Both the position numbers and the translations under genes were made by a program. Under the pieces are notes generated by a model. That model was not told the origin of the DNA and ran no database searches. It was given only the letters and a program-made list of their open reading frames with translations. Positions 1 through 64,000 of a stretch of DNA of 64,000 nt are shown here, piece by piece. The stretch lies in the NCBI GenBank assembly GCA_035506535.1, contig DATJPE010000063.1, positions 227,903 to 291,902 of the forward strand, given 5' to 3'. This DNA is from Actinomycetes bacterium. GTDB taxonomy: Bacteria; Actinomycetota; Actinomycetes; DATJPE01. Numbering within the stretch: the first letter of the stretch is position 1; each line of letters begins with the position of its first letter.

Positions 1-1682
1 CGGGTGATCCTCCCGGCGTCGAACATCGTGATGAAGTCGCTCTCGCCGAGGTACCCCCGCACTCCCAACACCCTTGATGCGACGTGAGCGGCGTCGGTGA
101 CGTCGAAGTTCTCGAGAAGGGCGAGCGGGTTCGACGCCACGATCTCCCGCAGCGGCCACGCCGGGCCGATCAGCCGGGCGGCGGTCGTCACGGCGTCGGT
201 TGCCAGCTCCGGGGTGATGACGGGCCTCGGGGCGGGGACGGTGGGCCATCCCGCATCGCGCGTCCTGGCGCGGGCCCACGGTGGCAAGGCGGTGGCAGCG
301 AGCCTGACCGCGAAGGGCCCACTGGCTCGACGGGGCAGCGCAACCGCGGTGATCGCCAGCACCGCGCCGCCCACGATGGTCGCGGCGACGAGCGCCACGG
401 CGACCTCGCTGCTCCAGACCGGGGCGAGCGGCAGGGTGGTGGCCAGCAGCCGCTCCCAGGCGGCCAGGCCCGTCGCGTACGCGCCGGCCAGCAGGGCGCC
501 ACCAGCGGCGACGAGAGCGATACCGGTGCGGGACGCGAGGCGAGAGAGCGAGGCGAGGACCGTGGCCACAACCGCGGTGATGATCGCGAAGACAGCCGGG
601 ATGACGGCGACTGGGCCGAGACCACCGACCGAACGCACCAGCGATGGTGCCGCCAGCATCGATGCTCCGACGATGCAGCCGACCGCCGCCACAGTGCCGG
701 TCGTCACTGCTCTCCGTGAGGTCCGGAGCGGGGTTCCGCGCCATCGGCTGCGAGTCACCGCACCACCCGCCCGCAGGAACAACCAGGCCTTGTAGAAGCC
801 ATGGCCGATGAGGTGCAGGACGGCGGCAGCCGGGAGCCCAAGGCCGACCTGCAGCGTCATGTAGCCCATCTGCGCGATCGTCGAGCAGGCCAGCCGACCC
901 TTCACGTCGGCCCGCAGCCGCCCGGCCAGTGTCCCGAACACGACGGATGCTGCGCCGACACCCATGAGGACGAGAAGCGACACGCGGCTGGCGCGAAACA
1001 GCGGCCAGAACAACGCCGCCAGGATGCCTGTGCCGTTGACCAGTCCGGCATGCAGCAACGCCGACACGGGGGATGGGGCCTCGGCTGTCTCGGGCAGCCA
1101 GCGCCAGACTGGGAACAGTGCGGAGCGGATCACGCACGCCCCGACCAGAAGGAGAACGACGACGTCCGTGCCTCGTCCACCGGCGATGTCGCCCACCTCG
1201 GCTCGGTCGAGGCTGGGAAGGACCACCAGCCCGAGGAGGACGGCCGTCCACATGAGAAGGTCCCCGAGCAGAAGACGCCGGCGGACGTACCCAGCGGCTC
1301 GGATGGCGCGCGGCGTACCCGCGTGGGCAACCAGCGCCGCCATGCCGAGTCCGCTGACCGTCCACCCAAGGGCGAAGACCGGCAGGCTCGCGGCGCTCAC
1401 CATGACCGCCAGCGCGCCCAACGTGCCCATCAGCAGGGCACCGAAGCGACCCGTTCCAGACTGGCCACGCAGGTTCCTGCCGGCGTAGGACGAGACCACC
1501 CACCCGATGCAGCCGACGAAGCAGAGCAGGACCGCGCTGAGCACGTCGATGCGCAGCCCGAGGGCCGAGGCGCCGACGTGTACCGGCGTGGCTTCGAGCG
1601 GGGCGACGCCGGCGCCGAGCGCGACCAGACCGGCTCCACCGGCGATCAGGAGGGCCAGGGCGAGACGGGCGGCGCCGGTCAT
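1..1682 (-). CDS. Proton-conducting membrane transporter subunit (NuoL/MrpA/DabB family), partial: stop codon lies beyond the window edge. The C-terminal soluble region may be DabA/DUF2309-like.
   Basis: Minus-strand ATG at 1682, preceded by a GGA-rich RBS. My hand translation ran open to position 1, with no in-frame stop in positions 1-480. An edge-running ORF would be omitted from the ORF track, which explains why it is not listed. The product is polytopic and carries the antiporter-type motif 'HLIGHGFYKAWLFL' (the HxxGHAFFKALLF motif of NuoL/MrpA/MrpD). After about 400 aa the sequence becomes soluble, with 'PAWPLREIVASNPLALLENFDV', which I tentatively recall as DabA/DUF2309-like. Confidence 0.55.
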   Translation of the reverse strand, partial: MTGAARLALALLIAGGAGLVALGAGVAPLEATPVHVGASALGLRIDVLSAVLLCFVGCIGWVVSSYAGRNLRGQSGTGRFGALLMGTLGALAVMVSAASLPVFALGWTVSGLGMAALVAHAGTPRAIRAAGYVRRRLLLGDLLMWTAVLLGLVVLPSLDRAEVGDIAGGRGTDVVVLLLVGACVIRSALFPVWRWLPETAEAPSPVSALLHAGLVNGTGILAALFWPLFRASRVSLLVLMGVGAASVVFGTLAGRLRADVKGRLACSTIAQMGYMTLQVGLGLPAAAVLHLIGHGFYKAWLFLRAGGAVTRSRWRGTPLRTSRRAVTTGTVAAVGCIVGASMLAAPSLVRSVGGLGPVAVIPAVFAIITAVVATVLASLSRLASRTGIALVAAGGALLAGAYATGLAAWERLLATTLPLAPVWSSEVAVALVAATIVGGAVLAITAVALPRRASGPFAVRLAATALPPWARARTRDAGWPTVPAPRPVITPELATDAVTTAARLIGPAWPLREIVASNPLALLENFDVTDAAHVASRVLGVRGYLGESDFITMFDAGRIT

Positions 1683-1801
1683 CCGGAAGGTCATAGGAAG
1701 CATATTACCGGAAGTTGGATTCGTGTCTACTGAGACCTGCTTCGGGCTGCCGATACCATCGGCTCGCCCGGGAGAGCCGGGCTCGGGTGCGGGAGGCGGT
1801 C

Positions 1802-2116
1802 ATGACGGCGACGTCGGGGCTCGGCGCGGACACGGGGACCCCAGCGGCGCGAGCGTGGACCTTCCTGACCAACCACGGGCACGTCATGGTGTTCCTGAGC
1901 CGACAACCGGACGCGCGCATCCGCGACGTGGCGGCCGCGGTGGGCATCACGGAGCGCGCGACGCAGGCGATCCTCAGCGAGTTGGAGGCCGACGGCTACC
2001 TCACGAGGGTGAAGGCGGGGCGCCGCAACCGTTACGAGCTGCACCCAGACCTCACCTTCCGCCACCCCATCGAGGCCAGCCGACCGATCGGTGAGCTGCT
2101 GCGCATCTTCGGCTAG
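1802..2116 (+). CDS. Small HTH transcriptional regulator (ArsR/MarR-like winged helix), divergent from the transporter gene.
   Basis: ATG at 1802, with GGAGG 6 nt upstream. ORF-track frame 1715..2116. The sequence 'DVAAAVGITERATQAILSELEADGYLTRVKAGRRNRYEL' is an HTH plus wing. Confidence 0.5.
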   Translation: MTATSGLGADTGTPAARAWTFLTNHGHVMVFLSRQPDARIRDVAAAVGITERATQAILSELEADGYLTRVKAGRRNRYELHPDLTFRHPIEASRPIGELLRIFG

Positions 2117-2268
2117 ACCCGTCGGTGGGAGTTGTCAGACGCAACGGGCGGCCGAGCGCCCGAACCGCCTGACAACACGTCCGTGGACGCCGTCATCACG
2201 TTGCGCCGGCGGAGCTGTCATGCGTTTCGACAAGGCCCCTTGCCGAAACGCATGACAGCCCGAGGCGG

Positions 2269-2733
2269 TCAGGACACGAAGTAGTGGATGACCGAGGCAA
2301 GGCTGAAGACGACGCCCACCAGCAGGCCGAGCCCGCCGAGGACGAGAGCGCTCATGGTCATGCGTGGACGTACGTGTGCGTCGCGCGCCCGGAGCGCGAG
2401 CGCGATGGCTCCGATACCGAGCACGGGCTGGCTCAGGCTGAACCACACCGGCGTGGCGAGCACCAGCAGGATGCCGAGGGCGAGACCGGCTTTGGCGCAC
2501 CGATCGGGGTTGCCCCAGACCGCGCGGGCGACCGCGTACACGATGGCGGCCATGCCCACGATGAACGCGCCGACGTAGAGGTCGGTGCTGGCGATGTCAT
2601 CGTGGTTGGGCCGGTTCATGGACAGGTTGATGATCACCATGCAGGCGCCGCCGAACACGAGCGACGTTGCGGCGACGGTGCCGGGCGTCCAGCGCGAGGT
2701 TCGACCCGGGGCGGTGGTGGTGAGTGCGGTCAT
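2269..2733 (-). CDS. Small integral membrane protein (4 TM; DUF4383-like). The likely real start is the internal Met.
   Basis: ORF 2269..2955 minus. The N-terminal 74 aa are Arg/Ser-rich junk. The hydrophobic protein begins at 'MTALTTTAPGRTS...'. It is divergent from a sensor kinase, which is a common arrangement. Confidence 0.45.
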   Translation of the reverse strand: MTALTTTAPGRTSRWTPGTVAATSLVFGGACMVIINLSMNRPNHDDIASTDLYVGAFIVGMAAIVYAVARAVWGNPDRCAKAGLALGILLVLATPVWFSLSQPVLGIGAIALALRARDAHVRPRMTMSALVLGGLGLLVGVVFSLASVIHYFVS

Positions 2734-2896
2734 GTCAGTTCCTCCGGTTGATGGTGGGCGGGACTCGCCCAACCGTGGCCGGTGAGGAGTGGGCACGTCG
2801 TCCGTGCTGCGGCCGATCCGGATCCTCCGTGAGGCAGATTTCGGGGTCCCTCTCAAGGGGGAGGACTGGCGCCGGTCCCGCGCATACAGTTCCCGC

Positions 2897-4069
2897 GTGA
2901 GCGATCGACTGGAGGCCCGGTGGGCGCGGCTCACCGTGCGCTCGCAACGGTTCAAGACCTATCCCGGCGACGTCCTCCTTGCCCTGGTCCTGGGCGTCCT
3001 GGTGCAGTTCGACATCCACGGCGATCCCCAGTGGCGGGGGCCGATCTGGGTGAACTCCCTGTGCATGCTGTTCGCCGCGCTCGCTCTGGTCTGGCGGCGC
3101 GCGTACCCGACCGTGACCTGCGCCGTCGTCGTCGGTGCCGTGGCGATCCCGGCCGCCCTCTACGGGGCCTCTGACTCGCCGGTCGCGCTGTTCATGATCC
3201 TCGTCGTGGCCTACACCTCTGCGGCCCGCTCCAGGTCGCCCCTGCTGGCTTCGTTGATCCTCGCGTCGGGCATCGCCCTGCACGACGTCAGGGACCCACA
3301 GATCAAGTCCATCGGCGACTGGACGTATGACTCGACGATCCTCGGTCTGACCTTCCTCGTCGGGCTCACGAGCCGTTGGCGGCAGCGCCGGCTCGAGAAG
3401 GCGGAGCACGCCATCGGCGAACGCGCGCTCGAGCTCGAGGCGCTGGCAGCCGAAGCCAGCGCAGAGGAACGTCGCCGGATGGCCCGCGAACTCCACGACA
3501 TCGTGTCGCACAGCCTGGGCATCGTGGTCCTGCAGGCCGGCGCGGCGGAAGCGGTGCTCGACACCGATCCCGCACAGGCCCGTCAGGCGATGGAACTCAT
3601 CCGTCGTACCGGACTCGAGGCCATCAACGAGATGAGCCGCCTGCTGGGCCTCCTGCGTGGGGAGCCGGAGGCGTCACGAAGCCCCCAGCCGTGCCTGTCC
3701 GATGTGGCCGGTCTCGTCGAGCGCACCCGCGTCGCCGGGCTCGACGTACGGCTCGACATCGAGGGGACGCCCGTGGAGCTGCCGGCCGCCATCGAGCTCT
3801 CGGCCTATCGCGTGGTGCAGGAGGGTTTGACGAACGTGCTCAAGCACGCGGCCGGCTCACCGACTCGGGTCGTGCTCCGCTACACCGAGGACGAGCTCGA
3901 GGTCAGCGTCCGCAATGAGTCGCACGGACAGTCGGCCGGAGCAGCGCCCAGCGGAGGGCGCGGACTCCCCGGCCTGCGCGAACGCGTCGCCGTCTTCGGA
4001 GGCCGCTTCGACGCCGGACCGGTCGACGGCGGCTGCTGGCGCCTGCAGGCCGCACTTCCAGTCACATGA
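2897..4069 (+). CDS. Sensor histidine kinase, NarL/DesK-type (HisKA_3 + HATPase_c) with an N-terminal multi-TM sensor.
   Basis: H-box 'MARELHDIVSHSLGIVVLQAGAAE' and ATPase motifs 'VVQEGLTNVLKHA', 'GGRGLPGLRERV'. The start is ambiguous: the ORF opens at 2789, while the GTG at 2897 precedes the first TM. Confidence 0.75.
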   Translation: MSDRLEARWARLTVRSQRFKTYPGDVLLALVLGVLVQFDIHGDPQWRGPIWVNSLCMLFAALALVWRRAYPTVTCAVVVGAVAIPAALYGASDSPVALFMILVVAYTSAARSRSPLLASLILASGIALHDVRDPQIKSIGDWTYDSTILGLTFLVGLTSRWRQRRLEKAEHAIGERALELEALAAEASAEERRRMARELHDIVSHSLGIVVLQAGAAEAVLDTDPAQARQAMELIRRTGLEAINEMSRLLGLLRGEPEASRSPQPCLSDVAGLVERTRVAGLDVRLDIEGTPVELPAAIELSAYRVVQEGLTNVLKHAAGSPTRVVLRYTEDELEVSVRNESHGQSAGAAPSGGRGLPGLRERVAVFGGRFDAGPVDGGCWRLQAALPVT

Positions 4070-4076
4070 GTGGACG

Positions 4077-4727
4077 ATGAGCGTTCGCGTCGTCCTGGTC
4101 GACGACCAGCCGGTCGTCCGCAGCGGGCTGCGGATGATCCTGCAGGCCCAACCAGACCTCGAGGTCATAGGGGAGGCCGCCGACGGTGTCGAGGCGATCG
4201 AGGTCATCGCGGCGTCGGACCCCGACGTGGTGCTCATGGACATCCAGATGCCGACGCTGGACGGCATCGAGACCACCCGACGACTCCGGGCCTCGGGCTC
4301 GCGGGCTCGCGTTCTCGTCCTGACGACGTACGCGCTCGACGCCTACGTCTTCGACGCGCTTCAGGCCGGCGCTGCTGGCTTCCTGCTCAAGACCGACCCA
4401 CCGCAGACGATCGTGGACGGCGTCCGTACCGTCGCCGCAGGGGACGCGCTTCTCGCGCCGCAGGTGACTCGGAGGATCATCGACACCTTCGTGGCCCGGG
4501 CTCCGGCAGCACCGCAGGAACCGCCCGAGCTGAGCCGCCTGACGGAACGGGAGCGCGACGTGCTCAAGGAGCTCGCGCGCGGACTCTCCAACGCCGAGAT
4601 CGGGCAGGCCTTGTTCATCAGCGAGGGAACGGTCAAGACGCACGTCGCGCGGATCCTCGACAAGCTCGGCCTGCGCGATCGCGTCCAGGCGGTCGTGTAC
4701 GCCTACCAGCACGGTCTCAGCGGCTGA
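4077..4727 (+). CDS. Response regulator, NarL/LuxR family (REC + HTH_LuxR).
   Basis: 'VLVDDQPVVRSGLRMIL' and 'VLMDIQMP' (phospho-acceptor region). C-terminal 'LTERERDVLKELARGLSNAEIGQALFISEGTVKTHVARIL'. The ATG at 4077 lies 7 nt after the kinase stop. Confidence 0.85.
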   Translation: MSVRVVLVDDQPVVRSGLRMILQAQPDLEVIGEAADGVEAIEVIAASDPDVVLMDIQMPTLDGIETTRRLRASGSRARVLVLTTYALDAYVFDALQAGAAGFLLKTDPPQTIVDGVRTVAAGDALLAPQVTRRIIDTFVARAPAAPQEPPELSRLTERERDVLKELARGLSNAEIGQALFISEGTVKTHVARILDKLGLRDRVQAVVYAYQHGLSG

Positions 4728-4782
4728 GACCACGGTCACGCCCCGTCCGATCTGGTGCGCGAACCGGGTCGACACCGCCATC

Positions 4783-5613
4783 GTGACCGTCGAGGAGGCC
4801 GGCCACACCCCGTCCGGTCGGCAATACAGTGGGGATAGTGATCCGGCGTCATCAGGCGCCGCGGACACGATGACCGACAGCCACGCGGGAGCGATCGTCA
4901 TGACCGTGGGCGGGACCCCACCCGGAGGCGACGTCGAGGATCCGGATGCCGTCGTCCGGGAGTGGTACGACCAGCACTACTCGCTGATCTCCGCCTCCGC
5001 AGACGGATCGTTCTTCTCCCGGTACATGCACCGCACGATGGAGCGGCGATACGGCATCGCGAGCTCCTTCGATCGAGTGCTCGAGGTGGGCGGCAACCGA
5101 GCAGAGCACCTTCCATTCGTGCGGCACGGCTATCGCGAGTACGTCGTCAGCGACCTGTTCCCCCCGATCCTGGACGGCGCCGCCGCTGCCGACCCGCGGG
5201 TGAGCGCCGTGTCGTGCGACGTCGCTCGACTGCCCTTCCGCGACACCGCCTTCGACCGCCTGATCGCGACCTGCCTGCTCCACCATGTCGACAGCCCGAT
5301 GCGGGCCGCGCAGGAGATGCGTCGCGTCACCCGGGTGGGAGGAGTCATGACCATCCTGGTGCCGACCGATCCCGGACTGGCCTACCGGTTCGGCAAGGCG
5401 GTGACCTCGGGCCGGGCGGCCCGGCGCGCCGGGTTGGCGGAACGGCATCGCCTGGTGGCGGCGCTCGATCATCCGAATCACTTCGGCTCGATCAAGGAGC
5501 AGCTGCGTCACGTTTTCCGCAACGACGCGCTGACGATCGACTGGTGGCCCTGGCGGATGCCGAGCATGAGCCTCGAGGCCTTCGCGGTGTTCACGGTGGT
5601 GCGGTCCTGCTGA
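4783..5613 (+). CDS. Class I SAM-dependent methyltransferase (Methyltransf_11/25-like).
   Basis: Motif I-like 'VLEVGGNRAEH'. 'DLFPPILDG' and 'DRLIATCLLHHVDSP' match the type-11 methyltransferase pattern. Start not verified. Confidence 0.55.
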   Translation: MTVEEAGHTPSGRQYSGDSDPASSGAADTMTDSHAGAIVMTVGGTPPGGDVEDPDAVVREWYDQHYSLISASADGSFFSRYMHRTMERRYGIASSFDRVLEVGGNRAEHLPFVRHGYREYVVSDLFPPILDGAAAADPRVSAVSCDVARLPFRDTAFDRLIATCLLHHVDSPMRAAQEMRRVTRVGGVMTILVPTDPGLAYRFGKAVTSGRAARRAGLAERHRLVAALDHPNHFGSIKEQLRHVFRNDALTIDWWPWRMPSMSLEAFAVFTVVRSC

Positions 5614-5619
5614 GTCGGG

Positions 5620-6024
5620 TCAACGTCTCAATCCGCTGCCGATCAGGGCGATGCCGAGCAGGACGAAGGCACTGCCGAGGAGCTGGACGGCGGTGGGACG
5701 CTCCTTGAACAGCCAGAGGCTGGCCACCAGCGTGAGGCACAGCGTCGCCCCCACCGCCACGGGATAGGCGACGCTCAGCGGTGCACGCGTCAGCAGCACC
5801 ATCCAGAGCAGGAAGCTCGAGACGTACGCCGTCGCGCCCACGGCCGACCACCACACGGGCGCCGTGTTCCACCGCCCGGCTCCGACGTCGGTCTGCGCCT
5901 CCGGGAGCCACTTCTTGACCAGCACGATCCCCGCCACGCTGAGCAGGGTGTAGCCGACGAACAGGATCGCCACCAGGGCGACCGGGCCACGCAGCGCGTT
6001 CGCGCTCGTCTGCTCAGCCAACAT
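5620..6024 (-). CDS. Small 4-TM membrane protein, GtrA/ArnE-like (candidate lipid-linked sugar flippase subunit).
   Basis: 134 aa with four hydrophobic helices. Its start overlaps the stop of the GT2 gene (6014..6024), which suggests translational coupling. Confidence 0.5.
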   Translation of the reverse strand: MLAEQTSANALRGPVALVAILFVGYTLLSVAGIVLVKKWLPEAQTDVGAGRWNTAPVWWSAVGATAYVSSFLLWMVLLTRAPLSVAYPVAVGATLCLTLVASLWLFKERPTAVQLLGSAFVLLGIALIGSGLRR

Positions 6025-7069
6025 GCTCGCCCTGTGCGCCGCCGGCCGGGCCGGGGTCGCCGATCGTCCTCGCGATGAGGTACCGAGGCCGGCCCTTCAC
6101 CTCATCGAAGATCTGGCCCACGTACTCGGCGATGACGCCGAGGAAGAGAAGCTGCAGGCCACCGATGAAGGAGATCACGGCTAGCAGGCTCGTCCACCCG
6201 GGTGCGACGTAGTTCTGGGTGAAGTACGCGGCGATGGCGATGCACCCGTAGACGACGCTGAGCGTCGACATCACGACACCGATCCCGGCCGCGGCCCGCA
6301 GCGGGAACTTCGAGAAGGAGGTCACCCCGGTCGCCGCGAACTCGATCAGCAGTCGCAGCGAGTACTTGCTCGTGCCGGACTCGCGATCCCTGGACGTGAA
6401 GCCGACGTAGGCGACGGTGAAGCCGACCCAGCTCGTCAGCCCGCGGATGAAGGGGTTCCGCTCGGGGAGCTGGTCGCGGAAGACGTCCACCACGCGCCGG
6501 GACAGCAGCCGGAAGTCGGCCGAGCCGACTCGCAGATCGATGGAGGCGAGCCGGGACATGAGCCGGTAGAAGAGCTCGCTGGTCTTGCGCTTGAACCACC
6601 CGGTCCTCGGCGCATCCTGTCGGACCGCCTGCACGACATCGGCCCCGCGTTCGAACGCCTCCAGCAGATCGAGGATGACCTCCGGCGGATGCTGGCCGTC
6701 CGAGTCCAGCATCACCGCGGCGTCCCCATGGCAGTGCTCGAGCCCGGCGACGAGCGCCGCCTGGTGGCCGAAGCGCCTCGAGAGCACGAGAGTTCTCACT
6801 CGCGGATCGCTCGCGCAGATCTCCTCGAGGCGCCGCTCGGTCTCATCCGACGAGGGGTCCATGACGTACAGCACCCGGCTCGTGTACCGATCAGCGATCT
6901 TGTCCAGCACGCCCGAGAGCTCGGCGTGAAAGGCCTGGATCCCTTCCGCCTCCCGGTAGACCGGGCAGATGACCTCGATGTGACGCTCGCTCACGTCTGA
7001 CGGCACCTCGATCCGTCGTCTCCGAGCCGCGCGTGACGACTCGAGGGTGAGGCGCAGCCGGCGCTTCAT
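6014..7069 (-). CDS. GT2 family glycosyltransferase, polyprenyl-phosphate sugar synthase type (GtrB/ArnC/DPM1-like).
   Basis: 'ICPVYREAEGI', 'YVMDPSSDETERRL', 'MLDSDGQHPP' (DxD region) and two C-terminal TM helices typical of GtrB/ArnC. ATG at 7069 ('MKRRLRL'). The ORF-track N-terminal extension is junk. Confidence 0.75.
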   Translation of the reverse strand: MKRRLRLTLESSRAARRRRIEVPSDVSERHIEVICPVYREAEGIQAFHAELSGVLDKIADRYTSRVLYVMDPSSDETERRLEEICASDPRVRTLVLSRRFGHQAALVAGLEHCHGDAAVMLDSDGQHPPEVILDLLEAFERGADVVQAVRQDAPRTGWFKRKTSELFYRLMSRLASIDLRVGSADFRLLSRRVVDVFRDQLPERNPFIRGLTSWVGFTVAYVGFTSRDRESGTSKYSLRLLIEFAATGVTSFSKFPLRAAAGIGVVMSTLSVVYGCIAIAAYFTQNYVAPGWTSLLAVISFIGGLQLLFLGVIAEYVGQIFDEVKGRPRYLIARTIGDPGPAGGAQGEHVG

Positions 7070-7121
7070 ACTAGGCTGCAGGAGCGAGTTCCTCTCTCGA
7101 CGTCCCGGAGGCGCTGGACAG

Positions 7122-7859
7122 ATGATGGCGGTCCTCCTCGCCGGAGGGCTCGGTACGCGGCTGCGCCCGTACACGATGAACATCCCCAAGCCGCTGCTCC
7201 CGCTGGGGGACGTACCGACCATCGAGATCGTGGTCCGTCAGCTCGCCGAGCAGGGCTTCGACCGCGTCGTCGTGACCCTGGGGCACCTCCCCCAGCTGCT
7301 CATGGCCTTCCTGGAGGACGGCTCTCGCTTCGGTGTGGCTGTCGAGTACGAGGTCGAGAACCAACCGCTCGGCACCGCCGGGTCGCTGCGCCTGGTGCAC
7401 GGACTCGATGAGTCGTTCATCGTGATGAACGGCGATCTCCTGACGACGGTCGACTTCGCCTCGCTGCTGACGCAGCACGAGCAATCGGGCGCTGCGGCGA
7501 CCGTGGTCCTCACGCCTCGGCAGGTGCACATCGACTACGGCGTCGTGCACGTCACGACCGACCGGCGACTGGTCCGCTACGAGGAGAAGCCGACACTGGA
7601 CTACCTGGTCAGCACCGGGATCTACGCCTTGAGCAGGAGCGTCGTGGGACACGTTCCCGAGGGACGCTTCGACATGCCCGACCTGGTGACGGCGCTGCAC
7701 GAGTCCGGCGCGGACGTCCGTTGTCAGGTCAGCGACGCGTACTGGCAGGACATCGGGCGCTTCGACGACTACCAGCAGGCGAGCGCCGACTTCGTCGCCG
7801 ACCCCGGCCGGTTCCTGGCCCCTCAGTCACTGGCCAGCATCCACGCGGGCCAAGCATGA
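7122..7859 (+). CDS. Sugar-phosphate nucleotidyltransferase (NTP_transferase; glucose-1-P cytidylyl-/thymidylyltransferase-like).
   Basis: 'MMAVLLAGGLGTRLRPYTMNIPKPLLPLG' is the G-rich NTP-binding loop. ATG at 7122 follows 'GGAGG'. The upstream part of the ORF overlaps the divergent GT2 gene and is rejected. Confidence 0.75.
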   Translation: MMAVLLAGGLGTRLRPYTMNIPKPLLPLGDVPTIEIVVRQLAEQGFDRVVVTLGHLPQLLMAFLEDGSRFGVAVEYEVENQPLGTAGSLRLVHGLDESFIVMNGDLLTTVDFASLLTQHEQSGAAATVVLTPRQVHIDYGVVHVTTDRRLVRYEEKPTLDYLVSTGIYALSRSVVGHVPEGRFDMPDLVTALHESGADVRCQVSDAYWQDIGRFDDYQQASADFVADPGRFLAPQSLASIHAGQA

Positions 7860-9073
7860 GTTCGCTGCCACCCTCTCGTGCCAGTCTCGCTGCCCTCGTC
7901 GCACAGCGAGAGCGTTCGCTGTTCGCCCACGACGTCCTCGCCCATGCCGACGCGCTCCGCGAAGCGCTGCACGGGCGGCGGGTCCTGGTCATCGGCGGCG
8001 CGGGCAGCATCGGCTCGGCCACGGTCCACGAGATCGCGCGGGTCGGTCCCGCCGCGCTGCACGTGGTGGATGTCGACGAGAACGGCTTGGCCGAGGTCGC
8101 GCGCGACCTGCACAGCTCCGGCACCCTCGATGAGGACACCGCGTTCCGCACGACGCCACTCGACTTCGGCGGCCGCACGATGCGACGCCTGCTGGACGGG
8201 GACGAACGCTACGACCTGGTGTTGAACTTCGCGGCGATCAAGCATGTGCGCTCCGAGAAGGACGTGCTCTCTCTGCTGCGCATGCTCGAGATCAACGTGG
8301 TGGCCGCACGACGCTTGTTGGAACGGCTCGCGGAGCTCGGGGTGCCTCGATACTTCGCGGTGTCGACCGACAAGGCCGCCAACCCGGTCAACCTGATGGG
8401 GGCCAGCAAGCGGGCGATGGAGCTGGTCATGCTCGACGACCGCCTTCCCCAGGAGGTCACCTCTGCACGGTTCGCCAACGTCGCGTTCTCCAATGGCTCG
8501 CTCCTCGACGGCTGGTTGAGACGGCTCGACAAGCGGCAGCCCTGGGCGGTCCCGGTCGACACGCGGCGGTACTTCGTCACCCCTGAGGAGGCCGGGCAGC
8601 TGTGCTGCCTGGCGGCATCAGTGACGACCGACCGGCGCGTCGTCATCCCGGCCCTCGACCCCGACCGGCACTTGCGCGACCTGGTCGAGGTCGCGGTCGA
8701 GGTCATGGGCGCGCTGGGCCTGGAGCCGGACTTCTGCGACACCGAGGAGCAGGCTCGTGACCACATGCAGCGCGTCGGGGGAACCAAGCGCTGGCCGCTG
8801 CTTCTCACGCCGCTCGACACGGCCGGCGAGAAGGCGTTCGAGGAGTTCGTCGGGACGCATGACACCGTCCACGACGGGGAGTTCAGCGAGCTGAGAACGT
8901 TGACCACGACCTTGCGGGATGCGCGAGCGGTCGATGACTTCCTGGGCCGAGCGAACGACTTCCTGGACGGCGCTGCCGAGGCCACCGCCGAGGCCATCGG
9001 CGCCGCCCTTCAGGAATTCGTGCCTGAGCTTCAGCACAGACGCAGTGACAACAGCCTCGACCAGCGGATGTGA
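7856..9073 (+). CDS. Polysaccharide-biosynthesis protein CapD/PseB-like (NDP-sugar 4,6-dehydratase/epimerase, SDR fold).
   Basis: 'VLVIGGAGSIGSATVHEI' Rossmann loop and 'VSTDKAANPVNLMGASKR' (active-site YxxxK region with Y replaced, typical of the CapD/FlaA1 class). Start ATG 'MSSLPPSR' overlaps the preceding stop (ATGA). Confidence 0.7.
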   Translation: MSSLPPSRASLAALVAQRERSLFAHDVLAHADALREALHGRRVLVIGGAGSIGSATVHEIARVGPAALHVVDVDENGLAEVARDLHSSGTLDEDTAFRTTPLDFGGRTMRRLLDGDERYDLVLNFAAIKHVRSEKDVLSLLRMLEINVVAARRLLERLAELGVPRYFAVSTDKAANPVNLMGASKRAMELVMLDDRLPQEVTSARFANVAFSNGSLLDGWLRRLDKRQPWAVPVDTRRYFVTPEEAGQLCCLAASVTTDRRVVIPALDPDRHLRDLVEVAVEVMGALGLEPDFCDTEEQARDHMQRVGGTKRWPLLLTPLDTAGEKAFEEFVGTHDTVHDGEFSELRTLTTTLRDARAVDDFLGRANDFLDGAAEATAEAIGAALQEFVPELQHRRSDNSLDQRM

Positions 9074-9074
9074 G

Positions 9075-9917
9075 TCACCGAGAGCCCAACATCTGCTCCG
9101 CCAGGTCCTCGAGTGACTCTGCGGGCAGGCCCGCAACCAGTCGACGCAACAACGAGGGATCGCCGACCACCCGAGGGATCCCCCCGGGCGAGGTGCTCTG
9201 GATCGTCACGGGGACACCGCGGTGATCGGCAAGGGCGGTGATGACGTCGTGGAAGCTGTGGCCGACGCCGGAGCACACGTTGACGACGTGGGGAGGGTCC
9301 TCGACCTCGCCCAGGGCCAGCAGGGCGTGCGCGACCCATCGGAGACCGACGAAGTCGCGCACCAGGCTGGCGTCCCGGACGGTGACGACGCCGTCGGCGT
9401 CGGGCAGGGCGCGTACCGCCTCGACGAACTCCCCCGTCGGTGTGGTTCGGGGCTGGTCGGGTCCCACCACGTTGAAGACTCGCGCGACGACGACGTCGAG
9501 TCCCCGCTCCGACAGGTCGAGCAGTGCCTGAGTGCCCGCGAGCTTCGACGTCCCGTACGAGGAGACCGGGCTGGTCGGGTCCGTCTCGGCCACGAGAGTC
9601 CGTACGGGCACGCCGTACTCCGCGGCGGAACCGACGTGCACCAGCGGCACCGACCGGGCGAGGCAGGCTCTGCCCACCAGGTCGGGCAAGGCTGAGTTCG
9701 CCGCGTGCAGGGCGGCCTCGTCTCCGGCGATCAGGCCGGCGCAGCTGACGACCAGGCGTACGTCATGGTCGTGAAGCGTGCGCTCCAGCTGGTCCTGGCT
9801 CGTGACACGCACAGTGCCCGGTGACGCGGGCCGCCGGGACCCGATGACGACCGGACCGCGTCGGGCGGCCTGGGCGGCAAGCTCACGCCCGATCCAGCCG
9901 GTCCCCCCGATCACCAT
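9075..9917 (-). CDS. NAD-dependent epimerase/dehydratase family protein (NDP-sugar reductase/epimerase).
   Basis: 'MVIGGTGWIGRELA' Rossmann motif and 'SSYGTSKLAG' (YxxxK). The ORF-track N-terminal 72 aa look non-coding, so the internal Met was chosen. Confidence 0.65.
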   Translation of the reverse strand: MVIGGTGWIGRELAAQAARRGPVVIGSRRPASPGTVRVTSQDQLERTLHDHDVRLVVSCAGLIAGDEAALHAANSALPDLVGRACLARSVPLVHVGSAAEYGVPVRTLVAETDPTSPVSSYGTSKLAGTQALLDLSERGLDVVVARVFNVVGPDQPRTTPTGEFVEAVRALPDADGVVTVRDASLVRDFVGLRWVAHALLALGEVEDPPHVVNVCSGVGHSFHDVITALADHRGVPVTIQSTSPGGIPRVVGDPSLLRRLVAGLPAESLEDLAEQMLGSR

Positions 9918-9967
9918 GGTCGCGCCGGGCCGGGGCGTGCTCACCGCAGCAGTCTCGCACCGGCCAG

Positions 9968-11611
9968 CTAGCTGCTGCTGTAGGTGTAGGGCAGGTCCGC
10001 CGGGATCGGCACCGTCGAGCAGAACGGTCGACCGAAGCGGTGCTGGTACACGAGATACGCGCCACGGATGATCTGGTTGCGTGTGTACGCCGAGCCGCCC
10101 ACCCCCTTGTTCACGAGGGCCACGGCCGCGCACCGCCGCCGATCACCCGCGGCTGTCGGGTCCCCGAGGAGGATCTCCCGATAGACCGAGTCCACGATCT
10201 GGTCGGAGGGGCTGACCCGTTCAGCCCGCGTGGCCTCGAAGTTCACCGTCAGCAGGCTCGCGCCGAGGATCGCGATGAGCAGCGAGGCGACCGCCCAGAG
10301 CCCGATGCCGCCCCGTTCGGTGAGCCACAGGTCCGCGGCGACGAGCAACGACACGACGGCGACCGCGAACCCGACCCACGTCACGACCGTGTGGCGATAG
10401 GGCAGGCCGATCCCCGCGATGACCTGCTGTGCCTGGACCGAGACCGACATCACCGCCGCGCTGCCCAGGGCGAGCGTGGCCGCGAGCCCGGCCGCCTGCA
10501 GGAGCGCCACGGTCTGAGCGCGACGCGCATCGGCGCCGGTGGCGACCCGGGGCAGCAGGAGCCGGATCGCCAGCAAGCCCACCCCGCCGACGAAGCACCA
10601 GAGGACGAGCGGTGAGGCGAACGGGCCCGGCAGACCCCCCAGCCCGGCGTGGGACACGTCCCGTGCGGCCTGCGCGCGACCCGTCCCGGGGATGCTCGAG
10701 GCGACGTTGTTCCACCATGTGCGCAGCAGCCCGACCCCGAAGGAGGGCTTGATGCCGACGTACTGCTGGGTCGTCTCCGCCGACACCAGGGCGTGGACCA
10801 GGACGTAGGACACCGCGAACGCAGCGAGCAGGCTGCCGCCCACGACCAGCTTTGCCCGTCGGCCCGCAGCCGAGCGGGCGCTGGCCGAGACCGGCTGGAG
10901 GACCAGGGCGAGGAGAGCAACCGGGACCGCGACGTAGAACAGCTCGTACGCCGTGTTGAGGGCGACGCCGACAGCCACCATCGTCCCCACGGCCAGCACG
11001 ACCGAGGACCTCCGAGGAACCCGTACGAGCCGCTGGGACAGCCAGAGAGCGAGGGCCGGGACCCCGAGACCCACGACGACGGCCCCGTAGGTCAGGACCG
11101 CATACGAGGTCCAGCCGTTACGGAACTGGGCCTGTGCCTGCACCCCGGCCGCACCGAGCAGCAGCGCACCGGCGCTGATCAGCCCGAGGGCGCGCGGGTC
11201 GAGGCTCACGAGAGCGCCCGCAGACGTACGTCCGCGCAGGCAGGCGGCGAACAGCACGACCGCGAGGACGGCGAGGGCAACCAGAACTACCTTCTGCATG
11301 CCCTGGACGACGGCCTCCGGCGTCCCCGTCGCGAGACTGGTGTTGGTCACGCCCGTGTAGGAGAGGAACTGCACGAACTCGGAGAGCGGGTCGAAGCGGC
11401 CCTCGTGCAGACGCGTCGGGATGTTGTGCCACGGGATCGTGACCAGCCGCAGCCAGTGGCTGCCGGTGCGCCCGGGCGCGGTCAGGTAGAGGTAGCGCTG
11501 ATCGGCGTTCACGGGCGCGACGAGGACCGGCCACAGCATCACCAGGGCACCACTGATGAGGGCGAACAGTGCCGCCGCCCAGGCCAGACGACGTCGAAGC
11601 GAGGTCGTCAC
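9968..11611 (-). CDS. Large polytopic membrane protein (about 13 TM), candidate GT-C-type glycosyltransferase (ArnT/GtrC/PMT-like role).
   Basis: 547 aa with many hydrophobic segments and a C-terminal soluble domain. It sits in a cluster with a GtrB-like GT2, a GtrA-like 4-TM protein and NDP-sugar enzymes. No diagnostic motif was confirmed. Confidence 0.5.
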   Translation of the reverse strand: MTTSLRRRLAWAAALFALISGALVMLWPVLVAPVNADQRYLYLTAPGRTGSHWLRLVTIPWHNIPTRLHEGRFDPLSEFVQFLSYTGVTNTSLATGTPEAVVQGMQKVVLVALAVLAVVLFAACLRGRTSAGALVSLDPRALGLISAGALLLGAAGVQAQAQFRNGWTSYAVLTYGAVVVGLGVPALALWLSQRLVRVPRRSSVVLAVGTMVAVGVALNTAYELFYVAVPVALLALVLQPVSASARSAAGRRAKLVVGGSLLAAFAVSYVLVHALVSAETTQQYVGIKPSFGVGLLRTWWNNVASSIPGTGRAQAARDVSHAGLGGLPGPFASPLVLWCFVGGVGLLAIRLLLPRVATGADARRAQTVALLQAAGLAATLALGSAAVMSVSVQAQQVIAGIGLPYRHTVVTWVGFAVAVVSLLVAADLWLTERGGIGLWAVASLLIAILGASLLTVNFEATRAERVSPSDQIVDSVYREILLGDPTAAGDRRRCAAVALVNKGVGGSAYTRNQIIRGAYLVYQHRFGRPFCSTVPIPADLPYTYSSS

Positions 11612-11691
11612 CTGGTCGCTGCTCCTTGGGGTTCAGTGCTCCTCGGGCTCAACGCTGATCGGGAGTCGGACCAGCCGGGGGGAACGGGGGG

Positions 11692-11775
11692 TGCGCGAGG
11701 GGGGAGTTGAACCCCCACACCCTTCCGGGCACACGGACCTGAACCGTGCGCGTCTGCCTATTCCGCCACTCGCGC
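11692..11775 (-). tRNA. leuT: tRNA-Leu (anticodon CAG), long variable arm.
   Basis: Reverse complement reads GCGCGAGTGGCGGAATAGGCAGACGCGCACGGTTCAGGTCCGTGTGCCCGGAAGGGTGTGGGGGTTCAACTCCCCCCTCGCGCA. It is near-identical in architecture to E. coli tRNA-Leu(CAG). It sits downstream of fhaA, as does leuT in mycobacteria. Confidence 0.85.
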
Positions 11776-11934
11776 GAGTGAGTCCCCCAGGGTACACGTG
11801 CCGGCGTGGCCCGAGCGTCGCGACCACGGGTCCCGGGGCCGCCGCGGTCTACGATCGAGGCCAGGCACGACCGGCGCGGCTCCTGCCCGGCCGACGTCGC
11901 CGTGGACTCGACGAGCGCCGGGAGGAGGACCGCC

Positions 11935-12693
11935 ATGGGTGTGCTCGACCGCTTCGAGAAGCGGCTCGACCGCCTGGTCAACGGCGCCTTCGCCCGCACC
12001 TTCAAGGCCGAGGTCGAACCGGTCGAGGTGGCCGCGGCGCTGCAGCGCGAGTGCGACGACCGAGCCGCCATCGTCGACCGCAACCGCCGGGTCGTCCCCA
12101 ATGTCTTCACCGTCGAGCTCGGCCCGCACGACTACGAGCGTCTCCAGCCCTACGCCGCCCCGCTGGGGGCGGAGTTCGCCACGATGGTGCGCGAGCACGC
12201 CGAGGAGGCCGGCTACACCTTCTTCGGCCCGGTGGACATCGAGCTGTCCCGCGCGGAGGACCTCGACACCGGCTTGTTCCGTATCCGCAGCGACGTACGT
12301 GCCTCCGCCGATGCCTACCCGCCCGCGCCGGCCGCGCCGGCCACTCCCCTCGCTCCGGTGGCCGCGACGGCGCGCCAGCCCCAGGCGCCGACCGCCCAGC
12401 CGACGGGGGCCCGCGAAGGAACCCCATCGCTCGAGCACGACGGGCAGCGATGGGCCCTGCGCTCCCCGGCGACCACGATCGGCCGGGCGCCGGAGTGCGA
12501 CATCCAGATCGACGACCCGGGGATCTCCCGTTCCCACGCCCGCATCGAGCTGGACCCCGACCCGGTCGTCATCGACCTCGGCTCCACCAACGGGACCTGG
12601 GTCGATGGTCGCCGGGTCCAGCGGGCCCCGCTGCGGGACGGGTCATCCCTCGCCCTGGGCTCCACGACCTTCCTCGTGCGGCTCGGGCGCTAG
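11935..12693 (+). CDS. fhaA: FHA-domain protein FhaA (DUF3662 + FHA).
   Basis: 'MGVLDRFEKRLDRLVNGAFARTFKAEVEPVE' is the DUF3662 N-terminus. The C-terminal FHA 'TIGRAPECDIQIDDPGISRSHARIE...GSTNGTWVDGRRV'. RBS 'GGGAGGAGG' precedes the ATG at 11935. Confidence 0.8.
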   Translation: MGVLDRFEKRLDRLVNGAFARTFKAEVEPVEVAAALQRECDDRAAIVDRNRRVVPNVFTVELGPHDYERLQPYAAPLGAEFATMVREHAEEAGYTFFGPVDIELSRAEDLDTGLFRIRSDVRASADAYPPAPAAPATPLAPVAATARQPQAPTAQPTGAREGTPSLEHDGQRWALRSPATTIGRAPECDIQIDDPGISRSHARIELDPDPVVIDLGSTNGTWVDGRRVQRAPLRDGSSLALGSTTFLVRLGR

Positions 12694-12705
12694 GAGCCAC
12701 CGACG

Positions 12706-13185
12706 GTGTCGGACTTCTCGCTGCTGCTGGTCAAGGTCAGCTACCTGGCCCTGCTGTGGCTGTTCGTCCTCGTCGTCGCCTCCGTCATGCGCCGCGATCT
12801 GTTCCCGCGTCGGCGCGCCGCGACCACGAAGACCGCGACCGCACCGCCGGCGCGGACGACGAAGGCCCCCAAGCCGGGGAAGGCCGCCCGGGGCGCCCCG
12901 CGCACCCTGGTGGTCACCAGCGGGGCGCTCACCGGGACCACGCTGCCGCTGGCCGACCAGCCCATCACGCTCGGCCGGGCGCCGGACAACACGATCGTGC
13001 TCGACGACGACTACGCCTCCGGCTATCACGCCTGCCTTCGCCCCTACGAGGGCCGGTGGCTGGTCGAGGACCTCGGGTCCACGAACGGGACCTACCTGGC
13101 CAAGCAGAAGGTCACCAGTCCGACCGTGGTCCCGCCCGGCGTACCGGTCAAGGTCGGCAAGACCTTGCTCGAGCTGCGGAAGTAG
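12706..13185 (+). CDS. fhaB: FHA-domain membrane protein FhaB/FipA.
   Basis: N-terminal TM helix, then FHA 'ITLGRAPDNTIVLDDDYASGYHACLR...GSTNGTYLAKQKV'. Confidence 0.8.
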   Translation: MSDFSLLLVKVSYLALLWLFVLVVASVMRRDLFPRRRAATTKTATAPPARTTKAPKPGKAARGAPRTLVVTSGALTGTTLPLADQPITLGRAPDNTIVLDDDYASGYHACLRPYEGRWLVEDLGSTNGTYLAKQKVTSPTVVPPGVPVKVGKTLLELRK

Positions 13186-13191
13186 CCGGCG

Positions 13192-14418
13192 GTGACGCTG
13201 ACCCTGCGCACGGCCGCCCGCTCAGACGTGGGCCTGGTCCGCACCAACAACGAGGACGCGGCGTACGTCGGCCCGCACCTGCTCGCCGTCGCCGACGGGA
13301 TGGGCGGGCACGCGGCGGGGGAGATCGCGAGCAGCACGGTGGTGGCCGCCCTGCTGCCCCTCGACGAGCAGGAGCCCGGTCCGGACCTCGACGTCACCCT
13401 GCGGCGAGGCATCGACGCGGCCAACGAACGGCTGCGGATCGCGGTGGAGAGCAGCGAGGCGTACGAGGGGATGGGCACGACGCTGACCGCGATGCTGTGG
13501 GACGGCACCCGGCTCGGGGTCGCCCAGGTCGGTGACTCGCGTGCGTACTTGCTGCGCGACGGGGAGCTGCGCCAGATCACCTCCGACCAGACCTTCGTCC
13601 AGCGCCTGGTCGAGGAGGGCCGCCTCACCCCCGAGGAGGCCGAGCACCATCCCCAACGCTCGTTGCTTCTGCAGGCCCTCGACGGGCGCAGCGACGTCGA
13701 GCCGGCCGTGCAGGTGACCGTGCCGCAGGTGGGGGACCGCTTCCTGCTCTGCAGCGACGGGCTGTCGGACTACGTCGACTTCGAGGCCATCGCCGGGTCC
13801 CTGTCACTGGACTCACCGGACCTGGCCGCCGACGCGCTCGTCGCGCGGGCCCTGGACAACGGGGCACCGGACAACGTCACGGTGATCGTGGCCGACGTGG
13901 TGGAGGACGGCACGGTCGACGTCGGCCGGCGCCTGCTCGGCGCCGCGGCGCGCGAGACCCCGGCCGGCCCGCCCGGCAGCCCTGTCGAGGAGGAGGCGGC
14001 CGCGGCGGAGCGGGAGGGGGCGGAGCCCGTACCGGGCCGGACCACCGGCGCCCACGCGGGCGATCTGACCCGCAGCCGTTGGGTGTGGCTGGCGACCCTG
14101 GGGGTCGTCGTGGTCATGGCCGTCGGCGGCATCGTCGTCTTCTGGCACTGGACGCAGAAGCAGTGGTTCGTGGGGATCACCGACGGGGTGGTCACGGTGT
14201 CCCGAGGGATCGACGTCGACCTCCCCGTGCTCCGCCTGCACCACGTGGTCGAGCGCACCGACCTCACCGCCGCGAGCCTGCCCCAGTACGAGCTCGAGCA
14301 GGTGAGCAGCGGGATCCCCGCCCGCGACCGGGCCGCCGCCGACCAGACGGTGGAACGCCTGCGGGAGGCGGCGCAACACTGCCTGCAGTCTCCGACCACC
14401 CAGGGCTGCCCATCGTGA
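13192..14418 (+). CDS. pstP: PP2C-family Ser/Thr phosphatase PstP (PPM) with C-terminal TM segment.
   Basis: 'RSDVGLVRTNNEDA', 'VADGMGGHAAGEIAS', 'GTTLTAM', 'LLCSDGLSD' are PPM motifs. TM 'WVWLATLGVVVVMAVGGIVVFW'. Confidence 0.9.
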   Translation: MTLTLRTAARSDVGLVRTNNEDAAYVGPHLLAVADGMGGHAAGEIASSTVVAALLPLDEQEPGPDLDVTLRRGIDAANERLRIAVESSEAYEGMGTTLTAMLWDGTRLGVAQVGDSRAYLLRDGELRQITSDQTFVQRLVEEGRLTPEEAEHHPQRSLLLQALDGRSDVEPAVQVTVPQVGDRFLLCSDGLSDYVDFEAIAGSLSLDSPDLAADALVARALDNGAPDNVTVIVADVVEDGTVDVGRRLLGAAARETPAGPPGSPVEEEAAAAEREGAEPVPGRTTGAHAGDLTRSRWVWLATLGVVVVMAVGGIVVFWHWTQKQWFVGITDGVVTVSRGIDVDLPVLRLHHVVERTDLTAASLPQYELEQVSSGIPARDRAAADQTVERLREAAQHCLQSPTTQGCPS

Positions 14419-15902
14419 GCACCACCGCCACCGCGACGAGGACACCCCCGTCGGCCCCGCCCGCGGGTGTGGGTGGCGCCGGCCGGCTCGCCGAGCTCGT
14501 CCTGCTCGTGCTGGCCGTGGCCGTCGGCGCAGGCGCCTACGCCCAGGTCCGGCTCGCCGACACCGGCCGCCTGCCGGTCGGCTTCTGGGTCTGGGTGGCG
14601 GTCGGCGCGGCGATCGCGCTCGCCGCGCACGTCGCGGTACGTCTGCTCGCACCGTACTCCGACCCGGTCATCCTCCCCGTCGTCGTGGCCCTCAACGGGC
14701 TCGGTCTCGCGCTGATCTATCGCCTCGACATCGCCGCGCAGGACCGGGCCACCAGCCGCGGCGGTGCCCCGCCCACCAGCTATGCCGAGCACCAGGTCGT
14801 GTGGACGCTGCTCGGGGTCGGCCTGTTCGTCCTCGTCCTGCTCCTCGTTCGCGAGCTTCGGGTCCTGTCGCGACTCACCTACACGGCGATGCTCGTCGGC
14901 CTGGTGCTCCTCGTCCTCCCGTTGCTGCCGCACGTCGGCGTGACCATCAACGGCGCCCGCATCTGGATCCGCGTCGGCGGCCTGTCCTTCCAGCCCGGCG
15001 AGGTCGCCAAGCTCGCCCTCATCGTCTTCTTCGCCGGCTACCTGGTGGTCAAGCGCGACGTCCTCTCCCTCGCCCGCAGCCGGGTCCTCGGCATCGACCT
15101 GCCCCGCGGACGTGATCTCGGCCCCATCGTGGTCGCCTGGCTGGCCAGCCTCGCCATCCTCGTGTTCCAGAAGGACCTCGGCACCTCGCTGCTGTTCTTC
15201 GGGCTGTTCGTAGCGATGCTCTACGTCGCCACCGAGCGAGTTGGCTGGCTGGTCATCGGTGCCGTGCTGTTCCTGCTCGGGTCGACCGCCGCCTACCTGC
15301 TGTTCGCGCACGTCCACGACCGCGTCCAGGTGTGGCTGCACCCCTTCGCCGACCCGAACACGAAGGGCTACCAGATCGTCCAGGCTCTGTACGGCCTCGC
15401 GGACGGCTCCATCCTCGGGTCGGGGATCGCGCAGGGCCACCCAGACCTCGTGCCCTTCGCCAACTCCGACTTCATCGTCTCGACCGCGGGTGAGCTGCTG
15501 GGGCTCACCGGGCTCATGGCGCTGATCACGCTGTACGCGATCCTCGTCGAGCGCGGCCTGAAGGCGGCCGTCCAGGTACGCGACCCCTTCGGGCGCCTGC
15601 TCGCGTTCGGACTGGCGTTCGCCGTGGGGCTGCAGGTCTTCGTGGTCGTCGGCGGGGTCACCCAGCTGATCCCGCTGACCGGGCTCACCACACCGTTCAT
15701 GTCGCAGGGCGGCTCGTCCCTCGTGGCCAACTGGGTGCTCGCCGGGCTGTTGCTGCGGGTCAGTGACACCGCTCGCCGGCCCCCGCCGTACGTCGCTCCG
15801 CTGGAACACGTACCGCCGGCCCCGCCGCCCGGCGTCACCGCGCAGCCCACCCCGCGCGACGGGGGCGACCCGCTGGTGGACACCCAGGTGGTGGGGTCGT
15901 GA
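14415..15902 (+). CDS. rodA: SEDS-family peptidoglycan glycosyltransferase RodA/FtsW-like.
   Basis: The GTG at 14415 overlaps the pstP stop (GTGA). 'GARIWIRVGGLSFQPGEVAKL' and 'DFIVSTAGELLGLTG' are SEDS motifs. Polytopic. Confidence 0.85.
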   Translation: MSTTATATRTPPSAPPAGVGGAGRLAELVLLVLAVAVGAGAYAQVRLADTGRLPVGFWVWVAVGAAIALAAHVAVRLLAPYSDPVILPVVVALNGLGLALIYRLDIAAQDRATSRGGAPPTSYAEHQVVWTLLGVGLFVLVLLLVRELRVLSRLTYTAMLVGLVLLVLPLLPHVGVTINGARIWIRVGGLSFQPGEVAKLALIVFFAGYLVVKRDVLSLARSRVLGIDLPRGRDLGPIVVAWLASLAILVFQKDLGTSLLFFGLFVAMLYVATERVGWLVIGAVLFLLGSTAAYLLFAHVHDRVQVWLHPFADPNTKGYQIVQALYGLADGSILGSGIAQGHPDLVPFANSDFIVSTAGELLGLTGLMALITLYAILVERGLKAAVQVRDPFGRLLAFGLAFAVGLQVFVVVGGVTQLIPLTGLTTPFMSQGGSSLVANWVLAGLLLRVSDTARRPPPYVAPLEHVPPAPPPGVTAQPTPRDGGDPLVDTQVVGS

Positions 15903-17347
15903 TCCGCCCGCTGCGCCGGATGACGCTGCTGCTCGGTCTGCTGTTCTTCTCGCTGCTCGTGCAGGCGACCAGGGTGCAGGTCATCGAGGCCCGGCACCTG
16001 CAGACCGACACCGGCAACATCCGGCCGATCATCGCCCAGTACGGACGCGAGCGCGGCGCGATCCTCGTCGGTCCGGCACCGGTCGCGCGATCGGTGGACA
16101 CCGGCGACGCGCGCCTGCGCTACGAGCGGCGCTACCCGATGGGTCCGTTGTACTCCGCCGCGACCGGCTTCTACTCCCTGGTGTACGGCGCCACCGGCAT
16201 CGAGCGGGCGGAGGACCCGATCCTGTCCGGGACCGACCCCCGGCTGCTCGGCAGCCAGTTCAGCGACCTCATCCAGGGGCAGGCCCGCAAGGGCGGGTCG
16301 GTCCTCCTGACGCTGAACGCGGCCGCCCAGCAGGCCGCCTACGACGGGCTGCGCAAGTACCGCGGCGCGGTCGTCGCCATCGAGCCCTCGACCGGGCGCA
16401 TCCTCGCCCTGGTGTCGAGCCCCTCCTTCGACCCCAACCCCTTGTCGGCGAACAACGCCAAGACCGAGACCACCGCCTGGAACGCCTACACCAAGGACTC
16501 CAACCAGCCGCTGCTGAACCGCCCGCTCGCGAAGACGTACCCCCCCGGCTCGTCCTTCAAGATCGTTACCGCCGCCGCCGCGCTGTCCAGCGGCAAGTAC
16601 ACGATGACGACGGAGATCCCCGCGCCCGCCGCCCTGCAGCTGCCGCAGTCGACCAAGAAGCTGCCGAACTACGACAACCGCCCATGCTTCGGCGGCAAGG
16701 TGACTCTCGAGCAGGCGTTGCAGATCTCGTGCAACACCGCGATGGCCAACGTCGGCCTGACGCTGGGCGACCAGACACTGCGCGAGCAGGCCGAGAAGTT
16801 CGGCTTCAACCACACCTTCCAGGTCCCCATGACCGCGGCCCAGTCGGTGTTCCCGGCCGACCTCAACGCGCCGCAGACGGCACTCGCCGCGATCGGCCAG
16901 TACGACGTCCGGGCCACCGCCCTGCAGATGGCGATGGTCGCCGCCGGGGTGGCCAACCACGGACTGGTCATGAAGCCGTACCTCGTCGAGCAGGTCAACG
17001 GGCCCGACCTCGCGCCCCTGTCGCGGACCGAGCCCCAGGAGTTCGACCAGGCGGTCACCCCCCTGGTCGCCAGCGAGCTGACCGCGATGCTGGTCAACGT
17101 GGTCGACAACGGGACCGGTCGCCCCGCGAGGATCCCGGGGGTGCAGGTGGCCGGCAAGACCGGGACCGCGCAGACCAGCCCGGGCCACCCGCCGCACGCG
17201 TGGTTCGTCGCCTTCGCCCCGGCGCAGGACCCCAAGGTCGCGGTGGCGGTCGTCGTGGAGGACGGCGGGAACCTGGGGTCCGAGGCGACCGGCGGCAAGC
17301 TGTCGGCCCCGATCGCGAAGGCCGTGATCCAGGCGGTGCTCAAGTGA
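15899..17347 (+). CDS. pbpA: Class B penicillin-binding protein PbpA (transpeptidase).
   Basis: 'PPGSSFKIVTAAAAL' (SxxK), 'SCN', 'KTGTAQ'. Overlaps the rodA stop. Confidence 0.9.
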   Translation: MIRPLRRMTLLLGLLFFSLLVQATRVQVIEARHLQTDTGNIRPIIAQYGRERGAILVGPAPVARSVDTGDARLRYERRYPMGPLYSAATGFYSLVYGATGIERAEDPILSGTDPRLLGSQFSDLIQGQARKGGSVLLTLNAAAQQAAYDGLRKYRGAVVAIEPSTGRILALVSSPSFDPNPLSANNAKTETTAWNAYTKDSNQPLLNRPLAKTYPPGSSFKIVTAAAALSSGKYTMTTEIPAPAALQLPQSTKKLPNYDNRPCFGGKVTLEQALQISCNTAMANVGLTLGDQTLREQAEKFGFNHTFQVPMTAAQSVFPADLNAPQTALAAIGQYDVRATALQMAMVAAGVANHGLVMKPYLVEQVNGPDLAPLSRTEPQEFDQAVTPLVASELTAMLVNVVDNGTGRPARIPGVQVAGKTGTAQTSPGHPPHAWFVAFAPAQDPKVAVAVVVEDGGNLGSEATGGKLSAPIAKAVIQAVLK

Positions 17348-17429
17348 CCCGCTGGACCGAGCCACCCGAGGTCGGACCCGCTGTCCCGGTTGGGCCGAGG
17401 GGCGCGCGCTGCTCTGGGAGGATGCCGGG

Positions 17430-19211
17430 ATGACCGACGGGACGATCAGCGGCGGGCCACGGGTCCTCGGCGGTCGCTACGAGCTCGGGGAGCTCCTCGG
17501 GCGGGGCGGGATGGCCGAGGTCCACGTGGGCCGCGACACCCGGCTCGGACGTACCGTGGCCATCAAGCTGCTGCGCAGCGACCTCGCTCGTGACCCCTCG
17601 TTCCAGTCGCGGTTCCGCCGCGAGGCCCAGTCTGCCGCGTCGCTGAACCACCCGAACATCGTCGCGGTCTACGACACCGGCGAGGAGCCGCTGCCGGACG
17701 GCGCCGGCGTGGGTCCGTACATCGTCATGGAGTACGTCCACGGGGAGACGCTGCGCGACGTCCTGCGCTCGGGCCGTCGCCTGCTGCCGGAGCGGGCGCT
17801 GGAGATCACCGAGGGACTGCTCGCCGCGTTGGACTACAGCCACCGGCACGGGATCATCCACCGAGATGTCAAGCCGGGCAACGTCATGCTCACCACGTCC
17901 GGCCAGGTCAAGGTGATGGACTTCGGCATCGCCCGCGCCGTGGCTGACAGCGCGGCGACGATGACCGCCACGTCCGGCGTGCTGGGCACCGCGCAGTACC
18001 TCTCGCCCGAGCAGGCGCGGGGGGAGACCGTGGACTCACGCAGCGACGTGTACTCCGCGGGCTGCCTGCTCTACGAGCTGCTGACCGGGCGCCCCCCGTT
18101 CACCGGCGACTCGCCGGTGTCGGTGGCCTACCAGCACGTCCGCGAGTACGCCGTCCCGCCCTCCCAGCTCGACGCCGACATCCCGCCCTCCTACGACGCG
18201 GTGGTCATGAAGGCGCTGGCCAAGGATCCCGCCGAACGCTACGCGACCGCCGCCGACATGGCCGCGGACCTGGAGCGGGCCAGGACGGGACAGCCGGTGC
18301 ACGCCGCCGCGACCGGCGCCGCCGCGACGGCCACCACCGCTCCGGTCCCCGGGCTGGGCGTGGAGACCACCCAGCGGCTGCCACCGGTGGCCCCGGTCGC
18401 CGTCACCCCCCAGGAGGGGCCGCCCCCGCGGCGGCGAGTCGGCTGGTACGTCGTGCTGGGCATCGCGACCCTCGCCGTGCTGGTCGGCGCCGCCTGGCTG
18501 GCCGCGACCTTCTTCGGCGGGGGCAACGGCAACAAGGTCACCGTGCCGGACCTCTCGGGCCTGACGAAGGCGAGCGCCCAGTCAGCGCTGGAGAAGGCCG
18601 GGCTGACCCTCGACCCCAACATCGCCACCAAGACGAGCGACAAGCCCAAGGGGACCGTCATCGACCAGGACCCGGCGGCGGGTGACGAAGCGGCGAAGGC
18701 CTCCGCCGTCAGCATCACCGTCTCGGGCGGCCCGGCGAACGTCGCGGTCCCGGTGCTCGTCGGTCTCACGCAGCCGCAGGCGGAGCAGGCCCTGCTCGAC
18801 GTCGGGCTCAAGCGCGGCAAGGTGACGCTGGTCAACGACAGCACCCAGCCCCAGGGCGTGGTCATCGACTCGAACCCGACGACCGGGACGTCAGTGGCGC
18901 CGGGCACCCCGGTCGACCTGAAGGTCTCCTCGGGCCTGATCACCGTGCCGGACGACCTCGTCGGCCAGACGGTGGACGCGGCGATCGTCGAGCTGACCAA
19001 TGCCGGCTTCCAGACCAAGCGCCAGCCCCAGGTGAACGGCAGCGTGCCCGCCGGACAGGTGCTCGCGACCAACCCGGCGGGCGGGACCGAGCTCGCCAAG
19101 GGGAAGACCGTCCAGGTGATCTACGCCGTGGCCCCGTCGAGCAGCCCGCCGCCGGCCTCCTCCAGCCCACCACCGAGCGGGAGCGCCAGCCCGAGCCCCA
19201 CCAAGTCCTGA
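17430..19211 (+). CDS. pknB: Ser/Thr protein kinase PknB with extracellular PASTA repeats.
   Basis: 'LGRGGMAEVHVGRD...VAIKLL', 'HRDVKPGNVML', 'DFGIA', 'GTAQYLSPEQA'. TM helix, then four PASTA-like repeats and a Pro/Ser-rich tail. Confidence 0.9.
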   Translation: MTDGTISGGPRVLGGRYELGELLGRGGMAEVHVGRDTRLGRTVAIKLLRSDLARDPSFQSRFRREAQSAASLNHPNIVAVYDTGEEPLPDGAGVGPYIVMEYVHGETLRDVLRSGRRLLPERALEITEGLLAALDYSHRHGIIHRDVKPGNVMLTTSGQVKVMDFGIARAVADSAATMTATSGVLGTAQYLSPEQARGETVDSRSDVYSAGCLLYELLTGRPPFTGDSPVSVAYQHVREYAVPPSQLDADIPPSYDAVVMKALAKDPAERYATAADMAADLERARTGQPVHAAATGAAATATTAPVPGLGVETTQRLPPVAPVAVTPQEGPPPRRRVGWYVVLGIATLAVLVGAAWLAATFFGGGNGNKVTVPDLSGLTKASAQSALEKAGLTLDPNIATKTSDKPKGTVIDQDPAAGDEAAKASAVSITVSGGPANVAVPVLVGLTQPQAEQALLDVGLKRGKVTLVNDSTQPQGVVIDSNPTTGTSVAPGTPVDLKVSSGLITVPDDLVGQTVDAAIVELTNAGFQTKRQPQVNGSVPAGQVLATNPAGGTELAKGKTVQVIYAVAPSSSPPPASSSPPPSGSASPSPTKS

Positions 19212-19233
19212 CCCAGCTCCGGCCCGGCCTCTG

Positions 19234-19290
19234 ACGCAATGAACGCGGCGTTCAGTCGCACCTAGCGCACCAACGCCGCGTTCATTGCAT
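19234..19290. terminator. Convergent (bidirectional) hairpin between pknB (+) and the pabA/trpG-like gene (-).
   Basis: Perfect 17-bp inverted repeat GCAATGAACGCGGCGTT ... AACGCCGCGTTCATTGC (19236-19252 / 19272-19288) with a 19-nt loop. It is unusually AT-rich for this genome. Confidence 0.5.
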
Positions 19291-19367
19291 CGCTGGGGGC
19301 ACCCGGCGTGGGGCGAGCACCAGGGCGGGCGAGGGCCCCGGGGGTCAGCCCTGGACGAGGGCCGGGG

Positions 19368-20009
19368 TCAGCCGGCGTGGGCGACGACCGGGGCCAGGCC
19401 GACCGAACGTGCGATCGCGTCCGGGTCGCCGCAGACGGTCAGCCAGTTGGCGAGCAGCCGGTGCCCGCCCTCGGTGAGCACCGACTCCGGATGGAACTGG
19501 ACCCCCTCGACGGCCAGGCTGCGGTGACGCAGGGCCATGATCACCCCACCCGGGGTCCGCGCGGTCACCTCGAGCTCGGCCGGCACCGTGGCCGGGTCCA
19601 CCGCCAGGGAGTGGTAGCGCGTCGCGGTGAACGGGCTCGGCAGCCCCGCCAGGACGCCGGCCCCGGAGTGCTCGACCCGGCTGGTCTTGCCGTGCAGCAG
19701 CTCCGGGGCGCGCCCGACCGTGCCGCCGTACGCGACGGCGATGGCCTGGTGCCCGAGGCAGACGCCGAGGACGGGTACGCGCCCCGCCGCCGCCCGCACC
19801 ATGTCGACACAGACCCCGGCCTGCTCCGGCGTGCCCGGTCCCGGGGACAGCAGCACCCCGTCGAAGCCGAGCGCCGCGGCGGCATCGACCTCGTCGTTGC
19901 GATGCACGACCGGTTCGGCGCCGAGTTGTGCGAGGTACTGCACGAGGTTGAACACGAAGCTGTCGTAGTTGTCGACCACGAGGATCCGCAGGGGCTGAGC
20001 CCGGCTCAC
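19368..20009 (-). CDS. Glutamine amidotransferase, anthranilate/aminodeoxychorismate synthase component II (TrpG/PabA-like).
   Basis: 'ILVVDNYDSFVFNLVQYL', 'GVCLGHQAI' (catalytic Cys), 'GVQFHPES'. Start taken at the GTG 'VSRAQPLRILVV'. The upstream part of the ORF is rejected. Confidence 0.8.
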   Translation of the reverse strand: MSRAQPLRILVVDNYDSFVFNLVQYLAQLGAEPVVHRNDEVDAAAALGFDGVLLSPGPGTPEQAGVCVDMVRAAAGRVPVLGVCLGHQAIAVAYGGTVGRAPELLHGKTSRVEHSGAGVLAGLPSPFTATRYHSLAVDPATVPAELEVTARTPGGVIMALRHRSLAVEGVQFHPESVLTEGGHRLLANWLTVCGDPDAIARSVGLAPVVAHAG

Positions 20010-20200
20010 TGCTGCCACCCCCTCACGACGTCCGCGGTCGAGGAGTGTGTCACGGTGACGTCGTTGAACGGCAGCCGCGGCTGGACCCAGGGGAAGACCA
20101 CCCCGAAGAGCAGCGCCACGACGAGCCCGAGCAGCACCGCGCAGGCGAGGACCCGGGCCGGCCACGGACCGGGCAGGTGCCGCCACAACCACGGGTACAC
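20006..20200 (-). CDS. Small membrane protein (64 aa, one TM), possibly co-transcribed between the sortase and pabA-like genes.
   Basis: 'MYPWLWRHLPGPWPARVLACAVLLGLVVALLFGVVFPW'. Its stop overlaps the pabA-like start. Low certainty that it is translated. Confidence 0.35.
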   Translation of the reverse strand: MYPWLWRHLPGPWPARVLACAVLLGLVVALLFGVVFPWVQPRLPFNDVTVTHSSTADVVRGWQQ

Positions 20201-20207
20201 CCGCTCA

Positions 20208-21032
20208 TCACCCCGTCACGTCGAGGCCGGGGGGCGGACCCTGGTCGGCCGGTCTGGTGGACACGAGGGTCCCGAAGACGATCCAGCGTTGGAAGGAGGC
20301 CCACCGGGGGTTGCACGTCGTGATCGTGAGCCGGGCCACGGTGGGGGTGACGCCCGGCCGGTCGGGCACGGGGAGCAGCACGGACAGGTCGTCGGGCGCG
20401 ACGATCCGGTGCGAGGTGACCCGGTAGACGTACCAGGCCTGGACGGTCCGGACGTAGACGTAGCTGCCCACCGTGACCCGCGGGATGTTGGCCAGCGGCT
20501 GGCCGTTGGTCGCCCGGTGGCCGGCCACGGCGAAGTTGCCCACCTCGCCGGGGAGCTGGGTCTTCGGGTAGTGCCCGACCGTGCCCTTGAGGTCCGACAG
20601 CGCCACACCCTCCACGACCGCGCGGGCCCAGTGCCGACCGAGCGCGGGGATGTACATGATCGCGAACGGCTGCCCGCGCTTGACGGTCAACGAGACCGGA
20701 CCCGCTGAGGGGCCGGACGAGGCGGGGCCGGTCGGGCCGCCGGCGCCTTCGGCGCCCGACACGCCTTGGCCGAAGCTGTGCTCGAGGCCCCGGCGAAGCG
20801 CGCTCTCGTGCCGGTCGGCGGTGACGTTGGTCCAGAACAGCTCGTAGACGGCGAACAGCAGCAGGACGCAGCCGAGGGTCACCAGCAGCTCGCCCAGCCC
20901 CCGGACCAGCGACCACCGGTCGAGCCGGGGCCCATCAGGGGCCGTCACCGGCGGCTCCGGCGTCGCCGCGGTGCCCACTGGCGGCTCCGGCGTCGCCGCG
21001 GTGCCCACCGGCGGCTCAGCAGCCACCCCCAC
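20208..21032 (-). CDS. srtE: Class E (housekeeping) sortase, with an intact catalytic triad.
   Basis: His in 'NFAVAGHRATNGQP', TLxTC as 'ARLTITTCNPRW', downstream Arg. N-terminal TM anchor. N-terminus contains a 30-bp tandem duplication encoding PPVGTAATPE. Confidence 0.8.
   Translation of the reverse strand: MGVAAEPPVGTAATPEPPVGTAATPEPPVTAPDGPRLDRWSLVRGLGELLVTLGCVLLLFAVYELFWTNVTADRHESALRRGLEHSFGQGVSGAEGAGGPTGPASSGPSAGPVSLTVKRGQPFAIMYIPALGRHWARAVVEGVALSDLKGTVGHYPKTQLPGEVGNFAVAGHRATNGQPLANIPRVTVGSYVYVRTVQAWYVYRVTSHRIVAPDDLSVLLPVPDRPGVTPTVARLTITTCNPRWASFQRWIVFGTLVSTRPADQGPPPGLDVTG
20949..21017. repeat. 30-bp tandem repeat (2.3 copies) inside the 5' end of the srtE coding region.
   Basis: CGGCGGCTCCGGCGTCGCCGCGGTGCCCAC repeated at 20949-20978 and 20979-21008, with a partial third copy. 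Confidence 0.8.
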
Positions 21033-21126
21033 CTCCGAGACGCCGAGCGACCGGGTCGCGCCGGTCGTCGCTTACGCTAACCGACGTCGTCCCGCGTGAT
21101 CGCGGCCGCCACCGCCAGGAGTCCCC

Positions 21127-21381
21127 GTGCCCAAGTCGCGTACCCGCCGCAAGCAGGCCTACACGCCGCCGCCCCCGCCGAGCGCCGAGACCGCCCCGAA
21201 GGTCCGCCGCTGGATCGCGCCCTTCATGGTGACGATGTTCCTCATCGGCCTGGTCTACCTGGTCGTCTGGTACCTGAGCCAGGGGAACCTGCCGATCATG
21301 GACGCCCTCGGGCCCTGGAACGTCGCCGTGGGCTTCGGCTTCATCCTCGTGGGGTTCGTGGCGTCCACCCAGTGGCGCTGA
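21127..21381 (+). CDS. crgA: Cell division protein CrgA.
   Basis: 'MPKSRTRRK...VRRWIAPFMVTMFLIGLVYLVVWYL' with two TM helices. GTG start. Matches the CrgA family signature. Confidence 0.85.
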   Translation: MPKSRTRRKQAYTPPPPPSAETAPKVRRWIAPFMVTMFLIGLVYLVVWYLSQGNLPIMDALGPWNVAVGFGFILVGFVASTQWR

Positions 21382-21452
21382 CCACGTTCCCGGGGCCCGC
21401 CCTCCACAGTGGGGACAACCCCTGTGGAGGAATCCCAACCGTGTAACTTCGC

Positions 21453-22379
21453 TCAGAGCCCCGACACGTCGGTCTGGAGCAGCTTGAGGCAGGTCGACAC
21501 CTGCTGGATGCACGCCTGCTGGCGGGGGTCCTGGCGCAGCGTCGCGGTGCGCCCCGCCACCAGGCCGAGGGAGACCACGACGAGGACCGCGGTCGTCGCG
21601 ACAGCGACCTGGGTGCGCCAGCGGCGCGGCGCGTAGGCGAAGGCGAGGGTCAGCAGCACGCCGGCGACCAGCCCGCCGACATGGGCGTGCCAATCGATGG
21701 TGGGGATGGCGAAGGTCAGGGCGAGGTTGATGACGATGAGGGCCAACGCCGGCCGGGGGTCGTACCCGAGCCGCCGGTAGAGGACAGCGAGGGCGCCGAA
21801 GACGCCGAAGATCGCCCCGCTGGCGCCGACCGAGTAGCCGCCACCGAAGGCATACGACAGCGAGCTGCCGGCCAGCGCCGACACGAGGTAGAGGGTCAGG
21901 AAGCGCCAGCGGCCGAGCCAGACCTCCACCTGCTGGCCCACCAGCCACAGGGCGTACATGTTGAAAGCGACGTGCAGGATCGAGCCGTGGACGAGCGTGA
22001 CCGTGATGAGCCGGTACCACTCCCCGGCGGCGACCGCGAAGTTCACCAGGGCGAGCTGCCGGGTCACCTCACCGCTGAGCACCTGCAGCACGAAGACGCC
22101 GACGGTGACGTAGACGATGGTCCGAGTGACCACGCCCGGCCGCGACCCGACCCGACCGCCGGCCAGGGTACGGGCCTCGCGCACGCTCGCCCGCCCGTCG
22201 CGGATGCACTCGGGGCACTGGAAGCCGACCGCCGCCGAGGTCATGCAGTCCGGGCAGATCGGCCGGTCGCATCGGGCACAGCGGACGTAGGTCTCGCGCC
22301 CGGGGTGCCGGTAGCAGGTCGGGACGCCCGCCTGCGGACCGTCCCGGGCCGGGCCGTCTGGTCCGAGGGGCTGGGTCAT
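21453..22379 (-). CDS. Rhomboid-family intramembrane serine protease with an N-terminal zinc-ribbon.
   Basis: N-terminal 'CYRHPGRETYVRCARCDRPICPDCM...FQCPEC'. Rhomboid motifs 'GASGAIFG' (catalytic Ser) and 'AHVGGL' (catalytic His). Confidence 0.8.
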   Translation of the reverse strand: MTQPLGPDGPARDGPQAGVPTCYRHPGRETYVRCARCDRPICPDCMTSAAVGFQCPECIRDGRASVREARTLAGGRVGSRPGVVTRTIVYVTVGVFVLQVLSGEVTRQLALVNFAVAAGEWYRLITVTLVHGSILHVAFNMYALWLVGQQVEVWLGRWRFLTLYLVSALAGSSLSYAFGGGYSVGASGAIFGVFGALAVLYRRLGYDPRPALALIVINLALTFAIPTIDWHAHVGGLVAGVLLTLAFAYAPRRWRTQVAVATTAVLVVVSLGLVAGRTATLRQDPRQQACIQQVSTCLKLLQTDVSGL

Positions 22380-22384
22380 CGACC

Positions 22385-22912
22385 TCAGGCGCGTCGCTCG
22401 ACCGTCACCGACTCCAGGACGACGTCCTGGGCCGGGCGGTCCCCGCGGCTCGTCGGGGTCTTGGCGATGCCGTCGACGACCGACCGGCCGGCCGCGTCCG
22501 TGACCTCACCGAAGATCGTGTGCTTGCGGTTGAGCCACGGCGTCGGCGCCACCGTGATGAAGAACTGAGAGCCGTTGGTACCGGGGCCGGCGTTGGCCAT
22601 GGCCAGCAGGTAGGGGCGGTCGAAGACCAGCTCCGGGTGGATCTCGTCGGCGAAGCGGTACCCCGGGCCGCCCGTACCCGTCCCCAGCGGGTCGCCGCCC
22701 TGGATCATGAAGCCGTCGATGACCCGGTGGAAGACCGTCCCGTCGTAGAGGCGCGCGTGGGTCTTCTGGCCGGTCCTCGGGTCGGTCCACTCCCGCTCCC
22801 CGGTAGCCAGCTCCACGAAGTTGCGCACCGTCTTGGGTGCCTGGTTCTCGAACAGCTCGACCTCGATCGGGCCGTGGTTGGTCTGCAGGGTGGCGATGAG
22901 GCGCTCGGCCAT
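22385..22912 (-). CDS. ppiA: Peptidyl-prolyl cis-trans isomerase, cyclophilin type.
   Basis: 'FHRVIDGFMIQGGDP', 'LAMANAGPGTNGSQFFIT', 'HTIFGEV' are cyclophilin signatures. Confidence 0.9.
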   Translation of the reverse strand: MAERLIATLQTNHGPIEVELFENQAPKTVRNFVELATGEREWTDPRTGQKTHARLYDGTVFHRVIDGFMIQGGDPLGTGTGGPGYRFADEIHPELVFDRPYLLAMANAGPGTNGSQFFITVAPTPWLNRKHTIFGEVTDAAGRSVVDGIAKTPTSRGDRPAQDVVLESVTVERRA

Positions 22913-22973
22913 GCCAGGGCTCGCTTCCGAGAGTGAGGTCTCGACGGGCGGGCCCGCCGAAGGGCGTGGCCTC

Positions 22974-23471
22974 CTAGCCTAAATCCCCCGGAAGGGCCGC
23001 TCGCGCGCGGCGCAGGGCCACAGCGGTCGCCGCCAGGGCCGCGGCGCACAGGACGACGACGGTGCCGGCCTCCCGCGCCTGTCCCGAGTAGTCGGTCCCG
23101 ATGCCGGAGGAGTCGTCGGCCGCGGTCAGGCGCAGCCCCATGAGCCGCCACTCCAGGACGCACGCCACGAGGATCAGCACCCACACGACGGGCGTCCAGC
23201 GCGTGCCGCGGCCCCGCTCGGCGAAGACGGCCAGCAGCACCAGCGTGGCGACGGCGAGCACGGCGAGGTCGATGAGGGCGAGCAGCCCGCCCACGTACGA
23301 CACCGGCTGCGTGTCGGTGAGCCGTCCCGCCTGCAGCGCCCGCAGCTTGGTGGCATCGCGGGTGAGGAGTACGGCCTGGGTCGCCGAGACGGCGGCGGCC
23401 GCGCCGAGGAAGGCGAAGGCCGCCACGTCGATGCCGACCCCGTGGACGGTGTGGTGTCGCCGCTGGTGCAC
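22974..23471 (-). CDS. Small membrane protein (3 TM), positional counterpart of the mycobacterial Rv0008c-type membrane protein.
   Basis: Only the C-terminal about 165 aa of the 652-aa ORF-track entry look coding: hydrophobic helices, balanced composition, GTG at 23471. The remainder is Arg/Gly-rich antisense junk. Confidence 0.45.
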   Translation of the reverse strand: MHQRRHHTVHGVGIDVAAFAFLGAAAAVSATQAVLLTRDATKLRALQAGRLTDTQPVSYVGGLLALIDLAVLAVATLVLLAVFAERGRGTRWTPVVWVLILVACVLEWRLMGLRLTAADDSSGIGTDYSGQAREAGTVVVLCAAALAATAVALRRARAALPGDLG

Positions 23472-23601
23472 GTCCCCACCCCCTGCCGTGCCCCCGCCGG
23501 TGCCATCCTGCCGTAACCATCCCGTGATGTGCACGCCCGCGGGCGCCCCGGAAGATCGCCCACTCGCAACCTGGTGGTCACCGGGTCGTCGCACGCCGCG
23601 G

Positions 23602-23898
23602 CTAGCGTCCGCGGTGATGCACCACGCCGTCGCCGCCGAGGCCGAGCTCGGCCTTCGCCCGGGCGTGCGCGGGGGCCGGATCGCCGATGTTGGGGACCTC
23701 GTCCCCATCGGGGTCCAGCACGCCGTCGCGCTGGCCGACCTGGACCGGACGCTGTGCGGGCGCGACGTCGAACGGCCCCTCTCGAGGTTCGTCGAGCTCC
23801 GCTTCGCGGACGTCCCGGATGGCCAGCGCTGCCCGACCTGCGTGGCGACGATCACCGGAGCGGGTTCCCCCTCCTGAGCCGTACCCATGGGTAGGCAT
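23602..23898 (-). CDS. Hypothetical acidic protein (98 aa).
   Basis: It is the only ORF in this gap with non-junk composition (D/E-rich). Not recognised. Confidence 0.25.
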   Translation of the reverse strand: MPTHGYGSGGGTRSGDRRHAGRAALAIRDVREAELDEPREGPFDVAPAQRPVQVGQRDGVLDPDGDEVPNIGDPAPAHARAKAELGLGGDGVVHHRGR

Positions 23899-23912
23899 GG
23901 CATCGTTCGCGC

Positions 23913-25022
23913 GTGCGGATGATCAGAGGCGTCGAGGAGTGGCGGTCGGTCGCCCTGGTGCTGTGCAGCAGGGTCATCGTCCTGGGCTTCCTGCTCCTGT
24001 CCGCGTTCACCGACGTCCGCGGCACCCGGCACTACGTGCCGTTCCTGCCGCGCCTGGTCCACTGGGACGCGTTCCACTACCTCGGGATCGCCAAGTTCGG
24101 GTACGGCCTCGCGATGGCGAGCGACCACCCGAGCGCCGCGTTCTTCCCCGGCTTCCCGGCGACCATCCGGGTCGTTCACTTCCTGGGCGTCGACTACGTC
24201 ATCTCGGGCGTGATCATCAGCCTCGTCGGGACGCTGGTCGCCGCGGTGGCCCTGGCCCGCATCGCCGCCCTGGACGGCCACCCCGAGGACGGGCCCTGGG
24301 CCGTCGCGTTCCTGCTGCTCGCCCCCGCCGCGGTCTTCCTCGCCGTCCCCTACACCGAGGGGCTGTTCCTCGGACTGGCGCTGCCGGCATGGCTGTTCGC
24401 CCGGCGGCGGGAGTGGTGGTGGGCCGGGATCTTGTGCGGGGTGTCGATGTTCGTCCGCGTCGACGGGCTGTTCCTGCTGACCGCCCTGGTCGTGGAGTGG
24501 CTGACCAAGGACCGGCCGCGCCGGTTGGCCGACGCGGCGTGGCTGTCCATCCCGATCGGGGCGGCGGTGGCCCTCGAGGTCTTCTACGTATGGCTCACTG
24601 GCGAGGTGCTGGGCTGGCTGCACGCCGAGCAGATCGGTTGGCACCGCTCCTTCGCCTGGCCGTGGCGCACCGCCCACAACACCATCCCGCTGGTCTTCCC
24701 CAGGCACGGCTTCGTCTGGACCCAGCTGTCCTCGGGTCTCGACCTGATCGCGCTGGTGGTCGCCGTGGTCGTCACGGTCGTGCTGTGCCGCGAGCGCCGC
24801 TGGGGTGAGGCGGTGCTGGTCGGGCTGCCCTTCGTCATGCTGTCGACCTCGACCCGGCTGTGGTCGCTGGACCGCGCGACGCTGCTCGCCTGGCCGATCT
24901 TCCTGCTCCTCGCCCGTCTCGCCCGCCGGCACGAGTGGATCACGTGGAGCTATGTGACGGTGGGCCTGTGCCTGGGCGCGGTCGTCATGATGGGCTACGC
25001 CTCGGGTGCCTGGGTCGGCTGA
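23913..25022 (+). CDS. Polytopic membrane glycosyltransferase, GT-C fold (mannosyltransferase / PIG-V-like).
   Basis: 'HWDAFHYLGIAKFGY' motif and about 9 TM helices. Lies next to uppP. Confidence 0.5.
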   Translation: MRMIRGVEEWRSVALVLCSRVIVLGFLLLSAFTDVRGTRHYVPFLPRLVHWDAFHYLGIAKFGYGLAMASDHPSAAFFPGFPATIRVVHFLGVDYVISGVIISLVGTLVAAVALARIAALDGHPEDGPWAVAFLLLAPAAVFLAVPYTEGLFLGLALPAWLFARRREWWWAGILCGVSMFVRVDGLFLLTALVVEWLTKDRPRRLADAAWLSIPIGAAVALEVFYVWLTGEVLGWLHAEQIGWHRSFAWPWRTAHNTIPLVFPRHGFVWTQLSSGLDLIALVVAVVVTVVLCRERRWGEAVLVGLPFVMLSTSTRLWSLDRATLLAWPIFLLLARLARRHEWITWSYVTVGLCLGAVVMMGYASGAWVG

Positions 25023-25106
25023 GCCCGTCGCACCGCGACCGAGCCGACGTGTGAGGCGTACGTGGGTCCAACGACCGATGAGCGCCTAACACATCGCGGA
25101 ACTGCA

Positions 25107-26000
25107 TCAGGCGAAGTGGATGATCGAGATCCCGCCGAAGACCAGTGAGTAGACGGCGAAGGGGATCAGCGTCCCGGTCTTGAAGAAGCGCACCAGCCAC
25201 GACGCGGCGAGGTAGGCGGCGGCGAAGGCGGCGATGCTGCCGGCGAGCACCTCGCCGCGGATGCCGTTCCCGAGCGGACCGAACAGGTCCGGGATCTTCA
25301 CCACGCCGGCGGCCAGGATGACCGGGGTCGCGAGCAGGAAGGCGAAGCGCACCGCCTGCTCGTGGTCGAGCCCGCGGAACAGCCCGCCCACCATCGAGAT
25401 GCCGGAGCGGCTGATCCCCGCGAGCAGCGCCCCCGCCTGGGCGAAGCCGATGACCGTCGCGTCGAGCGGCCTGATCTGCGTCGCGATGTCGACGTCGACC
25501 TCGGCGCCGGGTTCGGCGCCGGGTCCCTCGTAGGGCCTGGCCACCTTGCGCCGCATGCGCTCCCCGAGCAGCAGGATCAGGCCGTTGAGGACGAGGAAGC
25601 AGGCGGCTGCCAGCGGCTTGGCGAACAGCACGCGCAGCGGGTGCTCGAGCAGGATGCCGAGGGCTCCGACGGGGACCGTCGCGATGACGATGAGCCACGA
25701 CAGCCGTTCGTAGGGCTCGGCCATGCTGCGGCGACGCAGGGAGGACACGAACCCGCGCACGATGGCGTACCAGTCGCGGCGGAACAGGACCAGCAGCGCG
25801 AGCGCAGTCGCCACGTGCAGGCCGACGATGAAGGCCAGGTACGGCGACTCGGCGCTCGACTGCTCGGTGACCAACGACTTCCAGCTGCCGCCGAGCCAGG
25901 CCGGGACGAGCACGGAGTGTCCGAGGCTCGAGATCGGGAAGAGCTCGGTGACACCTTGCAGTAGCCCGATGACGATCGCCTGCAGGTAGGTCAGGGACAT
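25107..26000 (-). CDS. uppP: Undecaprenyl-diphosphate phosphatase UppP/BacA.
   Basis: 'LQGVTELFPISSLGHSVLV' and 'ISRSGISMVGGLF' are the two BacA signature motifs. ATG at 26000. The upstream 90 aa of the ORF are rejected. Confidence 0.85.
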   Translation of the reverse strand: MSLTYLQAIVIGLLQGVTELFPISSLGHSVLVPAWLGGSWKSLVTEQSSAESPYLAFIVGLHVATALALLVLFRRDWYAIVRGFVSSLRRRSMAEPYERLSWLIVIATVPVGALGILLEHPLRVLFAKPLAAACFLVLNGLILLLGERMRRKVARPYEGPGAEPGAEVDVDIATQIRPLDATVIGFAQAGALLAGISRSGISMVGGLFRGLDHEQAVRFAFLLATPVILAAGVVKIPDLFGPLGNGIRGEVLAGSIAAFAAAYLAASWLVRFFKTGTLIPFAVYSLVFGGISIIHFA

Positions 26001-26183
26001 CAGGTGGGTGCTCGACCTTCCGTTCGACCTGCACGTATCTGCGCGGGCCAGCATGCACCTGGATGAACCTGCTGGACCTGCCCGGCGAAGGGGCCAACGA
26101 AGGTTAGGGCCTGCCGCTGTGGGGTTTCTGGGAAACGGGGGGCGCGTCACCCATCCGGTGGCTGCACGCCCGATGACGCTCGG

Positions 26184-27815
26184 GTGAACACCCTTGACCC
26201 GCCCTGGCGAGCCCGCGAGCCGCCGCTCTTTGATGACCGTGCGGTCCGGATTCGACCGCCTGACCAGCACGTTTCGCCCGGGTCGCCAGTCGGAGGGGTC
26301 GTGGAACGAGCCGACGTACGTCGGCGCCGCCTGTGGTCGGCCCTCGCGGTGGCGTCGGTCGCCGCCGGCCTGGCGGTCGGCACGTCCGCGGCCTCCTGGG
26401 CCCTCCCCGCTGGCGGCGTACCGGCCACAACGCCATCGGCAACGGGCACCGTCGTCGCCTCGGACTCACCCGGGGTGAGCTGGCCGAGCGGGGCGTACTG
26501 CGGCTCACCGGACCCGGGCTGCGTCGACTCCTTCGCCACTTGGCGGGGCCGTCCGGTGACGGCGACGACGACCTTCAGCGGCGTCACGACCTGGGCAGCC
26601 CTGGAGGGACCCAACTCCTGGCTCGCCAGCTGGTCGCGAAACCCCTACCGCTCGGCGCTCGACGTGACGGTGCCGATGCTGCCGAACGCGGGCGATGCCT
26701 CCGACCCGACACCGACGCTGGCCGAGGAGGCGAGCGGGGACTACGACGTCTACTTCGAGGTCCTCGCACGAAGGCTCCTCGGTGCGGGCATGGGCTCGGT
26801 GACGATCCGGCTCGGCCACGAGCTCAACGGGACCTGGTACTCCTGGACGGCCCGACCCGATCCCGGGCTGTACGCCGCGGCGTTCCGCGACGTGGTCACG
26901 GCGATGCGGTCCGTCCCCGGGACGCACTTCACCTTCGACTGGAACATCGCGGTCGGCGCCAGTCCCGGGTTCGACGCCACAGCCGCCTATCCGGGGGACG
27001 CCTACGTCGACACGATCGGGCAGGACGTCTACGACGACTCGTGGGGACAGGCACTCACCCCGCAAGCGCGCTGGGCCAAGCTGGTCAACCCGGGCGGAGC
27101 CGTGTCCCAGGGTCTGGCGTTCTGGGCCGACTTCGCGGCCAAGCACGGCAAGCCGCTCTCCTTCGCCGAGTGGGGCCTGGTCGGCGACGGCTCGCCGATG
27201 GCCGGCGGCGGTGCCGGCGGCGACGACCCCTACTTCATCGCCCAGATGCACGCGTGGTTCGCCTCGCACGACGTGGCGTACGAGGTGTACTTCAACCGCA
27301 ACCCGACCGACGGCACGCACCGCATCGACAGCGGCCAGTTCCCCCAGGCGGGGGCCACCTACCAGCAGCTGTTCGGCGGATCCGCCACCGCGTCGCCCAC
27401 GCCGTCCACCACCACCCCACCGTCGGCCACCGCCTCACCAGCCGCATCCAGCGCAGCTTCCGCGGCGACATCCGACGACCCGTCGTGCGCACCGGACCTG
27501 CTGGTCGCGACCAGCCCGTCTCGCTCAGGGGGCGTTCCGCTGTGCGGCAGTACCGTGCACGGCACGGTGTACGTCTTCGCCACCGACGCGACAGCCACTG
27601 CAGCCAGCTTCTTCGTCGACAACCCCAACCGCGCTGCCGCGCCGACCACCCTCGACCTGAACGCGCCCTACGACCTCATGGGGACGGCCGCCGACGGCAG
27701 CGCCAAGCCCTGGGACCTCTCCGCTCTTCCGGCCGGGACGCACACCGTGACCGTGCTCCTCGCGTCGGGATCGGGCACGAGCGTCCAGACCGCGACCTTC
27801 ACGGTCACGCCGTGA
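26184..27815 (+). CDS. Secreted glycoside hydrolase, clan GH-A, GH26-like (beta-mannanase-like). Twin-arginine signal, Ser/Thr/Pro linker, C-terminal beta-rich (CBM-like) domain.
   Basis: 'IRLGHELNGTWYSW' (acid/base Glu motif of GH26/GH-A) and 'SFAEWGL' (nucleophile Glu). 'RRRRLWSALAVASVAAGLAV' is Tat-like. Start uncertain (26184 to about 26300). Confidence 0.55.
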   Translation: MNTLDPPWRAREPPLFDDRAVRIRPPDQHVSPGSPVGGVVERADVRRRRLWSALAVASVAAGLAVGTSAASWALPAGGVPATTPSATGTVVASDSPGVSWPSGAYCGSPDPGCVDSFATWRGRPVTATTTFSGVTTWAALEGPNSWLASWSRNPYRSALDVTVPMLPNAGDASDPTPTLAEEASGDYDVYFEVLARRLLGAGMGSVTIRLGHELNGTWYSWTARPDPGLYAAAFRDVVTAMRSVPGTHFTFDWNIAVGASPGFDATAAYPGDAYVDTIGQDVYDDSWGQALTPQARWAKLVNPGGAVSQGLAFWADFAAKHGKPLSFAEWGLVGDGSPMAGGGAGGDDPYFIAQMHAWFASHDVAYEVYFNRNPTDGTHRIDSGQFPQAGATYQQLFGGSATASPTPSTTTPPSATASPAASSAASAATSDDPSCAPDLLVATSPSRSGGVPLCGSTVHGTVYVFATDATATAASFFVDNPNRAAAPTTLDLNAPYDLMGTAADGSAKPWDLSALPAGTHTVTVLLASGSGTSVQTATFTVTP

Positions 27816-28031
27816 CACCCCGCTACATGTGGCGTCGCGGCCGGCGACCGGCGTCCTGGCACCGGACTCGTGCGGCGCGACGCTCAGTCGAGGACCGGTC
27901 GATGGGTCCTGGCTGGCGAGCGCCGGTCAACCAGCTGGCGACCGACGCGAGCACTGGTACGCCGACGCCGATCGTTTGCGAGGGTCCGGAGCGAGACCAC
28001 GCGCTCGGCCCCCTCGCCGCGCGATCGCTCG

Positions 28032-28104
28032 TGGAGCCAGGGAGACTCGAACTCCCGACATCTGCCTTGCAAAGGCAGCGCTCTACCAACTGAGCTATGG
28101 CCCC
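28032..28104 (-). tRNA. alaT: tRNA-Ala (anticodon UGC), with the G3:U70 identity pair.
   Basis: Reverse complement is GGGGCCATAGCTCAGTTGGTAGAGCGCTGCCTTTGCAAGGCAGATGTCGGGAGTTCGAGTCTCCCTGGCTCCA. No encoded CCA. Confidence 0.9.
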
Positions 28105-28184
28105 GACTCCGGCACGGGTGGCGTCGTGCCCGCACAGTCTAGGCGACGCACTCTCGGACCCTGCCGACCTACCACCAGGACCTG

Positions 28185-28228
28185 TTGTTAGGCGTTGGTC
28201 GGTCGATAGGCCGACCAACGCCTAACAA
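28185..28228 (-). terminator. Strong hairpin (perfect 18-bp stem, 8-nt loop) downstream of the secreted-protein operon, between it and tRNA-Ala.
   Basis: TTGTTAGGCGTTGGTCGG tcgatagg CCGACCAACGCCTAACAA, 23 nt downstream of the stop at 28340. AT-rich relative to the surroundings. No U-tract, as is usual for actinobacterial terminators. Confidence 0.55.
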
Positions 28229-28339
28229 GTCGGCGCACTCCGGGCAACGCGCCTCGGGGTCCGCGGGCTCACCGCACCGTGCGGGCCCAGCCCACCCTGC
28301 AGAATCACCGCACCCTGCAGGCTCAGGTCACCTGAAGGC

Positions 28340-29731
28340 TCAGCTCACGGTGAAGACGATGGTCCCGTCGTAGGTCCCCTCGACGGTGTTCGTGGGTGCG
28401 TCGACCGTCAGCGTGCCGACCGCCTGGACGGTTCCGTCGCCGCCGCCGGCCGTGGCGGCGAACACGTGCGTGCCCTTGGCTCCTGACGTGCCGCTGCCCG
28501 CTCCGGGCTGGATCCCCGACAGCGCCGGGGTGTCGGTGAACGTGACGTGGCTGGCCGGGTTGGACGACGACAGCTCCGTCCAACCGGTGAAGCCGACGTT
28601 CTGGCCGTCGATGACGTTCACCGTGCCCGCAGGGGCAGGGGTCGAGGTCACCAGGTCAGAGGCGTCGAGGGTCGCGGTCCAGTCCGGGTCGCCCGCCAGC
28701 GTGCTCGTGATGGTCAACGGCGCGTCACCGAGCGCCGGGAAGCGGGCCGAGCTCGACAGCCTTGTCGCGTCGGCGTCGAGCTGCATCGGCGGCAGCACGT
28801 ACGGGTGGGTCGACGTGTACGGCGTCGTGATCGTCAGGAACCCCGGGTCGACCGCGACCTGGATGCTCTGCGTGTCGGAGCACGAGCCGCCGTCCGGATA
28901 GGTCCACATGTCGCCCGGGCAGCTGGCCTCGTCGAGGTGGAACGACACGGGGGCGCTCTCGGCATCCCCTGATCCGAACGATCCCGTACCTGTGAAGTAC
29001 GCCCACACGGTGTGGTCGCCGGCGGCCCCCGAACCGCCGCCCAGCACGCTGGTCATCAGCGTGTACGTGCCCGAGCCGTCGGAGGTCACCTCGCCGGGGA
29101 TCGGCGTCGACGACCCGTTGTCATAGAAGGTGATGCTGCCCTGCGCGTCGGCCGGGGTGACGGTCGCGCGCAGGATCTGGCTGCTGTAGGCCGCGTTTCC
29201 GCTCGTCGGGTCGCGCGCGAGAGAGATGGACACGTTGGTCGAGAAGCCGTTGTCGGCCGCGGCCGAGCTCCAGTGGGTCGAGCTCGAGAAGGTCAGCCTC
29301 GTGGTGAACGAGGCGACCGTGACCAGGCTGGCGGAGACCGTGCACGCGACGCTCACCTGGTAGGCCCCGCGCTGGAAGGTGGTCCCGAGTGAGGTGGCGA
29401 ACGCCGCGAACGACATCCCCGCGGCGACGTCGAACCCAGCCGTTGCCGACAGCCCGGCATCCGACGCCGACCACACCGAGCCGGCGGACGGCAAGCCCGG
29501 ACCAGTGAGGCTCAGCACCCAGGAGTCGGCCGGGGCCGGACAGCCCGCGGAGGTCAGGAACGTCGGGACCGCCGTCACGTCGCCCGCCGACGGGGTCACG
29601 CTCAGCGTGCCGGGCTTCGGGTCCGCGTTGGCACGCACTGGGCCGCCGACGAGGAGACCTAGCATGGTCGCGAGGGCCAGCACGAGGCTCGGCACCCCGC
29701 GTCGCAGGCGTCGGTCCATGCTGGGTCTCAC
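28340..29731 (-). CDS. Secreted protein 'B' (463 aa): signal peptide, beta-rich middle region, and a C-terminal WxL-like domain, paralogous to the C-terminus of the 33236..35044 protein.
   Basis: Signal peptide 'VPSLVLALATMLGLLVGGPVRANA'. The C-terminal about 250 aa align with protein A ('CPGD.W.YP.GGSCSDTQSIQVAV', 'LTITSTLAGDPDWTATL', 'NVIDGQNVGFTGWTEL', and ends '...GTYDGTIVFTVS'). The 'GW.L' and terminal 'GTY..T..FTV' recall the two WxL motifs ('GW.L' ... 'GTYSATLTWTL') of Firmicutes WxL domains. Confidence 0.6.
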   Translation of the reverse strand: MRPSMDRRLRRGVPSLVLALATMLGLLVGGPVRANADPKPGTLSVTPSAGDVTAVPTFLTSAGCPAPADSWVLSLTGPGLPSAGSVWSASDAGLSATAGFDVAAGMSFAAFATSLGTTFQRGAYQVSVACTVSASLVTVASFTTRLTFSSSTHWSSAAADNGFSTNVSISLARDPTSGNAAYSSQILRATVTPADAQGSITFYDNGSSTPIPGEVTSDGSGTYTLMTSVLGGGSGAAGDHTVWAYFTGTGSFGSGDAESAPVSFHLDEASCPGDMWTYPDGGSCSDTQSIQVAVDPGFLTITTPYTSTHPYVLPPMQLDADATRLSSSARFPALGDAPLTITSTLAGDPDWTATLDASDLVTSTPAPAGTVNVIDGQNVGFTGWTELSSSNPASHVTFTDTPALSGIQPGAGSGTSGAKGTHVFAATAGGGDGTVQAVGTLTVDAPTNTVEGTYDGTIVFTVS

Positions 29732-29789
29732 TGGAGAAGGCCCCCGTCGTGCCGACCTCGCATCGACACGACGGGGAGTCCGGGAGCGA

Positions 29790-30941
29790 TCACGTCGCCG
29801 TGACGGTGATCGTCTTCTTGGCGGTCTTCACCGTCGTCGAGCCGGCGTAGGTGGCCGTGATCGAGTGCTTGCCCTTCTTGAGCTTGGACAGGGTGTAGGT
29901 CGCCTTGCCCTTGCTCAGCGTCAGCGTCTTCAGCGTCTTCGTGCCGTCCTTGATCGTCACGCGACCCGTGGGCACAACGCCGGTCGCGGTCACGGTGATC
30001 GTGAGCTTGTCCTTGGCCGTGTGGCTCACGCTGCTGTGCGCCGCCTTGAGGCTCACCTTGCCGGTCGCCTTGACCACGGTCAGCGTGTACGTGGCCGTGC
30101 CCGCGAGGACCAAGCTGTCACCGCCGTAGCTGACCGTCAGGCTGTGCTTCTTGACGCTCAGCGTCTTGGGCAGCGACACCTTCGCGCTGCCCTTCGACAG
30201 CGTCGCGCTGCCGAGACTCTTGGTGCCCTCCTTGACCGTCACCGTTCCCGTCGGCGTCGTCCCGGTGGCGGTGACCTTGACCGACAGAGCACGCGCAGAG
30301 CCGTACGCCGGCTTCGTCGGCGATGCGCTCACCGTGAGCTTCGGCGCCACCAGGGTGGTCGTGGGGTAGATCTGCGTCCACGTGCCCGCCGTGGTGTCGA
30401 CCTGGATGTCGGCGGTGAAGTACGAGCCCGACGGCGGCTGGCCGATCCCTGACGTCCACACCCGCAGCTGATAGACGTTCGCGTAGCCCGCAGTGGTGTC
30501 GGTGTTCGGCTGTGCGCCGATGACCGACTGCAGGCTGCCGTCGGTCGGACCCAAGGTCACCACCGGGTTGGTGAAGCTGTTGATCGGCGCCGGCGCGGAG
30601 GCGTTGGGGTACTTGGTGGACGCCGACAGGGACGAGACCAGCCACTGGCCGGTGGGCTTCGCGTGGTCCGGCGTCGCCATGGCCAGCGTCGCCTTGATGT
30701 CGCCCTTGCGCCCCGGTGCCGACGCGCTCACGTAGGAGACGAACGGGACGTCGCTCAGCTTGCCGGACGTCACCTGCGCACCGGTGGAGTCGAACAGCGT
30801 CAGGGTGCCGAGCCCCTGCACGTCCGGCTCCCACGGGGGAGAGGAGTCGGCGACTGCGGGCGAGAACGTCAGGCCGGCGAGGCACAGCGCCGCGGCCAGC
30901 ACCGCGATCGAGCCGGTGAGCACCCATCGAAGAAGCTTCAC
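29790..30941 (-). CDS. Secreted protein 'C' (383 aa): signal peptide, shared N-terminal domain X, then two tandem Lys-rich bacterial Ig-like repeats.
   Basis: GTG at 30941, with GGAG 6 nt upstream ('VKLLRWVLTGSIAVLAAALCLAGLTFSPAVA'). Domain X 'DSSPPWEPDVQGLGTLTLFDSTGAQVTSGKLSDVPFV...PNASAPAPIN' is shared with proteins A and D. Repeats 'TGTVTVKEGTKSLGSATLSKGSAKVSL' and 'TGRVTIKDGTKTLKTLTLSKGKATYTL'. The N-terminal 285 aa of the ORF-track entry are rejected. Confidence 0.6.
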   Translation of the reverse strand: MKLLRWVLTGSIAVLAAALCLAGLTFSPAVADSSPPWEPDVQGLGTLTLFDSTGAQVTSGKLSDVPFVSYVSASAPGRKGDIKATLAMATPDHAKPTGQWLVSSLSASTKYPNASAPAPINSFTNPVVTLGPTDGSLQSVIGAQPNTDTTAGYANVYQLRVWTSGIGQPPSGSYFTADIQVDTTAGTWTQIYPTTTLVAPKLTVSASPTKPAYGSARALSVKVTATGTTPTGTVTVKEGTKSLGSATLSKGSAKVSLPKTLSVKKHSLTVSYGGDSLVLAGTATYTLTVVKATGKVSLKAAHSSVSHTAKDKLTITVTATGVVPTGRVTIKDGTKTLKTLTLSKGKATYTLSKLKKGKHSITATYAGSTTVKTAKKTITVTAT

Positions 30942-31075
30942 GACGTCTCCTCGTCGCCAGCCACGGTCACCCGTGGTCGTCGCTGTCGGTCCAGTCGCGC
31001 GCAGCCTCACGGCCACGGGCGAATGCCCGCCCTGCGCGAGGTTGCGGCCGGATGAACGCCCGACGTCCATCCGCG

Positions 31076-31984
31076 TCATGGGACGCGTTCCCTGTCCTGC
31101 TTGGCCGCTCTGGCCGTTCGCAGCCGCTGGACACCGAACACCAGCGCGCCTCCGACGATGGCTGCGGCGAGAGCGATCGCGACCCGGTTCTGGCTCGAGT
31201 CGGTCGGCGAGCCGGACGCGGTGTTCGAGTCGTTCCCGGCTGCGACCGCCGCGGACCCAGCCCCGCCGGAGGCGGCGGCAGCCGAGTGGCTCACGGCACT
31301 GTGTGAAGACGCGGTCACCGACGTCTTCGAGGTCTTGGCCTGAGCGCCTTCGCCCTTGACGGACACCGACGGGGCGGCGGACGGCAGCTTCGAGGAACCC
31401 AGCACCGCGGTCTCCAGGGAGACGCCCTTGCCGACGTTGCAGGCGACGCTCGCGCCCTTGACCACGTGCCAGGTGTTGCCGGTGACCTGGATGACCGTCG
31501 CCGGATAGGGAGTGGTGAGCGGTGGGGTGTTGGCGTTCGAGAAGTACATCCGCACCTGGAGCAACCCGTCCCACTGTGGTGGCGCCTGGCTGGTCAACGA
31601 GACGAGCGGCGCATCCCCGTAGGTCGCTTGGGCGATCGGGTGCTTGTTGTTGGTGTACGTCGACGCCGCGGTGAACTGCTTGCCGAACCACTCGCCGGGA
31701 TCGACGTCCTTTCGTGGCACGAAGACCCCGAGCGTCGCCTTCCCGAACTTTCCGGTGTATCCGGCGGGCGTCGCCACGCTGGAGATGGCCGTCCACACGA
31801 AGGGCACCGCGGTCAACGACCCGGAGGTGACGGCGTGGCCCTTCGCGTCGCAGAAGGCGATGCCGCCCTGCCAGTTCGGGTCCTTGAAGGGGATGTTGTC
31901 GGCCGCCGCGGAGCCGACCGAGAGCCAGGCACTGATCAGCGAAGTGATGCCAAGGACGCCGAGCACGGCGAGCGAGCGCTTCAC
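31076..31984 (-). CDS. Secreted protein 'D' (302 aa): signal peptide, divergent copy of domain X, and a C-terminal TM anchor with a basic tail.
   Basis: 'VKRSLAVLGVLGITSLISAWLSVGSAAA'. Then 'FKDPNWQGGIAFCDAKGHAVTSGSLTAVPFVWTA', which matches the PPWEPD...LFDS.G..VTSG.L..VPFV pattern. C-terminus 'VAIALAAAIVGGALVFGVQRLRTARAAKQDRERVP'. The start overlaps the stop of the upstream gene. Confidence 0.55.
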   Translation of the reverse strand: MKRSLAVLGVLGITSLISAWLSVGSAAADNIPFKDPNWQGGIAFCDAKGHAVTSGSLTAVPFVWTAISSVATPAGYTGKFGKATLGVFVPRKDVDPGEWFGKQFTAASTYTNNKHPIAQATYGDAPLVSLTSQAPPQWDGLLQVRMYFSNANTPPLTTPYPATVIQVTGNTWHVVKGASVACNVGKGVSLETAVLGSSKLPSAAPSVSVKGEGAQAKTSKTSVTASSHSAVSHSAAAASGGAGSAAVAAGNDSNTASGSPTDSSQNRVAIALAAAIVGGALVFGVQRLRTARAAKQDRERVP

Positions 31985-33123
31985 GGCCGGCCTCCCGGAG
32001 TGAGGACGGGCTCGCGCGACGCCGAGCCTCCCGTCGGGGGGCTGAAGTCGCCGGGGAGGTGCCTGCGCCGGCGTCTCCAGAACCAGCCGAGGCCGATCAC
32101 CACGAACAGCCCGACCACCAGCACCCATGGGATGGCCCAGAAAGTCACCGCCGCGGTCACCGGCTCGAGCCCGGGATCGACGTCACCGGGTGCCGCGGCC
32201 GCGTCGACACGGACGTGCGCGGTGAGGCGGCCCTGCGGCCGTACGCCGTGCACGTACGCCACCTCCGGGTAGGAGGCCCCGGGCAGGAGCAGGGGCAGGT
32301 CCGGCAGTTTGACCAGCAGCGCTTTGCCGAACGGGCCCTTCACCCACACTTGCTGGGATCCGCCGAGCTTGACGTTTCCCCCGTTGTGGACGACGAAGTG
32401 GACGGTGACGGTGCCTCGGGTGACGGGGTTGAGCGATCCGCCGTACGTCGCGCGCAGGCCGTGGATGGACAGGTTCGGGTGCAGCGGGCCGGACACGCGG
32501 AGGAACACCCGGGAGGCGGTCCGCTGGAGCAGCGTCTCGCGCTGACCGGACTTCGAGATCGCGATCGAGGACAGCGACGCGATGATGCCTCCTGCGTAGT
32601 CACCCGGAGGTGCGCCGGCGGGGACGCGCAGGGTCAGCGGGATGATGACCGCGCTGGGCCCCTTGACGGTGCGCGCCGGCACGCGGACGGTCGACGGACC
32701 GCTGAGAGTGATCCACCTCCCGAGGTCCTTGGGTGGGTCCGTCGGGGAGGCGAGCGCGAAGCCCCCGCTGGCGTCCGCGAAGGCTTGCACCGGATAGACG
32801 CTCAGGAGCAGCGGCCGGGTCGAGGCGTTGAGCACCGCCACTTCGTCGGTGAGCCGGGCGCCAGGTGTCGCCTGGTAGGTGAACGTCGGGCGACCGTCCT
32901 GCTTGTGGTGAGAGGCCGGCGCGACGCCGAAGGTGGCGACGAACTGGCCCTTGCCGGGAGCCGGTGACCCGACCGCGCCTTGCGAGGAGGCAGGGGAGGG
33001 ACTCGACGAGGGGCCCGAATCCGTGGCGACGGCATCAGCCATCGGCGAGGCCACGGCCGTGAGGAGACAGAGCGGGAGCGACAGGAGCAGCACGCGTCGG
33101 GCGCGTGCCCGGAGAGCGGACAT
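31981..33123 (-). CDS. Cell-surface protein with signal peptide and C-terminal TM anchor plus poly-Arg tail; DUF916/CscA-like topology.
   Basis: 'MSALRARARRVLLLSLPLCLLTAVASPMADAVA' signal. About 300 aa of beta-rich ectodomain. C-terminal 'VTFWAIPWVLVVGLFVVIGLGWFWRRRRRHLP'. Its position directly upstream of WxL-like genes parallels CscA. Sequence-level DUF916 membership is not verified. Confidence 0.45.
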   Translation of the reverse strand: MSALRARARRVLLLSLPLCLLTAVASPMADAVATDSGPSSSPSPASSQGAVGSPAPGKGQFVATFGVAPASHHKQDGRPTFTYQATPGARLTDEVAVLNASTRPLLLSVYPVQAFADASGGFALASPTDPPKDLGRWITLSGPSTVRVPARTVKGPSAVIIPLTLRVPAGAPPGDYAGGIIASLSSIAISKSGQRETLLQRTASRVFLRVSGPLHPNLSIHGLRATYGGSLNPVTRGTVTVHFVVHNGGNVKLGGSQQVWVKGPFGKALLVKLPDLPLLLPGASYPEVAYVHGVRPQGRLTAHVRVDAAAAPGDVDPGLEPVTAAVTFWAIPWVLVVGLFVVIGLGWFWRRRRRHLPGDFSPPTGGSASREPVLTPGGRP

Positions 33124-33172
33124 GGTCTTGGTGGTTTCCGTTCGCGAGGTGGCGGCCCGCGGACCGCCGGAG

Positions 33173-33198
33173 CGGGGCCGAGCTAGCGCCCGGCCCCG
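33173..33198 (-). terminator. Weak hairpin (8-bp GC stem) about 40 nt downstream of protein A.
   Basis: CGGGGCCG agctagcgc CGGCCCCG, between the stop at 33236 and the next start at 33123. Confidence 0.3.
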
Positions 33199-33235
33199 CC
33201 CGGTGGCCTCAGCCGCCGAACGTGGTGTTCGGAGT

Positions 33236-35044
33236 TCAGCCGACGGTGAAGACGATGGTTCCGTTGTAGGTGCCGTTGATGGTGTTGGTCGGGGCGTTGA
33301 TGGTCAGGACCCCGTGCGCCTGCAGGGTTCCGTTGCCGCCACCGGTGGTGGTGGCGAAGGTGTGCACGCCCTTGGCCCCGCCGGTTCCCGTGCCCGTTCC
33401 GGGCTGGACACCGGCCAGTGCCGCGTTGTCGGTGTAGCGGACAACAGTTGCGGAGTTGCTCTTCGCGTCGGTGGCCCACCCGGTGAGGCCCACGTTCTGG
33501 CCGTCGATGACGTTGTTCGTCCCGGCCGGGCCGGCCGCCGGGCCGGTCAGGTCGGAGGCGTTCAGCGTCGCCGTCCAGTTCGGGTCACCGGCCAGCGTGC
33601 TGGTGATGGTGAGGTCCGGACCGCTTGCGGCCGGGAACTGGGCCGACGTGGTCAGCAGCGAGCCGTCCGCCGCGAGCTGCATCGCGGGCAGGACGAACGG
33701 GTTCGTCGCGGTGTACGGCGTGGTGATGGTGATGTAACCGGCGCTCACCGCCACCTGGATGCTCTGGGTGTCGGAGCAGGACTGCCCGGCCGGGTAGGCG
33801 GTCGGGTCACCCGGGCAGGTCTGGGCACCGAGGTGGAAGGTCACCGCGGCGCTGGTACCGGTCCCGAAGCTTCCCGTCCCGATGTAGCTCGCCACCACCG
33901 AGTGGTCGCCGACGGGGCTGGTGCCGCCGTTCAGCGCGGTCGTAGTGAAGGAGAAGTTGCCCGAGGAGTCCGGCCCGGTGAGAGTGCCGGCGAGCGGGGT
34001 GGTCGACCCGTCCGCGAACAGCGACAGGGTGCCGGTCAGGGCCGGCGAGCCGGCAGCGGCGCTCACCTGACCGGTGAAGGTCTGGGTCGTGAACGCGGTC
34101 GTGCCGCTCGTGCTGGCGCGTGCCAGCGTGACCGTCGGGATGATCAGTGGCGGACCGACGTGCACCGTCACCGTGCCCTGCGAACCCTGGACCAGCGTGC
34201 CCGCGGTCGGAGTGAACACCGCCTTGTAAGCGTGGTCCGTACCATTGGTCACCGCAGGAGGCGTGGTCGTCGTCGTGTAGGTGCCTGTCCCGGAGGTGAC
34301 CGCCTGCGAGCTGCCGATCGGTGTGGTTCCGTCATAGAACTGCAGCGTTCCGTTGCTCGCCGGGGCGATCGTGGCCGTGAGCGTCACCGTCGGCGGCGTC
34401 CCGGTGAACGGACCGGGCGGGTTCGCGGTCAGCGTGGTCGTCGTGGTGGTGATGGACGGGTAGACGAGCGACCACGTGCCGGCCGAGGTGTTCACCGAGA
34501 TGTCCGCCGCCCAGAACTGCCCCGTGGAGACGCCCGGGCCGGAGTCGTACAGCCGCAGCTGGTAGATCCCTGCGTATCCCGCAGTGGTGTCGCTAGTTGC
34601 ACCGCCGATGAAGCTGGCGATGTTCCCGTCGGTCGCGCCGAGGGTCACCACCGGGAACTGGAAGCCGGTGCTCGACGTGCCGGTCAGCGGCGCCGGGGCG
34701 GTGCTCGACGGGAAGTTGGTCGAGGCCGAGGCGCTGCCGGTGTACCAGGCCGTCGAGTCCGGCTTGGTGTGGTCGGGCGCCGCGAAGACGAGGCTGGCCT
34801 TGGTGGCGCCGGCCTGCTTCGCCGACGTCGCTGCCGCGTAGTCCGCGATGTGGTTGAGGTTGGTCCCGCCGGTGAGGACGTTGCCGGCGGAGTCGTACAG
34901 GACGAGGCTGCCCTGGGAGTTCGGGTCCGGCTCCCACGGCGGGGTGGTGGCCGCGTTCGCGGCACCGGCTCCCGCGGCGAGCGTCGCGCCGATGATCGCG
35001 ACGGCGGCAGCCCCCGCGATCAAGGGCCTGATCGTGCGCTTCAT
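33236..35044 (-). CDS. Secreted protein 'A' (602 aa): signal peptide, domain X, Thr-rich Ig-like middle region, C-terminal WxL-like domain.
   Basis: 'MKRTIRPLIAGAAAVAIIGATLAAGAGAANA'. 'TTPPWEPDPNSQGSLVLYDSAGNVLTGG' (domain X). The C-terminal about 250 aa are paralogous to protein B and end '...NTINGTYNGTIVFTVG', with 'GLTGWATD' in the first WxL-like position. Confidence 0.6.
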   Translation of the reverse strand: MKRTIRPLIAGAAAVAIIGATLAAGAGAANAATTPPWEPDPNSQGSLVLYDSAGNVLTGGTNLNHIADYAAATSAKQAGATKASLVFAAPDHTKPDSTAWYTGSASASTNFPSSTAPAPLTGTSSTGFQFPVVTLGATDGNIASFIGGATSDTTAGYAGIYQLRLYDSGPGVSTGQFWAADISVNTSAGTWSLVYPSITTTTTTLTANPPGPFTGTPPTVTLTATIAPASNGTLQFYDGTTPIGSSQAVTSGTGTYTTTTTPPAVTNGTDHAYKAVFTPTAGTLVQGSQGTVTVHVGPPLIIPTVTLARASTSGTTAFTTQTFTGQVSAAAGSPALTGTLSLFADGSTTPLAGTLTGPDSSGNFSFTTTALNGGTSPVGDHSVVASYIGTGSFGTGTSAAVTFHLGAQTCPGDPTAYPAGQSCSDTQSIQVAVSAGYITITTPYTATNPFVLPAMQLAADGSLLTTSAQFPAASGPDLTITSTLAGDPNWTATLNASDLTGPAAGPAGTNNVIDGQNVGLTGWATDAKSNSATVVRYTDNAALAGVQPGTGTGTGGAKGVHTFATTTGGGNGTLQAHGVLTINAPTNTINGTYNGTIVFTVG

Positions 35045-35077
35045 CAGGTACCTTTCTGGTCGTACCAGTGGGATAGC

Positions 35078-35107
35078 GGCGGGGCGGGCGGACAGGCCCG
35101 CCCCGCC
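35078..35107 (-). terminator. Perfect 12-bp GC hairpin downstream of the second PstS-like gene.
   Basis: GGCGGGGCGGGC ggacag GCCCGCCCCGCC, located 40 nt after the stop at 35147 and 35 nt before the start at 35044. Confidence 0.5.
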
Positions 35108-35146
35108 GTCGTGCTCCTGGCTTGTCTGCTCGGGGGGACTAGTGCG

Positions 35147-36454
35147 TCACGGCCCGAACTGGGTGAAGGCGTACGTCGGGACGACGCCCGCGGCGGAGAT
35201 GAGCGACTGCGCGGAGCTGGTGGCGAAGTACGGCGCCCCGCCGGGCCCGTACGTCGTCCCGCCGATCGTCACGCAGCCCGTGGTGTGGCCCGCACCGGAG
35301 CACGGGTTGTAGAACAGCGTGCGCACCCAGTTGAGCGTGCCGCCGGGCTGGAACACCTTGGTGCTGTTGATGTCAGCGTCCCGGAAGTACAGGTAGAGGC
35401 TGCGGTTGATGTTGAACAGCGAGCCCGACTTCGGGGTCCCGGTCGTCCAGTACTTGACGTTCGGGGTCAACGTGGTGTTGCCGGTGCACACGCTGGAGTA
35501 GCCGACGCAGCTCGGGTCCTTGAAGTAGCCGATCCCCGACCCGCCGTCGTTAGCGGTGCCGTCGCTGAGCTTGCCGAGGTAGAGGTTGAGCCGCCCGCTG
35601 GACATCGGCTCGATGGCGTCCGTCGGAGCGCCGGACGCGTCGATCGCCTCGGGGTCGTTCTCCTCGACGTTGGTGACGCAGCTGCCGGGTGTCGTCACAC
35701 CGATCGCCGACAGGAACGACGTGCGAGTGCCGGAGCCGATCTGCGGCAGCAGCGGCTTGATCGTGTCACTCGAGGTCCCACCGAGGGTGGGGTCGTTCCA
35801 CGTCGTGACCGAGCAGTTGTAGATGGCCTGAAGCTGTGTCGTGGACAGCGCCACCGCGTTGGTCGTCGACGAGCTCAGCATCGCCAGGCCGTCCGTGCCG
35901 ACCGTGATGCTGTCCATCGTGTTGCCGCCCGACCCTCGGGCCGAGGACGCGCGGGAGAAGTCCGCCAGGTGCTTGGTGTCGGCGACCAGGAAGTTGAACC
36001 CCGCACCGGAACCGTTCGGTCGCTGCACCGGCTGGGTACCGGCGCGCAGGACGATCGTCGGGTTCAGCGTGCAGGGGACGTCGCCCGTGTGGGTCGTGTT
36101 CTGGTTGCCGGTCCCCTGGGTGGCTCCGGTGCCGGGTGCGCAGTTGTTCGTCGCGCTGTTGCCCGGCGTGTTGCCCACGCCCTGGGGGCTGTAGGCCAAC
36201 CGCGCGTTCGCGTCGGCGGTGGCGTCGAAGCTCACCAGTTTGTTGGCGTTGCCGAGGGTGTTGTAACCGGTGTCGCCGAGGTGGTCCCCGTCGGCGACGA
36301 AGTCGACGAGATTCTGCAGCGTGTCGGATCCGACCCCGACGACGTCCTTGCTTGACGGTGCGTAGTCGGCCTGTGCGGCCGTGGTCGTCAGAGCGAGCGA
36401 CGCGGTGATCACACCGACCGTCGCCGCGCCGAGCAAGACCTTCTTGCGTCGCAT
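35147..36454 (-). CDS. PstS-family periplasmic phosphate-binding protein paralog (type 2 PBP), secreted.
   Basis: ATG at 36454 ('MRRKKVLLGAATVGVITASLALTTTAAQA'). 'VGVGSDTL', 'LSTTQLQAIYNCSVTTWNDP', 'IGSGTRTSFL' parallel PstS motifs ('LSGQTLAKIFTNKITNWDDP', 'GSGTSF'). The upstream 49 aa of the ORF are rejected. Confidence 0.6.
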   Translation of the reverse strand: MRRKKVLLGAATVGVITASLALTTTAAQADYAPSSKDVVGVGSDTLQNLVDFVADGDHLGDTGYNTLGNANKLVSFDATADANARLAYSPQGVGNTPGNSATNNCAPGTGATQGTGNQNTTHTGDVPCTLNPTIVLRAGTQPVQRPNGSGAGFNFLVADTKHLADFSRASSARGSGGNTMDSITVGTDGLAMLSSSTTNAVALSTTQLQAIYNCSVTTWNDPTLGGTSSDTIKPLLPQIGSGTRTSFLSAIGVTTPGSCVTNVEENDPEAIDASGAPTDAIEPMSSGRLNLYLGKLSDGTANDGGSGIGYFKDPSCVGYSSVCTGNTTLTPNVKYWTTGTPKSGSLFNINRSLYLYFRDADINSTKVFQPGGTLNWVRTLFYNPCSGAGHTTGCVTIGGTTYGPGGAPYFATSSAQSLISAAGVVPTYAFTQFGP

Positions 36455-36629
36455 GTGCAGGTCCCTTCCCGAAGTGGCAGGTGGAGCGCCCGTAGGCTCT
36501 CGGGTCCAGGTCGACGCGCACAGGCGTCCTGCGCTAACGCGAGATGAACCTCGGGCTGCCATCGGCTCGCATTCGGGCACAAGGGATCGCCGGTCCAACA
36601 ACGGGTGAACGAGGCCTCACGTGCGGGCG

Positions 36630-37598
36630 TCACATGAGGTTCGGCATCAGCTGGACGGCCACCGAGGTGACCCCCCAGAGGCAGGCCAGCAGGGCGGGGA
36701 CACCCACCACCCAGGTCTGCCAGGTGCCCCAGTAGACCCACGAGACGACGTACGTCGATGCCACGGCGACCAGGAGGAACAGCCACAGCACCAGCTGCAC
36801 GAGGACGCTGGTGTCGATGCTCATCGCCTGTTCTGCTGCCGGGACCGCGGCCGGACGACCGGGTGGTGCCGGGACGGACGTGCCGGCCAGGTCGGCGTCG
36901 ACGTAGACGACGCCGGTCGGGGCCCACACCGAGCGCCAACTCGCACCCTCGGCGCTGACCAGGGTCAACCGCCCATGCCCCGGCTGCACCGGCTGGGGAA
37001 AGCGGTCCCCGGCCCGCCTGATGTCGATGACGCGGTAGGTGAAGCGGCCCTGCCCCGTGACGACCGCGATCGCGTCCCCGCGGGCGAGGGTGCCGACGTT
37101 CTCGAACGGTCCCCCGAAGGTGCTCTCCCGGCCGTAGACGACACTGACGCCGGCCTGGCCCGGCAGCGGGGTGTCGCGACGGTGCCCGGGGCCGGCGATC
37201 AGGTCGCCGGACGTGGTGCCCTCGACGACGACCAGGTCGTGCAGCTCCAGGGCGGGGATGCTCAACAGGGCCACCGGCGCACCCGGGCGGATCAGTCCGC
37301 CCAGCGGCGCGGTCTCCTCGGCCAGCTGCTCGCGCAGTGTGTCGTAGCCAACGTGCTGGTCACGCCACTCCTGGAAGGAGCTCAGGACGACCCCGTAGAT
37401 CACCGCCCAGGCTGCGACCACCGCGGTGCACACGATCACGCCGGTGACGACCCGGCGGCGTGGAGTCGGTCGCGGACGGGCGGGCAGCCGCAGCCTCTTC
37501 GGCAGGCGCACGTGGACGCGCCGCCGCCGCCTGGCCTCGGGGACGACGTCGGGGGGATCCTCGACGACGGTCACCGGCGACCGAGCCCGCTGTTCCAC
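36630..37598 (-). CDS. Sortase-fold protein with catalytic His and Cys substituted (probable pseudo-sortase). N-terminal TM plus two C-terminal TM helices.
   Basis: Aligns residue-for-residue with the bona fide SrtE at 20208-21032: 'LPGQAGVSVVYGRESTFGGPFENVGTLARGDAIAVVT' vs 'LPGEVGNFAVAGHRATNGQPLANIPRVTVGSYVYVRT' (His to Arg), and 'GRLTLVSAEGASWRS' vs 'ARLTITTCNPRWAS' (Cys to Ala). Starts within or at the end of the upstream 909-aa gene. Confidence 0.6.
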   Translation of the reverse strand: MEQRARSPVTVVEDPPDVVPEARRRRRVHVRLPKRLRLPARPRPTPRRRVVTGVIVCTAVVAAWAVIYGVVLSSFQEWRDQHVGYDTLREQLAEETAPLGGLIRPGAPVALLSIPALELHDLVVVEGTTSGDLIAGPGHRRDTPLPGQAGVSVVYGRESTFGGPFENVGTLARGDAIAVVTGQGRFTYRVIDIRRAGDRFPQPVQPGHGRLTLVSAEGASWRSVWAPTGVVYVDADLAGTSVPAPPGRPAAVPAAEQAMSIDTSVLVQLVLWLFLLVAVASTYVVSWVYWGTWQTWVVGVPALLACLWGVTSVAVQLMPNLM

Positions 37599-40300
37599 AC
37601 CGCCGCGACCAGCGCAAGCACCACGAGGACCAGCAGCGCCGGGAACGCCAGCGCGGCCGGCCCCGGCCGCACGCCGACCGTCTTGCCGGTGAGGACCACC
37701 GCGATCTTCGACGGACTCGGCGACGACGACGGCGACGGCTTCGGTCTGGCGGAGGAGGAGCTCGTCGAGGGCGCGGCTGCGGTTGAAGGGCTCCCCGCGG
37801 CCGACGGCTCACCGCCGGTTGTGCCGGTCCCCGCCTCGCTCGTGGTGGAGGGCGTGGGACTGACGGATGGCGTCGGCGTCGGCGTCGGGGCCGGGTCGCC
37901 GTTGACGTAGGGCACCACGCCCTGCTGCTGCTCGACGGCCTGTGCGGCCGTCCGGGTGTAGGCCGCGAGACCGGCCAGATGGTTGGCCGCGGTCATCGGC
38001 AGGTAGCCGACGGGCAGCTGCCCTTGGTCGAGACCCGGCTGCTGACCTACCCCCGCCGCGAAGCGCAGTAAGTCGGCGTAGTGCGCGGCGTCGGCGGCGG
38101 GGAGCCCCTGCGTCGGGACGTCGAGGGACAGCACGAGGATGCCCGGGTACGCCTGCTCGCCGGCCGCGCGCGTGCGCAGCGCGGCGTACGGGACCGGCCA
38201 CGTCCCGAGCTGCTTGTCTGGCTCGAGCATCGCCGCGGCGGCCCGCAGCCCGTCGTCGCTTGGTCCGACGAACGTGCGGCCGGTCGCGTCGGTGAGCGCC
38301 GTCCCGCTCCCGCTGCTGACGTGGGTCTGCAGCTGGGCGACGTTGAGCTGGTAGCGCTCCGCGTCCGCCAGAGACACCAGCCCGAGGATGAAGCGGTACC
38401 CCGGGTTCTCCCGGCCGAGCGCGACCAGCTTCTGGTTCTGCTGGCCGGCGTTCTGGCAGTTGATCTGGGAGTTGGCGATGTCGAACTGCATGTTCAGGCT
38501 GATCGTGGCCGGGTTCGACACCGGTGCGGCGACGAGCGGCAGCCAGGGGGTCGGGCTGAGCGCGAGGCACGGGTTTCCAGCCTGCAGACCCTTGGGGATG
38601 AACGTGTCCCGTAGCGGCCACGTCGAGACCGGGAGCTTGATCCCCTTGTACGCGGGGTTGACGACCATCCCCCATGGGTCGGGGCGCCCGTCGAGCCACG
38701 CACGCGCCTCCGGGTCGGCGTTGATGTAGCTGGTCAGCGCGGTCAGCACGTCGGAGTCGCTCGACATGATCGCCAGCGTCGCGGCCGGCTCGAGGTTGTA
38801 GCCGAGGCTCACGACTCCGGGGTTGAGCGCGCGGAACTCTGGGTCGTGGCCGATGTCGATCGGGTTCCCCGACAGCGCCTTGTCCTCGCTCTTCATCGTC
38901 GGGTTCGAGGGATAGGACTCGGTGAGCAGCTTGGCGAGCAGCCGCGGAGTCAGCTTGAGGTCTGGATGGACCCCGCCGCTCTGGTCGTCCACCGAATAGG
39001 CGATCGCGAACCCGCTGACGGCGACTGGCGCCTGCACCACCGGCTGGGGGAAAGGTTCGTCCGGCGGCCCGGCCTGGACGGCTGCTTCGACACTGCCCGC
39101 GCGCAGCAGGTTCTTCGCCTGCGGCTCGCTGGTCTGCACGTGCTGGAACTTGAACAGCTTGGGGTCGAGACAGAACCTCGGCGCCCACTGCTCCGTGGCC
39201 TGCGCGAGCGCCTCGGAGCCGTACAGGTAGATCGGCTGTCCGTTGCTGACCAGGTTGCAGACCCCCGCGGACGGGGCGAAGGTCAGCGGGACCGAGATCC
39301 GGTTGCGCCAGTTGGACGCGCTCCACCACAGCTCACCGCTGACCGACAGGTCCTCGCTCTCCCAGGTCCCGTAGTTGTAGTCGCCCGGTGCGTACTTGCC
39401 GGTCGCCGCGCACTCCGACTCGATGGTCGGGACCAGCGAGGGGTCGGGCGCCTCCGAGGCCGGTAGCTGCGCACCCGCGGCGTCACAGCTGATGCCCATG
39501 ATCGGGATGATCACCAGCGAGCAGGTGACCGTGTCCGAGCAGCCCATGGACGCGTTGGAGTCCACCGTCTGCACCACGAACTTGATCGAGCCCGCCCCGG
39601 TCTTGTCGCTCGCGCCGTACGTCGTGTTCCCCGGCTGCAGCGACTCGTCCGCGTTGGCCGCCTCGGGGGCCATGCCGGCGCAGCCGAGGGAGCCGCCCGG
39701 GTAGACGGTGCCGTTGGCGGCCACGAAGGGGATCCAGTGCTGCACGCCGGCGTCCGAGCCGGCGCACGCCTTCGGCAGCGGGCTGGGCTCGCCGACCTTC
39801 TCGGCGCGGTCGGCCGTCGTGGCGTAGCGATCCATCCGGTACGGGGGGTAGTTGAACACGTAGTCGGACTGGAAGCGTTCGGCGGGCGTCTGGGTCCAGC
39901 AGGTCTGCGGTGACAGCCGCTTCGAGGCCGGCACCGACGTGCTGTCGATGCCGCGGCACTCCATGACGACGACGGGGTACTCCTGCTGCGCGGCGAGCGC
40001 GGAGTTCTGGTCGCCCACCAGCCCGCCGGTCGGGTGCGCGCCCGACCAGCTCACGTTGATCGTCTGCCGGTCGCGAAGCTGCTCGGTGTCGTCGACGTGA
40101 ACGGTGACGCTACGGCTGTCGACCGGCACGTCCTGGCCCGCCACGAGGTTCACCCGGTCGATGGTCTTGGTCTTGGCGAAGCCGGTGTCGGCGGAACCGG
40201 CCGCCCGGGCCGTACCGGCCGACGCCGGCAACGCCAGCCCCGCGGCCGCGAGGAGCGCGACCAGCGCGAGGCCGAGCCTTGACGGCAGCTTCCGCGTCAT
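37571..40300 (-). CDS. Large secreted protein (909 aa): signal peptide, Cys-rich N-terminal region, central PstS-like PBP-fold region, Pro/Thr/Ser linker, C-terminal TM anchor.
   Basis: The ATG at 40300 overlaps the pstS stop (ATGA). 'MTRKLPSRLGLALVALLAAAGLALPASA'. 'YLYGSEALAQATEQW', 'LTPRLLAKLLTESYP', 'VAVSGFAIAY' echo PstS 'IQGSGSSWSANAVNQW', 'LSGQTLAKIFTNKI', 'AIGYDEYSY'. C-terminus '...PTPTPTPSVSPTPST...ALLVLVVLALVAAVWNSGLGRR'. The N-terminal 460 aa of the 1369-aa ORF-track entry are out-of-frame overlap with pstS and are rejected. Confidence 0.6.
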   Translation of the reverse strand: MTRKLPSRLGLALVALLAAAGLALPASAGTARAAGSADTGFAKTKTIDRVNLVAGQDVPVDSRSVTVHVDDTEQLRDRQTINVSWSGAHPTGGLVGDQNSALAAQQEYPVVVMECRGIDSTSVPASKRLSPQTCWTQTPAERFQSDYVFNYPPYRMDRYATTADRAEKVGEPSPLPKACAGSDAGVQHWIPFVAANGTVYPGGSLGCAGMAPEAANADESLQPGNTTYGASDKTGAGSIKFVVQTVDSNASMGCSDTVTCSLVIIPIMGISCDAAGAQLPASEAPDPSLVPTIESECAATGKYAPGDYNYGTWESEDLSVSGELWWSASNWRNRISVPLTFAPSAGVCNLVSNGQPIYLYGSEALAQATEQWAPRFCLDPKLFKFQHVQTSEPQAKNLLRAGSVEAAVQAGPPDEPFPQPVVQAPVAVSGFAIAYSVDDQSGGVHPDLKLTPRLLAKLLTESYPSNPTMKSEDKALSGNPIDIGHDPEFRALNPGVVSLGYNLEPAATLAIMSSDSDVLTALTSYINADPEARAWLDGRPDPWGMVVNPAYKGIKLPVSTWPLRDTFIPKGLQAGNPCLALSPTPWLPLVAAPVSNPATISLNMQFDIANSQINCQNAGQQNQKLVALGRENPGYRFILGLVSLADAERYQLNVAQLQTHVSSGSGTALTDATGRTFVGPSDDGLRAAAAMLEPDKQLGTWPVPYAALRTRAAGEQAYPGILVLSLDVPTQGLPAADAAHYADLLRFAAGVGQQPGLDQGQLPVGYLPMTAANHLAGLAAYTRTAAQAVEQQQGVVPYVNGDPAPTPTPTPSVSPTPSTTSEAGTGTTGGEPSAAGSPSTAAAPSTSSSSARPKPSPSSSPSPSKIAVVLTGKTVGVRPGPAALAFPALLVLVVLALVAAVWNSGLGRR

Positions 40301-42006
40301 GACTGCCTCCTGCGTCGACGGGAGAGGTAGACCGCGAGGATCGGCGGAAGGACGATCAGCGCGAGGATCTCCAGTGCCGCGACCGATCCGAGCACCGACG
40401 TGAGGTTCTGCTGGCGGTAGCCGGCGAGCTGGGTGGGAACGCCGGTCACTGGGTCCGCCGCGGCCGCCACCTGGGTGTCGACCACCTGACCGGTGTCCGG
40501 GTTCACCGACGGGCTGGCGCCCGTCGAGCCGGTCACCGCCGTCGTCCCGCTCTGGCCGGTGCCCGTGGACGACGACGCGGCCGTCTTCGCCCCGCCAGAC
40601 GTCGCAGTGCTGGACCCCTTCGTGGCCGTCGACCCGCTCGACGTGGTGGAGCCCTGTCCCGGGGAGGAGGTCTGCGGGGCCTTGCCGTTCCTGGGGTTGC
40701 CGTTGGCGATGCCCGCGTTGGCGTCGCAGGGCCCGGCGCCCGACTTGTCGCACGCGGGTGGCTTGGGGGCGATCTCGGCCAGGTAGTTGCGGTTCGGCTG
40801 GCCGGCGATGAACGTCGGGTTGTGGCAGGTCGACACGTTGCGTTGCGTGAGGTCCACGCCCGGGTCGGCCGTCTTGAGCTTGGCCGTCTGCGCGAAAGAG
40901 GCCTGGACGAGGTTGATCGGCAAGGGCGAGTAGCCGATCGGGCCCATTTCCGCCTGGCCCTGGCATACGGAGTAGTAGAGGAAGTCGGCGAGCGTCTGCC
41001 GTTTCGCGGTCGTCATGCGCGGGTCGGTCGGTGACGTTGGAATGATCATGTACGAGTACGACGAGATGGCGTACGTCCTGGGGTCGGGGTTCGTGTAGAC
41101 CTGGTCGAGGTTCTGCAGCAGGTAGTCCTTCGACGACTTGTCCATGTTGATCTGCGCCTTGGTGAGTGCGACCGCGACGTTGTACTGCGTGGGCGCCGTG
41201 AAGTAGCCCGCGGCGTTCTCGACCTTGGCCACTGGGAAGTTCTTCGCGAGGGCATAGGAGTACTCGTCGTAGCCGATCGCCCCGTTGGCGGCGCCCGAGG
41301 AGATGAAGTTCATGACCCCGTCGGAGCCGTTCTGGGCGATCTGCCCGCCCTTGCGCGGGAAGTACTCGGTCAGACCGGACGTGCCGAGGAACGGCCGCCA
41401 GATCGAGGGGTACTGCTTGTCCAGGTAGCGGGTGAACTGCGCGGTCGAGCCGGAGCCCTCGGAGTGGACGACCGGGATGATGGGCAGGGACGGCAGCGCA
41501 TGGCCGTTGTTGTCCGCCGTGATCTCGGGGTCGTCCCAGTTGGTGATCTTGTTCGTGAAGATCTTGGCCAGCGTCTGGCCAGACAGCCGGAGGTTGCGCA
41601 CCAGCTGACCGGCCACCTTGATCTGGTACGGGAACGCCGTCCCGCCCGCCACGATCGGCAGGTAGGCGTACGGCCGGCACTGCGGCGTGCAGGGCGTGTC
41701 CGCCTCGCCGGTCACCGGGTCCTTGCCCTGGTAGCCGATGTCACTGACCGCGAAGTCCGTCGTGCGGTAGGCGAAGTCCTTGCGCCCGATCGCCGAGCCG
41801 CTCGCGGTGAAGACGACCTGCAGGCCGTTGGCCTGGACGTCGGCGATCCACTGGTTGACGGCGTTGGCGCTCCAGGACGAGCCCGACCCTTGGATGAGGG
41901 CGTGGCTCGCCGCCGCGTCCGCCGGAGCGGACCCGAAGAGCAGGCTCACCAGCACGCTCACCACCGCTGCCGCGACGGTGAGCAGGGGGTATCGGCGTCG
42001 GTTCAC
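40297..42006 (-). CDS. pstS: Phosphate ABC transporter substrate-binding protein PstS, atypical: non-lipoprotein signal peptide, about 200-aa Gly/Ser/Thr-rich C-terminal extension and a C-terminal TM anchor.
   Basis: 'ALIQGSGSSWSANAVNQW', 'SGSTAQF', 'GAIGYDEYSYAL' are PstS motifs. No Cys in the signal peptide ('MNRRRYPLLTVAAAVVSVLVSLLFGSAPADA'). C-terminus '...LEILALIVLPPILAVYLSRRRRRQS'. The GTG start overlaps the pstA stop (GTGA). Confidence 0.8.
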   Translation of the reverse strand: MNRRRYPLLTVAAAVVSVLVSLLFGSAPADAAASHALIQGSGSSWSANAVNQWIADVQANGLQVVFTASGSAIGRKDFAYRTTDFAVSDIGYQGKDPVTGEADTPCTPQCRPYAYLPIVAGGTAFPYQIKVAGQLVRNLRLSGQTLAKIFTNKITNWDDPEITADNNGHALPSLPIIPVVHSEGSGSTAQFTRYLDKQYPSIWRPFLGTSGLTEYFPRKGGQIAQNGSDGVMNFISSGAANGAIGYDEYSYALAKNFPVAKVENAAGYFTAPTQYNVAVALTKAQINMDKSSKDYLLQNLDQVYTNPDPRTYAISSYSYMIIPTSPTDPRMTTAKRQTLADFLYYSVCQGQAEMGPIGYSPLPINLVQASFAQTAKLKTADPGVDLTQRNVSTCHNPTFIAGQPNRNYLAEIAPKPPACDKSGAGPCDANAGIANGNPRNGKAPQTSSPGQGSTTSSGSTATKGSSTATSGGAKTAASSSTGTGQSGTTAVTGSTGASPSVNPDTGQVVDTQVAAAADPVTGVPTQLAGYRQQNLTSVLGSVAALEILALIVLPPILAVYLSRRRRRQS

Positions 42007-43091
42007 TTGGCACGGTCCCTGGCGAGGAAACGGGTGATGGCGAACAGGACGAGGACGAGCAGCAGCAGGAGCGCCGCCGCGCCGTAGCCCCTCGCGATGT
42101 ACAGCGGCTCACCGCTGCGCACCGCGGAGAAGATGAACAGCGGGAGGGAGTTCATCGGCTCGCTGAAGGGGTTGGCGTTGAAGAAGGTCGACGCGCCCGA
42201 GACGATGAGCAGCGGGGCCGTCTCCCCGGCGATGCGGGCGATGCCGAGGATCAGCGACGTCGCCATCCCGGCCTTGGCGGTCGGGAGGACGACGCGTCGT
42301 ACGGTGTCCCACTGCGACGCGCCCAGCGCCAGGCCGGCCTCGCGCAAGCCTCCCGGCACCACGCGCAGCACCACCTCGGCGGAGCGGGCGATGATCGGCA
42401 GCATGGTGACGGTGAGGGCGACCGACACCGCGAAGCCCGTCCGGGGAAAGCCGAACCCGATCACGAGGGTGACGTAGACGAACAGGCCGGCGAGAACGTC
42501 GGGCAGCGCCGTCATCGCCTCGACCACGGTCCGGACCGTGCGCGAGAGCCGGCCCCCCACCTCGGTCATGAACACGGCGGTGCCGATCCCCAGCGGCAGC
42601 GCGAACAGGGTCGCGATCCCGACCTGGATCGCGGTGCCCACGATGGCGTGCAGCACCCCGCCCTGCGTCAACGGTGAGGTCGGCCGCACGCCCGACATGT
42701 CGTCACGGAAGAAGTTGAGGTGGTGCAGGGCCGGCCAGCCCTTGACGAAGACGAACACCACCGTGCTGGTCAGCGCCAGACCAACGGTGACGGCCGCGCC
42801 GGTGACCACAGCGGCCGCCAGTCGGTCCCGCACGGTCGGCCACGGGTTGGAGATCCGGGACACGAGGGTGTACATGAGCAGGAAGACCAGGTACCAGCTC
42901 ACGACGAACCCGACGACGCCGCTGAACGGCAGCACCCGCTCGAACAGGAGCCAGACGAGGGAACCCGAGCCGACGATGCTGCCGGCGACCGACGCCCGGT
43001 CGTCGAGCGTGCGGGCACGCAGCGGTCGTGGGATCTCGACGGGGGCCTCCGTGTCGACCTCGGCGGCCTCCTGGTCCACCATCGCCGTCAT
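42003..43091 (-). CDS. pstA: Phosphate ABC transporter permease PstA.
   Basis: 'ILGIARIAGETAPLLIVSGAS' matches the PstA EAA-loop region ('AIARIAGETAPLLFTA' in E. coli). ATG 'MTAMVDQEAAEV' at 43091. The 5' part of the 631-aa ORF is rejected. Confidence 0.85.
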   Translation of the reverse strand: MTAMVDQEAAEVDTEAPVEIPRPLRARTLDDRASVAGSIVGSGSLVWLLFERVLPFSGVVGFVVSWYLVFLLMYTLVSRISNPWPTVRDRLAAAVVTGAAVTVGLALTSTVVFVFVKGWPALHHLNFFRDDMSGVRPTSPLTQGGVLHAIVGTAIQVGIATLFALPLGIGTAVFMTEVGGRLSRTVRTVVEAMTALPDVLAGLFVYVTLVIGFGFPRTGFAVSVALTVTMLPIIARSAEVVLRVVPGGLREAGLALGASQWDTVRRVVLPTAKAGMATSLILGIARIAGETAPLLIVSGASTFFNANPFSEPMNSLPLFIFSAVRSGEPLYIARGYGAAALLLLLVLVLFAITRFLARDRAK

Positions 43092-43102
43092 CTCGGATCT
43101 CC

Positions 43103-44119
43103 TCAGATCTCCGTCGCCGCGCCGCTGCGGCTTCGGTTGACGAAGATGGCAGCGACCGTGTTCACGCCCAGGGTGATGACGAACAGCACGAAGCCGGCCG
43201 TGAGGAGTGCGGAGAGCTGGGCGCTCGTGGCCTCCCCGAAGCGACCGGCGATGAGCGCCGAGGTCGTCTCCGTGCCGACCGTGAGAATCTTGATCTTGAT
43301 GTCGAACGCCGGCGAGATGATGAGCAGGACGGCGATGGTCTCCCCGAGCGCGCGCCCGAGCGCCAGCATGGTGCCGCCGATCACCCCTCCACGTCCGAAG
43401 GGCAGCACGACCGCTCGGATCACGCCCCACCGCGTCGCGCCGAGCGCGTACGCCGCCTCGCGCTCGCCGACCGGCGCCTGCGCGAAGACGCCTCGCATGA
43501 CGGCGCACGCGAGCGGGATCACCATCATCGACACCGCCAGGCCCGCGATGAACGCGGAGGCGGTGTACTGCGACTGCGCCCACGAGGCCGCCCGCGGGTC
43601 GGTGTCCACGGCGAAGACCGGGATCCAGCCGAGGTACTCCGACAGCCACCGCGCGACCGTGATGGCGTGCGGTTGCAGGAGGAAGAAGCCCCAGAGCCCG
43701 AAGATGATGCTCGGGACGGCAGCCATCAGGTCGATGAGCGAGGTCAGGGTGGCCTGCAGCCGCGGCGGCGCGTACTCGCTGATGTACAGCGCCGTCAGCA
43801 GCGCCAACGGGAAGCCGACGGCGAGGGCGACCAGGGCCACCTCGACGGTCCCCACGAGCACCGCGGAGATGCCGACGATGTCCCGCTCGGGCTGCCACTG
43901 GCTCTGGGTGAAGAAGTGGATGCCGTACCGGCGAAGCGTGGGGATCGCCTGGTAGCCGAGGAACAGCCCGATGGCGCCGGTGAGGACCAGCACGAAGGAG
44001 CCGATCGCCCGTACGGTCCCCCGGAAGACGCTGTCCTTCGCCGGCCGCGCCGGGTCGATGTCCCGGGGGACGTCCGGGCCCTCGGCCGACGGCCAGAGGT
44101 GCTCAGCCGAAGCGACCAT
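43103..44119 (-). CDS. pstC: Phosphate ABC transporter permease PstC.
   Basis: '[19 protein letters not shown]', '[13 protein letters not shown]', '[16 protein letters not shown]' correspond to E. coli PstC 'ELLAAIPSIVYGMWGLF', 'AAVMRDVFEQTP', '[11 protein letters not shown]'. Start overlaps the pstB stop. Confidence 0.85.
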
Positions 44120-44933
44120 GGACGTAATCGCTGGTTCGGGGGTCGCGGGGGTTGCCGAAGATCTGCTCGGTGGAGCCGGCCTCGACGATCCCGCCCGGCG
44201 TGCCCTGCTCGGCGAGGAAGAACGCGCACTGCTGGGAGACGCGCGCGGCCTGTTGCATGTTGTGGGTGACGATGACGATCGTCACGTCGCGCCGCAGCTC
44301 GGCGATGGTCTCCTCGATCCGGCGGGTCGACGTCGGGTCCAGGGCGGAGCACGGCTCGTCCATGAGCAGCACGTCCGGCTCGACCGCGAGCGAGCGGGCG
44401 ATGCACAGCCGTTGCTGCTGCCCTCCGGAGAGCGCACCGCCGGCGGAACCCAGCCGGTCCTTCGCCTCGGTCCACAACCCCGCCCGGCTCAGGCAGCGCT
44501 CGACGAGGTCGTCCTTGTCGTGCCTGGCGATCTTGGTTCCGGTCAGCTTGAGACCCGCCAGGACGTTCTCGGCGATCGACATGGTCGGGAACGGGTTCGG
44601 CTTCTGGAAGACCATCCCGATGCGCTTGCGGGTCTCGGTGATACGACGTCCGGCGTCATAGATGTCGACCCCGTCGAGCAGCACCTGACCGGCCAGCTGC
44701 GCCGAGGGCACCAGCTCGTGCATCCGGTTGAGGGTGCGCAGGAACGTGGACTTCCCGCACCCCGAGGGTCCGATGAGGGCGGTGACCGTCCCCGGGGGCA
44801 TGGACAGGGACACCCGTTCCAGCACCTTGTGGCTGCCGAACCACGCCGAGACCGCCACCGCGTCGAGGTGGGCGCCCCGGATCTGGCCGGTCACGTCGGG
44901 CAGGCGGATGGTCGTGTCGCTGACCGAGCTCAT
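44103..44933 (-). CDS. pstB: Phosphate import ATP-binding protein PstB.
   Basis: '[17 protein letters not shown]', '[19 protein letters not shown]', '[13 protein letters not shown]', '[15 protein letters not shown]' and C-terminal 'DYVHGRFG' are all PstB hallmarks. Confidence 0.9.
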
Positions 44934-44967
44934 CCGCCCACCTCGCGCTCGTCAGGCCAGGGCGACC

Positions 44968-45370
44968 TCACGCCGCGCCCGTCCCGCCGAGCACGCCGAC
45001 GCGTCCGCGACGGCTCGTACGGGGATGGGCGTGCACGTCCGGTGCGGCGGCGTCGGGCACCGCGGCGAGGAATCGCGAGAGGCTGTACTCGCACTCGCGT
45101 CGCCGCTGATGGCCGCGGGCCGCCACCGCCACCGGGCGCTCGTCCAGGTCGAGTCGCCATACCCACAGCCCCGTCACGTGGTTGAGCGCCAGCAGGGCCT
45201 GCGTACGCGCGATGCCCGCGATGACCGCCACCGCGTCCTCCACGCAGCGCAGCAGGTCGGGGTAGACCTGGGCGCTTCGCCCGAGCTCTCTGTTGTTGGC
45301 ACCGGCCAGTCGCCACGACACCCAGGAACCGTCCTCAGCAGTCAGACCTCGTAGGGCGGAGCTTCGGTCC
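44968..45370 (-). CDS. Hypothetical small protein immediately upstream of pstB, possibly the first gene of the operon.
   Basis: Within the 355-aa minus ORF, only the C-terminal about 130 aa have protein-like composition ('SWVSWRLAGANNRELGRSAQVYPDLLRCVEDAVAVIAGIARTQALLALNHVTGLWVWRLDLDERPV'). The start codon is not identified. Not PhoU. Confidence 0.3.
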
Positions 45371-45634
45371 GGCCAGGCGGGAGAGGGGGATCCCTCCCGC
45401 AGCGTCCCCGTGACGAACAGGAACCGAGGCCTGGACACCGAACCTCCTCGTGCCGGCCGCGAGGACTCCACCGCCCCTGGCGGGCGGCGGCCCCCGTACG
45501 GCCGAACCGCGGCTGATCGTGCTGAGGCTGCGCGACGGCCCGTCCACCGCGACCTGAACGCCGAACGTTGCCTCGGTGAACGGGCGGTGCCCACGTCCCA
45601 GCGGAGCGCGGCCCGCCCGTGGGAGGGTGGCGAC

Positions 45635-46564
45635 GTGAACGTCATCGAGGTGCGCGGCGGGCGCAAGACGTACCGGCGCTGGCGCAAGCCGCCGGAACGC
45701 GCCTTGGACGGCCTCGACCTCACCGTCGAGGAGGGTGGGGTGCACGGCTTCCTCGGCCCGAACGGTTCGGGCAAGACGACCACGATCCGGGCCCTGCTGG
45801 GCCTGGTCCGGGCCGACGCCGGCGAGTTCCGGCTGCTCGGGCAGCAGGTCCCCCAGACGTTGCCCGCCGTCGTCGCCGAGGTGGGGGCGCTCGTCGAGAC
45901 GCCGCTGTTCTTCCCGAGCTTCTCGGGCCGGCTCAACCTGCAGCTGCTCGCGCAGGTCGCCGGCGTGCCCAGAGAGCGCGTGGAGGAGTGCCTCGAGACC
46001 GTCGACCTGAGCGAGCGCGCGGAGGACCGGTTCAAGGGCTACTCCCTGGGGATGAAGCAGCGCCTCGGGATCGCCGCGGCACTGCTCAAGCGCCCGCGGC
46101 TGCTCGTCCTCGACGAACCGTCGAACGGCCTCGACCCCGCCGGCATCCGCGACGTCCGGGAGCTGCTGCGCCGCCTGGGCGCCGACGGTCGGACCACCGT
46201 CTTCTTGTCCTCCCACCTGCTGGGCGAGGTCCAGCAGGTGTGCGACCACGTCACGATCCTCGCCCGGGGACGATGCGTGACCACGGGCCGCACGAGCGAG
46301 GTGCTGCGGGCGAACACCACCGACGACGTCCGGCTCTGCGTGCCCGACCCGATGGGCGCCCACGACGTGCTCACCGCCGCCGGCTACCGCCTGAGCAGCC
46401 TCGGTGACGCGTGGCGGGTCCACGACGTCCACGACCGCTCGGCGCTGACGCGCACGCTCGCCGACCGAGGCCACTACCTCACCGAGCTGTCCCCGATCGC
46501 GGCCGACCTCGAGGACGTCTTCCTGCAGCTCACCGGGGACGCCGAGCCGGAGGTCCAGCCGTGA
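45635..46564 (+). CDS. ABC transporter ATP-binding protein (ABC-2/DrrA-like).
   Basis: The GTG at 45635 follows 'GGGAGGGTGG'. Walker A 'GPNGSGKTTTIR', signature 'YSLGMKQRLGIAAAL', Walker B 'LLVLDEPSNGLD'. The upstream 114 aa of the ORF are rejected. Confidence 0.8.
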   Translation: MNVIEVRGGRKTYRRWRKPPERALDGLDLTVEEGGVHGFLGPNGSGKTTTIRALLGLVRADAGEFRLLGQQVPQTLPAVVAEVGALVETPLFFPSFSGRLNLQLLAQVAGVPRERVEECLETVDLSERAEDRFKGYSLGMKQRLGIAAALLKRPRLLVLDEPSNGLDPAGIRDVRELLRRLGADGRTTVFLSSHLLGEVQQVCDHVTILARGRCVTTGRTSEVLRANTTDDVRLCVPDPMGAHDVLTAAGYRLSSLGDAWRVHDVHDRSALTRTLADRGHYLTELSPIAADLEDVFLQLTGDAEPEVQP

Positions 46565-47382
46565 GCACGGCCGTGGACGTACCGCGCGCGACGTACGGCG
46601 GGCTGCTCGGCTCGGAGATCCGCCGCCTGCTGCATCGCCGCGTGGTCCGCTGGCTCGCGGTGTTCGCGGTGGCCCAATACCTGCTGGTGAACGTGATCGT
46701 GTGGCTCAACCACGACAAGGCGGGGAGCGGCCACCCCGCCTACCGGCTGGGGGACGCCGGCGGCGGGGCCGTCGGCGTCGGCGTGGGGGTGGCCATCCTC
46801 ATGTTCGTGGTCGGGACGACGTACGCCGGCGCGGAGTGGTCGCAGCGGACCATCGTGGCCCTGCTGTTCTGGGAGCCGCGCCGCGGACGGGTCATCTCGG
46901 CGAAGGTCCTGGTCGCGGCAGCCGCCGCCGTGACGGTCACCGTGGTGAGTCAGGTGGTCTGGCTGGCGACGGCGTACGTCCTGGCGGCGACCAAGGGCGT
47001 CACCACGCTGCCGTCGGGCTTCTGGGCCAACCTGCTGGACCGTCAGCTCAGGGTCCTGATCTTCACCGTGCTCGTGACCTGGCTCGGTTTCGGCATCGCC
47101 AACCTGGTCCGCAACTCGGCGGCGTCCCTCGGCGTGGGGTTCGTCTACTTCGTCATCGTCGAGTCCGTCGTCCAGGCGTTCTGGACCTGGGCGACCCCGT
47201 ACCTGCTCACCCACAACGCGATCGCGCTGTTGTCCCCGGGCGGCTGGGACATCCCGGCGCGCGATCCCAGCCGTTCCCCGGTCCACCTGAGCTCGCTGCA
47301 CGGCGGCCTGGTGTGGGGGACCGCCTCACTGGCGATCCTCGCGGTCGGAACCGTCGTCTTCAGCCGCAGCGACGCCGCGTAG
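46561..47382 (+). CDS. ABC-2 type transporter permease (6 TM).
   Basis: The GTG overlaps the ATPase stop (GTGA). Hydrophobic profile typical of the ABC-2 family. Confidence 0.7.
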   Translation: MSTAVDVPRATYGGLLGSEIRRLLHRRVVRWLAVFAVAQYLLVNVIVWLNHDKAGSGHPAYRLGDAGGGAVGVGVGVAILMFVVGTTYAGAEWSQRTIVALLFWEPRRGRVISAKVLVAAAAAVTVTVVSQVVWLATAYVLAATKGVTTLPSGFWANLLDRQLRVLIFTVLVTWLGFGIANLVRNSAASLGVGFVYFVIVESVVQAFWTWATPYLLTHNAIALLSPGGWDIPARDPSRSPVHLSSLHGGLVWGTASLAILAVGTVVFSRSDAA

Positions 47383-47385
47383 GCC

Positions 47386-47517
47386 TCACCGCAGGTCGAG
47401 CGTCTCGTCGCGCGTGGCCTCGATCCAGAGATCCTCCTCGGCGCGGCTGCTCTGGTACTTGCGCCACGCCCCGAAGGCGACCCCCGCGAGGGCCACCAGC
47501 ACGAGCAGCTTCTTCAC
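47386..47517 (-). CDS. DLW-39 family small membrane protein (43 aa).
   Basis: Translation VKKLLVLVALAGVAFGAWRKYQSSRAEEDLWIEATRDETLDLR: one TM and the conserved DLW motif. It is not in the ORF track because it is shorter than 60 aa. Confidence 0.65.
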   Translation of the reverse strand: MKKLLVLVALAGVAFGAWRKYQSSRAEEDLWIEATRDETLDLR

Positions 47518-47617
47518 GTCGCACCCTCTCCCGGCACTCCTTCGCGTGCCCTCGGCCACGGTAGCCGAGGCCGTCGGCCCCCGACGCGGGGGGCACGCTG
47601 GCGAGTGATCCGGTGAG

Positions 47618-47691
47618 TGGGCCTAGGAGGACTTGAACCTCCGACCTCTTCCTTATCAGGGAAGCGCTCTAACCGTCTGAGCTATAGGCCC
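47618..47691 (-). tRNA. ileT: tRNA-Ile (anticodon GAU).
   Basis: Reverse complement is GGGCCTATAGCTCAGACGGTTAGAGCGCTTCCCTGATAAGGAAGAGGTCGGAGGTTCAAGTCCTCCTAGGCCCA. Lies after the DUF3566/gyrA block, as in mycobacteria. Confidence 0.9.
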
Positions 47692-47762
47692 GAGTGCCGC
47701 GGCGGCTCAGCGCTCGAGGCCCCGGCAGCGTACCGGAGCCCCGCAGAGCGGCCCAACTTCGT

Positions 47763-48377
47763 TCAGGGCTCCTCGACGAGGGTGACGTCCAGCCCGCCGA
47801 CCAGCCCCGCCGCGAGGTTGTAGAGGAACGCCGCGAGCGTCGCCAGCGCGGTGATCAGCACGACCTGCACCACCGCCAGCACCAGGGCGACCCCCATGAC
47901 CCGGCGGAAGGCCAGCGCGCTCTGGACGGTGAAGTCGGTCTGGTCGTTCGCCACGTCGGCCACGACCTTGTTGATGGAGTCGAACACCCCTCCGGAGTCG
48001 AGCAGGGACCACAGCAGCCCGACGGCGACGACGAAGACGATGCCGAGGGCGAGGGAGAGCAGGAAGCCGAGCTTCATCACCGACCAGGGGTCCACCTGCC
48101 GGATCTGCAGGCGGGCCTTGCGCGGGCCCCGGACCGGGTGCGCGCCTGGCGCCGGCGCCATCACGGTCCCCGGTGCAGGGCTCGGCTCGAGCGGTGCGAC
48201 CGGGGTCGGCACCGGGACCGACGCGACGGCGGACGGGATCGTGACCACGCCCGGAGCGGCGGGCTCGTCGTCGTGGGCGCCGTTGGAGGCCGCCGAGGGT
48301 ATCGGGACGGTGGGCGCCGACATGGTCCGCGCCTCGGGGCGAGCAGCCCCCCGGCCGCGGGTCGGGTCGGTCGTCAC
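47763..48377 (-). CDS. DUF3566-family transmembrane protein (Rv0007-like), conserved downstream of gyrA.
   Basis: Start overlaps the gyrA stop. Pro/Ala-rich N-terminus, then '[26 protein letters not shown]' and a second TM. Confidence 0.7.
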
Positions 48378-51010
48378 TCGTCGGTCTCCTCGTCCTCACC
48401 GCCGGGCGGTGGGTTCGCGACAGTCGTGGTCCCAGGATCCCTCAGGTCCGCCTCCGGCGCGGCTCCGGGCTGCCCCGGCGCGTCGCCCGTCGGCTCCCCA
48501 CCCGAGCCGCCGGCCTCCTCGCCGTCGTTCTCCTCGTCCTCGTCGGTGTCGGCGTTGCGCGCCACACCGACGACCGCGTCGCCCTCGGAGAGCGCGATCA
48601 GGCGGACCCCCATGGTGTCGCGACCACGGCGCTGGAGCTCCTGCTCGGTGACCCTGGTGCGGATCACACCGCCCCCGGCGGTCATCGCGAGGACCTCGTC
48701 GCCCTCGTCGACCACGAGCGCCCCGACGAGCGACCCACGGTGCTCCGGCAGCTTCATGGCGACCACGCCGATGCCACCGCGCCCCTTCGGGGTCCACTCC
48801 TCGAGGGAGGTGCGCTTCCAGAACCCGCCGTCGGTGAAGGTGACCAGGTCGGCCCCGGCGCGGACGACCTCCATGCCGAGCAGCTCGTCACCGGCACGGA
48901 AGCGCATGCCGATGACCCCGCTGGTGGCGCGGCCCATGGCCCGCAGCGAGCGCTCGGTGGCCGGGAAGCGAACGGACTGGCCCTTGCGGGAGACCATGAT
49001 CAGGTCGTCCTGCTCGCCGACCAGCCGGGCCGAGATCAGCTCGTCGTCGTCGCGCAGGTTGATCGCGACGATCCCACCCGTGCGGTTCGAGTCGTACTCG
49101 GCGAGCCGCGACTTCTTGACCAGCCCCTGCCGGGTCGCGAGGACCAGATAGGGCGCCACGGTGTAGTCGCGCAGGTCCAGGACCTGCGCGATGGTCTCCT
49201 CCGGCTGGAACGCGAGCAGGTTCGCCACGTGCTGCCCCCGCGCGTCGCGGCCGGCCTCGGGCAGCTCGTAGGCCTTCGCGCGGTACACCCGGCCCTTGTT
49301 GGTGAAGAAGAGGATCCAGTCGTGCGTCGTGGTCACGAAGAAGTGCTCCACGACGTCGTCGGCGCGAAGCGCTGCCCCGCGCACGCCCTTGCCGCCGCGC
49401 CGCTGCGAGCGGTAGAGGTCGACCTTGGTCCGTTTCGCGTAGCCGCCGCGCGTGATCGTGACGACCACGTCCTCCTCGGCGATGAGGTCCTCCATGGACA
49501 TCTCGCCCTCGGCCGCCACGATCAGCGAGCGGCGCTCGTCGCCGAACTTGTCGACGATCTCGACGAGCTCCTCCTCGACGATGCTGCGCTGCCGCTCCTC
49601 CGAGGCGAGGATCGCCTCGAGGTCGGCGATCGCCCGCTCGATCTCCGCCAGCTCGTCGATGATGCGCTGGCGCTCCAGCGCGGCGAGGCGGCGCAGCTGG
49701 GTGTTGAGGATGTGGTTGGCCTGCAGCTCATCGACGTCGAGCAGCTCCATGAGGCCGGCGCGGGCCTGCTCGACGTCGGGGGAGCGGCGGATCAAGGCGA
49801 TGACCTCGTCGAGCTGCTCGAGCGCCTTGACCAGGCCGCGCAGGAGGTGGGCCTGCTCCTCGGCACGGCGTAGGCGGTAGCGCGTACGGCGCTGGATGAC
49901 CTCGATCTGGTGGGTGATCCAGTGGCGCACGAAGCCGTCGAGGGACAGCGTTCGGGGCACGTCGTCGACGAGGGCGACCATGTTGCAGCCGAAGGTGTCC
50001 TGCAGCTGCGTGTGCTTGAAGAGGTTGTTGCGCACCACGCTCGGGACCGCGTCGCGCTTGAGCACCACGACCAGCCGCATGCCGGTGCGCGCGGAGGAGT
50101 CGTCGCGCAGGTCTGCGATGCCGGGGACACGGCCGTTGTCGGCGAGCTCGGCGATCTTGCGTGCGAGGGCGTCCGGGTTGACCTGGTAGGGCAGCTCGCT
50201 GATGACCAGGCAGGTACGTCCGCGGGAGTCCTCCTCGACCTCCACGACGCCGCGCATCGTGACCGAGCCCCGCCCAGTCCGGTACGCCTGCTCGATCCCG
50301 GCGCGCCCGACGATGAGGCCGGCCGTGGGGAAGTCCGGTCCCTTGATGCGTTCGAGCAACGCCTCGAGCAGCTCCTCGCGCGTCGCGGTCGGGTGCTGCA
50401 GGGCCCAGCGCACGCCGTCGGCGACCTCGCGGAGGTTGTGCGGGGGGATGTTGGTGGCCATGCCGACCGCGATGCCGCCGGAGCCGTTGACCAGCAGGTT
50501 CGGGAACCGCGACGGGAGGACGCGCGGCTCCTCCTGACGCCCGTCGTAGTTGGGCTGGAAGTCGACGGTGTCCTCGTCGATGTCGCGGACCATCTCCATG
50601 GCCAGCGGCGCCAGCCGGCACTCGGTGTAGCGCATCGCGGCCTGTCGGTCGTCACCGCGTGAGCCGAAGTTGCCCTGTCCCTGGACGAGCGGGTAGCGCA
50701 GCGACCACTCCTGGCCGAGGCGCACCAACGTGTCGTAGATGGCCGTGTCGCCGTGCGGGTGGTACTGGCCCATCACGTCGCCGACCACACGGCTGGACTT
50801 CGAGAACGGCCGGTCGGGGCGGTACCCGCCGTCGAACATGGCGTACAGGACGCGGCGGTGCACCGGCTTGAGCCCGTCGCGCACGTCGGGGAGGGCCCGC
50901 TGCACGATGACGCTCATCGCGTAGTCGAGGTAGGAGCGGCTCATCTCGACCTGGAGGTCGACCGGCTCGATGCGCCCGCCCGGCGGCGGCGTGCTGGTGG
51001 TCTCGGTCAC
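48374..51010 (-). CDS. gyrA: DNA gyrase subunit A.
   Basis: '[33 protein letters not shown]' and the active-site Tyr region 'AAMRYTE'. C-terminal beta-pinwheel and acidic tail. Confidence 0.95.
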
Positions 51011-51052
51011 GGTGCGGGGTTCCTGTCGCGGCTCGGCGGCTCGGGAAGCGGC

Positions 51053-53041
51053 TCAGATGTCGAGGAAGCGGACGTCGCGGGCGTTGCGCTGGATGAAGCG
51101 GCGACGGCTGTCGACGTCCTCGCCCATCAGCGTGGTGAAGATCTCGTCGGCCTGGGCCGCGTCCTCGAGGGTGACCTGAAGCAGGATGCGCTGCGCCGGG
51201 TCCATCGTGGTGTCCCAGAGCTCGTCGTGGTTCATCTCGCCGAGCCCCTTGTAGCGCTGGATGCCGCCCTCCTTGGGCAGCCGGCGCCCCGCTGTCTGCC
51301 CGGCCGCGATGAGGGCGTCTCGCTCGCGGTCGGAGTAGGCGTACTCCGGCGCGGCGTCGCGCCCCGACCACTTGATCTTGTACAGCGGCGGCTGCGCGAG
51401 GTAGACGAAGCCGTTCTCGACGACCGGGCGCATGAAGCGGAAGAGCAGGGTCAGCAGCAAGGTCCTGATGTGCTGGCCGTCGACGTCGGCGTCGGCCATG
51501 AGCACGACCTTGTGGTAGCGCAGCCGGTTGAGGTCGAAGTCGTCGTGGATGCCCGTCCCGAGCGCCGAGATGATCGCCTGGACCTCCTGGTTCTGCAGGA
51601 TCCGGTCCAGCCGCGCCTTCTCGACGTTGAGGATCTTGCCGCGGATGGGCAGGATCGCCTGCACGCGCGGATCACGCCCCTGCTTGGCCGGACCGCCCGC
51701 GGAGTCCCCCTCGACGATGAAGAGCTCGCACTCCTCGGGGTCGGTCGACTGGCAGTCGGTGAGCTTGCCCGGCAGCCCTCCGCCGCCCATCAGCCCCTTG
51801 CGGTTGCGGGCCAGGTCGCGGGCCTTGCGGGCGGCGATGCGCGCGGTCATCGCGGCCTGGCCCTTGCGGACGATCTCCTTGCCCTCACCGGGGTTCTTCT
51901 CGAACCACTCGCCGAGCCGGTCGTTGACCACGGTCTGCACAAAGGACTTGGCCTCGGTGTTGCCGAGCTTGGTCTTGGTCTGACCCTCGAACTGCGGTTC
52001 GGCCAGCTTGACCGAGATGATCGCGGTCAGCCCCTCGCGTACGTCGTCGCCGGAGAGACGGTCCTCCTTCTTCTTGATCAGCCCCCAGTCCTCCCCGAAC
52101 TTGTTGACCAGAGTGGTGAGCGCGGCGCGGAAGCCCTCCTCGTGGGTGCCGCCCTCGTGGGTGTTGATCGTGTTGGCGAAGGTGTGCACCGACTCGGAGA
52201 ACCCGGTGTTCCACTGCATCGCCACCTCGAGGCTCATCGAGCCGCCCTCGGACTGCTGGGCCTCGAAGTCGATGATGCTGCGGTGCGCGGGGTCCTTGCT
52301 CGCGTTGAGGTGCTTGACGTAGTCGACCAGGCCCCCGTCGTAGCGGTAGGTCACCTCGCGGGGCTGCACCTCCTCGGCGCCGAGGTTCGCCTCCTCGTCG
52401 GTGGGCTCGGGCACCCGCTCGTCGCTCATGTGGATGGTCAGACCCTTGTTCAGGAAGGCCATCTCACGAAGTCGCGTGGAGAGGGTCTGGAAGGAGTAGC
52501 GCGTCGTCTCGAAGATCTCCGGACTGGCCCAGAACGTCACCGTCGTCCCGGTGTCCGCGCTCGGCTCCTCGCGGCGAAGCGGCCCGTCGGGCTCGCCGAG
52601 GGTGTACGACTGGCGCCAGACGTTTCCGTCCCGACGTACCTCGACCTCCAACCTGCTCGACAGCGCGTTCACCACCGAGACGCCGACGCCGTGCAGGCCA
52701 CCGGAGACCTTGTACCCCTCGCCCCCGAACTTGCCGCCGGCATGCAGCACCGTGAGTACCACCTCGACCGCGGGTCGTCCCTCGCTCTCGACCTCATCGA
52801 CCGGGATGCCGCGGCCGTTGTCGACGACGCGCACGCCGCCGTCGGCGAGCAACGTGACATCGATGCGCGTCGCGTAGCCGGCGAGAGCCTCGTCGACCGC
52901 GTTGTCCACCACCTCGTAGACGAGGTGGTGGAGCCCACGCTCGCCGGTGGACCCGATGTACATGCCTGGCCGCTTGCGGACGGCCTCCAGGCCCTCGAGG
53001 ACCTGGATCGACGTGGCGTCGTAGGACAAGCGAGACCTCAT
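51053..53041 (-). CDS. gyrB: DNA gyrase subunit B.
   Basis: '[46 protein letters not shown]', Toprim '[11 protein letters not shown]', '[12 protein letters not shown]'. Confidence 0.95.
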
Positions 53042-53304
53042 CTCGGCGATTGCGGCGCCCGCGGCACCGGTCGGGGTCCACCGCCTCGGCAGGCGGCGAG
53101 GGATGGATCAGGCCGCCCGGGAAAGCCGGCGGCGGCCTGTCTGACTGCCGCTCATCCTACCCTGTCGAGGCCCCCTCAGCGGCCTCCTGTGGACCCCTGA
53201 GGCCCGTCGTGGCGCGTCGGCAGCGTGTCGATGATTCCCCCTACCGACCCACTGCCTCCGCGGGGCGCAGCGGCGGCGCACGCGGCGCACACCCCATACT
53301 CGTG

Positions 53305-53390
53305 ACAGGCTCGTGCTCGTCGCAGGCCCCTGCTCGTCGCGGCCCTGCTCGTCGCAGGCCCGTGCTCGTCGCAGGCCCGTCCTCGTCCAT
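53305..53390. repeat. Tandem array of about 5 imperfect 15-17-bp repeats (CTCGTCGCAGGCCCGTG) in the gyrB / PaiB-like divergent intergenic region.
   Basis: ctcgtgCTCGTCGCAGGCCCCTG CTCGTCGCGGCCCTG CTCGTCGCAGGCCCGTG CTCGTCGCAGGCCCGTC CTCGTCC, read directly from the sequence. Confidence 0.7.
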
Positions 53391-53419
53391 CGCGACCCGT
53401 CCCCGCCGAGGAGCCAGGC

Positions 53420-54082
53420 GTGTACATCCCCAGACACTTCGCCGCGGGTGCTGATGACGTCCGGGCCCTGCTCGCCGGGCTGGGCGCCGCCGACCTGGTC
53501 ACCATGACCGACGGTGGTCTGGTGGCCAGCTTCCTGCCCCTGCTGCACGAGCCCGAGCCGGGGCCCTACGGACGTCTCCTCGGCCACCTGGCCCGGCCCA
53601 ACGACCAGTGGTCGCGGACCCCGACGGGTGAGGCCCTGGTCATCGTGCACGGTCCGAACGGCTACGTCAGCCCCACCTGGTACGCCGCCAAGGCGGTCCA
53701 CGGCCGCGTCGTCCCCACCTGGAACTACGTGACGGCCCACGTGTACGGCCGGCTGGTCGTCCACGACGACCCGGTCTGGCTGCAGAGCCTCGTGCGCCGG
53801 CTGACCGAGCGCCATGAGCGCGGCCGGGACCCGGTGTGGAGCGTGGATGACGCACCCGAGGAGCACATCGCCGGCCAGCTGCGCGCCATCGTCGGGATCG
53901 AGGTGCTGATCAGCCGGGTGGAGGCCAAGCTCAAGCTCAGCCAGAACCGTCCGGCGAGCGACCTGCCGGGCTTGGTGGCAGGGCTGCGCGCCGACGGCCA
54001 GGAGGAGCTGGCAGGGGCGGTCGCCGATGCCAACGCGTCACGCGCGGCTGGCGAGACCTCCGACGGGACGGGTCAGCCGTAG
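53420..54082 (+). CDS. FMN-binding negative transcriptional regulator, PaiB family.
   Basis: 'MYIPRHFA', 'HGPNGYVSPTWY', 'VPTWNYVTAHVYG', 'KLSQNR' are PaiB-family motifs. Confidence 0.7.
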   Translation: MYIPRHFAAGADDVRALLAGLGAADLVTMTDGGLVASFLPLLHEPEPGPYGRLLGHLARPNDQWSRTPTGEALVIVHGPNGYVSPTWYAAKAVHGRVVPTWNYVTAHVYGRLVVHDDPVWLQSLVRRLTERHERGRDPVWSVDDAPEEHIAGQLRAIVGIEVLISRVEAKLKLSQNRPASDLPGLVAGLRADGQEELAGAVADANASRAAGETSDGTGQP

Positions 54083-54702
54083 GTGTCGCGAGGGCCCCGC
54101 CCGCCCGCGGAGAGTGGACCCTTGCGCCAGCTCGGCCGTCCCGGCCCCCGGACGTCGACGCGCGTGACCACGTCGTGCCCGACCTCCTCGCCGAGGCGCC
54201 GCAGCAGCTGGGGGGCCAGCGCCCGCAGCTGAGTGGCCCAGGCGGTGGACTCGGCCCGCACGACGAGCACCCCGTCGGTGAAGGTCTCGGGGGCGCAGTG
54301 CTCGGCCAGATCCGCACCGACGATCTCGGCCCAGCGGCCCAGGACCGCGCCCGCGGCCACCTCCGTCTCCCAGCCCCGATCGGCCAGCAGCCGCCGCACC
54401 GCGTCCCCGAGCCGTTGCGGGTCACGGTCGTCGGGGCGGGAGCCGCTCACCGGCCCCGCCTCGCCGCGCCGAGCGGCCCGGCGGCGAAGCCGCGCCGCGC
54501 CGTTGGCTCGCGCGTCCGCCTTGGCGCGCGCGAGCATGGCCCGGGCCAGGTCCGGCCCGGCGGGTGGCGCCGCCGGCTCCGCCGCGCCCGGTCCGTCGGG
54601 TCCCGCCCGACCCGGATCAACCGGCCCGGGGCCCGCCCGACCCGACTCAGCCCGACCCGACCCAGCCCGACCCGACTCAGCCCGACCCGACTCAGCCGAC
54701 AC
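54073..54702 (-). CDS. DUF721/DciA-like protein (Rv0004 positional homolog), with an N-terminal (A/G)ESGR x4 repeat insertion.
   Basis: C-terminal '[72 protein letters not shown]' is the DUF721 core. The start is inferred at the GTG at 54702, overlapping the recF stop by 11 nt. An ATG at 54537 is the alternative. The 546-aa ORF-track entry is rejected as a single gene. Confidence 0.6.
54636..54695. repeat. 15-bp tandem repeat x4 (CCCGACCCGACTCAG), encoding SGRAE-type pentapeptides in the DUF721 N-terminus.
   Basis: Units at 54636-54650, 54651-54665 (one mismatch), 54666-54680 and 54681-54695, immediately 3' of the recF stop. Confidence 0.8.
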
Positions 54703-55813
54703 GGCGCACCCCGCTGTCCGCCACCTCGACCCGTGCCCCGTCCAGCACGGCGGGGACGTCGTCGGGCACCGCCGCGGTGACCAGGACCTGCTCGGCCGGA
54801 GCCACCAGTTCGGCCAGGCGAGCCCGCCGGCCGGTGTCGAGCTCGGCGAAGACGTCGTCGAGGACCAGCACCGGCTCGCCGCCGTCCGCGCGCAGCAGGT
54901 CGTAGGCCGCCAGACGCAGCGCGAGCGCGTACGACCAGGACTCACCGTGACTGGCGTAGCCGCGCGCCGGCAGCCCAGCGAGCTCGAGGGCCAGCTCGTC
55001 GCGGTGAGGCCCGACGCTGGACACTCCCCGCTCCAGGTCCGTCCGGCGCGCCATCCGCAGCGCGTCGAGCAGCACGTCCGTGAGCTCGCCACGACCGCCG
55101 GGCAGGTCCTCCCCGGCGCTGCAGACGTACCCGAGCTCCACCGTGCCGCTCTCGGGTGCGAGCGCGGCGTACGCCTTCGCCACGAGGGGCTGCAGCTGGG
55201 TGGTGAGGGACAGCCGCGCTGCCAGCAGCTGGGCGCCCGCCTCGGCCAGGTGGCTGTCCCACACGTCCAGGGTCGGCAGTTCGCCGGCCCCCCGGAGCCG
55301 GGCGGCGCCCGCGGACTTGAGGAGGGCGTTGCGCTGCTTGAGCACGCGCTCGTAGTCGGCCCGGACCGCGGCGAAGCGGGGAGTGCGAGCCACGAGCAGG
55401 TCGTCGAGGAAGCGACGCCGCTCGGATGGGTCCCCCTTGACCAGGGCCAGGTCCTCCGGAGCGAAGAGCACCGTGCGCAGGATGCCCAGGACGTCTCGGG
55501 CACGCGGGACCGGGCCTCGGTTGACGCGCGCGCGGTTGGACCGCCCCGGCGTGATCTCGATCTCGACGAGGGTGGGGCGATCGTCGCGCACCACGGCGAC
55601 TCGGACCACGGCACGCTCCGCGCCCCGACGGACCAGGGGGGCGTCACCCGCGACCCGGTGGCTGCCGAGCGTGGCGACGTACCCGAGCGCCTCGACCAGG
55701 TTGGTCTTGCCACGCCCGTTGGGACCCAGCAGCACGCTCACCCCCGGGGCGAGCTCGAGCTCCACCTCGTGGTGGTTGCGGAAGTCGCGCAGTGAGAGGT
55801 GCGAGACGTACAC
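54692..55813 (-). CDS. recF: DNA replication and repair protein RecF.
   Basis: '[27 protein letters not shown]' Walker A. 'LDDVFAELD' Walker B/D-loop. Confidence 0.9.
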
Positions 55814-55851
55814 GGGATCCGCCGGCCTCCCCTTCGGCCGCCGGCGAGCGC

Positions 55852-56994
55852 TCAGCCCGAGAGCCGCACCGGCATGAGCAGGTAACGGTAGTCGTCGGTG
55901 GCCACGGCCGCGTCACCGGAGCGTCCGGTCAGGACCGCCGGTTTGGTCGACGTGGTGAACGACAGCACGGCCGTAGGCGCGTCGATGGCCCCCAGGCCGT
56001 CGAGCAGGTACTGCGGGTTGAAGGCGATGGTGATCGCCTCGCCGCTCAGCGTGGCCTCGAGGGCCTCGCTCGCCTGCGCGTCGTCCCCCGCACCCGCGTC
56101 GAGCTGTACCTCCCCGTCGGTGAACGAGAGCCGGACCGGGGCGTTTCGCTCCGCGACGAGCGCGACCCGGCGCACCGCCTCGACGAAGGGCGCCGTCTCG
56201 ATGGTCGCGACGCTCGCCGACTCACTCGGCAGCAGCGCCCGGTACTTGGGGAACTCGCCGTCGAGCAGCCGCGAGGTCGTGCGGCGCGAGCCCGACGCGT
56301 CCTCCGCCTCGAACCCGATCAGTCCCTCCCCGACCCCGCCGGAGCTCAGCGCGAGCGAGATGACATCGCCCGTCGCCAGGGCCTTCGCCGTGTCGGCCAA
56401 CGTGCGGGCCGGGATCAGCGCCACCGCCTGGGCCTCGGCGGACCCGGGGTCCCAGCCGAGCTCGCGGACCGCGAGCCGGTAGCGGTCGGTCGCGGCGAGG
56501 GTCAGCTTGCCGCCGTCGATCTCGAGCCGGATGCCGGTCAGGACCGGCAGCGTGTCGTCTCGCCCGGCCGCCACGGCCACCTGGGAGACCGCCGCGGCGA
56601 AGCTCGACCCGCGGACGGTCCCGGACACCGCCGGCATGTCCGGCAAGGAGGGATAGTCCTCCACCGGCAGTGTGGGCAGCGAGAAGCGGGCGCTGCCGCA
56701 CACGAGCAGCACCTTGGTGCCCTCCGTGGTCAGGGTCACCGGGCGTGCGGGCAGGCTGCGGCTGATCTCGGCCAGCAGGCGCCCGGACACCAGCGCGGTC
56801 CCGCTCTCCTCGACGCCCGCCTCGACCCGCACCCGCGCCGACACCTCGTAGTCGAAGGAGGAGAGGGTGAGGTGGGAGTCGGCCGCCTCGACCAGCAGGC
56901 CGGCCAGCACCGGGACCGGCGGGCGCGCCGGAAGGCTGCGCGCCGCCCACGCGACCGCGTCCGCGAGTACGTCGCGCTCGAGCCGGATCCTCAC
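55852..56994 (-). CDS. dnaN: DNA polymerase III beta sliding clamp.
   Basis: 380 aa, '[22 protein letters not shown]', three-domain length, located between dnaA and recF. Confidence 0.9.
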
Positions 56995-57459
56995 CGATCC
57001 TTCTCCTCCTCGTCCGGATGTCCTCGCCCGAACCCTAGAGCCTCGCGGTGATGCTCCGCCGGATCCGCCCGATGCCGGGGAACGCGTCGTCCCCAGGCCA
57101 GGCTTGCCTCACCTTGGGGGTTGATCTCCAGATGAAGTCTTGTGGTTCGTGGTCATAGGGGCGGTGGAAACTGGGGACGACGGGGGCCTTGATCTCCTCG
57201 CCTCGCCCTGTCCCCGCAGGTCAGAGCGCCGACGGCGACGTCGCGGCGGGCGACCGGAGGCCCTTCGTCCCTGGGGAGGACCTGGGGACGTCTCGGCCCG
57301 TGGCGGGCAGCGGTTGGGGATGCCGCCGGCCACGCAGCCGCGACCCACACCGTCCCGGGCGGCGATCCACGCTCGTCCACACAGTTGTCCCCATGCTGTG
57401 CACCCGGGCCGCCGCGCGGCCCACCCCCGTGCCCACCCCGCCGCCGGAGCCGGCCTGGC
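56995..57459. promoter_or_regulatory. dnaA-dnaN intergenic region: candidate oriC with clustered DnaA-box-like 9-mers and a relatively AT-rich stretch.
   Basis: cGATCCACG (57362-57370), TcGTCCACA (57372-57380) and TTGTCCcCA (57384-57392) versus the TTGTCCACA consensus. AT-enriched 'ccagatgaagtcttgtggttcgtggtcatagg' at about 57121-57160. Confidence 0.5.
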
Positions 57460-59028
57460 TCAGGCGCGGGCCTGGGACCGGATCCGGCTGGTCAGCTCGG
57501 TGACCTGGTTGTAGACGCTGCGGCGCTCGGCCATGAGCTGGCGGATCTTGCGTTCGGCGTGCATGACCGTGGTGTGGTCACGGCCACCGAACTGCTGCCC
57601 GATCTTCGGCAGGCTGAGCTCGGTGAGCTCGCGGCACAAGTACATCGCGATCTGGCGCGCGGTGACGAGCACCCGCGAGCGGCTGGACCCGCAGAGGTCC
57701 TCCATCGACAGCCCGAAGTAGGCGGCGGTCTGGGCCATGATCGTGGCCGAGGTGATCTCGGGGCTGGTCGCGTCCGTGATCAGGTCCTTCAGGACGACCT
57801 CGGCCAGCGCCAAGTCGACCTGCTGACGGTTCAGGCTCGCGAACGCGGTGACCCGGATGAGCGCACCCTCCAGCTCGCGGATGTTCGTCGCGATCTTGCT
57901 GGCGATGTACTCGAGGACCTCGGGCGGGGCGGAGAGCCGGTCCTGGGCGGTCTTCTTGCGCAGGATCGCGATCCGGGTCTCGAGGTCCGGGGGCTGGACG
58001 TCGGTGATCAGTCCCCACTCGAAGCGGCTGCGCATGCGGTCCTCGAAGGCCTGCAGGAGCTTGGGCGGCAGGTCCGAGGTGATGACGATCTGCTTGTTCG
58101 CGTTGTGCAGGGTGTTGAAGGTGTGGAAGAACTCCTCCTGGGTCTGCACCTTGCCCGCGAGGAACTGGATGTCGTCGACCAGCAGGACGTCGACGTCGCG
58201 GTAGCGGCGCTGGAAGGCGGCCGCCTTGTCGTCGCGGATGCTGTTGATGAAGTCGTTGGTGAACTCCTCAGAGCTCACGTACCGCACCCGTGCCCCGTTG
58301 TAGAGGCTGCGCGTGTAGTGCCCGATGGCGTGCAGCAGGTGGGTCTTGCCCAGCCCGCTCTCGCCGTAGACGAACAGCGGGTTGTACGCCTTCGCCGGCG
58401 CCTCCGCCACTGCGACGGCGGCCGCGTGCGCGAAGCGGTTGCTCGAGCCGATGACGAAGGTCTCGAAGGTGTACTTCGGGTTCAGCCGACTCGGCTCGGT
58501 GTCCCGGCGGCTGTGCGGTTGGCCGGCGCCTGGACGCACCGGCGGTTCGAAGACGTCGGTGCCGGGGTCCCCGGGCTGCTGGGCGCGGTCGCGCTGGTCG
58601 GGCACCCAGACCTCGAGGCCGCCCTGCGCGGGCCGTGCTGCTAGGGGGTCGACCGCCTCGCGCTGGGCGGCTGCGTCCATCTGGGCGGCGAAGGTCGAGT
58701 CGGCGATGTCGTCGGTGAGCTCGTCCAGGAACCCCCGGTCGCTGAAGTCGGTCTCGGTGGCCTCCGGATCGACGGCGACCGCGATGGCGACGTCGCGGCC
58801 GAGCTCCGCCGACAGGGCCTCGGTCAGTACCGGCCGGAGCCGGTTCTCGATCACGTCGCGCGCGAAGTCGTTCGGGGCCGCGATGAATGCGGTGCCGCCG
58901 ACCAGTCCCATCGGGCGGGTGAGCCGCAGGAAGGCGACGTGACGAGGGGAGACGTCGCCCAGCCCGGCGAGGGTTCGGTTCCACACCTCGACGAGCTCGG
59001 ACGGGACGTCGGTGACCGTGGACTCCAC
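57460..59028 (-). CDS. dnaA: Chromosomal replication initiator DnaA.
   Basis: AAA+ '[21 protein letters not shown]', box VII 'LITSD', C-terminal DNA-binding '[13 protein letters not shown]'. Confidence 0.95.
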
Positions 59029-59548
59029 GAAGGACCTCCAGCGAAGTGACTATTGGTGATACATCAGGCACTGCGTGTCACGAAGCACTACGTGTCACCG
59101 CCTTGACGCCGACGCGTGCGCCAGCACCGAGGTGCGACCGTGCCGCCCGGGGGCCGCCGGGGTCCCCGTGGGGTCTCCTGCGGTTCGCGCGAACCGGAGG
59201 CGGACTCACCCTGCGGGCGGTCGCAGGGAGAGCCCTGCTGTCCACACGAGAATCCACAGGTTGTGTACGGGGGAAGTCCGGCACCGCGACCCTAGCCAGG
59301 CCGGGCGATCCGGTTCAAGGCGTTGTCCACAGGTACGGCGTGGCGTTCGGCGTGTCGCTCCCCGACCCGCCCGAGGTGAGCGGGAAACTGGGGGGTTGGC
59401 CGAAGGGCACCGAGTCACGCCGACGGTTTGACCGGTCCGGAAGCCGCCCGTACCGTTGGGCCACGAGCAGACCGCTCGCCTTCCCGACGGGGTCGCACCC
59501 CTCATCGCACGTCCGCTGCCCGCAGCGGCGCCGCCGCCAGGAGTTCCT
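59029..59548. promoter_or_regulatory. dnaA upstream / rpmH divergent region with DnaA boxes (autoregulation, possible oriC-left).
   Basis: Perfect TTGTCCACA at 59313-59321. TGTCCACAC at 59229-59237. ATCCACAGG at 59242-59250. TTGTGTACG at 59251-59259. Confidence 0.55.
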
Positions 59549-59686
59549 GTGAGCAAGCGCACGTACCAGCCGAACAACCGCCGGCGGGCCAAGACGCACG
59601 GGTTCCGTCTCCGCATGCGCACCCGGGCCGGGCGGGCCATCCTCTCCGCTCGGCGGCGCAAGGGCCGCGCCGAGCTCTCGGCCTGA
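59549..59686 (+). CDS. rpmH: 50S ribosomal protein L34.
   Basis: GTG start. Translation [45 protein letters not shown] (45 aa) is canonical L34. Confidence 0.9.
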
Positions 59687-59766
59687 CCTGGCCGCGCCGG
59701 GCCTGGTAGGTCCAGCCCTCGACCACGCATCCCCCAGCCACTCGTCCAGCAGGAAGTCGAAGCCCC

Positions 59767-60144
59767 GTGCTCCCTCCCGCCAACCGCATGCGCAGCCGGG
59801 AGGACTTTGCCCGGGCGCTGCGCGGGCGGCGGGTCGCCTCCGGACCGCTCGTGACCCACCTGGCGCGGACCGGTACGGACGAGCCGGCGCGGATCGGGCT
59901 GGCGGTCAGCCGCTCCGTGGGGTCCTCGGTGGTTCGGCACCGGGTCGCACGCCGGCTGCGCCACCTGCTGCGCCTTCGCCTGGACCGCTTCGCACCCGGT
60001 GTCCTGCTCGTCGTTCGCGCCCTGCCCGCCGCGGCGACCGCGACCTCCGCGCAGCTCGGCGTCGCCCTCGACTCGGCACTGGACTCTGGGCTGGGCGCGG
60101 GGCTGAACTCTGGGCTCGGCGCCGCACCGGTGGTCAGGCTATGA
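59767..60144 (+). CDS. rnpA: Ribonuclease P protein component.
   Basis: '[22 protein letters not shown]...[25 protein letters not shown]' (RNR motif region). Confidence 0.85.
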
Positions 60145-60407
60145 GCGCGCTCGACCGGGCCCGGGTCGTCGTCCGCTTCCCGTTCCTCTTCCTCATCCGC
60201 GCCTACCAGTTGCTCATCTCCCCCTGGACCGGCGCGTCCTGCCGGTTCAGCCCCTCGTGCTCGCAGTACGCCTACGAGGCGATCGCCACCCACGGCGTGC
60301 TGCGCGGCGGCCTGCTCGCCGTCCGCCGGCTCGGCCGCTGCCACCCGTGGAACGCCGGCGGCCTCGACCCGGTGCCCCCGCGCCGCACCGCCGCCCGAGG
60401 AGCCTGA
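60141..60407 (+). CDS. yidD: Membrane protein insertion efficiency factor YidD.
   Basis: '[31 protein letters not shown]' is the YidD signature. Overlaps the rnpA stop. Confidence 0.85.
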
Positions 60408-60410
60408 GCC

Positions 60411-61430
60411 GTGCCGCATCTGTTCAACCCGCTCTACAACGCGGTCTCCTGGGTCCTGCTGCGCTTCCACAACCTGCTCAGCCTGGTGTTCCCCTCCGGC
60501 AGCGGCGCCGCGTGGGGCCTGGCCATCGTCGGCCTGGTCGTCTTGATCCGCATCGCGCTGATCCCGCTGTTCGTCAAGCAGATCAAGGCCCAGCGCGGGC
60601 TGCAGGCGCTCCAGCCACAGATGACCGAGCTGCGCAAGAAGTACGGCAACGACCGCCAGAAACTCTCCGAAGAGACGATGAAGCTCTACAAGGAGACCGG
60701 CACGAACCCGCTGTCCTCGTGCCTGCCGGTCTTCGTCCAGATGCCGTTCTTCTTCGCCCTCTTCCATGTGCTCAACTACGTGTCGCACGGCCGCCAGGTA
60801 GGGGTGCTCAGCAAGGCGGACGTCGCCTCCTTCCATCACGCCAAGGTCTTCGGCGCCCCGATCTATGAGACCTTCGTCAAGGCGACCAGCGTGCACACCA
60901 AGGTGGTCGCGATCGCCTTCATCGTGTTGATGTCGGCGTCGCAGTTCATCACCCAGCGCCAGCTCATGGTCAAGAACATGCCGATCGGGCAGGACAACCC
61001 GATGGCTCAGCAGCAGCGCCTGATGCTGTACGGCTACCCGGTGGTCTTCGCCGTCTTCGGCATCAACTTCCCGATCGGGACCTTGATCTACTGGCTCACC
61101 ACCAACGTCTGGACGATGGGTCAGCAGTTCTACGTCATCCGCCGCAACCCCACGCCCGGTTCGGCGGCCTACCTCGAGCTGCAGGCGCGGCGCAAGGCGG
61201 CCCTGCAGCCCGCCGCCGCCCTCACCGAGGCAGCGCCGGCCGACGAGCCCGCGCCGCCGAAGCGCCAGCAACCCAAGCGGCAGACCCGCAGCCAGCGCCG
61301 AGCTCCCGCCAAGGCGGGGCCGAAGGCGGGCGAGCCGGCCTCGTCGGGGCCGGCCGACGTCGCCGGGGACCCTGACGGGGACAGCCCCGAGGGGGAGAGC
61401 CCCGACGGGGAGAGCAAGGAGGCTTCGTGA
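60411..61430 (+). CDS. yidC: Membrane protein insertase YidC (short actinobacterial form) with a basic/Pro-rich tail.
   Basis: 'AWGLAIVGLVVLIRIALIPLFVKQIKAQR', 'PLSSCLPVFVQMPFFFALFHVL', 'YWLTTNVWTMGQQF'. Confidence 0.9.
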   Translation: MPHLFNPLYNAVSWVLLRFHNLLSLVFPSGSGAAWGLAIVGLVVLIRIALIPLFVKQIKAQRGLQALQPQMTELRKKYGNDRQKLSEETMKLYKETGTNPLSSCLPVFVQMPFFFALFHVLNYVSHGRQVGVLSKADVASFHHAKVFGAPIYETFVKATSVHTKVVAIAFIVLMSASQFITQRQLMVKNMPIGQDNPMAQQQRLMLYGYPVVFAVFGINFPIGTLIYWLTTNVWTMGQQFYVIRRNPTPGSAAYLELQARRKAALQPAAALTEAAPADEPAPPKRQQPKRQTRSQRRAPAKAGPKAGEPASSGPADVAGDPDGDSPEGESPDGESKEAS

Positions 61431-62173
61431 GCACGCAGGACCCCGAGGTGGACGCCTCCGTCTACCCCGACGTCGACCCCGACGTCGACCCCGGCGAGAA
61501 CGCTGACCTCGCCGGGGCCGTCGGCGAGCCTGACTCCGTCCTCGAGCCCGAGGCTGTCCTCGAGCCGGAGGCCAGCGTCGCCGGCCACGACACCGGCGAC
61601 GAGCCCGGCGAGCAGGACGACGGCGCGGAGCACGACGACGCGGAGGACGACAGCGAGCAGGACGACAGCGAGCAGGACGACAGTGCAGCCGTGGCGCCGG
61701 CCCGGCGAGCCGGGCTGGCCGCCCAGCTCGAGCGAGAGGGCGATGTCGCCGCCGACTACCTGGAAGGGCTGCTCGACATCGCCGACCTCGACGGCGACAT
61801 CGACATGGACGTCGAGGGCGATCGCGCGCTCGTCTCGATCGTCGGCGGCGACCTGGGCATGTTGGTCGGCCGCGACGGCCAGGTCCTCGATGCGCTGCAG
61901 GAGCTCACCCGGCTGGCGGTCCTTCGGGAGACCGGGGTGCGCAGTCGCCTCATGCTCGACGTGGACGGCTACCGAGCGCGCCGGCGCGAGGAGCTGACCG
62001 ACCGGGGCCGGGCGGCGGCCGAGGAGGCGCGCCGGACGCGCGCGCCGGTGCGGCTGGCCCCCATGTCGGCGTTCGAGCGCAAGGTGGTCCATGACGCGGT
62101 CGCCGCGGCCGGCCTGACGAGTGAGTCCGAGGGCGAGGAGCCGAACCGCTTCGTCGTCGTGCTGCCGGCCTAG
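61427..62173 (+). CDS. Jag/KhpB-like RNA-binding protein (KH + R3H) with an acidic low-complexity N-terminus.
   Basis: C-terminal R3H 'LAPMSAFERKVVHDAVAAAGLTSESEGEEPNRFVVV'. Follows yidC, as is conserved. Confidence 0.8.
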   Translation: MSTQDPEVDASVYPDVDPDVDPGENADLAGAVGEPDSVLEPEAVLEPEASVAGHDTGDEPGEQDDGAEHDDAEDDSEQDDSEQDDSAAVAPARRAGLAAQLEREGDVAADYLEGLLDIADLDGDIDMDVEGDRALVSIVGGDLGMLVGRDGQVLDALQELTRLAVLRETGVRSRLMLDVDGYRARRREELTDRGRAAAEEARRTRAPVRLAPMSAFERKVVHDAVAAAGLTSESEGEEPNRFVVVLPA

Positions 62174-62179
62174 TTCCAC

Positions 62180-62899
62180 GTGGAACAGCCCCAGTCGGCG
62201 CTCGCGGCGCCCGAGGGCGCGCGCGAGCTGTTCGGGACTCGCTGGCCTCTCGCAGCGGCGTACGTGCGTCGCCTGGTCGGGCCCGGGGTCGAGCGGGGCC
62301 TCATCGGACCTCGCGAACGGGACCGGGTGTGGGAACGGCACGTGCTGAACTGCGCGGTGCTGGGCGAGCTGGTCCCGGTCGGCGCCCGCGTGGGGGACGT
62401 GGGCAGCGGGGCCGGCCTGCCGGGCATCGTCCTGGCGATCTTGCGCGAGGATCTGCACGTCGACCTCATCGAACCCATGCAGCGACGGGTGACGTTCCTT
62501 CGGGAGAGCGTCGCCGAGCTCGGCCTGTCCGGTTGCCGGGTCGTGCGGGCACGTGCCGAGCAGTTGGCCGGCCAGGCCTCCTACGACGTCGTCACCGCCC
62601 GTGCGGTGGCCCCGCTGGACCGGTTGCTGGCCGGCACGATGCCGCTGCTCTCCCCCGGTGGGAGCCTGCTCGCCCTCAAGGGGGCGACGGCCGAGCAGGA
62701 ACTGGCCGCCCTCCCCCGTGAGCTGCTCGCCGGCGGCTCCGCCCGGATGGTCGTGCTCAGGTCGGTCACCGGCGAAGCGACCCGAGTCGTCGTCATCACC
62801 GCGGCAGACCCAGCCTCGGCAGTGCCGGCTGGCCCAGCGTCACCAGGCCCAGCGTCGGAACGGGAACCCAGCACGTCGGCTGCGGCGAGGCCTCGATGA
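62180..62899 (+). CDS. rsmG: 16S rRNA (guanine527-N7)-methyltransferase RsmG.
   Basis: 'VGDVGSGAGLPGIVLAIL', 'LIEPMQRRVTFL', 'DVVTARAVAPL' are GidB motifs. Confidence 0.85.
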   Translation: MEQPQSALAAPEGARELFGTRWPLAAAYVRRLVGPGVERGLIGPRERDRVWERHVLNCAVLGELVPVGARVGDVGSGAGLPGIVLAILREDLHVDLIEPMQRRVTFLRESVAELGLSGCRVVRARAEQLAGQASYDVVTARAVAPLDRLLAGTMPLLSPGGSLLALKGATAEQELAALPRELLAGGSARMVVLRSVTGEATRVVVITAADPASAVPAGPASPGPASEREPSTSAAARPR

Positions 62900-63975
62900 G
62901 CGCGGACCAGGGCCTGCCCGGCGCCACGCCCTCGTGCCCGTCGCCCAGCGATGTTTCCCGTGAAACATCAGCTTCGGGCACATCAGCTTCGGGCACATCA
63001 GTTTCGGGCCAGCCTGTCGACGCCGCCTCGCTCCAGGCGGCGTTCGGGGCCGTCGCGGGTGGGGAGGACACCCCCATCGCGGCGGCCGCCGAGACGGCGG
63101 CCCGGCTGCGGACCGGCCTTGTCGGCCTGCTCCCCCGGCCGAGTCGCACCCGTGTCCTCACGGTGGCCAACCAGAAGGGCGGGGTCGGCAAGACGACGAC
63201 GACGGTGAACCTCGCGGCCGCGCTCGCCCTCCACGGACTGCGCACACTGGTCGTCGACCTCGATCCCCAGGGCAACGCCTCGACCGCGCTGGGCATCGCC
63301 CACCACAGCGGAACCCCGTCGGTCTATGAGGTGCTGGTCGACGACGCCGAGCTCAATGGTGTGGTGCGCCCCGTCGAGGGCGTACCCCATCTGTTCGGCG
63401 CGCCCGCGACGATCGACCTCGCGGGCGCGGAGATCGAGCTGGTCTCCCTGGTGGCCCGCGAGACCAGGCTCGCCCGGGCGCTGGGCACCTACCTGGAAGC
63501 CTCGGCCCTGGTCGGGCGGCGCTTCGACTACGTCTTCGTCGACTGTCCGCCCTCCCTCGGGCTGCTGACCGTCAACGCCCTCGTGGCGGCTCGGGAGGTG
63601 CTGATCCCGATCCAGGCGGAGTACTACGCGCTGGAGGGACTCGGCCAGCTGCTGCGCAGCATCGAGCTGGTCCGGGCCCACCTCAACCCCGGGCTGACGG
63701 TGAGCACGATCCTGCTCACCATGTACGACGGCCGGACCAGGCTGGCCGCACAGGTCGCCGAGGAGGTCCGCGGGCACTTTGCTGACCTGGTCCTGCCGAC
63801 CGCGATCCCGCGCTCGGTTCGGGTGTCCGAGGCACCCGGGTACGGCCAGACGGTGATGACCTACGATCCCGGCTCGACGGGCGCGCTGTCCTACCTCGAG
63901 GCGGCCCGTGAGCTCGCGAGGGCCGGGACCGCACCCACCGCGCGCGAGGAGCAGACCCGAGAGGCAGGAGCGTGA
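62896..63975 (+). CDS. parA: Chromosome partitioning ATPase ParA/Soj.
   Basis: Deviant Walker A 'NQKGGVGKTTTTVNLAAALA'. 'LVVDLDPQGNAS'. 'VFVDCPPSLGLLT'. Confidence 0.9.
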   Translation: MSADQGLPGATPSCPSPSDVSRETSASGTSASGTSVSGQPVDAASLQAAFGAVAGGEDTPIAAAAETAARLRTGLVGLLPRPSRTRVLTVANQKGGVGKTTTTVNLAAALALHGLRTLVVDLDPQGNASTALGIAHHSGTPSVYEVLVDDAELNGVVRPVEGVPHLFGAPATIDLAGAEIELVSLVARETRLARALGTYLEASALVGRRFDYVFVDCPPSLGLLTVNALVAAREVLIPIQAEYYALEGLGQLLRSIELVRAHLNPGLTVSTILLTMYDGRTRLAAQVAEEVRGHFADLVLPTAIPRSVRVSEAPGYGQTVMTYDPGSTGALSYLEAARELARAGTAPTAREEQTREAGA

Positions 63976-64000
63976 CCGTACGCAAGGGCGGGCTGGGCCG
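63972..64000 (+). CDS. parB: ParB N-terminus (partial, truncated by the window end).
   Basis: GTG overlapping the parA stop. VTVRKGGLG is the start of the ParB 'KGGLGRGL' motif. Confidence 0.5.

Follow-up and report, generated by a model that had tools for sequence, protein, structure and literature searches.

Sortases are the enzymes that staple proteins to Gram-positive cell walls, and to our knowledge they are regarded as uniformly active cysteine transpeptidases. The described systems nearest to the protein reported here, which we call pSrt (pseudo-sortase), are the class E sortases (S. coelicolor SrtE1 and SrtE2, S. avermitilis SrtE and C. diphtheriae SrtF, with an LAxTG signal) and class D (C. 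perfringens SrtD). These have an N-terminal membrane anchor like that of pSrt, as well as the common scaffold motifs VVEGT, G-x-GH, LPG-x-x-G and R-L-T-L, and, like the class E system, pSrt has a partner gene bearing an LAxTG-type or LAxTG-derived tail. Unlike class D and E sortases, however, pSrt carries R, A/S and V/A/T in place of the catalytic His, Cys and Arg, and adds two C-terminal transmembrane (TM) helices and an invariant PNL C-terminus; unlike class E, it has Arg/Lys in place of the S3-subsite Tyr.

Two further systems resemble pSrt in genomic setting. In the staphylococcal/Bacillus isd heme-uptake locus (isdCDEF-srtB-isdG), the sortase B gene lies among ABC importer and surface receptor genes (PMC8225981). 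Both SrtB and pSrt thus sit in a nutrient-uptake operon and adjoin a dedicated partner with a non-canonical signal, but SrtB carries out transpeptidation, joining IsdC covalently to peptidoglycan, whereas pSrt is without thiol catalysis and its partners keep a TM anchor; the nutrient is heme in the one case and probably phosphate in the other. The class GN 'marine' sortase and its adjacent target (TIGR03784, which pSrt matches weakly) show the same strict adjacency to a single cognate target, yet class GN sortases keep the catalytic Cys and His and lie outside ABC transporter operons, and pSrt is the opposite on both counts.

Among proteases, dead members that keep client binding include iRhoms and Derlins (rhomboids) and EnvC/NlpD (LytM peptidases). 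In concept pSrt may be likened to these, in that fold and binding surface are kept, catalytic residues are lost and clients in the membrane or envelope would have the protein as their adaptor or regulator. The likeness does not extend to the folds or the systems, which are unrelated, and is one of analogy only.

A sortase fold without catalytic residues

The window, that is, the whole stretch of DNA analysed, comprises 64,000 nucleotides from an Actinomycetes bacterium (contig DATJPE010000063.1). The pSrt gene and its parts lie as follows, with residue numbers throughout given in the numbering of the 322-aa reading frame.

36630..37574, minus strand: pSrt coding sequence of 314 aa, counted from GTG 37574 as the probable start
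36630..37598, minus strand: longest pSrt open reading frame, 322 aa
37320..37463, minus strand: N-terminal TM helix running on into an extracellular stalk helix, residues 46-93 (AF2 helix 46-93)
36885..37289, minus strand: sortase beta-barrel ectodomain, residues 104-238
37128..37130, minus strand: R157 codon CGG at the catalytic His position (beta4), from sequence comparison
36951..36953, minus strand: A216 codon GCC at the catalytic Cys position, TLVSA replacing TLxTC, from the family profile
36909..36911, minus strand: V230 codon GTC at the catalytic Arg position in strand beta8, from the family profile
36651..36812, minus strand: C-terminal TM hairpin, residues 263-316 (AF2 helices 263-290 and 292-316), which sortases do not have
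36633..36644, minus strand: extreme C-terminus P319-N320-L-M, nearly invariant (family consensus LLPN[LV]x)

Translation probably starts at GTG 37574, since 91 of 120 homologues start at the alignment column of residue 9, as does P0001, a database protein identical to pSrt. Together with the TGA stop codon of the upstream 909-aa gene (g909), this GTG forms the overlap GTGA, and a 4-nt ATGA/GTGA overlap at the pSrt start recurs in 55 of 77 related loci; the translational linkage to the 909-aa gene that an earlier note on this DNA had proposed is thereby borne out, with a corrected start.

The protein is an eight-stranded sortase beta-barrel (AF2 model: mean pLDDT 90.5, pTM 0.82). An Arg-rich cytoplasmic N-terminus precedes the first TM helix, and both of the extra C-terminal helices that the earlier note had recognised are present in the model. 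Conserved residues of this hairpin are W285, R289 (consensus), W290, G291, W296, P301 and W308, and the PN[LV] C-terminus is predicted to lie on the outer membrane face.

Homology to sortases is supported at several levels. Pfam Sortase PF04203 matches pSrt with E 5e-11 (42.9 bits, cutoff 26.6), covering only profile positions 1-84 of 125, and BLASTP aligns pSrt with the genuine class E sortase encoded in the window at 20208-21032 (36% identity over 99 aa, E 2e-12). The latter scores 230.1 bits against the NCBIfam class_E_sortase model (cutoff 160), whereas pSrt, at 65.2 bits against this model (NF033747), falls below the cutoff. In the BLASTP alignment VVYG-R157 of pSrt is paired with AVAG-H of SrtE. 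The Cys block is not aligned by BLAST but is aligned when the pSrt family profile is compared with PDB sortases, where LtLvtA216 lies opposite MTIVTC (4d70) and LTLVTC (5go6). The replacements of His by Arg and of Cys by Ala given in the earlier note are therefore upheld by two separate alignments, and the same profile places V230 opposite the catalytic Arg of SrtE (SHRLIVW in 5go6), so a third catalytic residue has been lost too.

These replacements hold across the family. Among 268 members, site 157 is R in 252, K in 15 and H in one, and site 216 is A in 161, S in 78, G, V or T in eight each and L in two; site 230 is V, A or T. Cys occurs at site 216 in none of 352 pSrt relatives, and only 14 of the 352 have any Cys in the ectodomain. 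The window protein has none there, its only Cys residues, 57 and 306, lying within TM helices. An alternative active-site Cys/His pair was considered and ruled out, since the ectodomain is without Cys and the sole conserved His, H139, is the scaffold His of the GH[YF] motif common to active sortases. We conclude that pSrt is incapable of thiol catalysis.

Could pSrt still be an enzyme using other chemistry, in which, for instance, Ser216 or a different nucleophile works with R157, D234 or H139? The Ser (78 members) and Thr (eight) found at site 216 would fit such a proposal, as would the polar and nearly invariant character of H139, R157, R194 and D234 in the family alignment. Site 216, however, is Ala, Gly or Val in most members and thus holds no conserved nucleophile; H139 forms part of a scaffold motif shared with active class D/E sortases, and the ectodomain offers no Cys. 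We consider this explanation very improbable.

In class E sortases a Tyr in the beta3/beta4 loop (Tyr229 of SrtE1, in the S3 subsite) recognises the Ala of LAxTG (PMC5148588). The corresponding position in pSrt, residue 140 (the Tyr of class E GHY), is R in 81, K in 20 and L in 14 of 120 homologues. With Arg/Lys at the S3-subsite Tyr and the substrate-contacting catalytic Arg gone, the groove cannot bind LAxTG exactly as SrtE does.

A large family under purifying selection

At 50% identity the pSrt family falls into 608 clusters with E<=1e-30, and a relative is encoded in no fewer than 521 Actinomycetota species genomes. The earlier note had described pSrt as a paralogue of the window's sortase; the two are indeed homologous, but pSrt belongs to an old family and is not a recent paralogue. 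Cultured carriers include several Streptomyces, Nocardioides, Cellulomonas humilata ATCC 25174, Janibacter, Dactylosporangium and Aeromicrobium.

Beyond the missing catalytic residues, nothing suggests that the gene is a decaying pseudogene or that the substitutions are sequencing errors, and a good deal speaks against both. An intact reading frame of constant length, ending in LLPN[LV]x, was found in all 84 loci fetched, and 17 columns are invariant across 105 pSrt sequences at about 50% identity, the conserved columns including beta4, beta7 and beta8 (the strands once catalytic) together with residues 136-150, 194-201 and 221-227. CGG (R157) is two substitutions from a His codon and GCC (A216) two from a Cys codon; with the replacements family-wide and two codon changes needed at each site, sequencing error is excluded and the substituted codons are genuine. 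We reject decay and error alike, assigning them a next to negligible probability, and the retention of the gene asserted in the earlier note is confirmed. By the operational definition (a homologue of an enzyme family, without its catalytic residues, under purifying selection) pSrt is a pseudoenzyme.

Literature searches for pseudo-sortases, inactive sortases and sortases with PstS returned nothing relevant, in agreement with the earlier view that such proteins are essentially undescribed. Five sortase candidates of 184-792 aa, of class E/F, are reported from Actinoplanes missouriensis (PMC13251363), and no candidate of about 315 aa with the pSrt-family architecture is among these five. The family is large, conserved and apparently unstudied. 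Databases label its members 'sortase' or 'sortase A', so hundreds of actinobacterial genomes contain a mis-annotated dead member.

A Pst-like transporter operon

In the window, pSrt is the last gene of a cluster with the order pstB-pstC-pstA, a TM-anchored PstS (PBP569), g909 and pSrt, followed by a second binding-protein gene and by accessory genes outside the conserved core.

44103..44933, minus strand: pstB-like ATPase gene (NCBIfam model match)
43103..44119, minus strand: pstC-like permease gene (NCBIfam model match)
42003..43091, minus strand: pstA-like permease gene, start approximate
40297..42006, minus strand: PBP569, PstS-like substrate-binding protein of 569 aa with C-terminal linker, VPTQL motif, TM helix and RRRRR tail
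37571..40300, minus strand: g909, gene for a 909-aa secreted protein, its stop overlapping the pSrt start
35147..36454, minus strand: second, divergent PstS/PBP_like_2 protein of 435 aa, with signal peptide and no TM anchor
33236-35044, minus strand: accessory 602-aa Big_3_5-like protein
31981-33123, minus strand: accessory 380-aa DUF916-like protein with TM tail
31076-31984, minus strand: accessory 302-aa protein with TM tail (GTGA overlap)
29790-about 30941, minus strand: accessory Big_3_5 protein

Overlaps are found at all junctions from pstB to pSrt (the pstA start being approximate); the PBP569 start overlaps the pstA stop as GTGA, and at the other end of this gene the PBP569 stop and the g909 start share ATGA. 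This arrangement is conserved, pSrt always lying within such a cluster: pstB, pstC, pstA, PBP569 and g909 each co-occur with pSrt in 70-77 of 84 loci, those loci that are without these partners being mostly short contigs, and in Streptomyces-type loci pstB lies directly 3' of pSrt. Against their NCBIfam models, PstC (238.8 bits, cutoff 196.45) and PstA (205.2 bits, cutoff 193.45) score above the cutoff and PstB (336.3 bits, cutoff 343.2) just under it. PBP569 reaches 187.5 bits against TIGR00975 (cutoff 205), aligns with X. citri PstS (E 1e-28) and keeps most phosphate-ligand motifs (GSxW, GS, xSD, SEGSGS), with His at one PstS Arg position. To judge from these sequences, the transported nutrient is probably phosphate.

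The earlier note had linked pSrt to both the 909-aa gene and 'WxL-like' genes. The first association is a general one, but the second was not sustained: the accessory surface-protein block (29790..35044, minus strand) contains the 'WxL-like' neighbours, which are found in only 20-30 of the 84 loci, and the conserved partners are instead the Pst-like ABC transporter and PstS-fold proteins. The 602-aa protein has no WxL Pfam match, and WxLIP_PGBD scores 17 bits on the 380-aa protein (cutoff 27.3, E 0.006). Membership of these neighbours in a WxL/Csc cluster was accordingly rejected, as the family models do not support it.

The position of pSrt inside a transporter operon, with pstB directly flanking it in Streptomyces-type loci, raises the alternative that it is a structural or accessory membrane subunit, or an assembly factor, of the Pst-like ABC transporter, its barrel offering a general surface for docking or a module for binding peptidoglycan/lipid II and the partner tails being uninvolved. 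The most distinctive conserved features of pSrt, namely the PNL terminus and the hairpin of extra TM helices, would suit such a role, and sortases by nature also take a second substrate, one derived from lipid II. We nonetheless regard this alternative as doubtful, for it leaves three observations unexplained: the high conservation of regions matching the sortase substrate groove, the motif-TM-Arg tail of the gene immediately upstream, and the tracking of signal type by the length of the 216-230 segment and by residue 232. The last two are set out below.

Sorting-signal-like tails of the upstream partners

The product of g909 (AF2 model pLDDT 89.3) consists of a Cys-rich, beta-rich N-domain (about 40-330), a PstS-type binding-protein fold (about 340-800; Foldseek match 1pc3, PstS fold, E 7e-11, TMt 0.75), a disordered linker (824-879), a TM helix (881-906) and an RR tail. 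Its juxtamembrane region holds the window copy of a family motif, [V/L/T][G/A]x-T:

37679..37690, minus strand: g909 T-G-K-T, residues 871-874

Across 119 tails this motif reads [V47/L29/T17][G84/A28]x[T105], followed by a conserved Pro, the TM helix and G-R, at a fixed distance from the C-terminus. A strict regular expression finds it in 105 of 190 tails (~55%), where shuffling gives 59.5 on average and 76 at most; in PstS-like tails, the motif P[TV][EDQ]L is found in 25 of 69 against a shuffle mean of 0.29. Read at the sequence level, the g909 motif is a degenerate LAxTG-like relic.

The gene immediately upstream of pSrt always ends in such a sorting-signal-like motif-TM-Arg tail, the motif being either the degenerate [VL][GA]xT or, in Streptomyces-type loci, canonical LAxTG. 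We refer to loci with the degenerate g909-type partner, the window included, as type 1, and to those with a canonical LAxTG partner as type 2. The earlier note's statement that the neighbours end in TM anchors and not in LPXTG/LAXTG thus stands as to the anchors, but not as to the signals, since the g909 family keeps a relic and Streptomyces-type loci have the canonical form. A canonical L[PA]xTG signal is present on the gene directly upstream of pSrt in 14 loci, and in all 14 the pSrt has an 11-residue stretch between 216 and 230 (beta7/beta8) and R or H at 232; where g909 is the directly coupled gene, the pSrt loop counts 15 residues and site 232 is Tyr.

Two g909-pSrt fusions, P0159 and P0357, were set aside as 'Rosetta stone' evidence since they are probably assembly indels: P0357 is visibly frameshifted, and in P0159, from an uncultured-Microthrixaceae MAG, a single indel at the 4-nt overlap could create the fusion.

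Inactive homologues often regulate their active relatives, and pSrt might on this pattern modulate the housekeeping class E sortase, either as a decoy, shielding partner signals from cleavage and retaining the partners in the membrane, or as a holdase, presenting them to SrtE. Type-2 loci do pair pSrt with a canonical LAxTG protein, and the window has a genuine SrtE gene of its own. The type-1 partner motif, however, has no Gly, so cleavage by SrtE is not expected and there would be nothing to shield; nor is there a genomic link, srtE lying 16 kb from pSrt in a different context. We therefore consider modulation of SrtE unlikely.

Putative phosphate control

One intergenic region of the window contains candidate regulatory repeats.

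36528..36610, minus strand: two degenerate PHO-box-like 11-nt direct-repeat pairs, GTTCACCCGTT-GTTGGACCGGC and GTTCATCTCGC-GTTAGCGCAGG, between pSrt and the 435-aa binding-protein gene

Putative PHO-box-like sites carry GTTCAnnnnnnGTTCA. The pattern is not enriched across the window when two mismatches are allowed (22 matches against 19.9 expected), and the window copies carry weight only because their position is conserved in related loci. There, PhoP-type PHO-box-like repeats occur upstream of the cluster's transcription units, with 83 matches on the gene strand against 33 on the opposite strand. These repeats suggest that the Pst-like cluster with pSrt is probably induced by phosphate starvation.

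A possible role for pSrt

The role as scaffold or sorting-signal-binding protein that the earlier note proposed agrees with all of the context. The explanation that we put first, as a serious possibility though not a secure one, is that pSrt is a catalytically dead, membrane-embedded descendant of class D/E-like sortases, fixed in a Pst-like uptake cluster, which binds the sorting-signal relic of its partner and tethers phosphate-binding proteins to the transporter. The sortase substrate-binding groove would have been kept while the chemistry was lost, so that pSrt would bind, without cleaving, the juxtamembrane relic of g909 and perhaps that of the TM-anchored PstS too, and the TM helix of the partner would pack on the extra TM hairpin. 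Through such binding and packing, the long-linkered surface phosphate-binding proteins would stay anchored in the membrane and be held beside the PstCA permease, a non-covalent tether taking the place of covalent cell-wall anchoring. Several observations count against this explanation: the g909 motif is degenerate (TGKT in the window), the window PHO-box copies are degenerate as well and their pattern is not enriched across the window, and the groove, with the replacements described above, cannot bind LAxTG exactly as SrtE does. Moreover, in type-2 loci the housekeeping sortase probably processes the canonical LAxTG partner, for which pSrt is not obviously needed.

More speculatively, pSrt may found a group of 'pseudo-sortases', signal receptors that have traded covalent wall anchoring for non-covalent membrane retention and that would assemble a Pho-regulated surface phosphate-capture complex, made of giant PstS-fold proteins with long linkers, around a Pst-type importer. 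If so, the [VL][GA]xT tails would be the first sorting signal to have evolved into a permanent protein-protein docking motif.

The hypothesis is directly testable, since the pSrt family occurs in cultured strains. Should the adaptor role prove true, it would show an anchoring enzyme turning into a scaffold and would represent a new way in which monoderm bacteria tether substrate-binding proteins to their ABC importers, and soil and freshwater Actinomycetota would possess an unrecognised surface complex that is probably induced by phosphate starvation.

Loss of the catalytic residues

The open reading frame at 36630-37598 (minus strand) described in the earlier note is real, though its product, the pseudo-sortase pSrt, most likely starts at GTG 37574 and comprises 314 aa, because the residue-9 column is the start in 91 of 120 homologues and an identical database protein also begins there (numbering follows the 322-aa frame). 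Pfam Sortase recognises pSrt (E 5e-11; 42.9 bits, cutoff 26.6) over only profile positions 1-84 of 125, and the NCBIfam class E sortase model gives it 65 bits, below the cutoff of 160, versus 230 bits for the window's genuine SrtE (20208-21032). The position-by-position alignment of the two proteins claimed earlier holds for the His block, where BLASTP (36% identity over 99 residues, E 2e-12) sets G156-R157 opposite the G-H of SrtE, but the Cys block lies outside that alignment. It is covered when PDB sequences are searched with a profile built from 105 family members: the family's 'LtLvtA' stands opposite 'MTIVTC' of C. perfringens SrtD (4d70) and 'LTLVTC' of S. avermitilis SrtE (5go6), and V230 stands opposite the catalytic Arg of 5go6 ('SHRLIVW'). 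Since these alignments place R157, A216 and V230 at the catalytic positions, His, Cys and Arg are all replaced; the changes of His to Arg and Cys to Ala had been proposed already and are borne out, and that of Arg to Val is a third.

The substitutions recur among 268 diverse members: the His site is R in 252, K in 15 and H in one, the Cys site is A (161), S (78), G (8), V (8), T (8) or L (2), and V, A or T stands at the Arg site. The same picture is seen in 84 genomic copies. That pSrt is an enzyme with an alternative chemistry is highly improbable, given that site 216 is Ala, Gly or Val in most members. An alternative Cys/His active-site pair, considered earlier, can be ruled out: the only Cys residues of the window's pSrt (57 and 306) are within TM helices, so that its ectodomain has none, and the sole conserved His, H139, belongs to the G-x-G-H-[YF] motif, in which active class D/E sortases carry the same scaffold residue. 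Among 352 relatives, none has Cys at the catalytic column and only 14 have an ectodomain Cys anywhere. The chance that we are dealing with a pseudogene or a sequencing error is negligible, as the substitutions are family-wide, the R157 and A216 codons are each two positions away from a His or Cys codon, and the reading frame is intact, ending in LLPN[LV]x, in all 84 related loci.

Spread of the family

The proposal that this paralogue has been retained is supported by these intact frames and by its phylogenetic spread. More than 2,000 matches came from a search of 5.8 billion proteins; the best 120 have a uniform length of about 320 aa and identities of 47-60%, and an exhaustive profile search gave 608 clusters (50% identity) with E<=1e-30, nearly all end-to-end. 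Relatives are present in at least 521 species-level genomes, including Nocardioides, Dactylosporangium, Cellulomonas, Janibacter, Aeromicrobium, Actinophytocola, Planotetraspora, some Streptomyces and Acidimicrobiia; the entries carry the labels 'sortase', 'sortase A' or 'hypothetical protein' in the source databases. The family is ancient, widespread and conserved.

Predicted structure

With the family alignment as input, AlphaFold2 gives a confident model (pLDDT 90.5, pTM 0.82), which predicts the two extra C-terminal TM helices of the earlier note.

Residues 46-93: N-terminal TM and stalk helix
Residues 108-238: barrel
Residues 263-290 and 292-316: two C-terminal TM helices
Residues 319-322 (36633-36644, minus strand): extreme C-terminus, LLPN[LV]x (P in 259/268, N in 255/268)

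In active sortases, strands beta4, beta7 and beta8 line the substrate groove. The family's most conserved columns fall on these former catalytic strands, between strands at 136-150 (GPGHRRDTxLPGQxG), 194-201 (RxAGDPxP) and 221-227, and, as family-specific positions, in the added hairpin (W285, R289, W290, G291, W296, P301, W308) and at the extreme C-terminus (P319, N320). This C-terminus is expected at the outer face of the membrane, directly beneath the sortase domain. Its likeness to a sorting motif of the LPNT type means that it might occupy pSrt's own groove by analogy with the lid of class C sortases.

A Pst-like operon

pSrt lies in a minus-strand cluster in which genes overlap at every junction from pstB to pSrt, with several surface-protein genes beyond the second PBP.

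44103-44933, minus: pstB-like ATPase (NCBIfam 336, cutoff 343)
43103-44119, minus: pstC-like permease (above NCBIfam equivalog cutoff)
42003-about 43091, minus: pstA-like permease (above NCBIfam equivalog cutoff)
40297-42006, minus: PstS-like protein PBP569, 569 aa (NCBIfam PstS 187.5, cutoff 205)
37571-40300, minus: g909, 909 aa, directly before pSrt
36630-37574, minus: pSrt, its start overlapping the g909 stop (GTGA at GTG 37574)
35147-36454, minus: divergent PBP_like_2 protein (second PBP), after a 175-nt spacer
42004-42006, 40298-40300, 37572-37574 and 31982-31984, minus: 4-nt overlaps (GTGA or ATGA)

Four-nucleotide start/stop overlaps chain pstA to the PstS-like gene, g909 and pSrt, which indicates tight translational coupling along the cluster; a separate one joins a DUF916-like gene to a 302-aa gene. 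The pSrt/g909 overlap, as first read from the window, recurs in 55 of 77 loci.

To assess the co-occurrence of these genes, 84 related loci were searched by tblastn with the window's proteins. g909 is found in 77, pstB in 73, the PstS-like gene in 72, each permease in 70 and the second PBP in 67, the loci without cluster genes being mostly short contigs. Co-occurrence thus holds for g909, but the genes labelled 'WxL-like' in the earlier note, a label that neither WxL nor DUF916 models support, are accessory, since the Big_3_5, DUF916-like and 302-aa genes are present in only 20-45 loci. Loci of Streptomyces and Actinoplanes type are arranged as pstC-pstA-PBP-g909-like-PBP-surface protein-pSrt-pstB, which places pSrt between transporter genes.

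Among the surface proteins, a 602-aa protein (33236-35044, minus) and the Big_3_5 protein (29790-30941, minus) have in common an N-terminal domain of about 190 aa starting PPWEPD, for which there is no Pfam model (33% identity over 374 aligned positions, E 9e-38); the 302-aa TM-tailed protein (31076-31984, minus) opens similarly, with IPFKDPNWQGG.

Across all loci, PHO-box-like sites (at most one mismatch) number 83 on the gene strand versus 33 on the opposite strand, and are concentrated upstream of pstC (29), the second PBP (12), the DUF916-like gene (5) and pstB (3), and also precede several Big_3_5 genes. Direct 11-nt repeats of the GTTCAnnnnnnGTTCA type are the form taken by actinobacterial PhoP PHO boxes. 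In the window's clade such repeats (e.g. GTTCATCCCTCGTTCATGG and GTTCATACGTCGTTCACTCC) occur in the spacer 3' of pSrt, about 100 nt upstream of the second PBP gene, at conserved sites in related loci (L003 11086, L004 11074, L008 10845, L012 6124, L018 9352 and others). The window has two degenerate copies by pattern match (36528-36610, minus) and, taken alone, is not enriched for the pattern. The placement and strand bias of the sites across loci suggest Pho-regulon (PhoP) control of the whole cluster.

Partner proteins and their tails

No Pfam domain was found in g909, and it is annotated 'hypothetical' everywhere. Its AlphaFold2 model (pLDDT 89.3) begins with a beta-rich N-domain that has many Cys and continues with a fold of the PstS type (Foldseek match to M. 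tuberculosis PstS-1, E 7e-11, TMt 0.75), about 55 residues of disordered linker and a TM helix. The beta-rich half (residues about 40-330), for which no family and no structural match was detected apart from the PstS half of g909, contains many invariant Cys (e.g. C115, C134, C207, C254, C260, C272, C297, C348, C377). PBP569 aligns with X. citri PstS (E 1e-28), most phosphate-ligand motifs being kept. Given these two proteins and the second PBP, the cluster encodes three PstS-like proteins, two of them, g909 and PBP569, with the C-terminal TM anchors noted earlier. In two database proteins, P0159 (locus L065, a Microthrixaceae MAG; 1211 aa) and P0357 (1118 aa), g909 and pSrt are fused in a single frame, which is topologically possible, the C-terminus of g909 and the N-terminus of pSrt both being cytoplasmic; P0357 is clearly frameshifted, and one indel at the 4-nt overlap could account for the P0159 fusion.

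At their C-termini, both g909 and PBP569 are laid out like a cell-wall sorting signal: a linker and a short motif precede a hydrophobic helix, and an Arg-rich tail follows. Among 119 close homologues of g909, the motif next to the membrane is [V47/L29/T17][G84/A28]-x-[T105]-x-[G/A]-[V/L/I] (e.g. VARTG, VAKTV, LGNTA, MPATQ; T871-G-K-T874 in the window), followed by Pro (107/119), the TM helix and G-R (R in 113/119). It is the LAxTG pattern of class E, except that the Gly position is variable. At a constant distance from the C-terminus, 105 of 190 tails contain [LVMI][PAG]xT (shuffle mean 59.5, maximum 76). PstS-like tails carry another motif, P[TV][EDQ]L (25/69; shuffle mean 0.29), and P[PG] within the TM helix (66/69). 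Together with a conserved acidic or polar residue often seen in this anchor (L-E-L-L in 33/69), the latter suggests specific intramembrane pairing with another subunit.

In 14 loci without g909 as immediate neighbour, a Big_3_5 surface protein with a canonical LAxTG/LPxTG signal (e.g. ...GGLASTGSQIALFSG...RYGRRNG) is directly upstream of a pSrt that also lacks Cys and His. All 14 have an 11-residue stretch between 216 and 230 (beta7/beta8 region) and Arg/His at 232, whereas g909-coupled pSrt have a 15-residue loop and Tyr232; partner-signal type and the region beside the former active site thus vary together. Loci with the shorter loop (by four residues; L051, L058, L061, L064, L071, L076 and L081-L084, at about 8100-9750, and L052, L041 and L078) are of Streptomyces, Actinoplanes and Acidimicrobiia type, with pstB directly after pSrt.

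Possible function

pSrt is a sortase-fold membrane protein without a catalytic triad, coupled in translation to a partner with a sorting-signal-like tail and embedded in a Pst-like, probably Pho-regulated operon. We tentatively propose, as a reading with a reasonable though uncertain chance of being right, that the groove that once bound LAxTG has been kept and would bind the partner tail uncleaved, that the added hairpin would pack against the partner TM helix, the permease or both, and that the long-linkered PstS-fold proteins would thereby stay membrane-anchored near PstCA. A weak point is that the relic motif in partner tails is degenerate. That pSrt is instead a transporter accessory or scaffold subunit, the tails being irrelevant, is less probable. 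Recognition identical to that of SrtE would be impossible, because the class-E S3 Tyr (Tyr229 of SrtE1; PMC5148588) is replaced by Arg or Lys in pSrt. A role as modulator of the housekeeping SrtE is unlikely.

Structurally, class D and E sortases are the nearest relatives, but pSrt is without their defining catalytic features and under the class E cutoff, so classification as a sortase enzyme would be wrong. In architecture, the isd heme-uptake operon with srtB comes closest; it likewise combines a sortase-family gene, surface receptors and an ABC importer, although SrtB is active. As the earlier note supposed, a full-text literature search found no description of catalytically inactive sortase homologues; a 2026 study of all five Actinoplanes missouriensis sortase candidates (184-792 aa, classes E and F; PMC13251363) includes no protein of about 315 aa with the pSrt-family architecture. 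Within the sortase superfamily, pSrt represents a branch of pseudoenzymes whose membrane architecture is new and whose genomic role is fixed.

What the first reader, a model, noticed from the sequence alone, without database searches (positions are those of the whole stretch)
37571..40300. 909-aa secreted, TM-anchored protein with a PstS-like PBP-fold core, translationally coupled to pstS
The start codon overlaps the pstS stop (ATGA). After a signal peptide and a Cys-rich region (about 14 Cys, likely disulfide-bonded) the sequence shows PstS-like segments. 'YLYGSEALAQATEQW' parallels the PstS 'IQGSGSSWSANAVNQW'. 'LTPRLLAKLLTESYP' parallels 'LSGQTLAKIFTNKI'. 'VAVSGFAIAYSVDD' parallels 'AIGYDEYSYAL'. 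It then ends with a PTPTPTP/Ser linker and a C-terminal TM helix. With pstS and the 35147-36454 paralog, this makes three PstS-family modules in 7 kb. The size and extra domains suggest a receptor or scavenging (phosphoester-binding?) function rather than a simple transporter-docking protein.
Basis: partly seen in the sequence, partly recalled or inferred. Interest (0 to 1): 0.6.

Follow-up and report, generated by a model that had tools for sequence, protein, structure and literature searches.

The report
Membrane-anchored PstS-derived protein, unannotated family
[quoted passage not shown] It has lost PstS's phosphate-contacting residues and is always encoded between a PstS-like gene and a catalytically dead sortase, so it marks an undescribed accessory module of a phosphate-type transporter.

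Summary
Window 37571-40300 (-) is one uninterrupted 909-codon gene. Its ATG overlaps the stop of the upstream pstS-like gene (ATGA), and its stop overlaps the start of the next gene (GTGA).

The PstS-like core is real, but curated sequence models miss it:
- Pfam PBP_like_2 scores 17 bits against a cutoff of 27. NCBIfam and PDB sequence searches find nothing.
- A confident AlphaFold model matches only phosphate-binding proteins (M. tuberculosis PstS-1, E=2e-11, TM 0.75).
- A deeper profile-profile alignment gives 95.9% probability over 302 columns.

Only one of PstS's six side-chain phosphate ligands survives, the ligand arginine is gone, and near-invariant acidic residues sit at the old site. 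It is therefore probably not an ordinary orthophosphate receptor.

Residues 36-350 form a confident disulfide-rich beta domain with no structural match in the PDB.

The family is large and named 'hypothetical protein' in nearly all source annotations: 1,728 clusters at 50% identity and 391 matching stretches in species-representative genomes. The 80 best stretches are all Actinomycetota. In the loci with enough flank the gene is flanked by pstC-pstA-pstS(long) and a sortase homologue with no catalytic Cys.

Ligand and mechanism remain inferred. I rate it a new variant of a known kind, of moderately high interest.

The parts
37571..40300 (-). Whole gene ('X909'): 909-aa secreted, C-terminally membrane-anchored protein
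   Evidence: Uninterrupted ORF. Identical to a MAG protein named 'hypothetical protein'. Full-length homologues of about 900 aa.
40199..40300 (-). Signal peptide region (residues 1 to about 34). There is no lipobox Cys.
   Evidence: Hydrophobic window at residues 8-28. AF2 pLDDT is below 50 for residues 1-38. The first Cys is at residue 115.
39251..40195 (-). N-terminal disulfide-rich beta-sandwich domain (residues 36-350) of unknown fold family
   Evidence: AF2 pLDDT 89 and pTM 0.90. No significant PDB match by Foldseek: best E=0.013, with only a weak neocarzinostatin-like Ig sandwich resemblance. Eight conserved Cys and many conserved Arg/Trp/Asp.
37901..39250 (-). PstS-homologous type II periplasmic-binding-protein domain (residues ~351-800) with large insertions and an altered ligand site
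   Evidence: Foldseek hits 1pc3 at E=2.4e-11 with target-normalised TM 0.75. hhalign Prob 95.9% over residues 354-780 against E. coli PstS 1-307. Weak Pfam PBP_like_2 hit at residues 361-459. Site residues are tabulated.
37667..37900 (-). Pro/Thr/Ser-rich linker (residues 801-878)
   Evidence: Composition S18/P16/T13 of 80 residues. pLDDT below 50 for residues 810-883.
37571..37666 (-). C-terminal TM helix (residues ~879-902), short basic tail (GLGRR) and stop codon
   Evidence: Hydropathy above 1.8 up to residue 890+19. AF2 helix at 881-905.
40297..42006 (-). Upstream PstS-like protein ('PstS-long', 569 aa). It has a signal peptide, a PstS domain with His at the Arg135 position, a Cys-containing extension, an S/T/G linker and a C-terminal TM with an RRRRR tail.
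   Evidence: Pfam PBP_like_2 120 bits. TIGR00975 187.5 bits, below the cutoff of 205. PDB alignments. Residue counts across 75 orthologues.
42003..44933 (-). pstB (44103-44933), pstC (43103-44119) and pstA (42003 to about 43091) of a Pst-type ABC importer, in the order B-C-A-S
   Evidence: NCBIfam: PstC 238.8 bits (cutoff 196), PstA 205.4 (cutoff 193), PstB 336.3 (just under 343).
36630..37574 (-). Downstream sortase homologue lacking catalytic residues ('pseudo-sortase'). Its GTG start overlaps the X909 stop.
   Evidence: Pfam Sortase E=5e-11. Class E sortase 65 bits, below the cutoff of 160. PDB alignment puts Arg at the catalytic His position. No Cys in the domain in 80/80 orthologues.
35147..36454 (-). 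Third PstS-family protein (PBP_like_2 paralogue, 435 aa)
   Evidence: Pfam PBP_like_2 39.3 bits, above the cutoff of 27. Lies directly downstream of the pseudo-sortase in about two-thirds of the loci examined, and elsewhere in the cluster or undetected in the rest.
36536..36610 (-). Two PHO-box-like direct-repeat elements (GTTCATCTCGCGTT, GTTCACCCGTTGTT) in the intergenic region upstream of the paralogue
   Evidence: These are the only two matches to RTTCAY-N5-GTT in the 64-kb window, against 0.27 expected. The same bipartite motif lies upstream of this gene in 28 of 63 loci.
28340..35044 (-). Associated surface-protein genes: 602-aa Big_3_5 protein (33236-35044), 380-aa weakly WxLIP_PGBD-like protein with a C-terminal TM (31981-33123), ~300-aa secreted protein (31076-31984), 379-aa Big_3_5 protein (29790-30929), 463-aa protein (28340-29731)
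   Evidence: Pfam. Paralogy within the set. Present in most related loci, either downstream or upstream of the core.

Best explanation
**Shown: what the protein is**
- X909 is one exported protein held on the outer face of the membrane by a C-terminal TM helix behind a flexible Pro/Thr/Ser linker.
- Its ectodomain has two parts. The first is a disulfide-rich beta-sandwich domain with no match among solved structures (Foldseek, PDB). The second is a domain that descends from the phosphate-binding protein PstS.
- It is made from the same message as a membrane-anchored PstS variant and a catalytically dead sortase. The start/stop overlaps suggest fixed proportions. All three sit inside a Pst-type ABC importer operon.

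**Inferred: what it does**
- Arg135 and most hydroxyl ligands of PstS are replaced, while the former ligand loops stay highly conserved and are now acidic (E392, D515, D517, often E363).
- X909 therefore no longer captures free orthophosphate the way PstS does. I propose it still uses its cleft, together with the N-terminal domain, to bind a different ligand.
- My preferred candidate is a bulky, metal-complexed or polymeric phosphorus source, or a cell-envelope component.
- I propose it acts as an accessory capture or organising subunit beside the PstS-long/PstCAB importer.
- I propose the dead sortase serves as a membrane adaptor that holds the partners together.
For: **Fold and homology**
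- AF2 model pLDDT 80, pTM 0.77.
- The 42 best Foldseek PDB hits are all phosphate-binding or DING proteins.
- hhalign Prob 95.9%, E=6.4e-9.

**Altered site (E. coli PstS numbering)**

| PstS ligand | X909 position | Family pattern |
|---|---|---|
| T10 | E363 | E in 55/83 |
| S38 | E392 | E or D in 83/83 |
| D56 | 410 | S/G/A |
| R135 | 512 | L/M/I |
| S139 | S516 | S in 72/83 |
| G140 | D517 | D in 82/83 |
| T141 | 518 | V/L |

- Conservation at these positions argues for a used site, not a decayed one. G361 and W372 are 83/83.

**Operon context**
- pstC-pstA-PstS-long-X909-pseudo-sortase lie in the same order and strand in the related loci with enough flank, about 70 of those examined.
- 4-nt overlaps occur at 65/75 PstS-long/X909 junctions and 75/80 X909/pseudo-sortase junctions.
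- PstC and PstA pass the NCBIfam equivalog cutoffs.

**Dead sortase**
- No Cys in 80/80 orthologues. The catalytic His position is R or K in 78/80.

**Possible physical link**
- Two X909::pseudo-sortase fusion proteins exist, P0090 and P0121.

**Phosphate link for the cluster**
- PHO-box-like 11-nt direct repeats lie upstream of the third PstS paralogue and of a surface-protein gene.
- They match the Streptomyces PhoP DRu core GTTCAY (PMC2275107).
Against: - No ligand was tested and I could not inspect model coordinates. Site mapping rests on profile alignment plus predicted helix starts, with register uncertainty of about one residue in the S38 and R135 regions.
- E363 is only 66% conserved.
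- No PHO-like motif was found upstream of pstB, so phosphate regulation of the operon that contains X909 itself is not shown.
- The PhoP identity of the motif is by resemblance only.
- The two fusions could be frameshift artefacts at the 4-nt overlap.
- PstS-long also varies at ligand positions (His/Gln for Arg135; S38 and S139 sometimes Ala), so the transporter's own substrate is not certain.
- Complex formation with the pseudo-sortase is pure inference.
Confidence: 0.45

Rival explanations
1. X909 is still an orthophosphate-binding protein. It would be a second, low-affinity or acid-adapted receptor that feeds PstCA, using a non-canonical set of ligands (Ser/Asp/Glu accepting protons from H2PO4-).
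For: PstS is the closest fold. The gene sits in a Pst-type operon. S362, S516 and the Ser-rich loop SSDSD are conserved. Known phosphate-binding proteins already show more than one site architecture, D-type and S-type (PMC13614923). Many carriers come from acidic peat or soil MAGs (titles).
Against: The ligand arginine, which the S-type SphX site in PMC13614923 also keeps (Asp-Arg-Thr triad), is replaced by Leu/Met. Three or four carboxylates sit at the helix N-termini that normally attract the anion. Curated PstS models do not recognise the protein.
Confidence: 0.15
2. X909 is a ligand-free structural or scaffold protein (a 'pseudo-receptor'). It would organise or space the PstS-long/PstCAB machinery and the associated surface proteins in the wall.
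For: Loss of the canonical ligands. Obligatory pairing with a pseudo-enzyme. Long linker and TM anchor. Co-location with Ig-like surface proteins.
Against: The former ligand loops are among the most conserved positions in the protein (G361, E392 and D517 near 100%). This is unexpected if the cleft were unused.
Confidence: 0.2
3. The N-terminal domain is an enzyme (phosphoesterase, nuclease or polyphosphatase) that liberates phosphate next to the transporter. The PstS-derived domain would hold the substrate or product.
For: Many invariant polar residues in residues 40-345 (R49, R116, R142, R155, D157, R165, E107, D273, N330, near-invariant H89).
Against: No Pfam, NCBIfam or PDB similarity to any hydrolase. 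The weak fold resemblance is to non-enzymatic Ig-like sandwiches. No recognisable metal-binding or nucleophile motif.
Confidence: 0.1
4. X909 is a sensor. Ligand-induced closure of the PBP domain would be relayed through the membrane, via the pseudo-sortase TM segments, to regulate transport or gene expression.
For: PBP domains often serve as sensor modules (general knowledge). Tight coupling to a polytopic membrane partner.
Against: The cytoplasmic tail is only about 7 residues. No kinase, cyclase or DNA-binding gene is conserved in the cluster.
Confidence: 0.05

Closest known systems
PstS, the phosphate-binding protein of PstSCAB (E. coli PBP 1ixh/1a40; M. tuberculosis PstS-1 1pc3; Pfam PBP_like_2; TIGR00975)
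   Same: Same two-lobe type II binding-protein fold with collinear secondary structure (target-normalised TM 0.75, hhalign 95.9%). Shared sequence landmarks: G-x-x-...-W helix 1, L-x-x-x-LAK-hh helix, DPEF/NPG turn, TSY helix, AYPG strand and GYLP end. Encoded next to pstC/pstA/pstB.
   Different: Only 1 of 6 side-chain phosphate ligands is kept. Arg135 becomes Leu/Met, and acidic residues appear at three helix N-termini. It has a ~315-residue N-terminal domain, a ~110-residue conserved insertion (residues ~528-640, DPWGMVVNP...) and two extra disulfide pairs. It has a C-terminal TM anchor instead of a lipid anchor. It falls below all curated family thresholds.
DING proteins / PfluDING (4f1v, 2q9t)
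   Same: PstS-superfamily fold with extra loops. Matched by Foldseek at E=1e-6 to 1e-5.
   Different: Poorer structural match (target-normalised TM ~0.52). DING proteins keep the full phosphate site, including Arg and Asp. They are soluble ~40 kDa proteins without TM anchors or N-terminal domains.
S-type phosphate-binding proteins such as Synechocystis SphX (PMC13614923)
   Same: A PstS-family member in which the Asp56-type ligand is replaced by a hydroxyl residue. X909 position 410 is Ser in 56/83 homologues.
   Different: SphX keeps an Asp-Arg-Thr triad and binds phosphate at micromolar Kd. X909 lacks the Arg.
Membrane-tethered substrate-binding proteins with Ser/Thr-rich linkers (archaeal and some Gram-positive ABC systems; my own knowledge, not tested here)
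   Same: A binding protein is held at the membrane by a TM segment and a flexible, probably glycosylated linker, next to its ABC permease genes.
   Different: Those are the transporter's primary receptors with intact sites. Here a separate intact-looking receptor (PstS-long) is encoded immediately upstream, and X909 is an additional, remodelled copy.
Class E sortases (SrtE1, 5cuw; 5uus), for the coupled downstream gene
   Same: The N-terminal two-thirds of the sortase domain aligns (profile positions 1-84 of 125; E=2e-13 to 5uus). N-terminal TM anchor.
   Different: No Cys in the domain. Arg/Lys replaces the catalytic His. Two extra C-terminal TM helices and a conserved ...LLPNLx C-terminus.

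Membership tests
PstS / PBP_like_2 phosphate-binding proteins | Two-lobe type II periplasmic-binding-protein fold with PstS topology | tested here: met
   Foldseek against the PDB: ranks 1-42 are all PstS, PhoX, DING or other phosphate-binding proteins. Best hit 1pc3, E=2.4e-11, target-normalised TM 0.75. hhalign Prob 95.9%, 302 columns.
PstS / PBP_like_2 phosphate-binding proteins | Scores above curated family thresholds (Pfam PF12849 gathering score; NCBIfam TIGR00975/TIGR02136) | tested here: not met
   PF12849 scores 17.2 bits against a cutoff of 27, and covers only residues 361-459. No NCBIfam hit. Only 4 of 33 family members give even a weak Pfam hit.
PstS / PBP_like_2 phosphate-binding proteins | Conserved phosphate ligands (E. 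coli T10, S38, D56, R135, S139, T141, plus backbone NH of F11 and G140) | tested here: not met
   Mapped by profile alignment and helix starts: E363, E392, A410 (family S/G/A), M512 (family L/M/I), S516, V518. Only S139 is retained and there is no Arg. Register uncertainty is about one residue.
PstS / PBP_like_2 phosphate-binding proteins | Encoded with pstC, pstA and pstB | tested here: met
   Window order is pstB-pstC-pstA-pstS(long)-X909. The same arrangement is seen in about 70 related loci with sufficient flank.
PstS / PBP_like_2 phosphate-binding proteins | Binds orthophosphate and delivers it to PstCA | not testable with these tools
   Needs binding assays or a liganded structure.
Gram-positive lipoprotein-type substrate-binding proteins | Lipobox Cys at the end of the signal peptide | tested here: not met
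   The first Cys is residue 115. Anchoring is by a C-terminal TM helix instead.
Sortase-anchored (LPXTG) surface proteins | LPXTG-type motif followed by a hydrophobic segment and a basic tail, plus an active sortase | tested here: not met
   The hydrophobic segment and basic tail are present, but there is no LPXTG. The sequence before the TM is ...VVLTGKTVGVRPG, with only G872-x-T874 conserved. NCBIfam LPXTG_anchor gives no hit. The adjacent sortase homologue has no Cys in 80/80 orthologues.
DING proteins | N-terminal DINGGG motif, ~40 kDa soluble protein, intact phosphate site | tested here: not met
   No DINGG string in the sequence. Weaker structural match than to PstS, with target-normalised TM ~0.52. 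The site is not conserved.

The most novel reading that the evidence does not exclude
X909, the His-variant membrane-anchored PstS and the catalytically dead sortase form a previously unrecognised, wall-spanning nutrient-capture complex of Actinomycetota. In this complex a sortase fold has been repurposed as a non-covalent peptide-binding adaptor, possibly gripping conserved pre-TM motifs or its own C-terminal LLPNL tail. A PstS fold has been repurposed, through an acidic cleft and a new N-terminal domain, to bind something other than free phosphate. Candidates are metal-bound or mineral phosphate, polymeric phosphorus or a cation, which would be passed to a Pst-type importer under Pho control.
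Probability: 0.2. Interest if true: 0.8.

Novelty: new variant of a known kind. Interest (0 to 1): 0.6.

Why it matters
**A hidden branch of a textbook family**
- PstS/PstSCAB is the textbook high-affinity phosphate system.
- This is a large branch of the PstS superfamily that current annotation does not recognise.
  - It has 1,728 clusters at 50% identity and 391 matching stretches in species-representative genomes.
  - Carriers include soil, peat and freshwater Actinomycetota, among them Nocardioides, Marmoricola, Jatrophihabitans, Acidimicrobiia and Nanopelagicales.
- Nearly all copies carry the name 'hypothetical protein'.
- The family has changed its ligand site, gained a domain with no match among solved structures (Foldseek, PDB), and become locked to a pseudo-sortase.

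**If it is a phosphorus-capture accessory**
- It would bear on how abundant uncultured actinobacteria obtain phosphorus in P-poor, often acidic habitats.

**Independent of function**
- It adds a clear case of a sortase-derived pseudo-enzyme.
- It provides a testable set of genes, because cultured carriers exist.

Tried and rejected
**Sequence-family searches**
- Pfam gave only a sub-threshold PBP_like_2 hit. NCBIfam gave nothing.
- Only 4 of 33 homologues gave weak Pfam hits.

**PDB sequence searches**
- The single sequence and the 33-sequence profile found no relevant match.

**hhalign with shallow profiles**
- First runs gave low probabilities of 19% and 3%, and global mode failed.
- The result became convincing only with an 83-sequence query and a more diverse PstS template.

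**Fold search of the N-terminal domain**
- Nothing significant was found, so the enzyme, LPMO, SOD and toxin resemblances were rejected as noise (probability up to 0.66, E at least 0.013).

**PHO-box search**
- A loose pattern over the window was not enriched: 46 matches against 41.8 expected.
- No motif was found upstream of pstB.
- Only the stricter bipartite pattern upstream of the paralogue and the surface-protein genes stood out.

**Other checks**
- BLASTP of the N-domain against the other cluster proteins found no relationship.
- Literature searches for this cluster, pseudo-sortases or PstS-like accessory proteins found nothing describing it.
- I considered a WxL/Csc-type surface cluster for the neighbours. 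Only one weak sub-threshold WxLIP_PGBD hit supports this (17 bits against 27.3), so I do not claim it.
- I considered a two-gene frameshift and rejected it.

Full report
**1. The observation**

Window 37571-40300 on the minus strand is one open reading frame of 909 codons.
- Its ATG overlaps the TGA of the upstream gene as ATGA.
- Its own TGA overlaps a GTG that starts the next gene.
- The N-terminus is a hydrophobic signal-type segment. Residues 801-880 are 59% Ser/Pro/Thr. Residues ~879-902 form a hydrophobic helix followed by GLGRR.
- There are 12 cysteines, not about 14. All 12 are at least 95% conserved across 83 homologues. Eight lie in residues 115-297 and four lie at 348, 377, 578 and 615.
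- The identical protein exists in a public MAG ('Actinomycetes bacterium', named hypothetical protein). About 120 listed homologues have the same length and cover the whole sequence. It is therefore one gene, not a frameshifted pair.

**2. Is the core PstS-like?**

Curated sequence models say no.
- Pfam PBP_like_2 gives 17.2 bits (cutoff 27) over residues 361-459 only. NCBIfam gives nothing.
- Only 4 of 33 homologues give even a weak Pfam hit.
- HMMER against all PDB sequences finds nothing.

Structure says yes.
- An AlphaFold2 model built on a 33-sequence alignment has mean pLDDT 80 and pTM 0.77.
- Foldseek against the PDB returns phosphate-binding proteins in all of the first 42 ranks.
- Top hits are M. 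tuberculosis PstS-1 (E=2.4e-11, target-normalised TM 0.75), E. coli PBP (about 1e-9), X. citri PstS and cyanophage PstS, with DING proteins further down.
- The first non-phosphate protein, a LysR effector domain, appears at E=3.5e-3.

Profile comparison agrees once the profiles are deep enough.
- With shallow profiles hhalign was unconvincing.
- With an 83-sequence query and a template of E. coli, Xanthomonas, M. tuberculosis PstS3 and four cluster PstS sequences, it gives Prob 95.9% and E=6.4e-9.
- The alignment covers 302 collinear columns, X909 residues 354-780 against E. coli PstS 1-307.
The third is not.

**3. The ligand site**

The table uses E. coli numbering. Positions come from the alignment and the predicted helix starts at 363, 392 and 517. 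Family patterns come from 83 homologues.

| PstS ligand | X909 position | Family pattern |
|---|---|---|
| T10 | E363 | E in 55/83 |
| F11 (backbone NH) | A364 | any residue possible |
| S38 | E392 | E or D in 83/83 |
| D56 | 410 | S 56, G 13, A 12 |
| R135 | 512 | L 53, M 11, I 8 |
| D137 | S514 | S in 66/83 |
| G138 | D515 | D in 62/83 |
| S139 | S516 | S in 72/83 |
| G140 | D517 | D in 82/83 |
| T141 | 518 | V or L |

- One of six side-chain ligands survives, and the ligand arginine is gone.
- Carboxylates cap the three helices whose N-termini point at the anion in PstS.
- The S-type phosphate site of Synechocystis SphX keeps an Asp-Arg-Thr triad, and the D-type site relies on a conserved Asp (PMC13614923).
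- These loops are among the best-conserved positions in the protein (G361 and W372 are 83/83). The cleft therefore looks used, but for something other than PstS-style binding of free orthophosphate.
- I could not view coordinates, so the register is uncertain by about one residue in two of the loops.

**4. The N-terminal domain**

- Modelled alone, residues 36-350 give pLDDT 89 and pTM 0.90. The domain is mostly beta with long loops.
- Foldseek against the PDB finds nothing significant. The best E is 0.013. There is only a weak resemblance to neocarzinostatin-type Ig sandwiches, with target-normalised TM about 0.55.
- No phosphatase, nuclease or phytase signal was found.
- The domain carries many invariant Arg, Trp, Asp and Asn residues, so it probably has a binding role. 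That role is unknown.

**5. Context**

Upstream genes on the same strand:
- pstB scores 336 bits, just under the 343 cutoff.
- pstC scores 239 bits (cutoff 196) and pstA scores 205 bits (cutoff 193).
- A 569-aa PstS-like protein scores 120 bits on Pfam and 187.5 on TIGR00975 (cutoff 205).
- The gene order is B-C-A-S, not S-C-A-B.
- This 'PstS-long' also has a C-terminal linker, a TM helix and an RRRRR tail.
- At the Arg135 position it carries His in 54, Gln in 11 and Arg in only 6 of 75 orthologues.

Downstream gene:
- It is a sortase homologue (Pfam E=5e-11; class E sortase 65 bits against a cutoff of 160).
- The catalytic His position is Arg or Lys in 78/80 orthologues.
- The TLxTC cysteine is Ala, Ser, Thr or Gly, and the domain has no cysteine at all in 80/80.
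- It has one N-terminal and two C-terminal TM helices, and a conserved C-terminal ...LLPNLx.

Further downstream:
- A third PstS-family protein (Pfam 39 bits) comes next.
- It is followed by Ig-like (Big_3_5) surface proteins, a weakly WxLIP_PGBD-like TM protein and further secreted paralogues.

**6. Distribution and linkage**

- A profile search of 1.84 billion representatives finds 1,728 clusters at E up to 1e-3, and 822 at E up to 1e-30.
- 391 stretches in species-representative genomes encode a relative.
- The 80 best are all Actinomycetota. They include Frankiales, Jatrophihabitans, Pseudonocardiales, Micromonosporaceae, Marmoricola, Nanopelagicales and Acidimicrobiia.
- Cultured carriers include Nocardioides ginsengisoli and N. 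endophyticus.
- In the loci with enough flank, about 70 of those examined, the order pstC-pstA-PstS-long-X909-pseudo-sortase is kept on one strand. The surface-protein block lies either downstream or upstream.
- The PstS-long/X909 junction is a 4-nt ATGA/GTGA overlap in 65/75 loci, with 4 more showing a 1-nt overlap. The X909/pseudo-sortase junction is a 4-nt overlap in 75/80.
- Two proteins (P0090 and P0121) are X909::pseudo-sortase fusions. They may be real, or they may be frameshift artefacts at the overlap.

**7. A phosphate-regulation hint**

- The bipartite motif RTTCAY-N5-GTT represents two 11-nt direct repeats, typically GTTCATCCCTCGTTCAT.
- It occurs 46 times on the gene strand of 1.48 Mb of related loci.
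- 28 of these lie within 260 nt upstream of the third PstS paralogue (28 of 63 loci). About 12 lie upstream of a surface-protein gene.
- Only 6 occur on the opposite strand.
- In the window the only two matches in 64 kb (0.27 expected) both lie in that intergenic region, at 36536-36549 and 36597-36610.
- The motif matches the GTTCAY core and 11-nt spacing of Streptomyces PhoP boxes (PMC2275107).
- No such motif precedes pstB. Pho control is therefore suggested for the downstream half of the cluster, not shown for X909's own operon.

**8. Interpretation**

- Shown: X909 is an exported, membrane-tethered, disulfide-stabilised protein. It has a domain with no match among solved structures and a PstS-derived domain. 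It is co-translated with a PstS variant and a dead sortase in a Pst-type operon.
- Inferred: it does not bind free phosphate as PstS does. It is probably an accessory capture or organising subunit for a phosphorus-acquisition module, with the pseudo-sortase acting as a membrane adaptor.
- Rivals: a non-canonical phosphate receptor, a ligand-free scaffold, an enzyme in the N-domain, or a sensor. None is excluded. The conserved cleft argues against a pure scaffold, and the missing arginine and added carboxylates argue against a normal phosphate site.

**9. Novelty**

- Source annotations name it 'hypothetical protein', with two JGI exceptions.
- No paper retrieved describes it.
- It belongs to the PstS/PBP superfamily by fold and descent. 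It fails the family's sequence thresholds and its defining ligand set.
- I therefore rate it a new variant of a known kind, not a plain new member.

Noticed in passing
window 36630-37574 (-): The sortase homologue coupled to X909 is a conserved pseudo-enzyme. It has no Cys in the sortase domain in 80/80 orthologues, and the catalytic His position is Arg or Lys in 78/80. It has one N-terminal and two C-terminal TM helices. The extreme C-terminus ...LLPNLx is conserved and is predicted to lie outside the cell, where it could occupy the dead sortase groove.
   Followed up: partly
window 40297-42006 (-): The 'pstS' is itself atypical. It scores below the TIGR00975 cutoff. It has His at the Arg135 position (His 54, Gln 11, Arg 6 of 75). 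It carries a Cys-containing extension after the PBP domain and a long S/T/G linker. A conserved pre-TM motif [PS]T.L[AE][AG]Y[RH] is followed by a C-terminal TM helix and an RRRRR tail instead of a lipobox.
   Followed up: partly
window 36536-36549 and 36597-36610 (-): Two PHO-box-like 11-nt direct-repeat elements lie upstream of the third PstS paralogue. They are the only matches in the window (0.27 expected). The same motif is conserved upstream of this gene in 28/63 related loci and upstream of a Big_3_5 surface-protein gene in about 12 loci.
   Followed up: yes
window 42003-44933 (-): The Pst-type transporter genes are in the order pstB-pstC-pstA-pstS rather than the canonical pstS-C-A-B. 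In Marmoricola and Nocardioides loci pstB lies downstream of the cluster. Nocardioides sp. 503 (L080) has a second pstC-pstA-pstS set after pstB.
   Followed up: partly
window 28340-35044 (-): A family of secreted surface proteins accompanies the cluster. The 602-aa and 463-aa proteins share a C-terminal domain (56% identity over 300 aa). The 602-aa, 379-aa and ~300-aa proteins share an N-terminal domain. Two carry Big_3_5 Ig-like repeats. The 380-aa protein has only a sub-threshold WxLIP_PGBD hit. The ~300-aa gene appears to start with a GTGA overlap on the preceding stop.
   Followed up: partly
P0090 (1118 aa) and P0121 (1211 aa), homologues from metagenomes: These are single ORFs that join an X909 homologue to a full pseudo-sortase. 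This is topologically consistent with TM-in then TM-out. It could be a genuine fusion or a 1-nt assembly error at the 4-nt overlap.
   Followed up: partly
loci L018/L063, L026/L038, L009/L035: Some genomes (Jatrophihabitans RYN_133 and two Frankiaceae MAGs) carry two copies of the whole cluster on different contigs.
   Followed up: no
window 26184-27815 (+): A 543-aa secreted protein with a Glyco_hydro_26 hit (36.5 bits, cutoff 20.2) lies just beyond the surface-protein block on the opposite strand.
   Followed up: no

Follow-up and report, generated by a model that had tools for sequence, protein, structure and literature searches.

A conserved Pst-type cluster with atypical PstS-family receptors and a sortase homologue lacking catalytic residues in soil and freshwater Actinomycetota

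In the classical PstSCAB phosphate importer the receptor gene pstS comes first and is over-expressed, whereas in a locus of an Actinomycetes bacterium the order is B-C-A-S instead of S-C-A-B, and the receptor gene is last and apparently translationally coupled. What kind of system is encoded in this way? We address this question for a stretch of 64 kb (64,000 nt, hereafter the window), whose relevant features all lie on the minus strand (Table 1). The order pstB-pstC-pstA-pstS, with the coordinates and junctions given in the first-pass annotation, is exact to the base and non-canonical, but there is more here than a four-gene Pst operon in shuffled order. The B-C-A-S order is the front of a larger cluster that is conserved in many soil and freshwater Actinomycetota and begins with a seven-gene operon: a DUF1508-like gene, pstB, pstC, pstA, the gene for a tethered PstS-like receptor, the gene for a 909-aa PstS-fold protein and that for an inactive sortase homologue.

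Table 1. Features of the cluster, in the direction of transcription; coordinates refer to the window
Feature	Position	Strand	Evidence
Candidate PHO-box-like element, three 11-nt direct-repeat units	45549-45581	minus	GTTCA repeat
Putative tandem DUF1508/YegP-like protein, 156 aa, cytoplasmic	44968-45438	minus	GC3 phasing, public gene call, homologues
pstB, ABC ATPase, 276 aa	44103-44933	minus	TIGR00972 + PF00005
pstC permease, 338 aa	43103-44119	minus	TIGR02138
pstA permease, 362 aa	42003-43091	minus	TIGR00974
Atypical PstS-family receptor, 569 aa	40297-42006	minus	PF12849 1.5e-34; PDB PstS matches
909-aa secreted protein	37571-40300	minus	AlphaFold model, PDB fold matches
Sortase-fold membrane protein (pseudo-sortase), 314 aa	36630-37574	minus	PF04203 5e-11
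Third PstS-family protein, 435 aa, secreted and unanchored	35147-36454	minus	PF12849 8e-10; TIGR02136 51 bits
Surface-protein module, five genes	28340-35044	minus	Pfam, gene calls, co-occurrence
Ig-like (Big_3_5) protein, 602 aa	33236-35044	minus	Pfam
Anchored protein, 380 aa	31981-33123	minus	Weak WxLIP_PGBD match
Anchored protein, 302 aa	31076-31984	minus	Gene call
Big_3_5 protein, 383 aa	29790-30941	minus	Pfam
463-aa protein	28340-29731	minus	Gene call

Gene order, junctions and conservation

PstC scores 238.8 bits on its NCBIfam model TIGR02138 (cut-off 196.45) against 123.4 on the PstA model, and PstA likewise fits its own model, TIGR00974 (205.4 bits, cut-off 193.45), better than that of PstC (118.2); with own-model scores so far above the cross-scores, the two permeases have not been mixed up. 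PstB reaches 336.3 bits on TIGR00972, by far its best match although the cut-off is 343.2, and its translation contains the Walker motif, the signature LSGGQQQR and the Walker B sequence LLMDEP. The earlier claim that all four Pst components are unambiguous holds for PstC and PstA but not for the PstS-family receptor, which scores 187.5 bits on the NCBIfam PstS model TIGR00975, under its cut-off of 205.

The reading frames are closely packed: pstB and pstC overlap by 17 nt, an 11-nt gap containing GAGGAG separates pstC from pstA, and pstA and the PstS-family gene share a GTGA start/stop overlap. The proposal that pstS is tightly coupled behind the transporter genes is borne out by these overlapping start and stop codons and by a consensus scan, which detected no independent pstS promoter. 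The operon had been taken to end at 40297; instead, the overlaps carry on through two more genes to 36630, with ATGA at the junction of the PstS and 909-aa genes (GGAGG lying 5 nt upstream) and GTGA at that of the 909-aa gene and the sortase homologue.

At the head of the operon, the ORF of about 130 aa (44968-45370) noted upstream of pstB is real, as codon-position GC phasing and existing homologues indicate, but its start is most likely GTG 45438 rather than 45370. Two observations favour GTG 45438: a public annotation predicts a protein of 156 aa, and homologues have the same motif, M..PRF.(L/F)V, at their N termini. GTG 45321 is an alternative start. The ORF stops 34 nt ahead of pstB, and its homologues in approximately 25 loci lie either upstream of pstB or between pstB and pstC. 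PF07411 is matched by 12 of 18 family members (best 7e-7), the copy in the window giving no match at E<=1, and the family profile aligns with two UPF0339 structures, through its second half with 3bid (E 0.004) and through its first with 6q2z (E 0.022). The expectation of PhoU at this position was misplaced: in E. coli, phoU lies downstream of pstB. The small ORF appears to be DUF1508/YegP-like, not PhoU-like. In Streptomyces, phoU adjoins phoRP (PMC7866108).

Conservation was assessed in 81 non-redundant loci carrying the 909-aa gene in Actinomycetes and Acidimicrobiia, almost all of them metagenome-assembled genomes. The carriers include Frankiales-like, Nocardioidaceae, Micromonosporaceae, Streptosporangiaceae and Acidimicrobiia genomes, and were sampled mostly from peat, soil and lake water. 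The pstC, pstA, PstS and 909-aa genes occur in this order in 62 of the 81 loci, and the sortase homologue comes next in 58 of those 62. Comparison with these related loci upholds the B-C-A-S order, with pstB directly before pstC in 53, but pstB is not always first, being found at the far end of the cluster in 7. Overlaps of 4 nt predominate at the PstS/909 (51/69), pstA/PstS (36/65) and 909/sortase (43/75) junctions, and in some genomes the entire cluster is present twice. Recurrence in dozens of independent assemblies indicates that the arrangement is no assembly artefact. At least one carrier is a cultured strain, Dactylosporangium sp. NPDC048998, which makes experiments possible.

A candidate Pho-controlled promoter

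The search for a Pho box upstream of the small ORF was positive, revealing a three-unit GTTCA direct repeat (GTTCACCGAGG CAACGTTCGGC GTTCAGGTCGC, the middle unit degenerate) inside a 196-nt divergent intergenic region, 111-143 nt upstream of GTG 45438. No other site in the 64 kb is strong (34 bits here, 17 for the next best); when adjacent repeat units were strictly required, this promoter was not flagged. Across both strands of 1.47 Mb of related loci (2 x 1.47 Mb, or 2.9 Mb in all), the pattern GTTCA-N17-GTTCA is found only 17 times, and 10 of these sites, in 10 other loci, precede the DUF1508 gene or pstB by 28-150 nt. With the repeat matrix, sites outside the training set are recovered before the DUF1508 gene in four further loci, and in the loci L030 and L040 three-unit boxes precede ppk by 72-75 nt; the motif having been defined on these phylogenetically related loci, the independent evidence consists of the ppk sites and the few extra sites. 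No strong box was found directly before pstB in the loci, mostly of Acidimicrobiia, in which the surface module comes first. In Streptomyces, too, ppk carries PHO boxes (PMC7866108). The cluster is predicted to be under the control of a Pho regulator.

Could this simply be an ordinary high-affinity Pst system, whose order drifted neutrally and whose downstream genes are unrelated neighbours? Both permeases exceed their equivalog cut-offs and PstB nearly does, and a pstB-first order is known from mycobacteria. The cluster moreover adjoins NUDIX-CHAD-ppk in four loci, the place likewise occupied by pstSCAB in Streptomyces (PMC7866108). We nevertheless consider drift quite unlikely, because 4-nt overlaps link the genes downstream, which occur together in 58 of the 62 complete loci across two Actinomycetota classes, because whole clusters are present in duplicate in some genomes, and because the receptor is systematically unlike canonical PstS in length, anchor and pocket, as detailed below.

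Receptors, sortase homologue and linked surface proteins

In the 569-aa receptor a Sec signal peptide is followed by the PstS domain and an extension that contains Cys; a stalk rich in Ser, Thr and Gly then leads to a C-terminal transmembrane helix with an RRRRR tail. Its signal peptide has no lipobox, and it is not predicted to be a lipoprotein. The layout is general: of 67 receptors, 64 have a hydrophobic helix and a basic tail at the C-terminal end, and only 12 contain a Cys within the first 45 residues; an LA[AG]YR motif precedes the anchor in only about one third. The E. coli pocket residues Thr10, Phe11, Ser38, Asp56, Arg135, Asp137, Ser139, Gly140 and Thr141 (E. coli PstS numbering, with the same register in PDB alignments) correspond here to Ser, Trp, Ser, Asp, His, Glu, Ser, Gly and Ser. 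The equivalents of Ser38, Asp56, Ser139 and Gly140 are thus kept, and most hydrogen-bonding positions are retained. Across the family, the Arg135 equivalent is Arg in none of 68 members (His 46, Gln 20, Asp 2), while that of Asp137 is always Glu and that of Phe11 always Trp. The variants co-vary as sets, S-D-H-S versus D-S-Q-A, so the binding site is apparently maintained under selection.

Since the receptor falls below the PstS cut-off and never has the Arg135 equivalent, phosphate is a putative ligand. A substrate other than free orthophosphate, for instance an organophosphate, a polyphosphate fragment, a metal-phosphate complex, arsenate or another oxyanion, would account for the rebuilt pocket and for the name given by NCBI, which is not PstS but 'substrate-binding domain-containing protein'; three different PstS-fold proteins in one cluster likewise suggest divided ligand roles. 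We regard such a substrate as unlikely, because the permeases score as PstC/PstA equivalogs, the Pho-type box of the promoter is also present before ppk, hydrogen-bonding positions largely persist, and phosphate is still bound by known binding proteins that lack the Asp/Arg pair (PMC13614923). S-type proteins lack the canonical Asp and/or Arg and bind phosphate at lower affinity, Synechocystis SphX doing so despite missing both (PMC13614923). The D-S-Q-A subtype and the 435-aa protein resemble this class, whereas the receptor in the window keeps the Asp56 equivalent and has only the Arg replaced, by His. Phosphate is retained here as the putative substrate.

The 909-aa protein belongs to no Pfam or NCBIfam family at threshold but has more than 1,300 homologues. 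Its large extra N-terminal domain is a Cys-rich beta domain; behind the PstS-fold domain, a stalk of Ser, Thr and Pro leads to a transmembrane anchor at the C terminus. For its AlphaFold model (pLDDT 66), the PDB entries that match best are all phosphate-binding proteins (1pc3, E 1e-10, target TM 0.73), and PstS-1 and PstS-3 of Mycobacterium tuberculosis are among the best matches of both this protein and the 569-aa receptor.

The pseudo-sortase matches the class E sortase model NF033747 best (65 bits, cut-off 160), and the top fold matches of its AlphaFold model (pLDDT 79) are only sortases (4d70, target TM 0.78). It lacks the sortase triad His-Cys-Arg with its TLxTC motif. The catalytic His aligns with Arg in the copy here and is replaced almost throughout the family (Arg 56, Lys 15, His 1 among 72 members), the catalytic Cys position holds Ser (37), Ala (26), Thr (5) or Gly (4), the ectodomain is without any Cys in 71 of 72 members, and none of 120 database relatives has Cys at the catalytic position. 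No LPXTG or LAXTG sorting signals were found in the anchored proteins of the cluster. While class E sortases (SrtE) share the beta-barrel fold and membrane anchoring, the pseudo-sortases differ in these His to Arg/Lys and Cys to Ser/Ala/Thr/Gly replacements, in two C-terminal transmembrane helices added to the N-terminal one, and in an invariant C-terminal LLPN[LV]x. Databases currently label such proteins 'sortase A'; judged by these residues, the family cannot be transpeptidases.

The sortase homologue is followed after 175 nt by the gene for the 435-aa protein, which resembles the TIGR02136 / V. cholerae 1twy type and retains a GSGTR motif in the PDB alignment; in most loci a gene of this type comes after the sortase homologue or first in the cluster. 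The surface module is always linked to the pst core, in three permuted arrangements. Its WxLIP_PGBD match falls below threshold (E 0.006; 17 bits, cut-off 27.3), and Pfam detected no WxL domain. In the WxL clusters of Firmicutes, secreted and C-terminally anchored surface proteins are clustered in a similar way (PMC10599100, PMC9772566), but in a different phylum and with the WxL domain that Pfam does not find here; the papers found on them describe no linkage to an ABC importer.

The Big_3_5 Ig-like domains and the weak match to a WxL-interacting protein, together with the size of the N-terminal domain of the 909-aa protein, raise the question of whether the PstS-fold, sortase-like and Ig-like proteins make up a complex for surface adhesion or envelope structure with which the importer is merely co-regulated. 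Surface roles of PstS are on record in M. tuberculosis and P. aeruginosa. We judge a complex of this kind very unlikely, as in most loci the receptors would be translationally coupled to the permease. In the 7 loci in which pstB has moved to the far end of the surface module it is still kept inside the cluster, which argues for a single functional unit around the importer.

Proposed function and relation to known systems

We posit, on computational evidence and with a probability of roughly 0.6, that the cluster encodes a Pho-regulated ABC importer of phosphate, or of a phosphate-like anion, with membrane-tethered, stoichiometrically made receptors. The promoter region with its PhoP-type three-unit direct repeat would drive all seven genes, and the start/stop overlaps would link the permease to the two receptors and the sortase homologue at the level of translation, so that receptors would be made roughly one-for-one with the transporter. 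Such production would suit receptors that are tethered by C-terminal anchors, neither free nor lipid-anchored, and act in cis. The sortase homologue would probably be a non-catalytic docking or assembly partner of the anchored proteins, and the surface module, with the third PstS-family and Ig-like proteins, would probably extend capture into the wall. More tentatively, and with considerable doubt, the sortase may, in many Actinomycetota, have been turned into a non-catalytic membrane scaffold that holds the anchored PstS-fold proteins beside the Pst-type importer and that, with the third PstS-family protein and the Ig-like wall proteins, would form an envelope-spanning, Pho-switched phosphate-harvesting relay.

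The importer proposed here shares with PstSCAB of E. coli and Streptomyces the same four protein families, intact ATPase motifs and a PhoP-type direct-repeat box (PMC7866108). It differs in its three extra conserved operon genes and in a receptor that is C-terminally anchored, lacks the pocket Arg and falls under the PstS cut-off, whereas the PstSCAB receptor is periplasmic or a lipoprotein. The pst region of M. tuberculosis (pstB-pstS1-pstC1-pstA2) is likewise actinobacterial, with pstB first and several PstS-fold proteins. Mycobacterial PstS receptors are lipoproteins whose genes lie ahead of the permease genes, and the region is not known to encode a sortase homologue or a 909-aa protein. 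Tethered or fused binding proteins occur elsewhere, as C-terminally anchored proteins in archaea and as the fused domains of OpuA and GlnPQ, where the receptor is similarly held beside the transporter and an excess of free receptor is unneeded; these examples, however, concern other substrate classes and are not known to involve a sortase homologue or a second giant receptor.

In peat, soil and lake water, phosphate is frequently in limiting supply. If the proposed importer is confirmed, widespread and largely uncultured Actinomycetota would take up phosphate with a differently built machine, consisting of the transporter, receptors made in step with it and tethered on long stalks by C-terminal helices, a second receptor of giant size and a non-catalytic partner of sortase origin. 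The recognition of pst systems in metagenomes would change, since the receptor escapes NCBI's PstS name, a family of about 900 aa with more than 1,300 'hypothetical proteins' would gain a testable function, and the sortase homologues now labelled 'sortase A' would gain a first context. Should the scaffold and relay also prove true, they would constitute a previously undescribed nutrient-capture architecture in monoderm bacteria and give a catalytically dead sortase its first role.

Gene order and conservation of the cluster

Consistent with the first-pass annotation of this region, the four pst genes lie on the minus strand in the order pstB-pstC-pstA-pstS at exactly the positions proposed, with a 17-nt overlap between pstB and pstC, an 11-nt gap carrying GAGGAG between pstC and pstA, and a GTGA overlap between pstA and pstS. 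The assignment of PstC and PstA, whose exchange was named as a possible refutation, holds, as both proteins exceed the cut-off of their own family model and score far lower on each other's. The description of PstS as unambiguous stands in part: the protein matches the PstS domain family and solved PstS structures, but its score on TIGR00975 (187.5 bits) falls below the cut-off of 205; NCBI annotates exactly the same protein as 'substrate-binding domain-containing protein'. Similarly, the order and junctions of the proposed four-gene operon are as described, but the operon extends past 40297 through ATGA and GTGA overlaps into genes for a 909-aa protein and a 314-aa sortase homologue. After a further gap of 175 nt come a gene for another, third PstS-family protein (435 aa) and then five genes for surface proteins, down to tRNA-Ala at 28 kb. 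A consensus scan of 28-46 kb returned nothing resembling a promoter, and terminator-like sites about as often as expected by chance, which is uninformative because the DNA of the window, from a metagenome-assembled 'Actinomycetes bacterium', is 70% G+C. An Rfam search found tRNAs only.

Coordinates of the pst cluster and its surroundings in the window
Feature	Position	Strand	Evidence or remark
pstB	44103-44933	-	TIGR00972 336.3 bits (cut-off 343.2); all ATPase motifs present
pstC	43103-44119	-	TIGR02138 238.8 bits (cut-off 196.45)
pstA	42003-43091	-	TIGR00974 205.4 bits (cut-off 193.45)
PstS-family gene (569 aa)	40297-42006	-	PF12849 1.5e-34; matches solved PstS structures
909-aa gene	37571-40300	-	Start overlaps PstS gene stop (ATGA); GGAGG 5 nt upstream
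Sortase-family gene (314 aa)	36630-37574	-	Start overlaps 909-aa gene stop (GTGA)
Pho-type box	45581-45549	-	GTTCACCGAGG CAACGTTCGGC GTTCAGGTCGC; sole strong match in 64 kb
Surface module	28340-35044	-	
ABC ATPase and ABC-2-type permease pair	45635-47382	+	
tRNA-Ile to tRNA-Ala	28031-47691		
Origin block	47617-61430		
yidC	60411-61430	+	
dnaA	57460-59028	-	
dnaN	55852-56994	-	
recF	54692-55813	-	
gyrB	51053-53041	-	
gyrA	48374-51010	-	
DUF3566 gene	47763-48377	-	
tRNA-Ile	47617-47691	-	
Genes beyond tRNA-Ala	23913-27815		
Secreted GH26-like protein	26184-27815	+	
Undecaprenyl-diphosphatase BacA/UppP	25107-26270	-	Longest ORF has a roughly 95-residue N-terminal extension
PIG-V-like mannosyltransferase	23913-25022	+	
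Cell-wall signalling block	11690-19211		
PknB-type kinase with PASTA	17430-19211		
PBP-A-type transpeptidase	15899-17347		
PP2C phosphatase	13192-14418		
tRNA-Leu	11690-11775		

The 909-aa protein has more than 1,300 database relatives but does not reach the threshold of any Pfam or NCBIfam family. In a scan of one genome per species it was encoded by 152 species, from which 80 loci were fetched; window proteins were mapped onto all loci and counted over 81 non-redundant ones. Carriers include Frankiales-like, Jatrophihabitans, Nocardioidaceae, Micromonosporaceae, Streptosporangiaceae and Acidimicrobiia genomes, nearly all of them MAGs, with one isolate (Dactylosporangium sp. NPDC048998); OY969930.1 is an example of a complete genome with the cluster. 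The order pstC-pstA-PstS-909 is found in 62 of the 81 loci, the remainder being mostly truncated contigs, and the sortase homologue comes next in 58. pstB lies directly 5' of pstC in 53 loci and at the far end of the surface module in seven. Three arrangements are seen, each with all genes on the same strand: in the window type, B-C-A-S-909-sortase precedes the surface module; in a second, the surface module precedes B-C-A-S-909-sortase; in a third, C-A-S-909-sortase comes first, the surface module next and pstB last. Overlaps of 4 nt prevail at PstS/909 (51/69), pstA/PstS (36/65) and 909/sortase (43/75), counts that are approximate as start codons were picked heuristically. The B-C-A-S order is thus neither an artefact nor an accident of the window genome, and is one aspect of a conserved cluster that comprises up to 13 genes. 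This conservation counts against a rival reading, that of an ordinary Pst system whose gene order drifted neutrally; the cluster would work like a Pst importer, and differs from canonical PstSCAB in its PstS equivalog score, pocket Arg and gene order. A full-text literature search covering gene order, sortases with PstS, inactive sortases and DUF1508 found no description of the cluster.

Several genomes have the whole cluster twice, as paralogous copies that often differ in arrangement type (related loci L011 and L040, L030 and L042, L021 and L066, and L073, in which a second pstC-pstA begins 2 kb after pstB of the first cluster). Adjacency to ppk, CHAD or NUDIX genes was rejected as a general context, being seen in four loci only.

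Tethered receptors and a sortase homologue

Aligning 67 members of the 569-aa receptor family with E. coli PstS allowed the binding pocket to be numbered by E. coli positions; PDB alignments give the same register. No member has Arg at the position of Arg135 (His 46, Gln 20, Asp 2), that of Asp137 is always Glu and that of Phe11 always Trp, while Ser139 and Gly140 are retained. Asp56 is Asp in 45 members and Ser, Ala or Glu in the others. Pocket residue sets track gene arrangement, with S-D-H-S in the window type, D-S-Q-A in surface-first loci and A-D-H-V in pstB-last loci. Because the D-S-Q-A set moves the acidic residue from position 56 to position 38, the site looks maintained rather than decayed. 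A transporter substrate other than phosphate is a second rival reading, and the missing Arg weakens the case for phosphate; it does not exclude that ligand, since a recent structural study shows phosphate binding at micromolar affinity for phosphate-binding proteins that have neither the Asp nor the Arg (SphX; PMC13614923).

The receptors have a Sec-type signal peptide without a lipobox, and only 12 of 67 have a Cys anywhere in the first 45 residues. The PstS domain is followed by a Cys-containing extension, about 100 Ser/Thr/Gly-rich residues, a hydrophobic helix and an Arg-rich tail, and a basic C-terminal tail is present in 64 of 67. Given this stalk, helix and tail and the lack of a lipobox, the receptor is predicted to be C-terminally tethered on a long stalk. 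A 'pseudo-sorting signal', LA[AG]YR, was rejected as a family-wide feature, occurring in about 22 of 67 receptors only.

An AlphaFold model of the 909-aa protein built from 21 homologues has a mean pLDDT of 66, with confident regions at residues 330-570 and 630-800. Its best solved-structure matches are all phosphate-binding, led by M. tuberculosis PstS-1 (E 1e-10, target TM 0.73) and followed by over 30 other PstS or DING entries. At its N-terminus the protein has a Cys-rich beta domain of about 300 residues, and at its C-terminus a Ser/Thr/Pro stalk followed by a transmembrane helix and a basic tail. Profile-profile alignment with the receptor extends over just 56 columns (19% probability), which does not suffice to place individual residues. 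The family has a nearly invariant SSDSD (residues 513-517) and 11 invariant cysteines; judged by eye, SSDSD may correspond to the RADGSG phosphate loop of PstS, a match that the profile alignment does not confirm and that would make the pocket acidic.

The sortase homologue matches PF04203 (5e-11); among NCBIfam models the class E sortase one fits best, with 65 bits where the cut-off is 160. Its model (pLDDT 79) has a beta barrel preceded by a single helix and followed by two more at the C-terminal end, and the top fold-search matches are sortases only. Aligned to solved sortases with HMMER, it has Arg in place of the catalytic His of the 'AGHR' motif. Across 72 distinct family members the His position is held by Arg (56), Lys (15) or His (1), and the Cys position of TLxTC by Ser (37), Ala (26), Thr (5) or Gly (4); in 71 of the 72 the ectodomain is entirely without Cys. 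Cys is absent from the catalytic position in all of the 120 closest database relatives, yet sources label these 'sortase A'. No protein of the cluster carries an LPXTG or LAXTG signal. The homologue thus appears to be catalytically dead, and because it fails the catalytic-triad test it should not be classed as a sortase enzyme. The very C-terminus, after two transmembrane helices, is an invariant LLPN[LV]x (Pro in 72/72, Asn in 71/72), an ending shared by 117 of the 120 relatives.

Pho-type box and the small upstream gene

Searching strictly for pairs of neighbouring 11-nt PHO units gave scattered matches, none at this promoter. Comparison across loci of the regions 5' of the small gene preceding pstB revealed GTTCA pentamers 22 nt apart (units 1 and 3), placed about 100-145 nt before the start codon; GTTCA is the core of the Streptomyces PhoP units. 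The motif GTTCA-N17-GTTCA is present 17 times on the two strands of 1.47 Mb of related loci, and 10 of these sites lie 28-150 nt upstream of the small gene or pstB, with about 0.05 expected by chance in that target space. The search for a PhoP/PhoB direct-repeat box that the first-pass annotation had called for thereby yields a candidate element in the window (table). Outside its training sites, a matrix derived from these sites finds further ones 5' of the small gene in four more loci and 5' of the 435-aa PstS-family gene in two, and full three-unit repeats 72-75 nt 5' of ppk in L030 and L040. Streptomyces PhoP boxes consist of 11-nt direct repeat units and are carried by both pstS and ppk (PMC7866108). 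Together these sites are good sequence-level evidence for Pho control of the cluster. The box lies in a 196-nt intergenic region shared with the ABC ATPase and ABC-2-type permease pair, which is divergent from the pst cluster.

The small ORF itself is coding, as first proposed, with codon-position G+C phasing supporting that frame from 44968 to about 45350, but its start moves from 45370 to a likely GTG at 45438, since the public gene call (156 aa) begins there and homologues share an N-terminal M..PRF.(L/F)V motif. Homologues occur in about 25 loci, 5' of pstB or between pstB and pstC (L010, L025, L039), and are duplicated in some. DUF1508 (PF07411) is matched by 12 of 18 members, and both halves of the family profile match UPF0339/YegP structures. 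The product has no similarity to PhoU, and our literature search found no paper connecting the DUF1508 family with phosphate; it is predicted to be a cytoplasmic tandem DUF1508 protein.

Chromosomal setting and proposed function

The window also covers the chromosomal replication-origin block, containing yidC, dnaA, dnaN, recF, a DciA-like gene, gyrB, gyrA, a DUF3566 gene and tRNA-Ile, and oriC probably lies at about 59.0-60.4 kb, in the interval that separates dnaA from yidC. From tRNA-Ile to tRNA-Ala, about 19.5 kb comprise the ABC-2 exporter pair and the whole 17-kb cluster, with no integrase and no composition shift; in the conserved origin-proximal block of M. tuberculosis the two tRNA genes are adjacent. 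A tRNA-flanked island was rejected as a general feature: the 60 other loci scanned contain few tRNA genes, none bracketing the cluster. As these loci also lack the flanking tRNA-Ile/tRNA-Ala pair, the genomic position of the cluster is lineage specific. Beyond tRNA-Ala lie genes for a PIG-V-like mannosyltransferase, which could be a candidate for glycosylation of the Ser/Thr-rich stalks, BacA/UppP and a secreted GH26-like protein; further out, the conserved actinobacterial cell-wall signalling block looks ordinary.

The surface module, viewed in the window and in L001, L003 and L004, encodes two Big_3_5 Ig-like proteins, two C-terminally anchored proteins and a 463-aa protein that is similar to the 602-aa protein in its C-terminal region. 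One anchored protein weakly matches a WxL-interacting-protein peptidoglycan-binding domain (E 0.006), and the 602-, 383- and 302-aa proteins have in common, by eye, an N-terminal domain starting PPWEPD that matches no family.

The cluster is most likely a phosphate-starvation-induced capture apparatus, based on the phosphate-type importer, the two C-terminally anchored PstS-fold proteins and the dead sortase translationally coupled to it, the PhoP-type box and the linked surface module with its third PstS-family protein; a mainly adhesive or structural role is a third rival reading. In Streptomyces pstSCAB, pstS comes first and its transcript is more abundant (PMC7866108), whereas here the receptor genes follow the permease genes with overlapping codons. 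The receptors would thereby be made in step with the transporter, which would suit tethered receptors acting in cis. Having kept its fold and membrane location and lost its chemistry, the sortase homologue probably binds the anchored proteins or helps to assemble them. What makes the cluster of interest is chiefly the apparently dead sortase and the design with several tethered receptors, more than its gene order alone.
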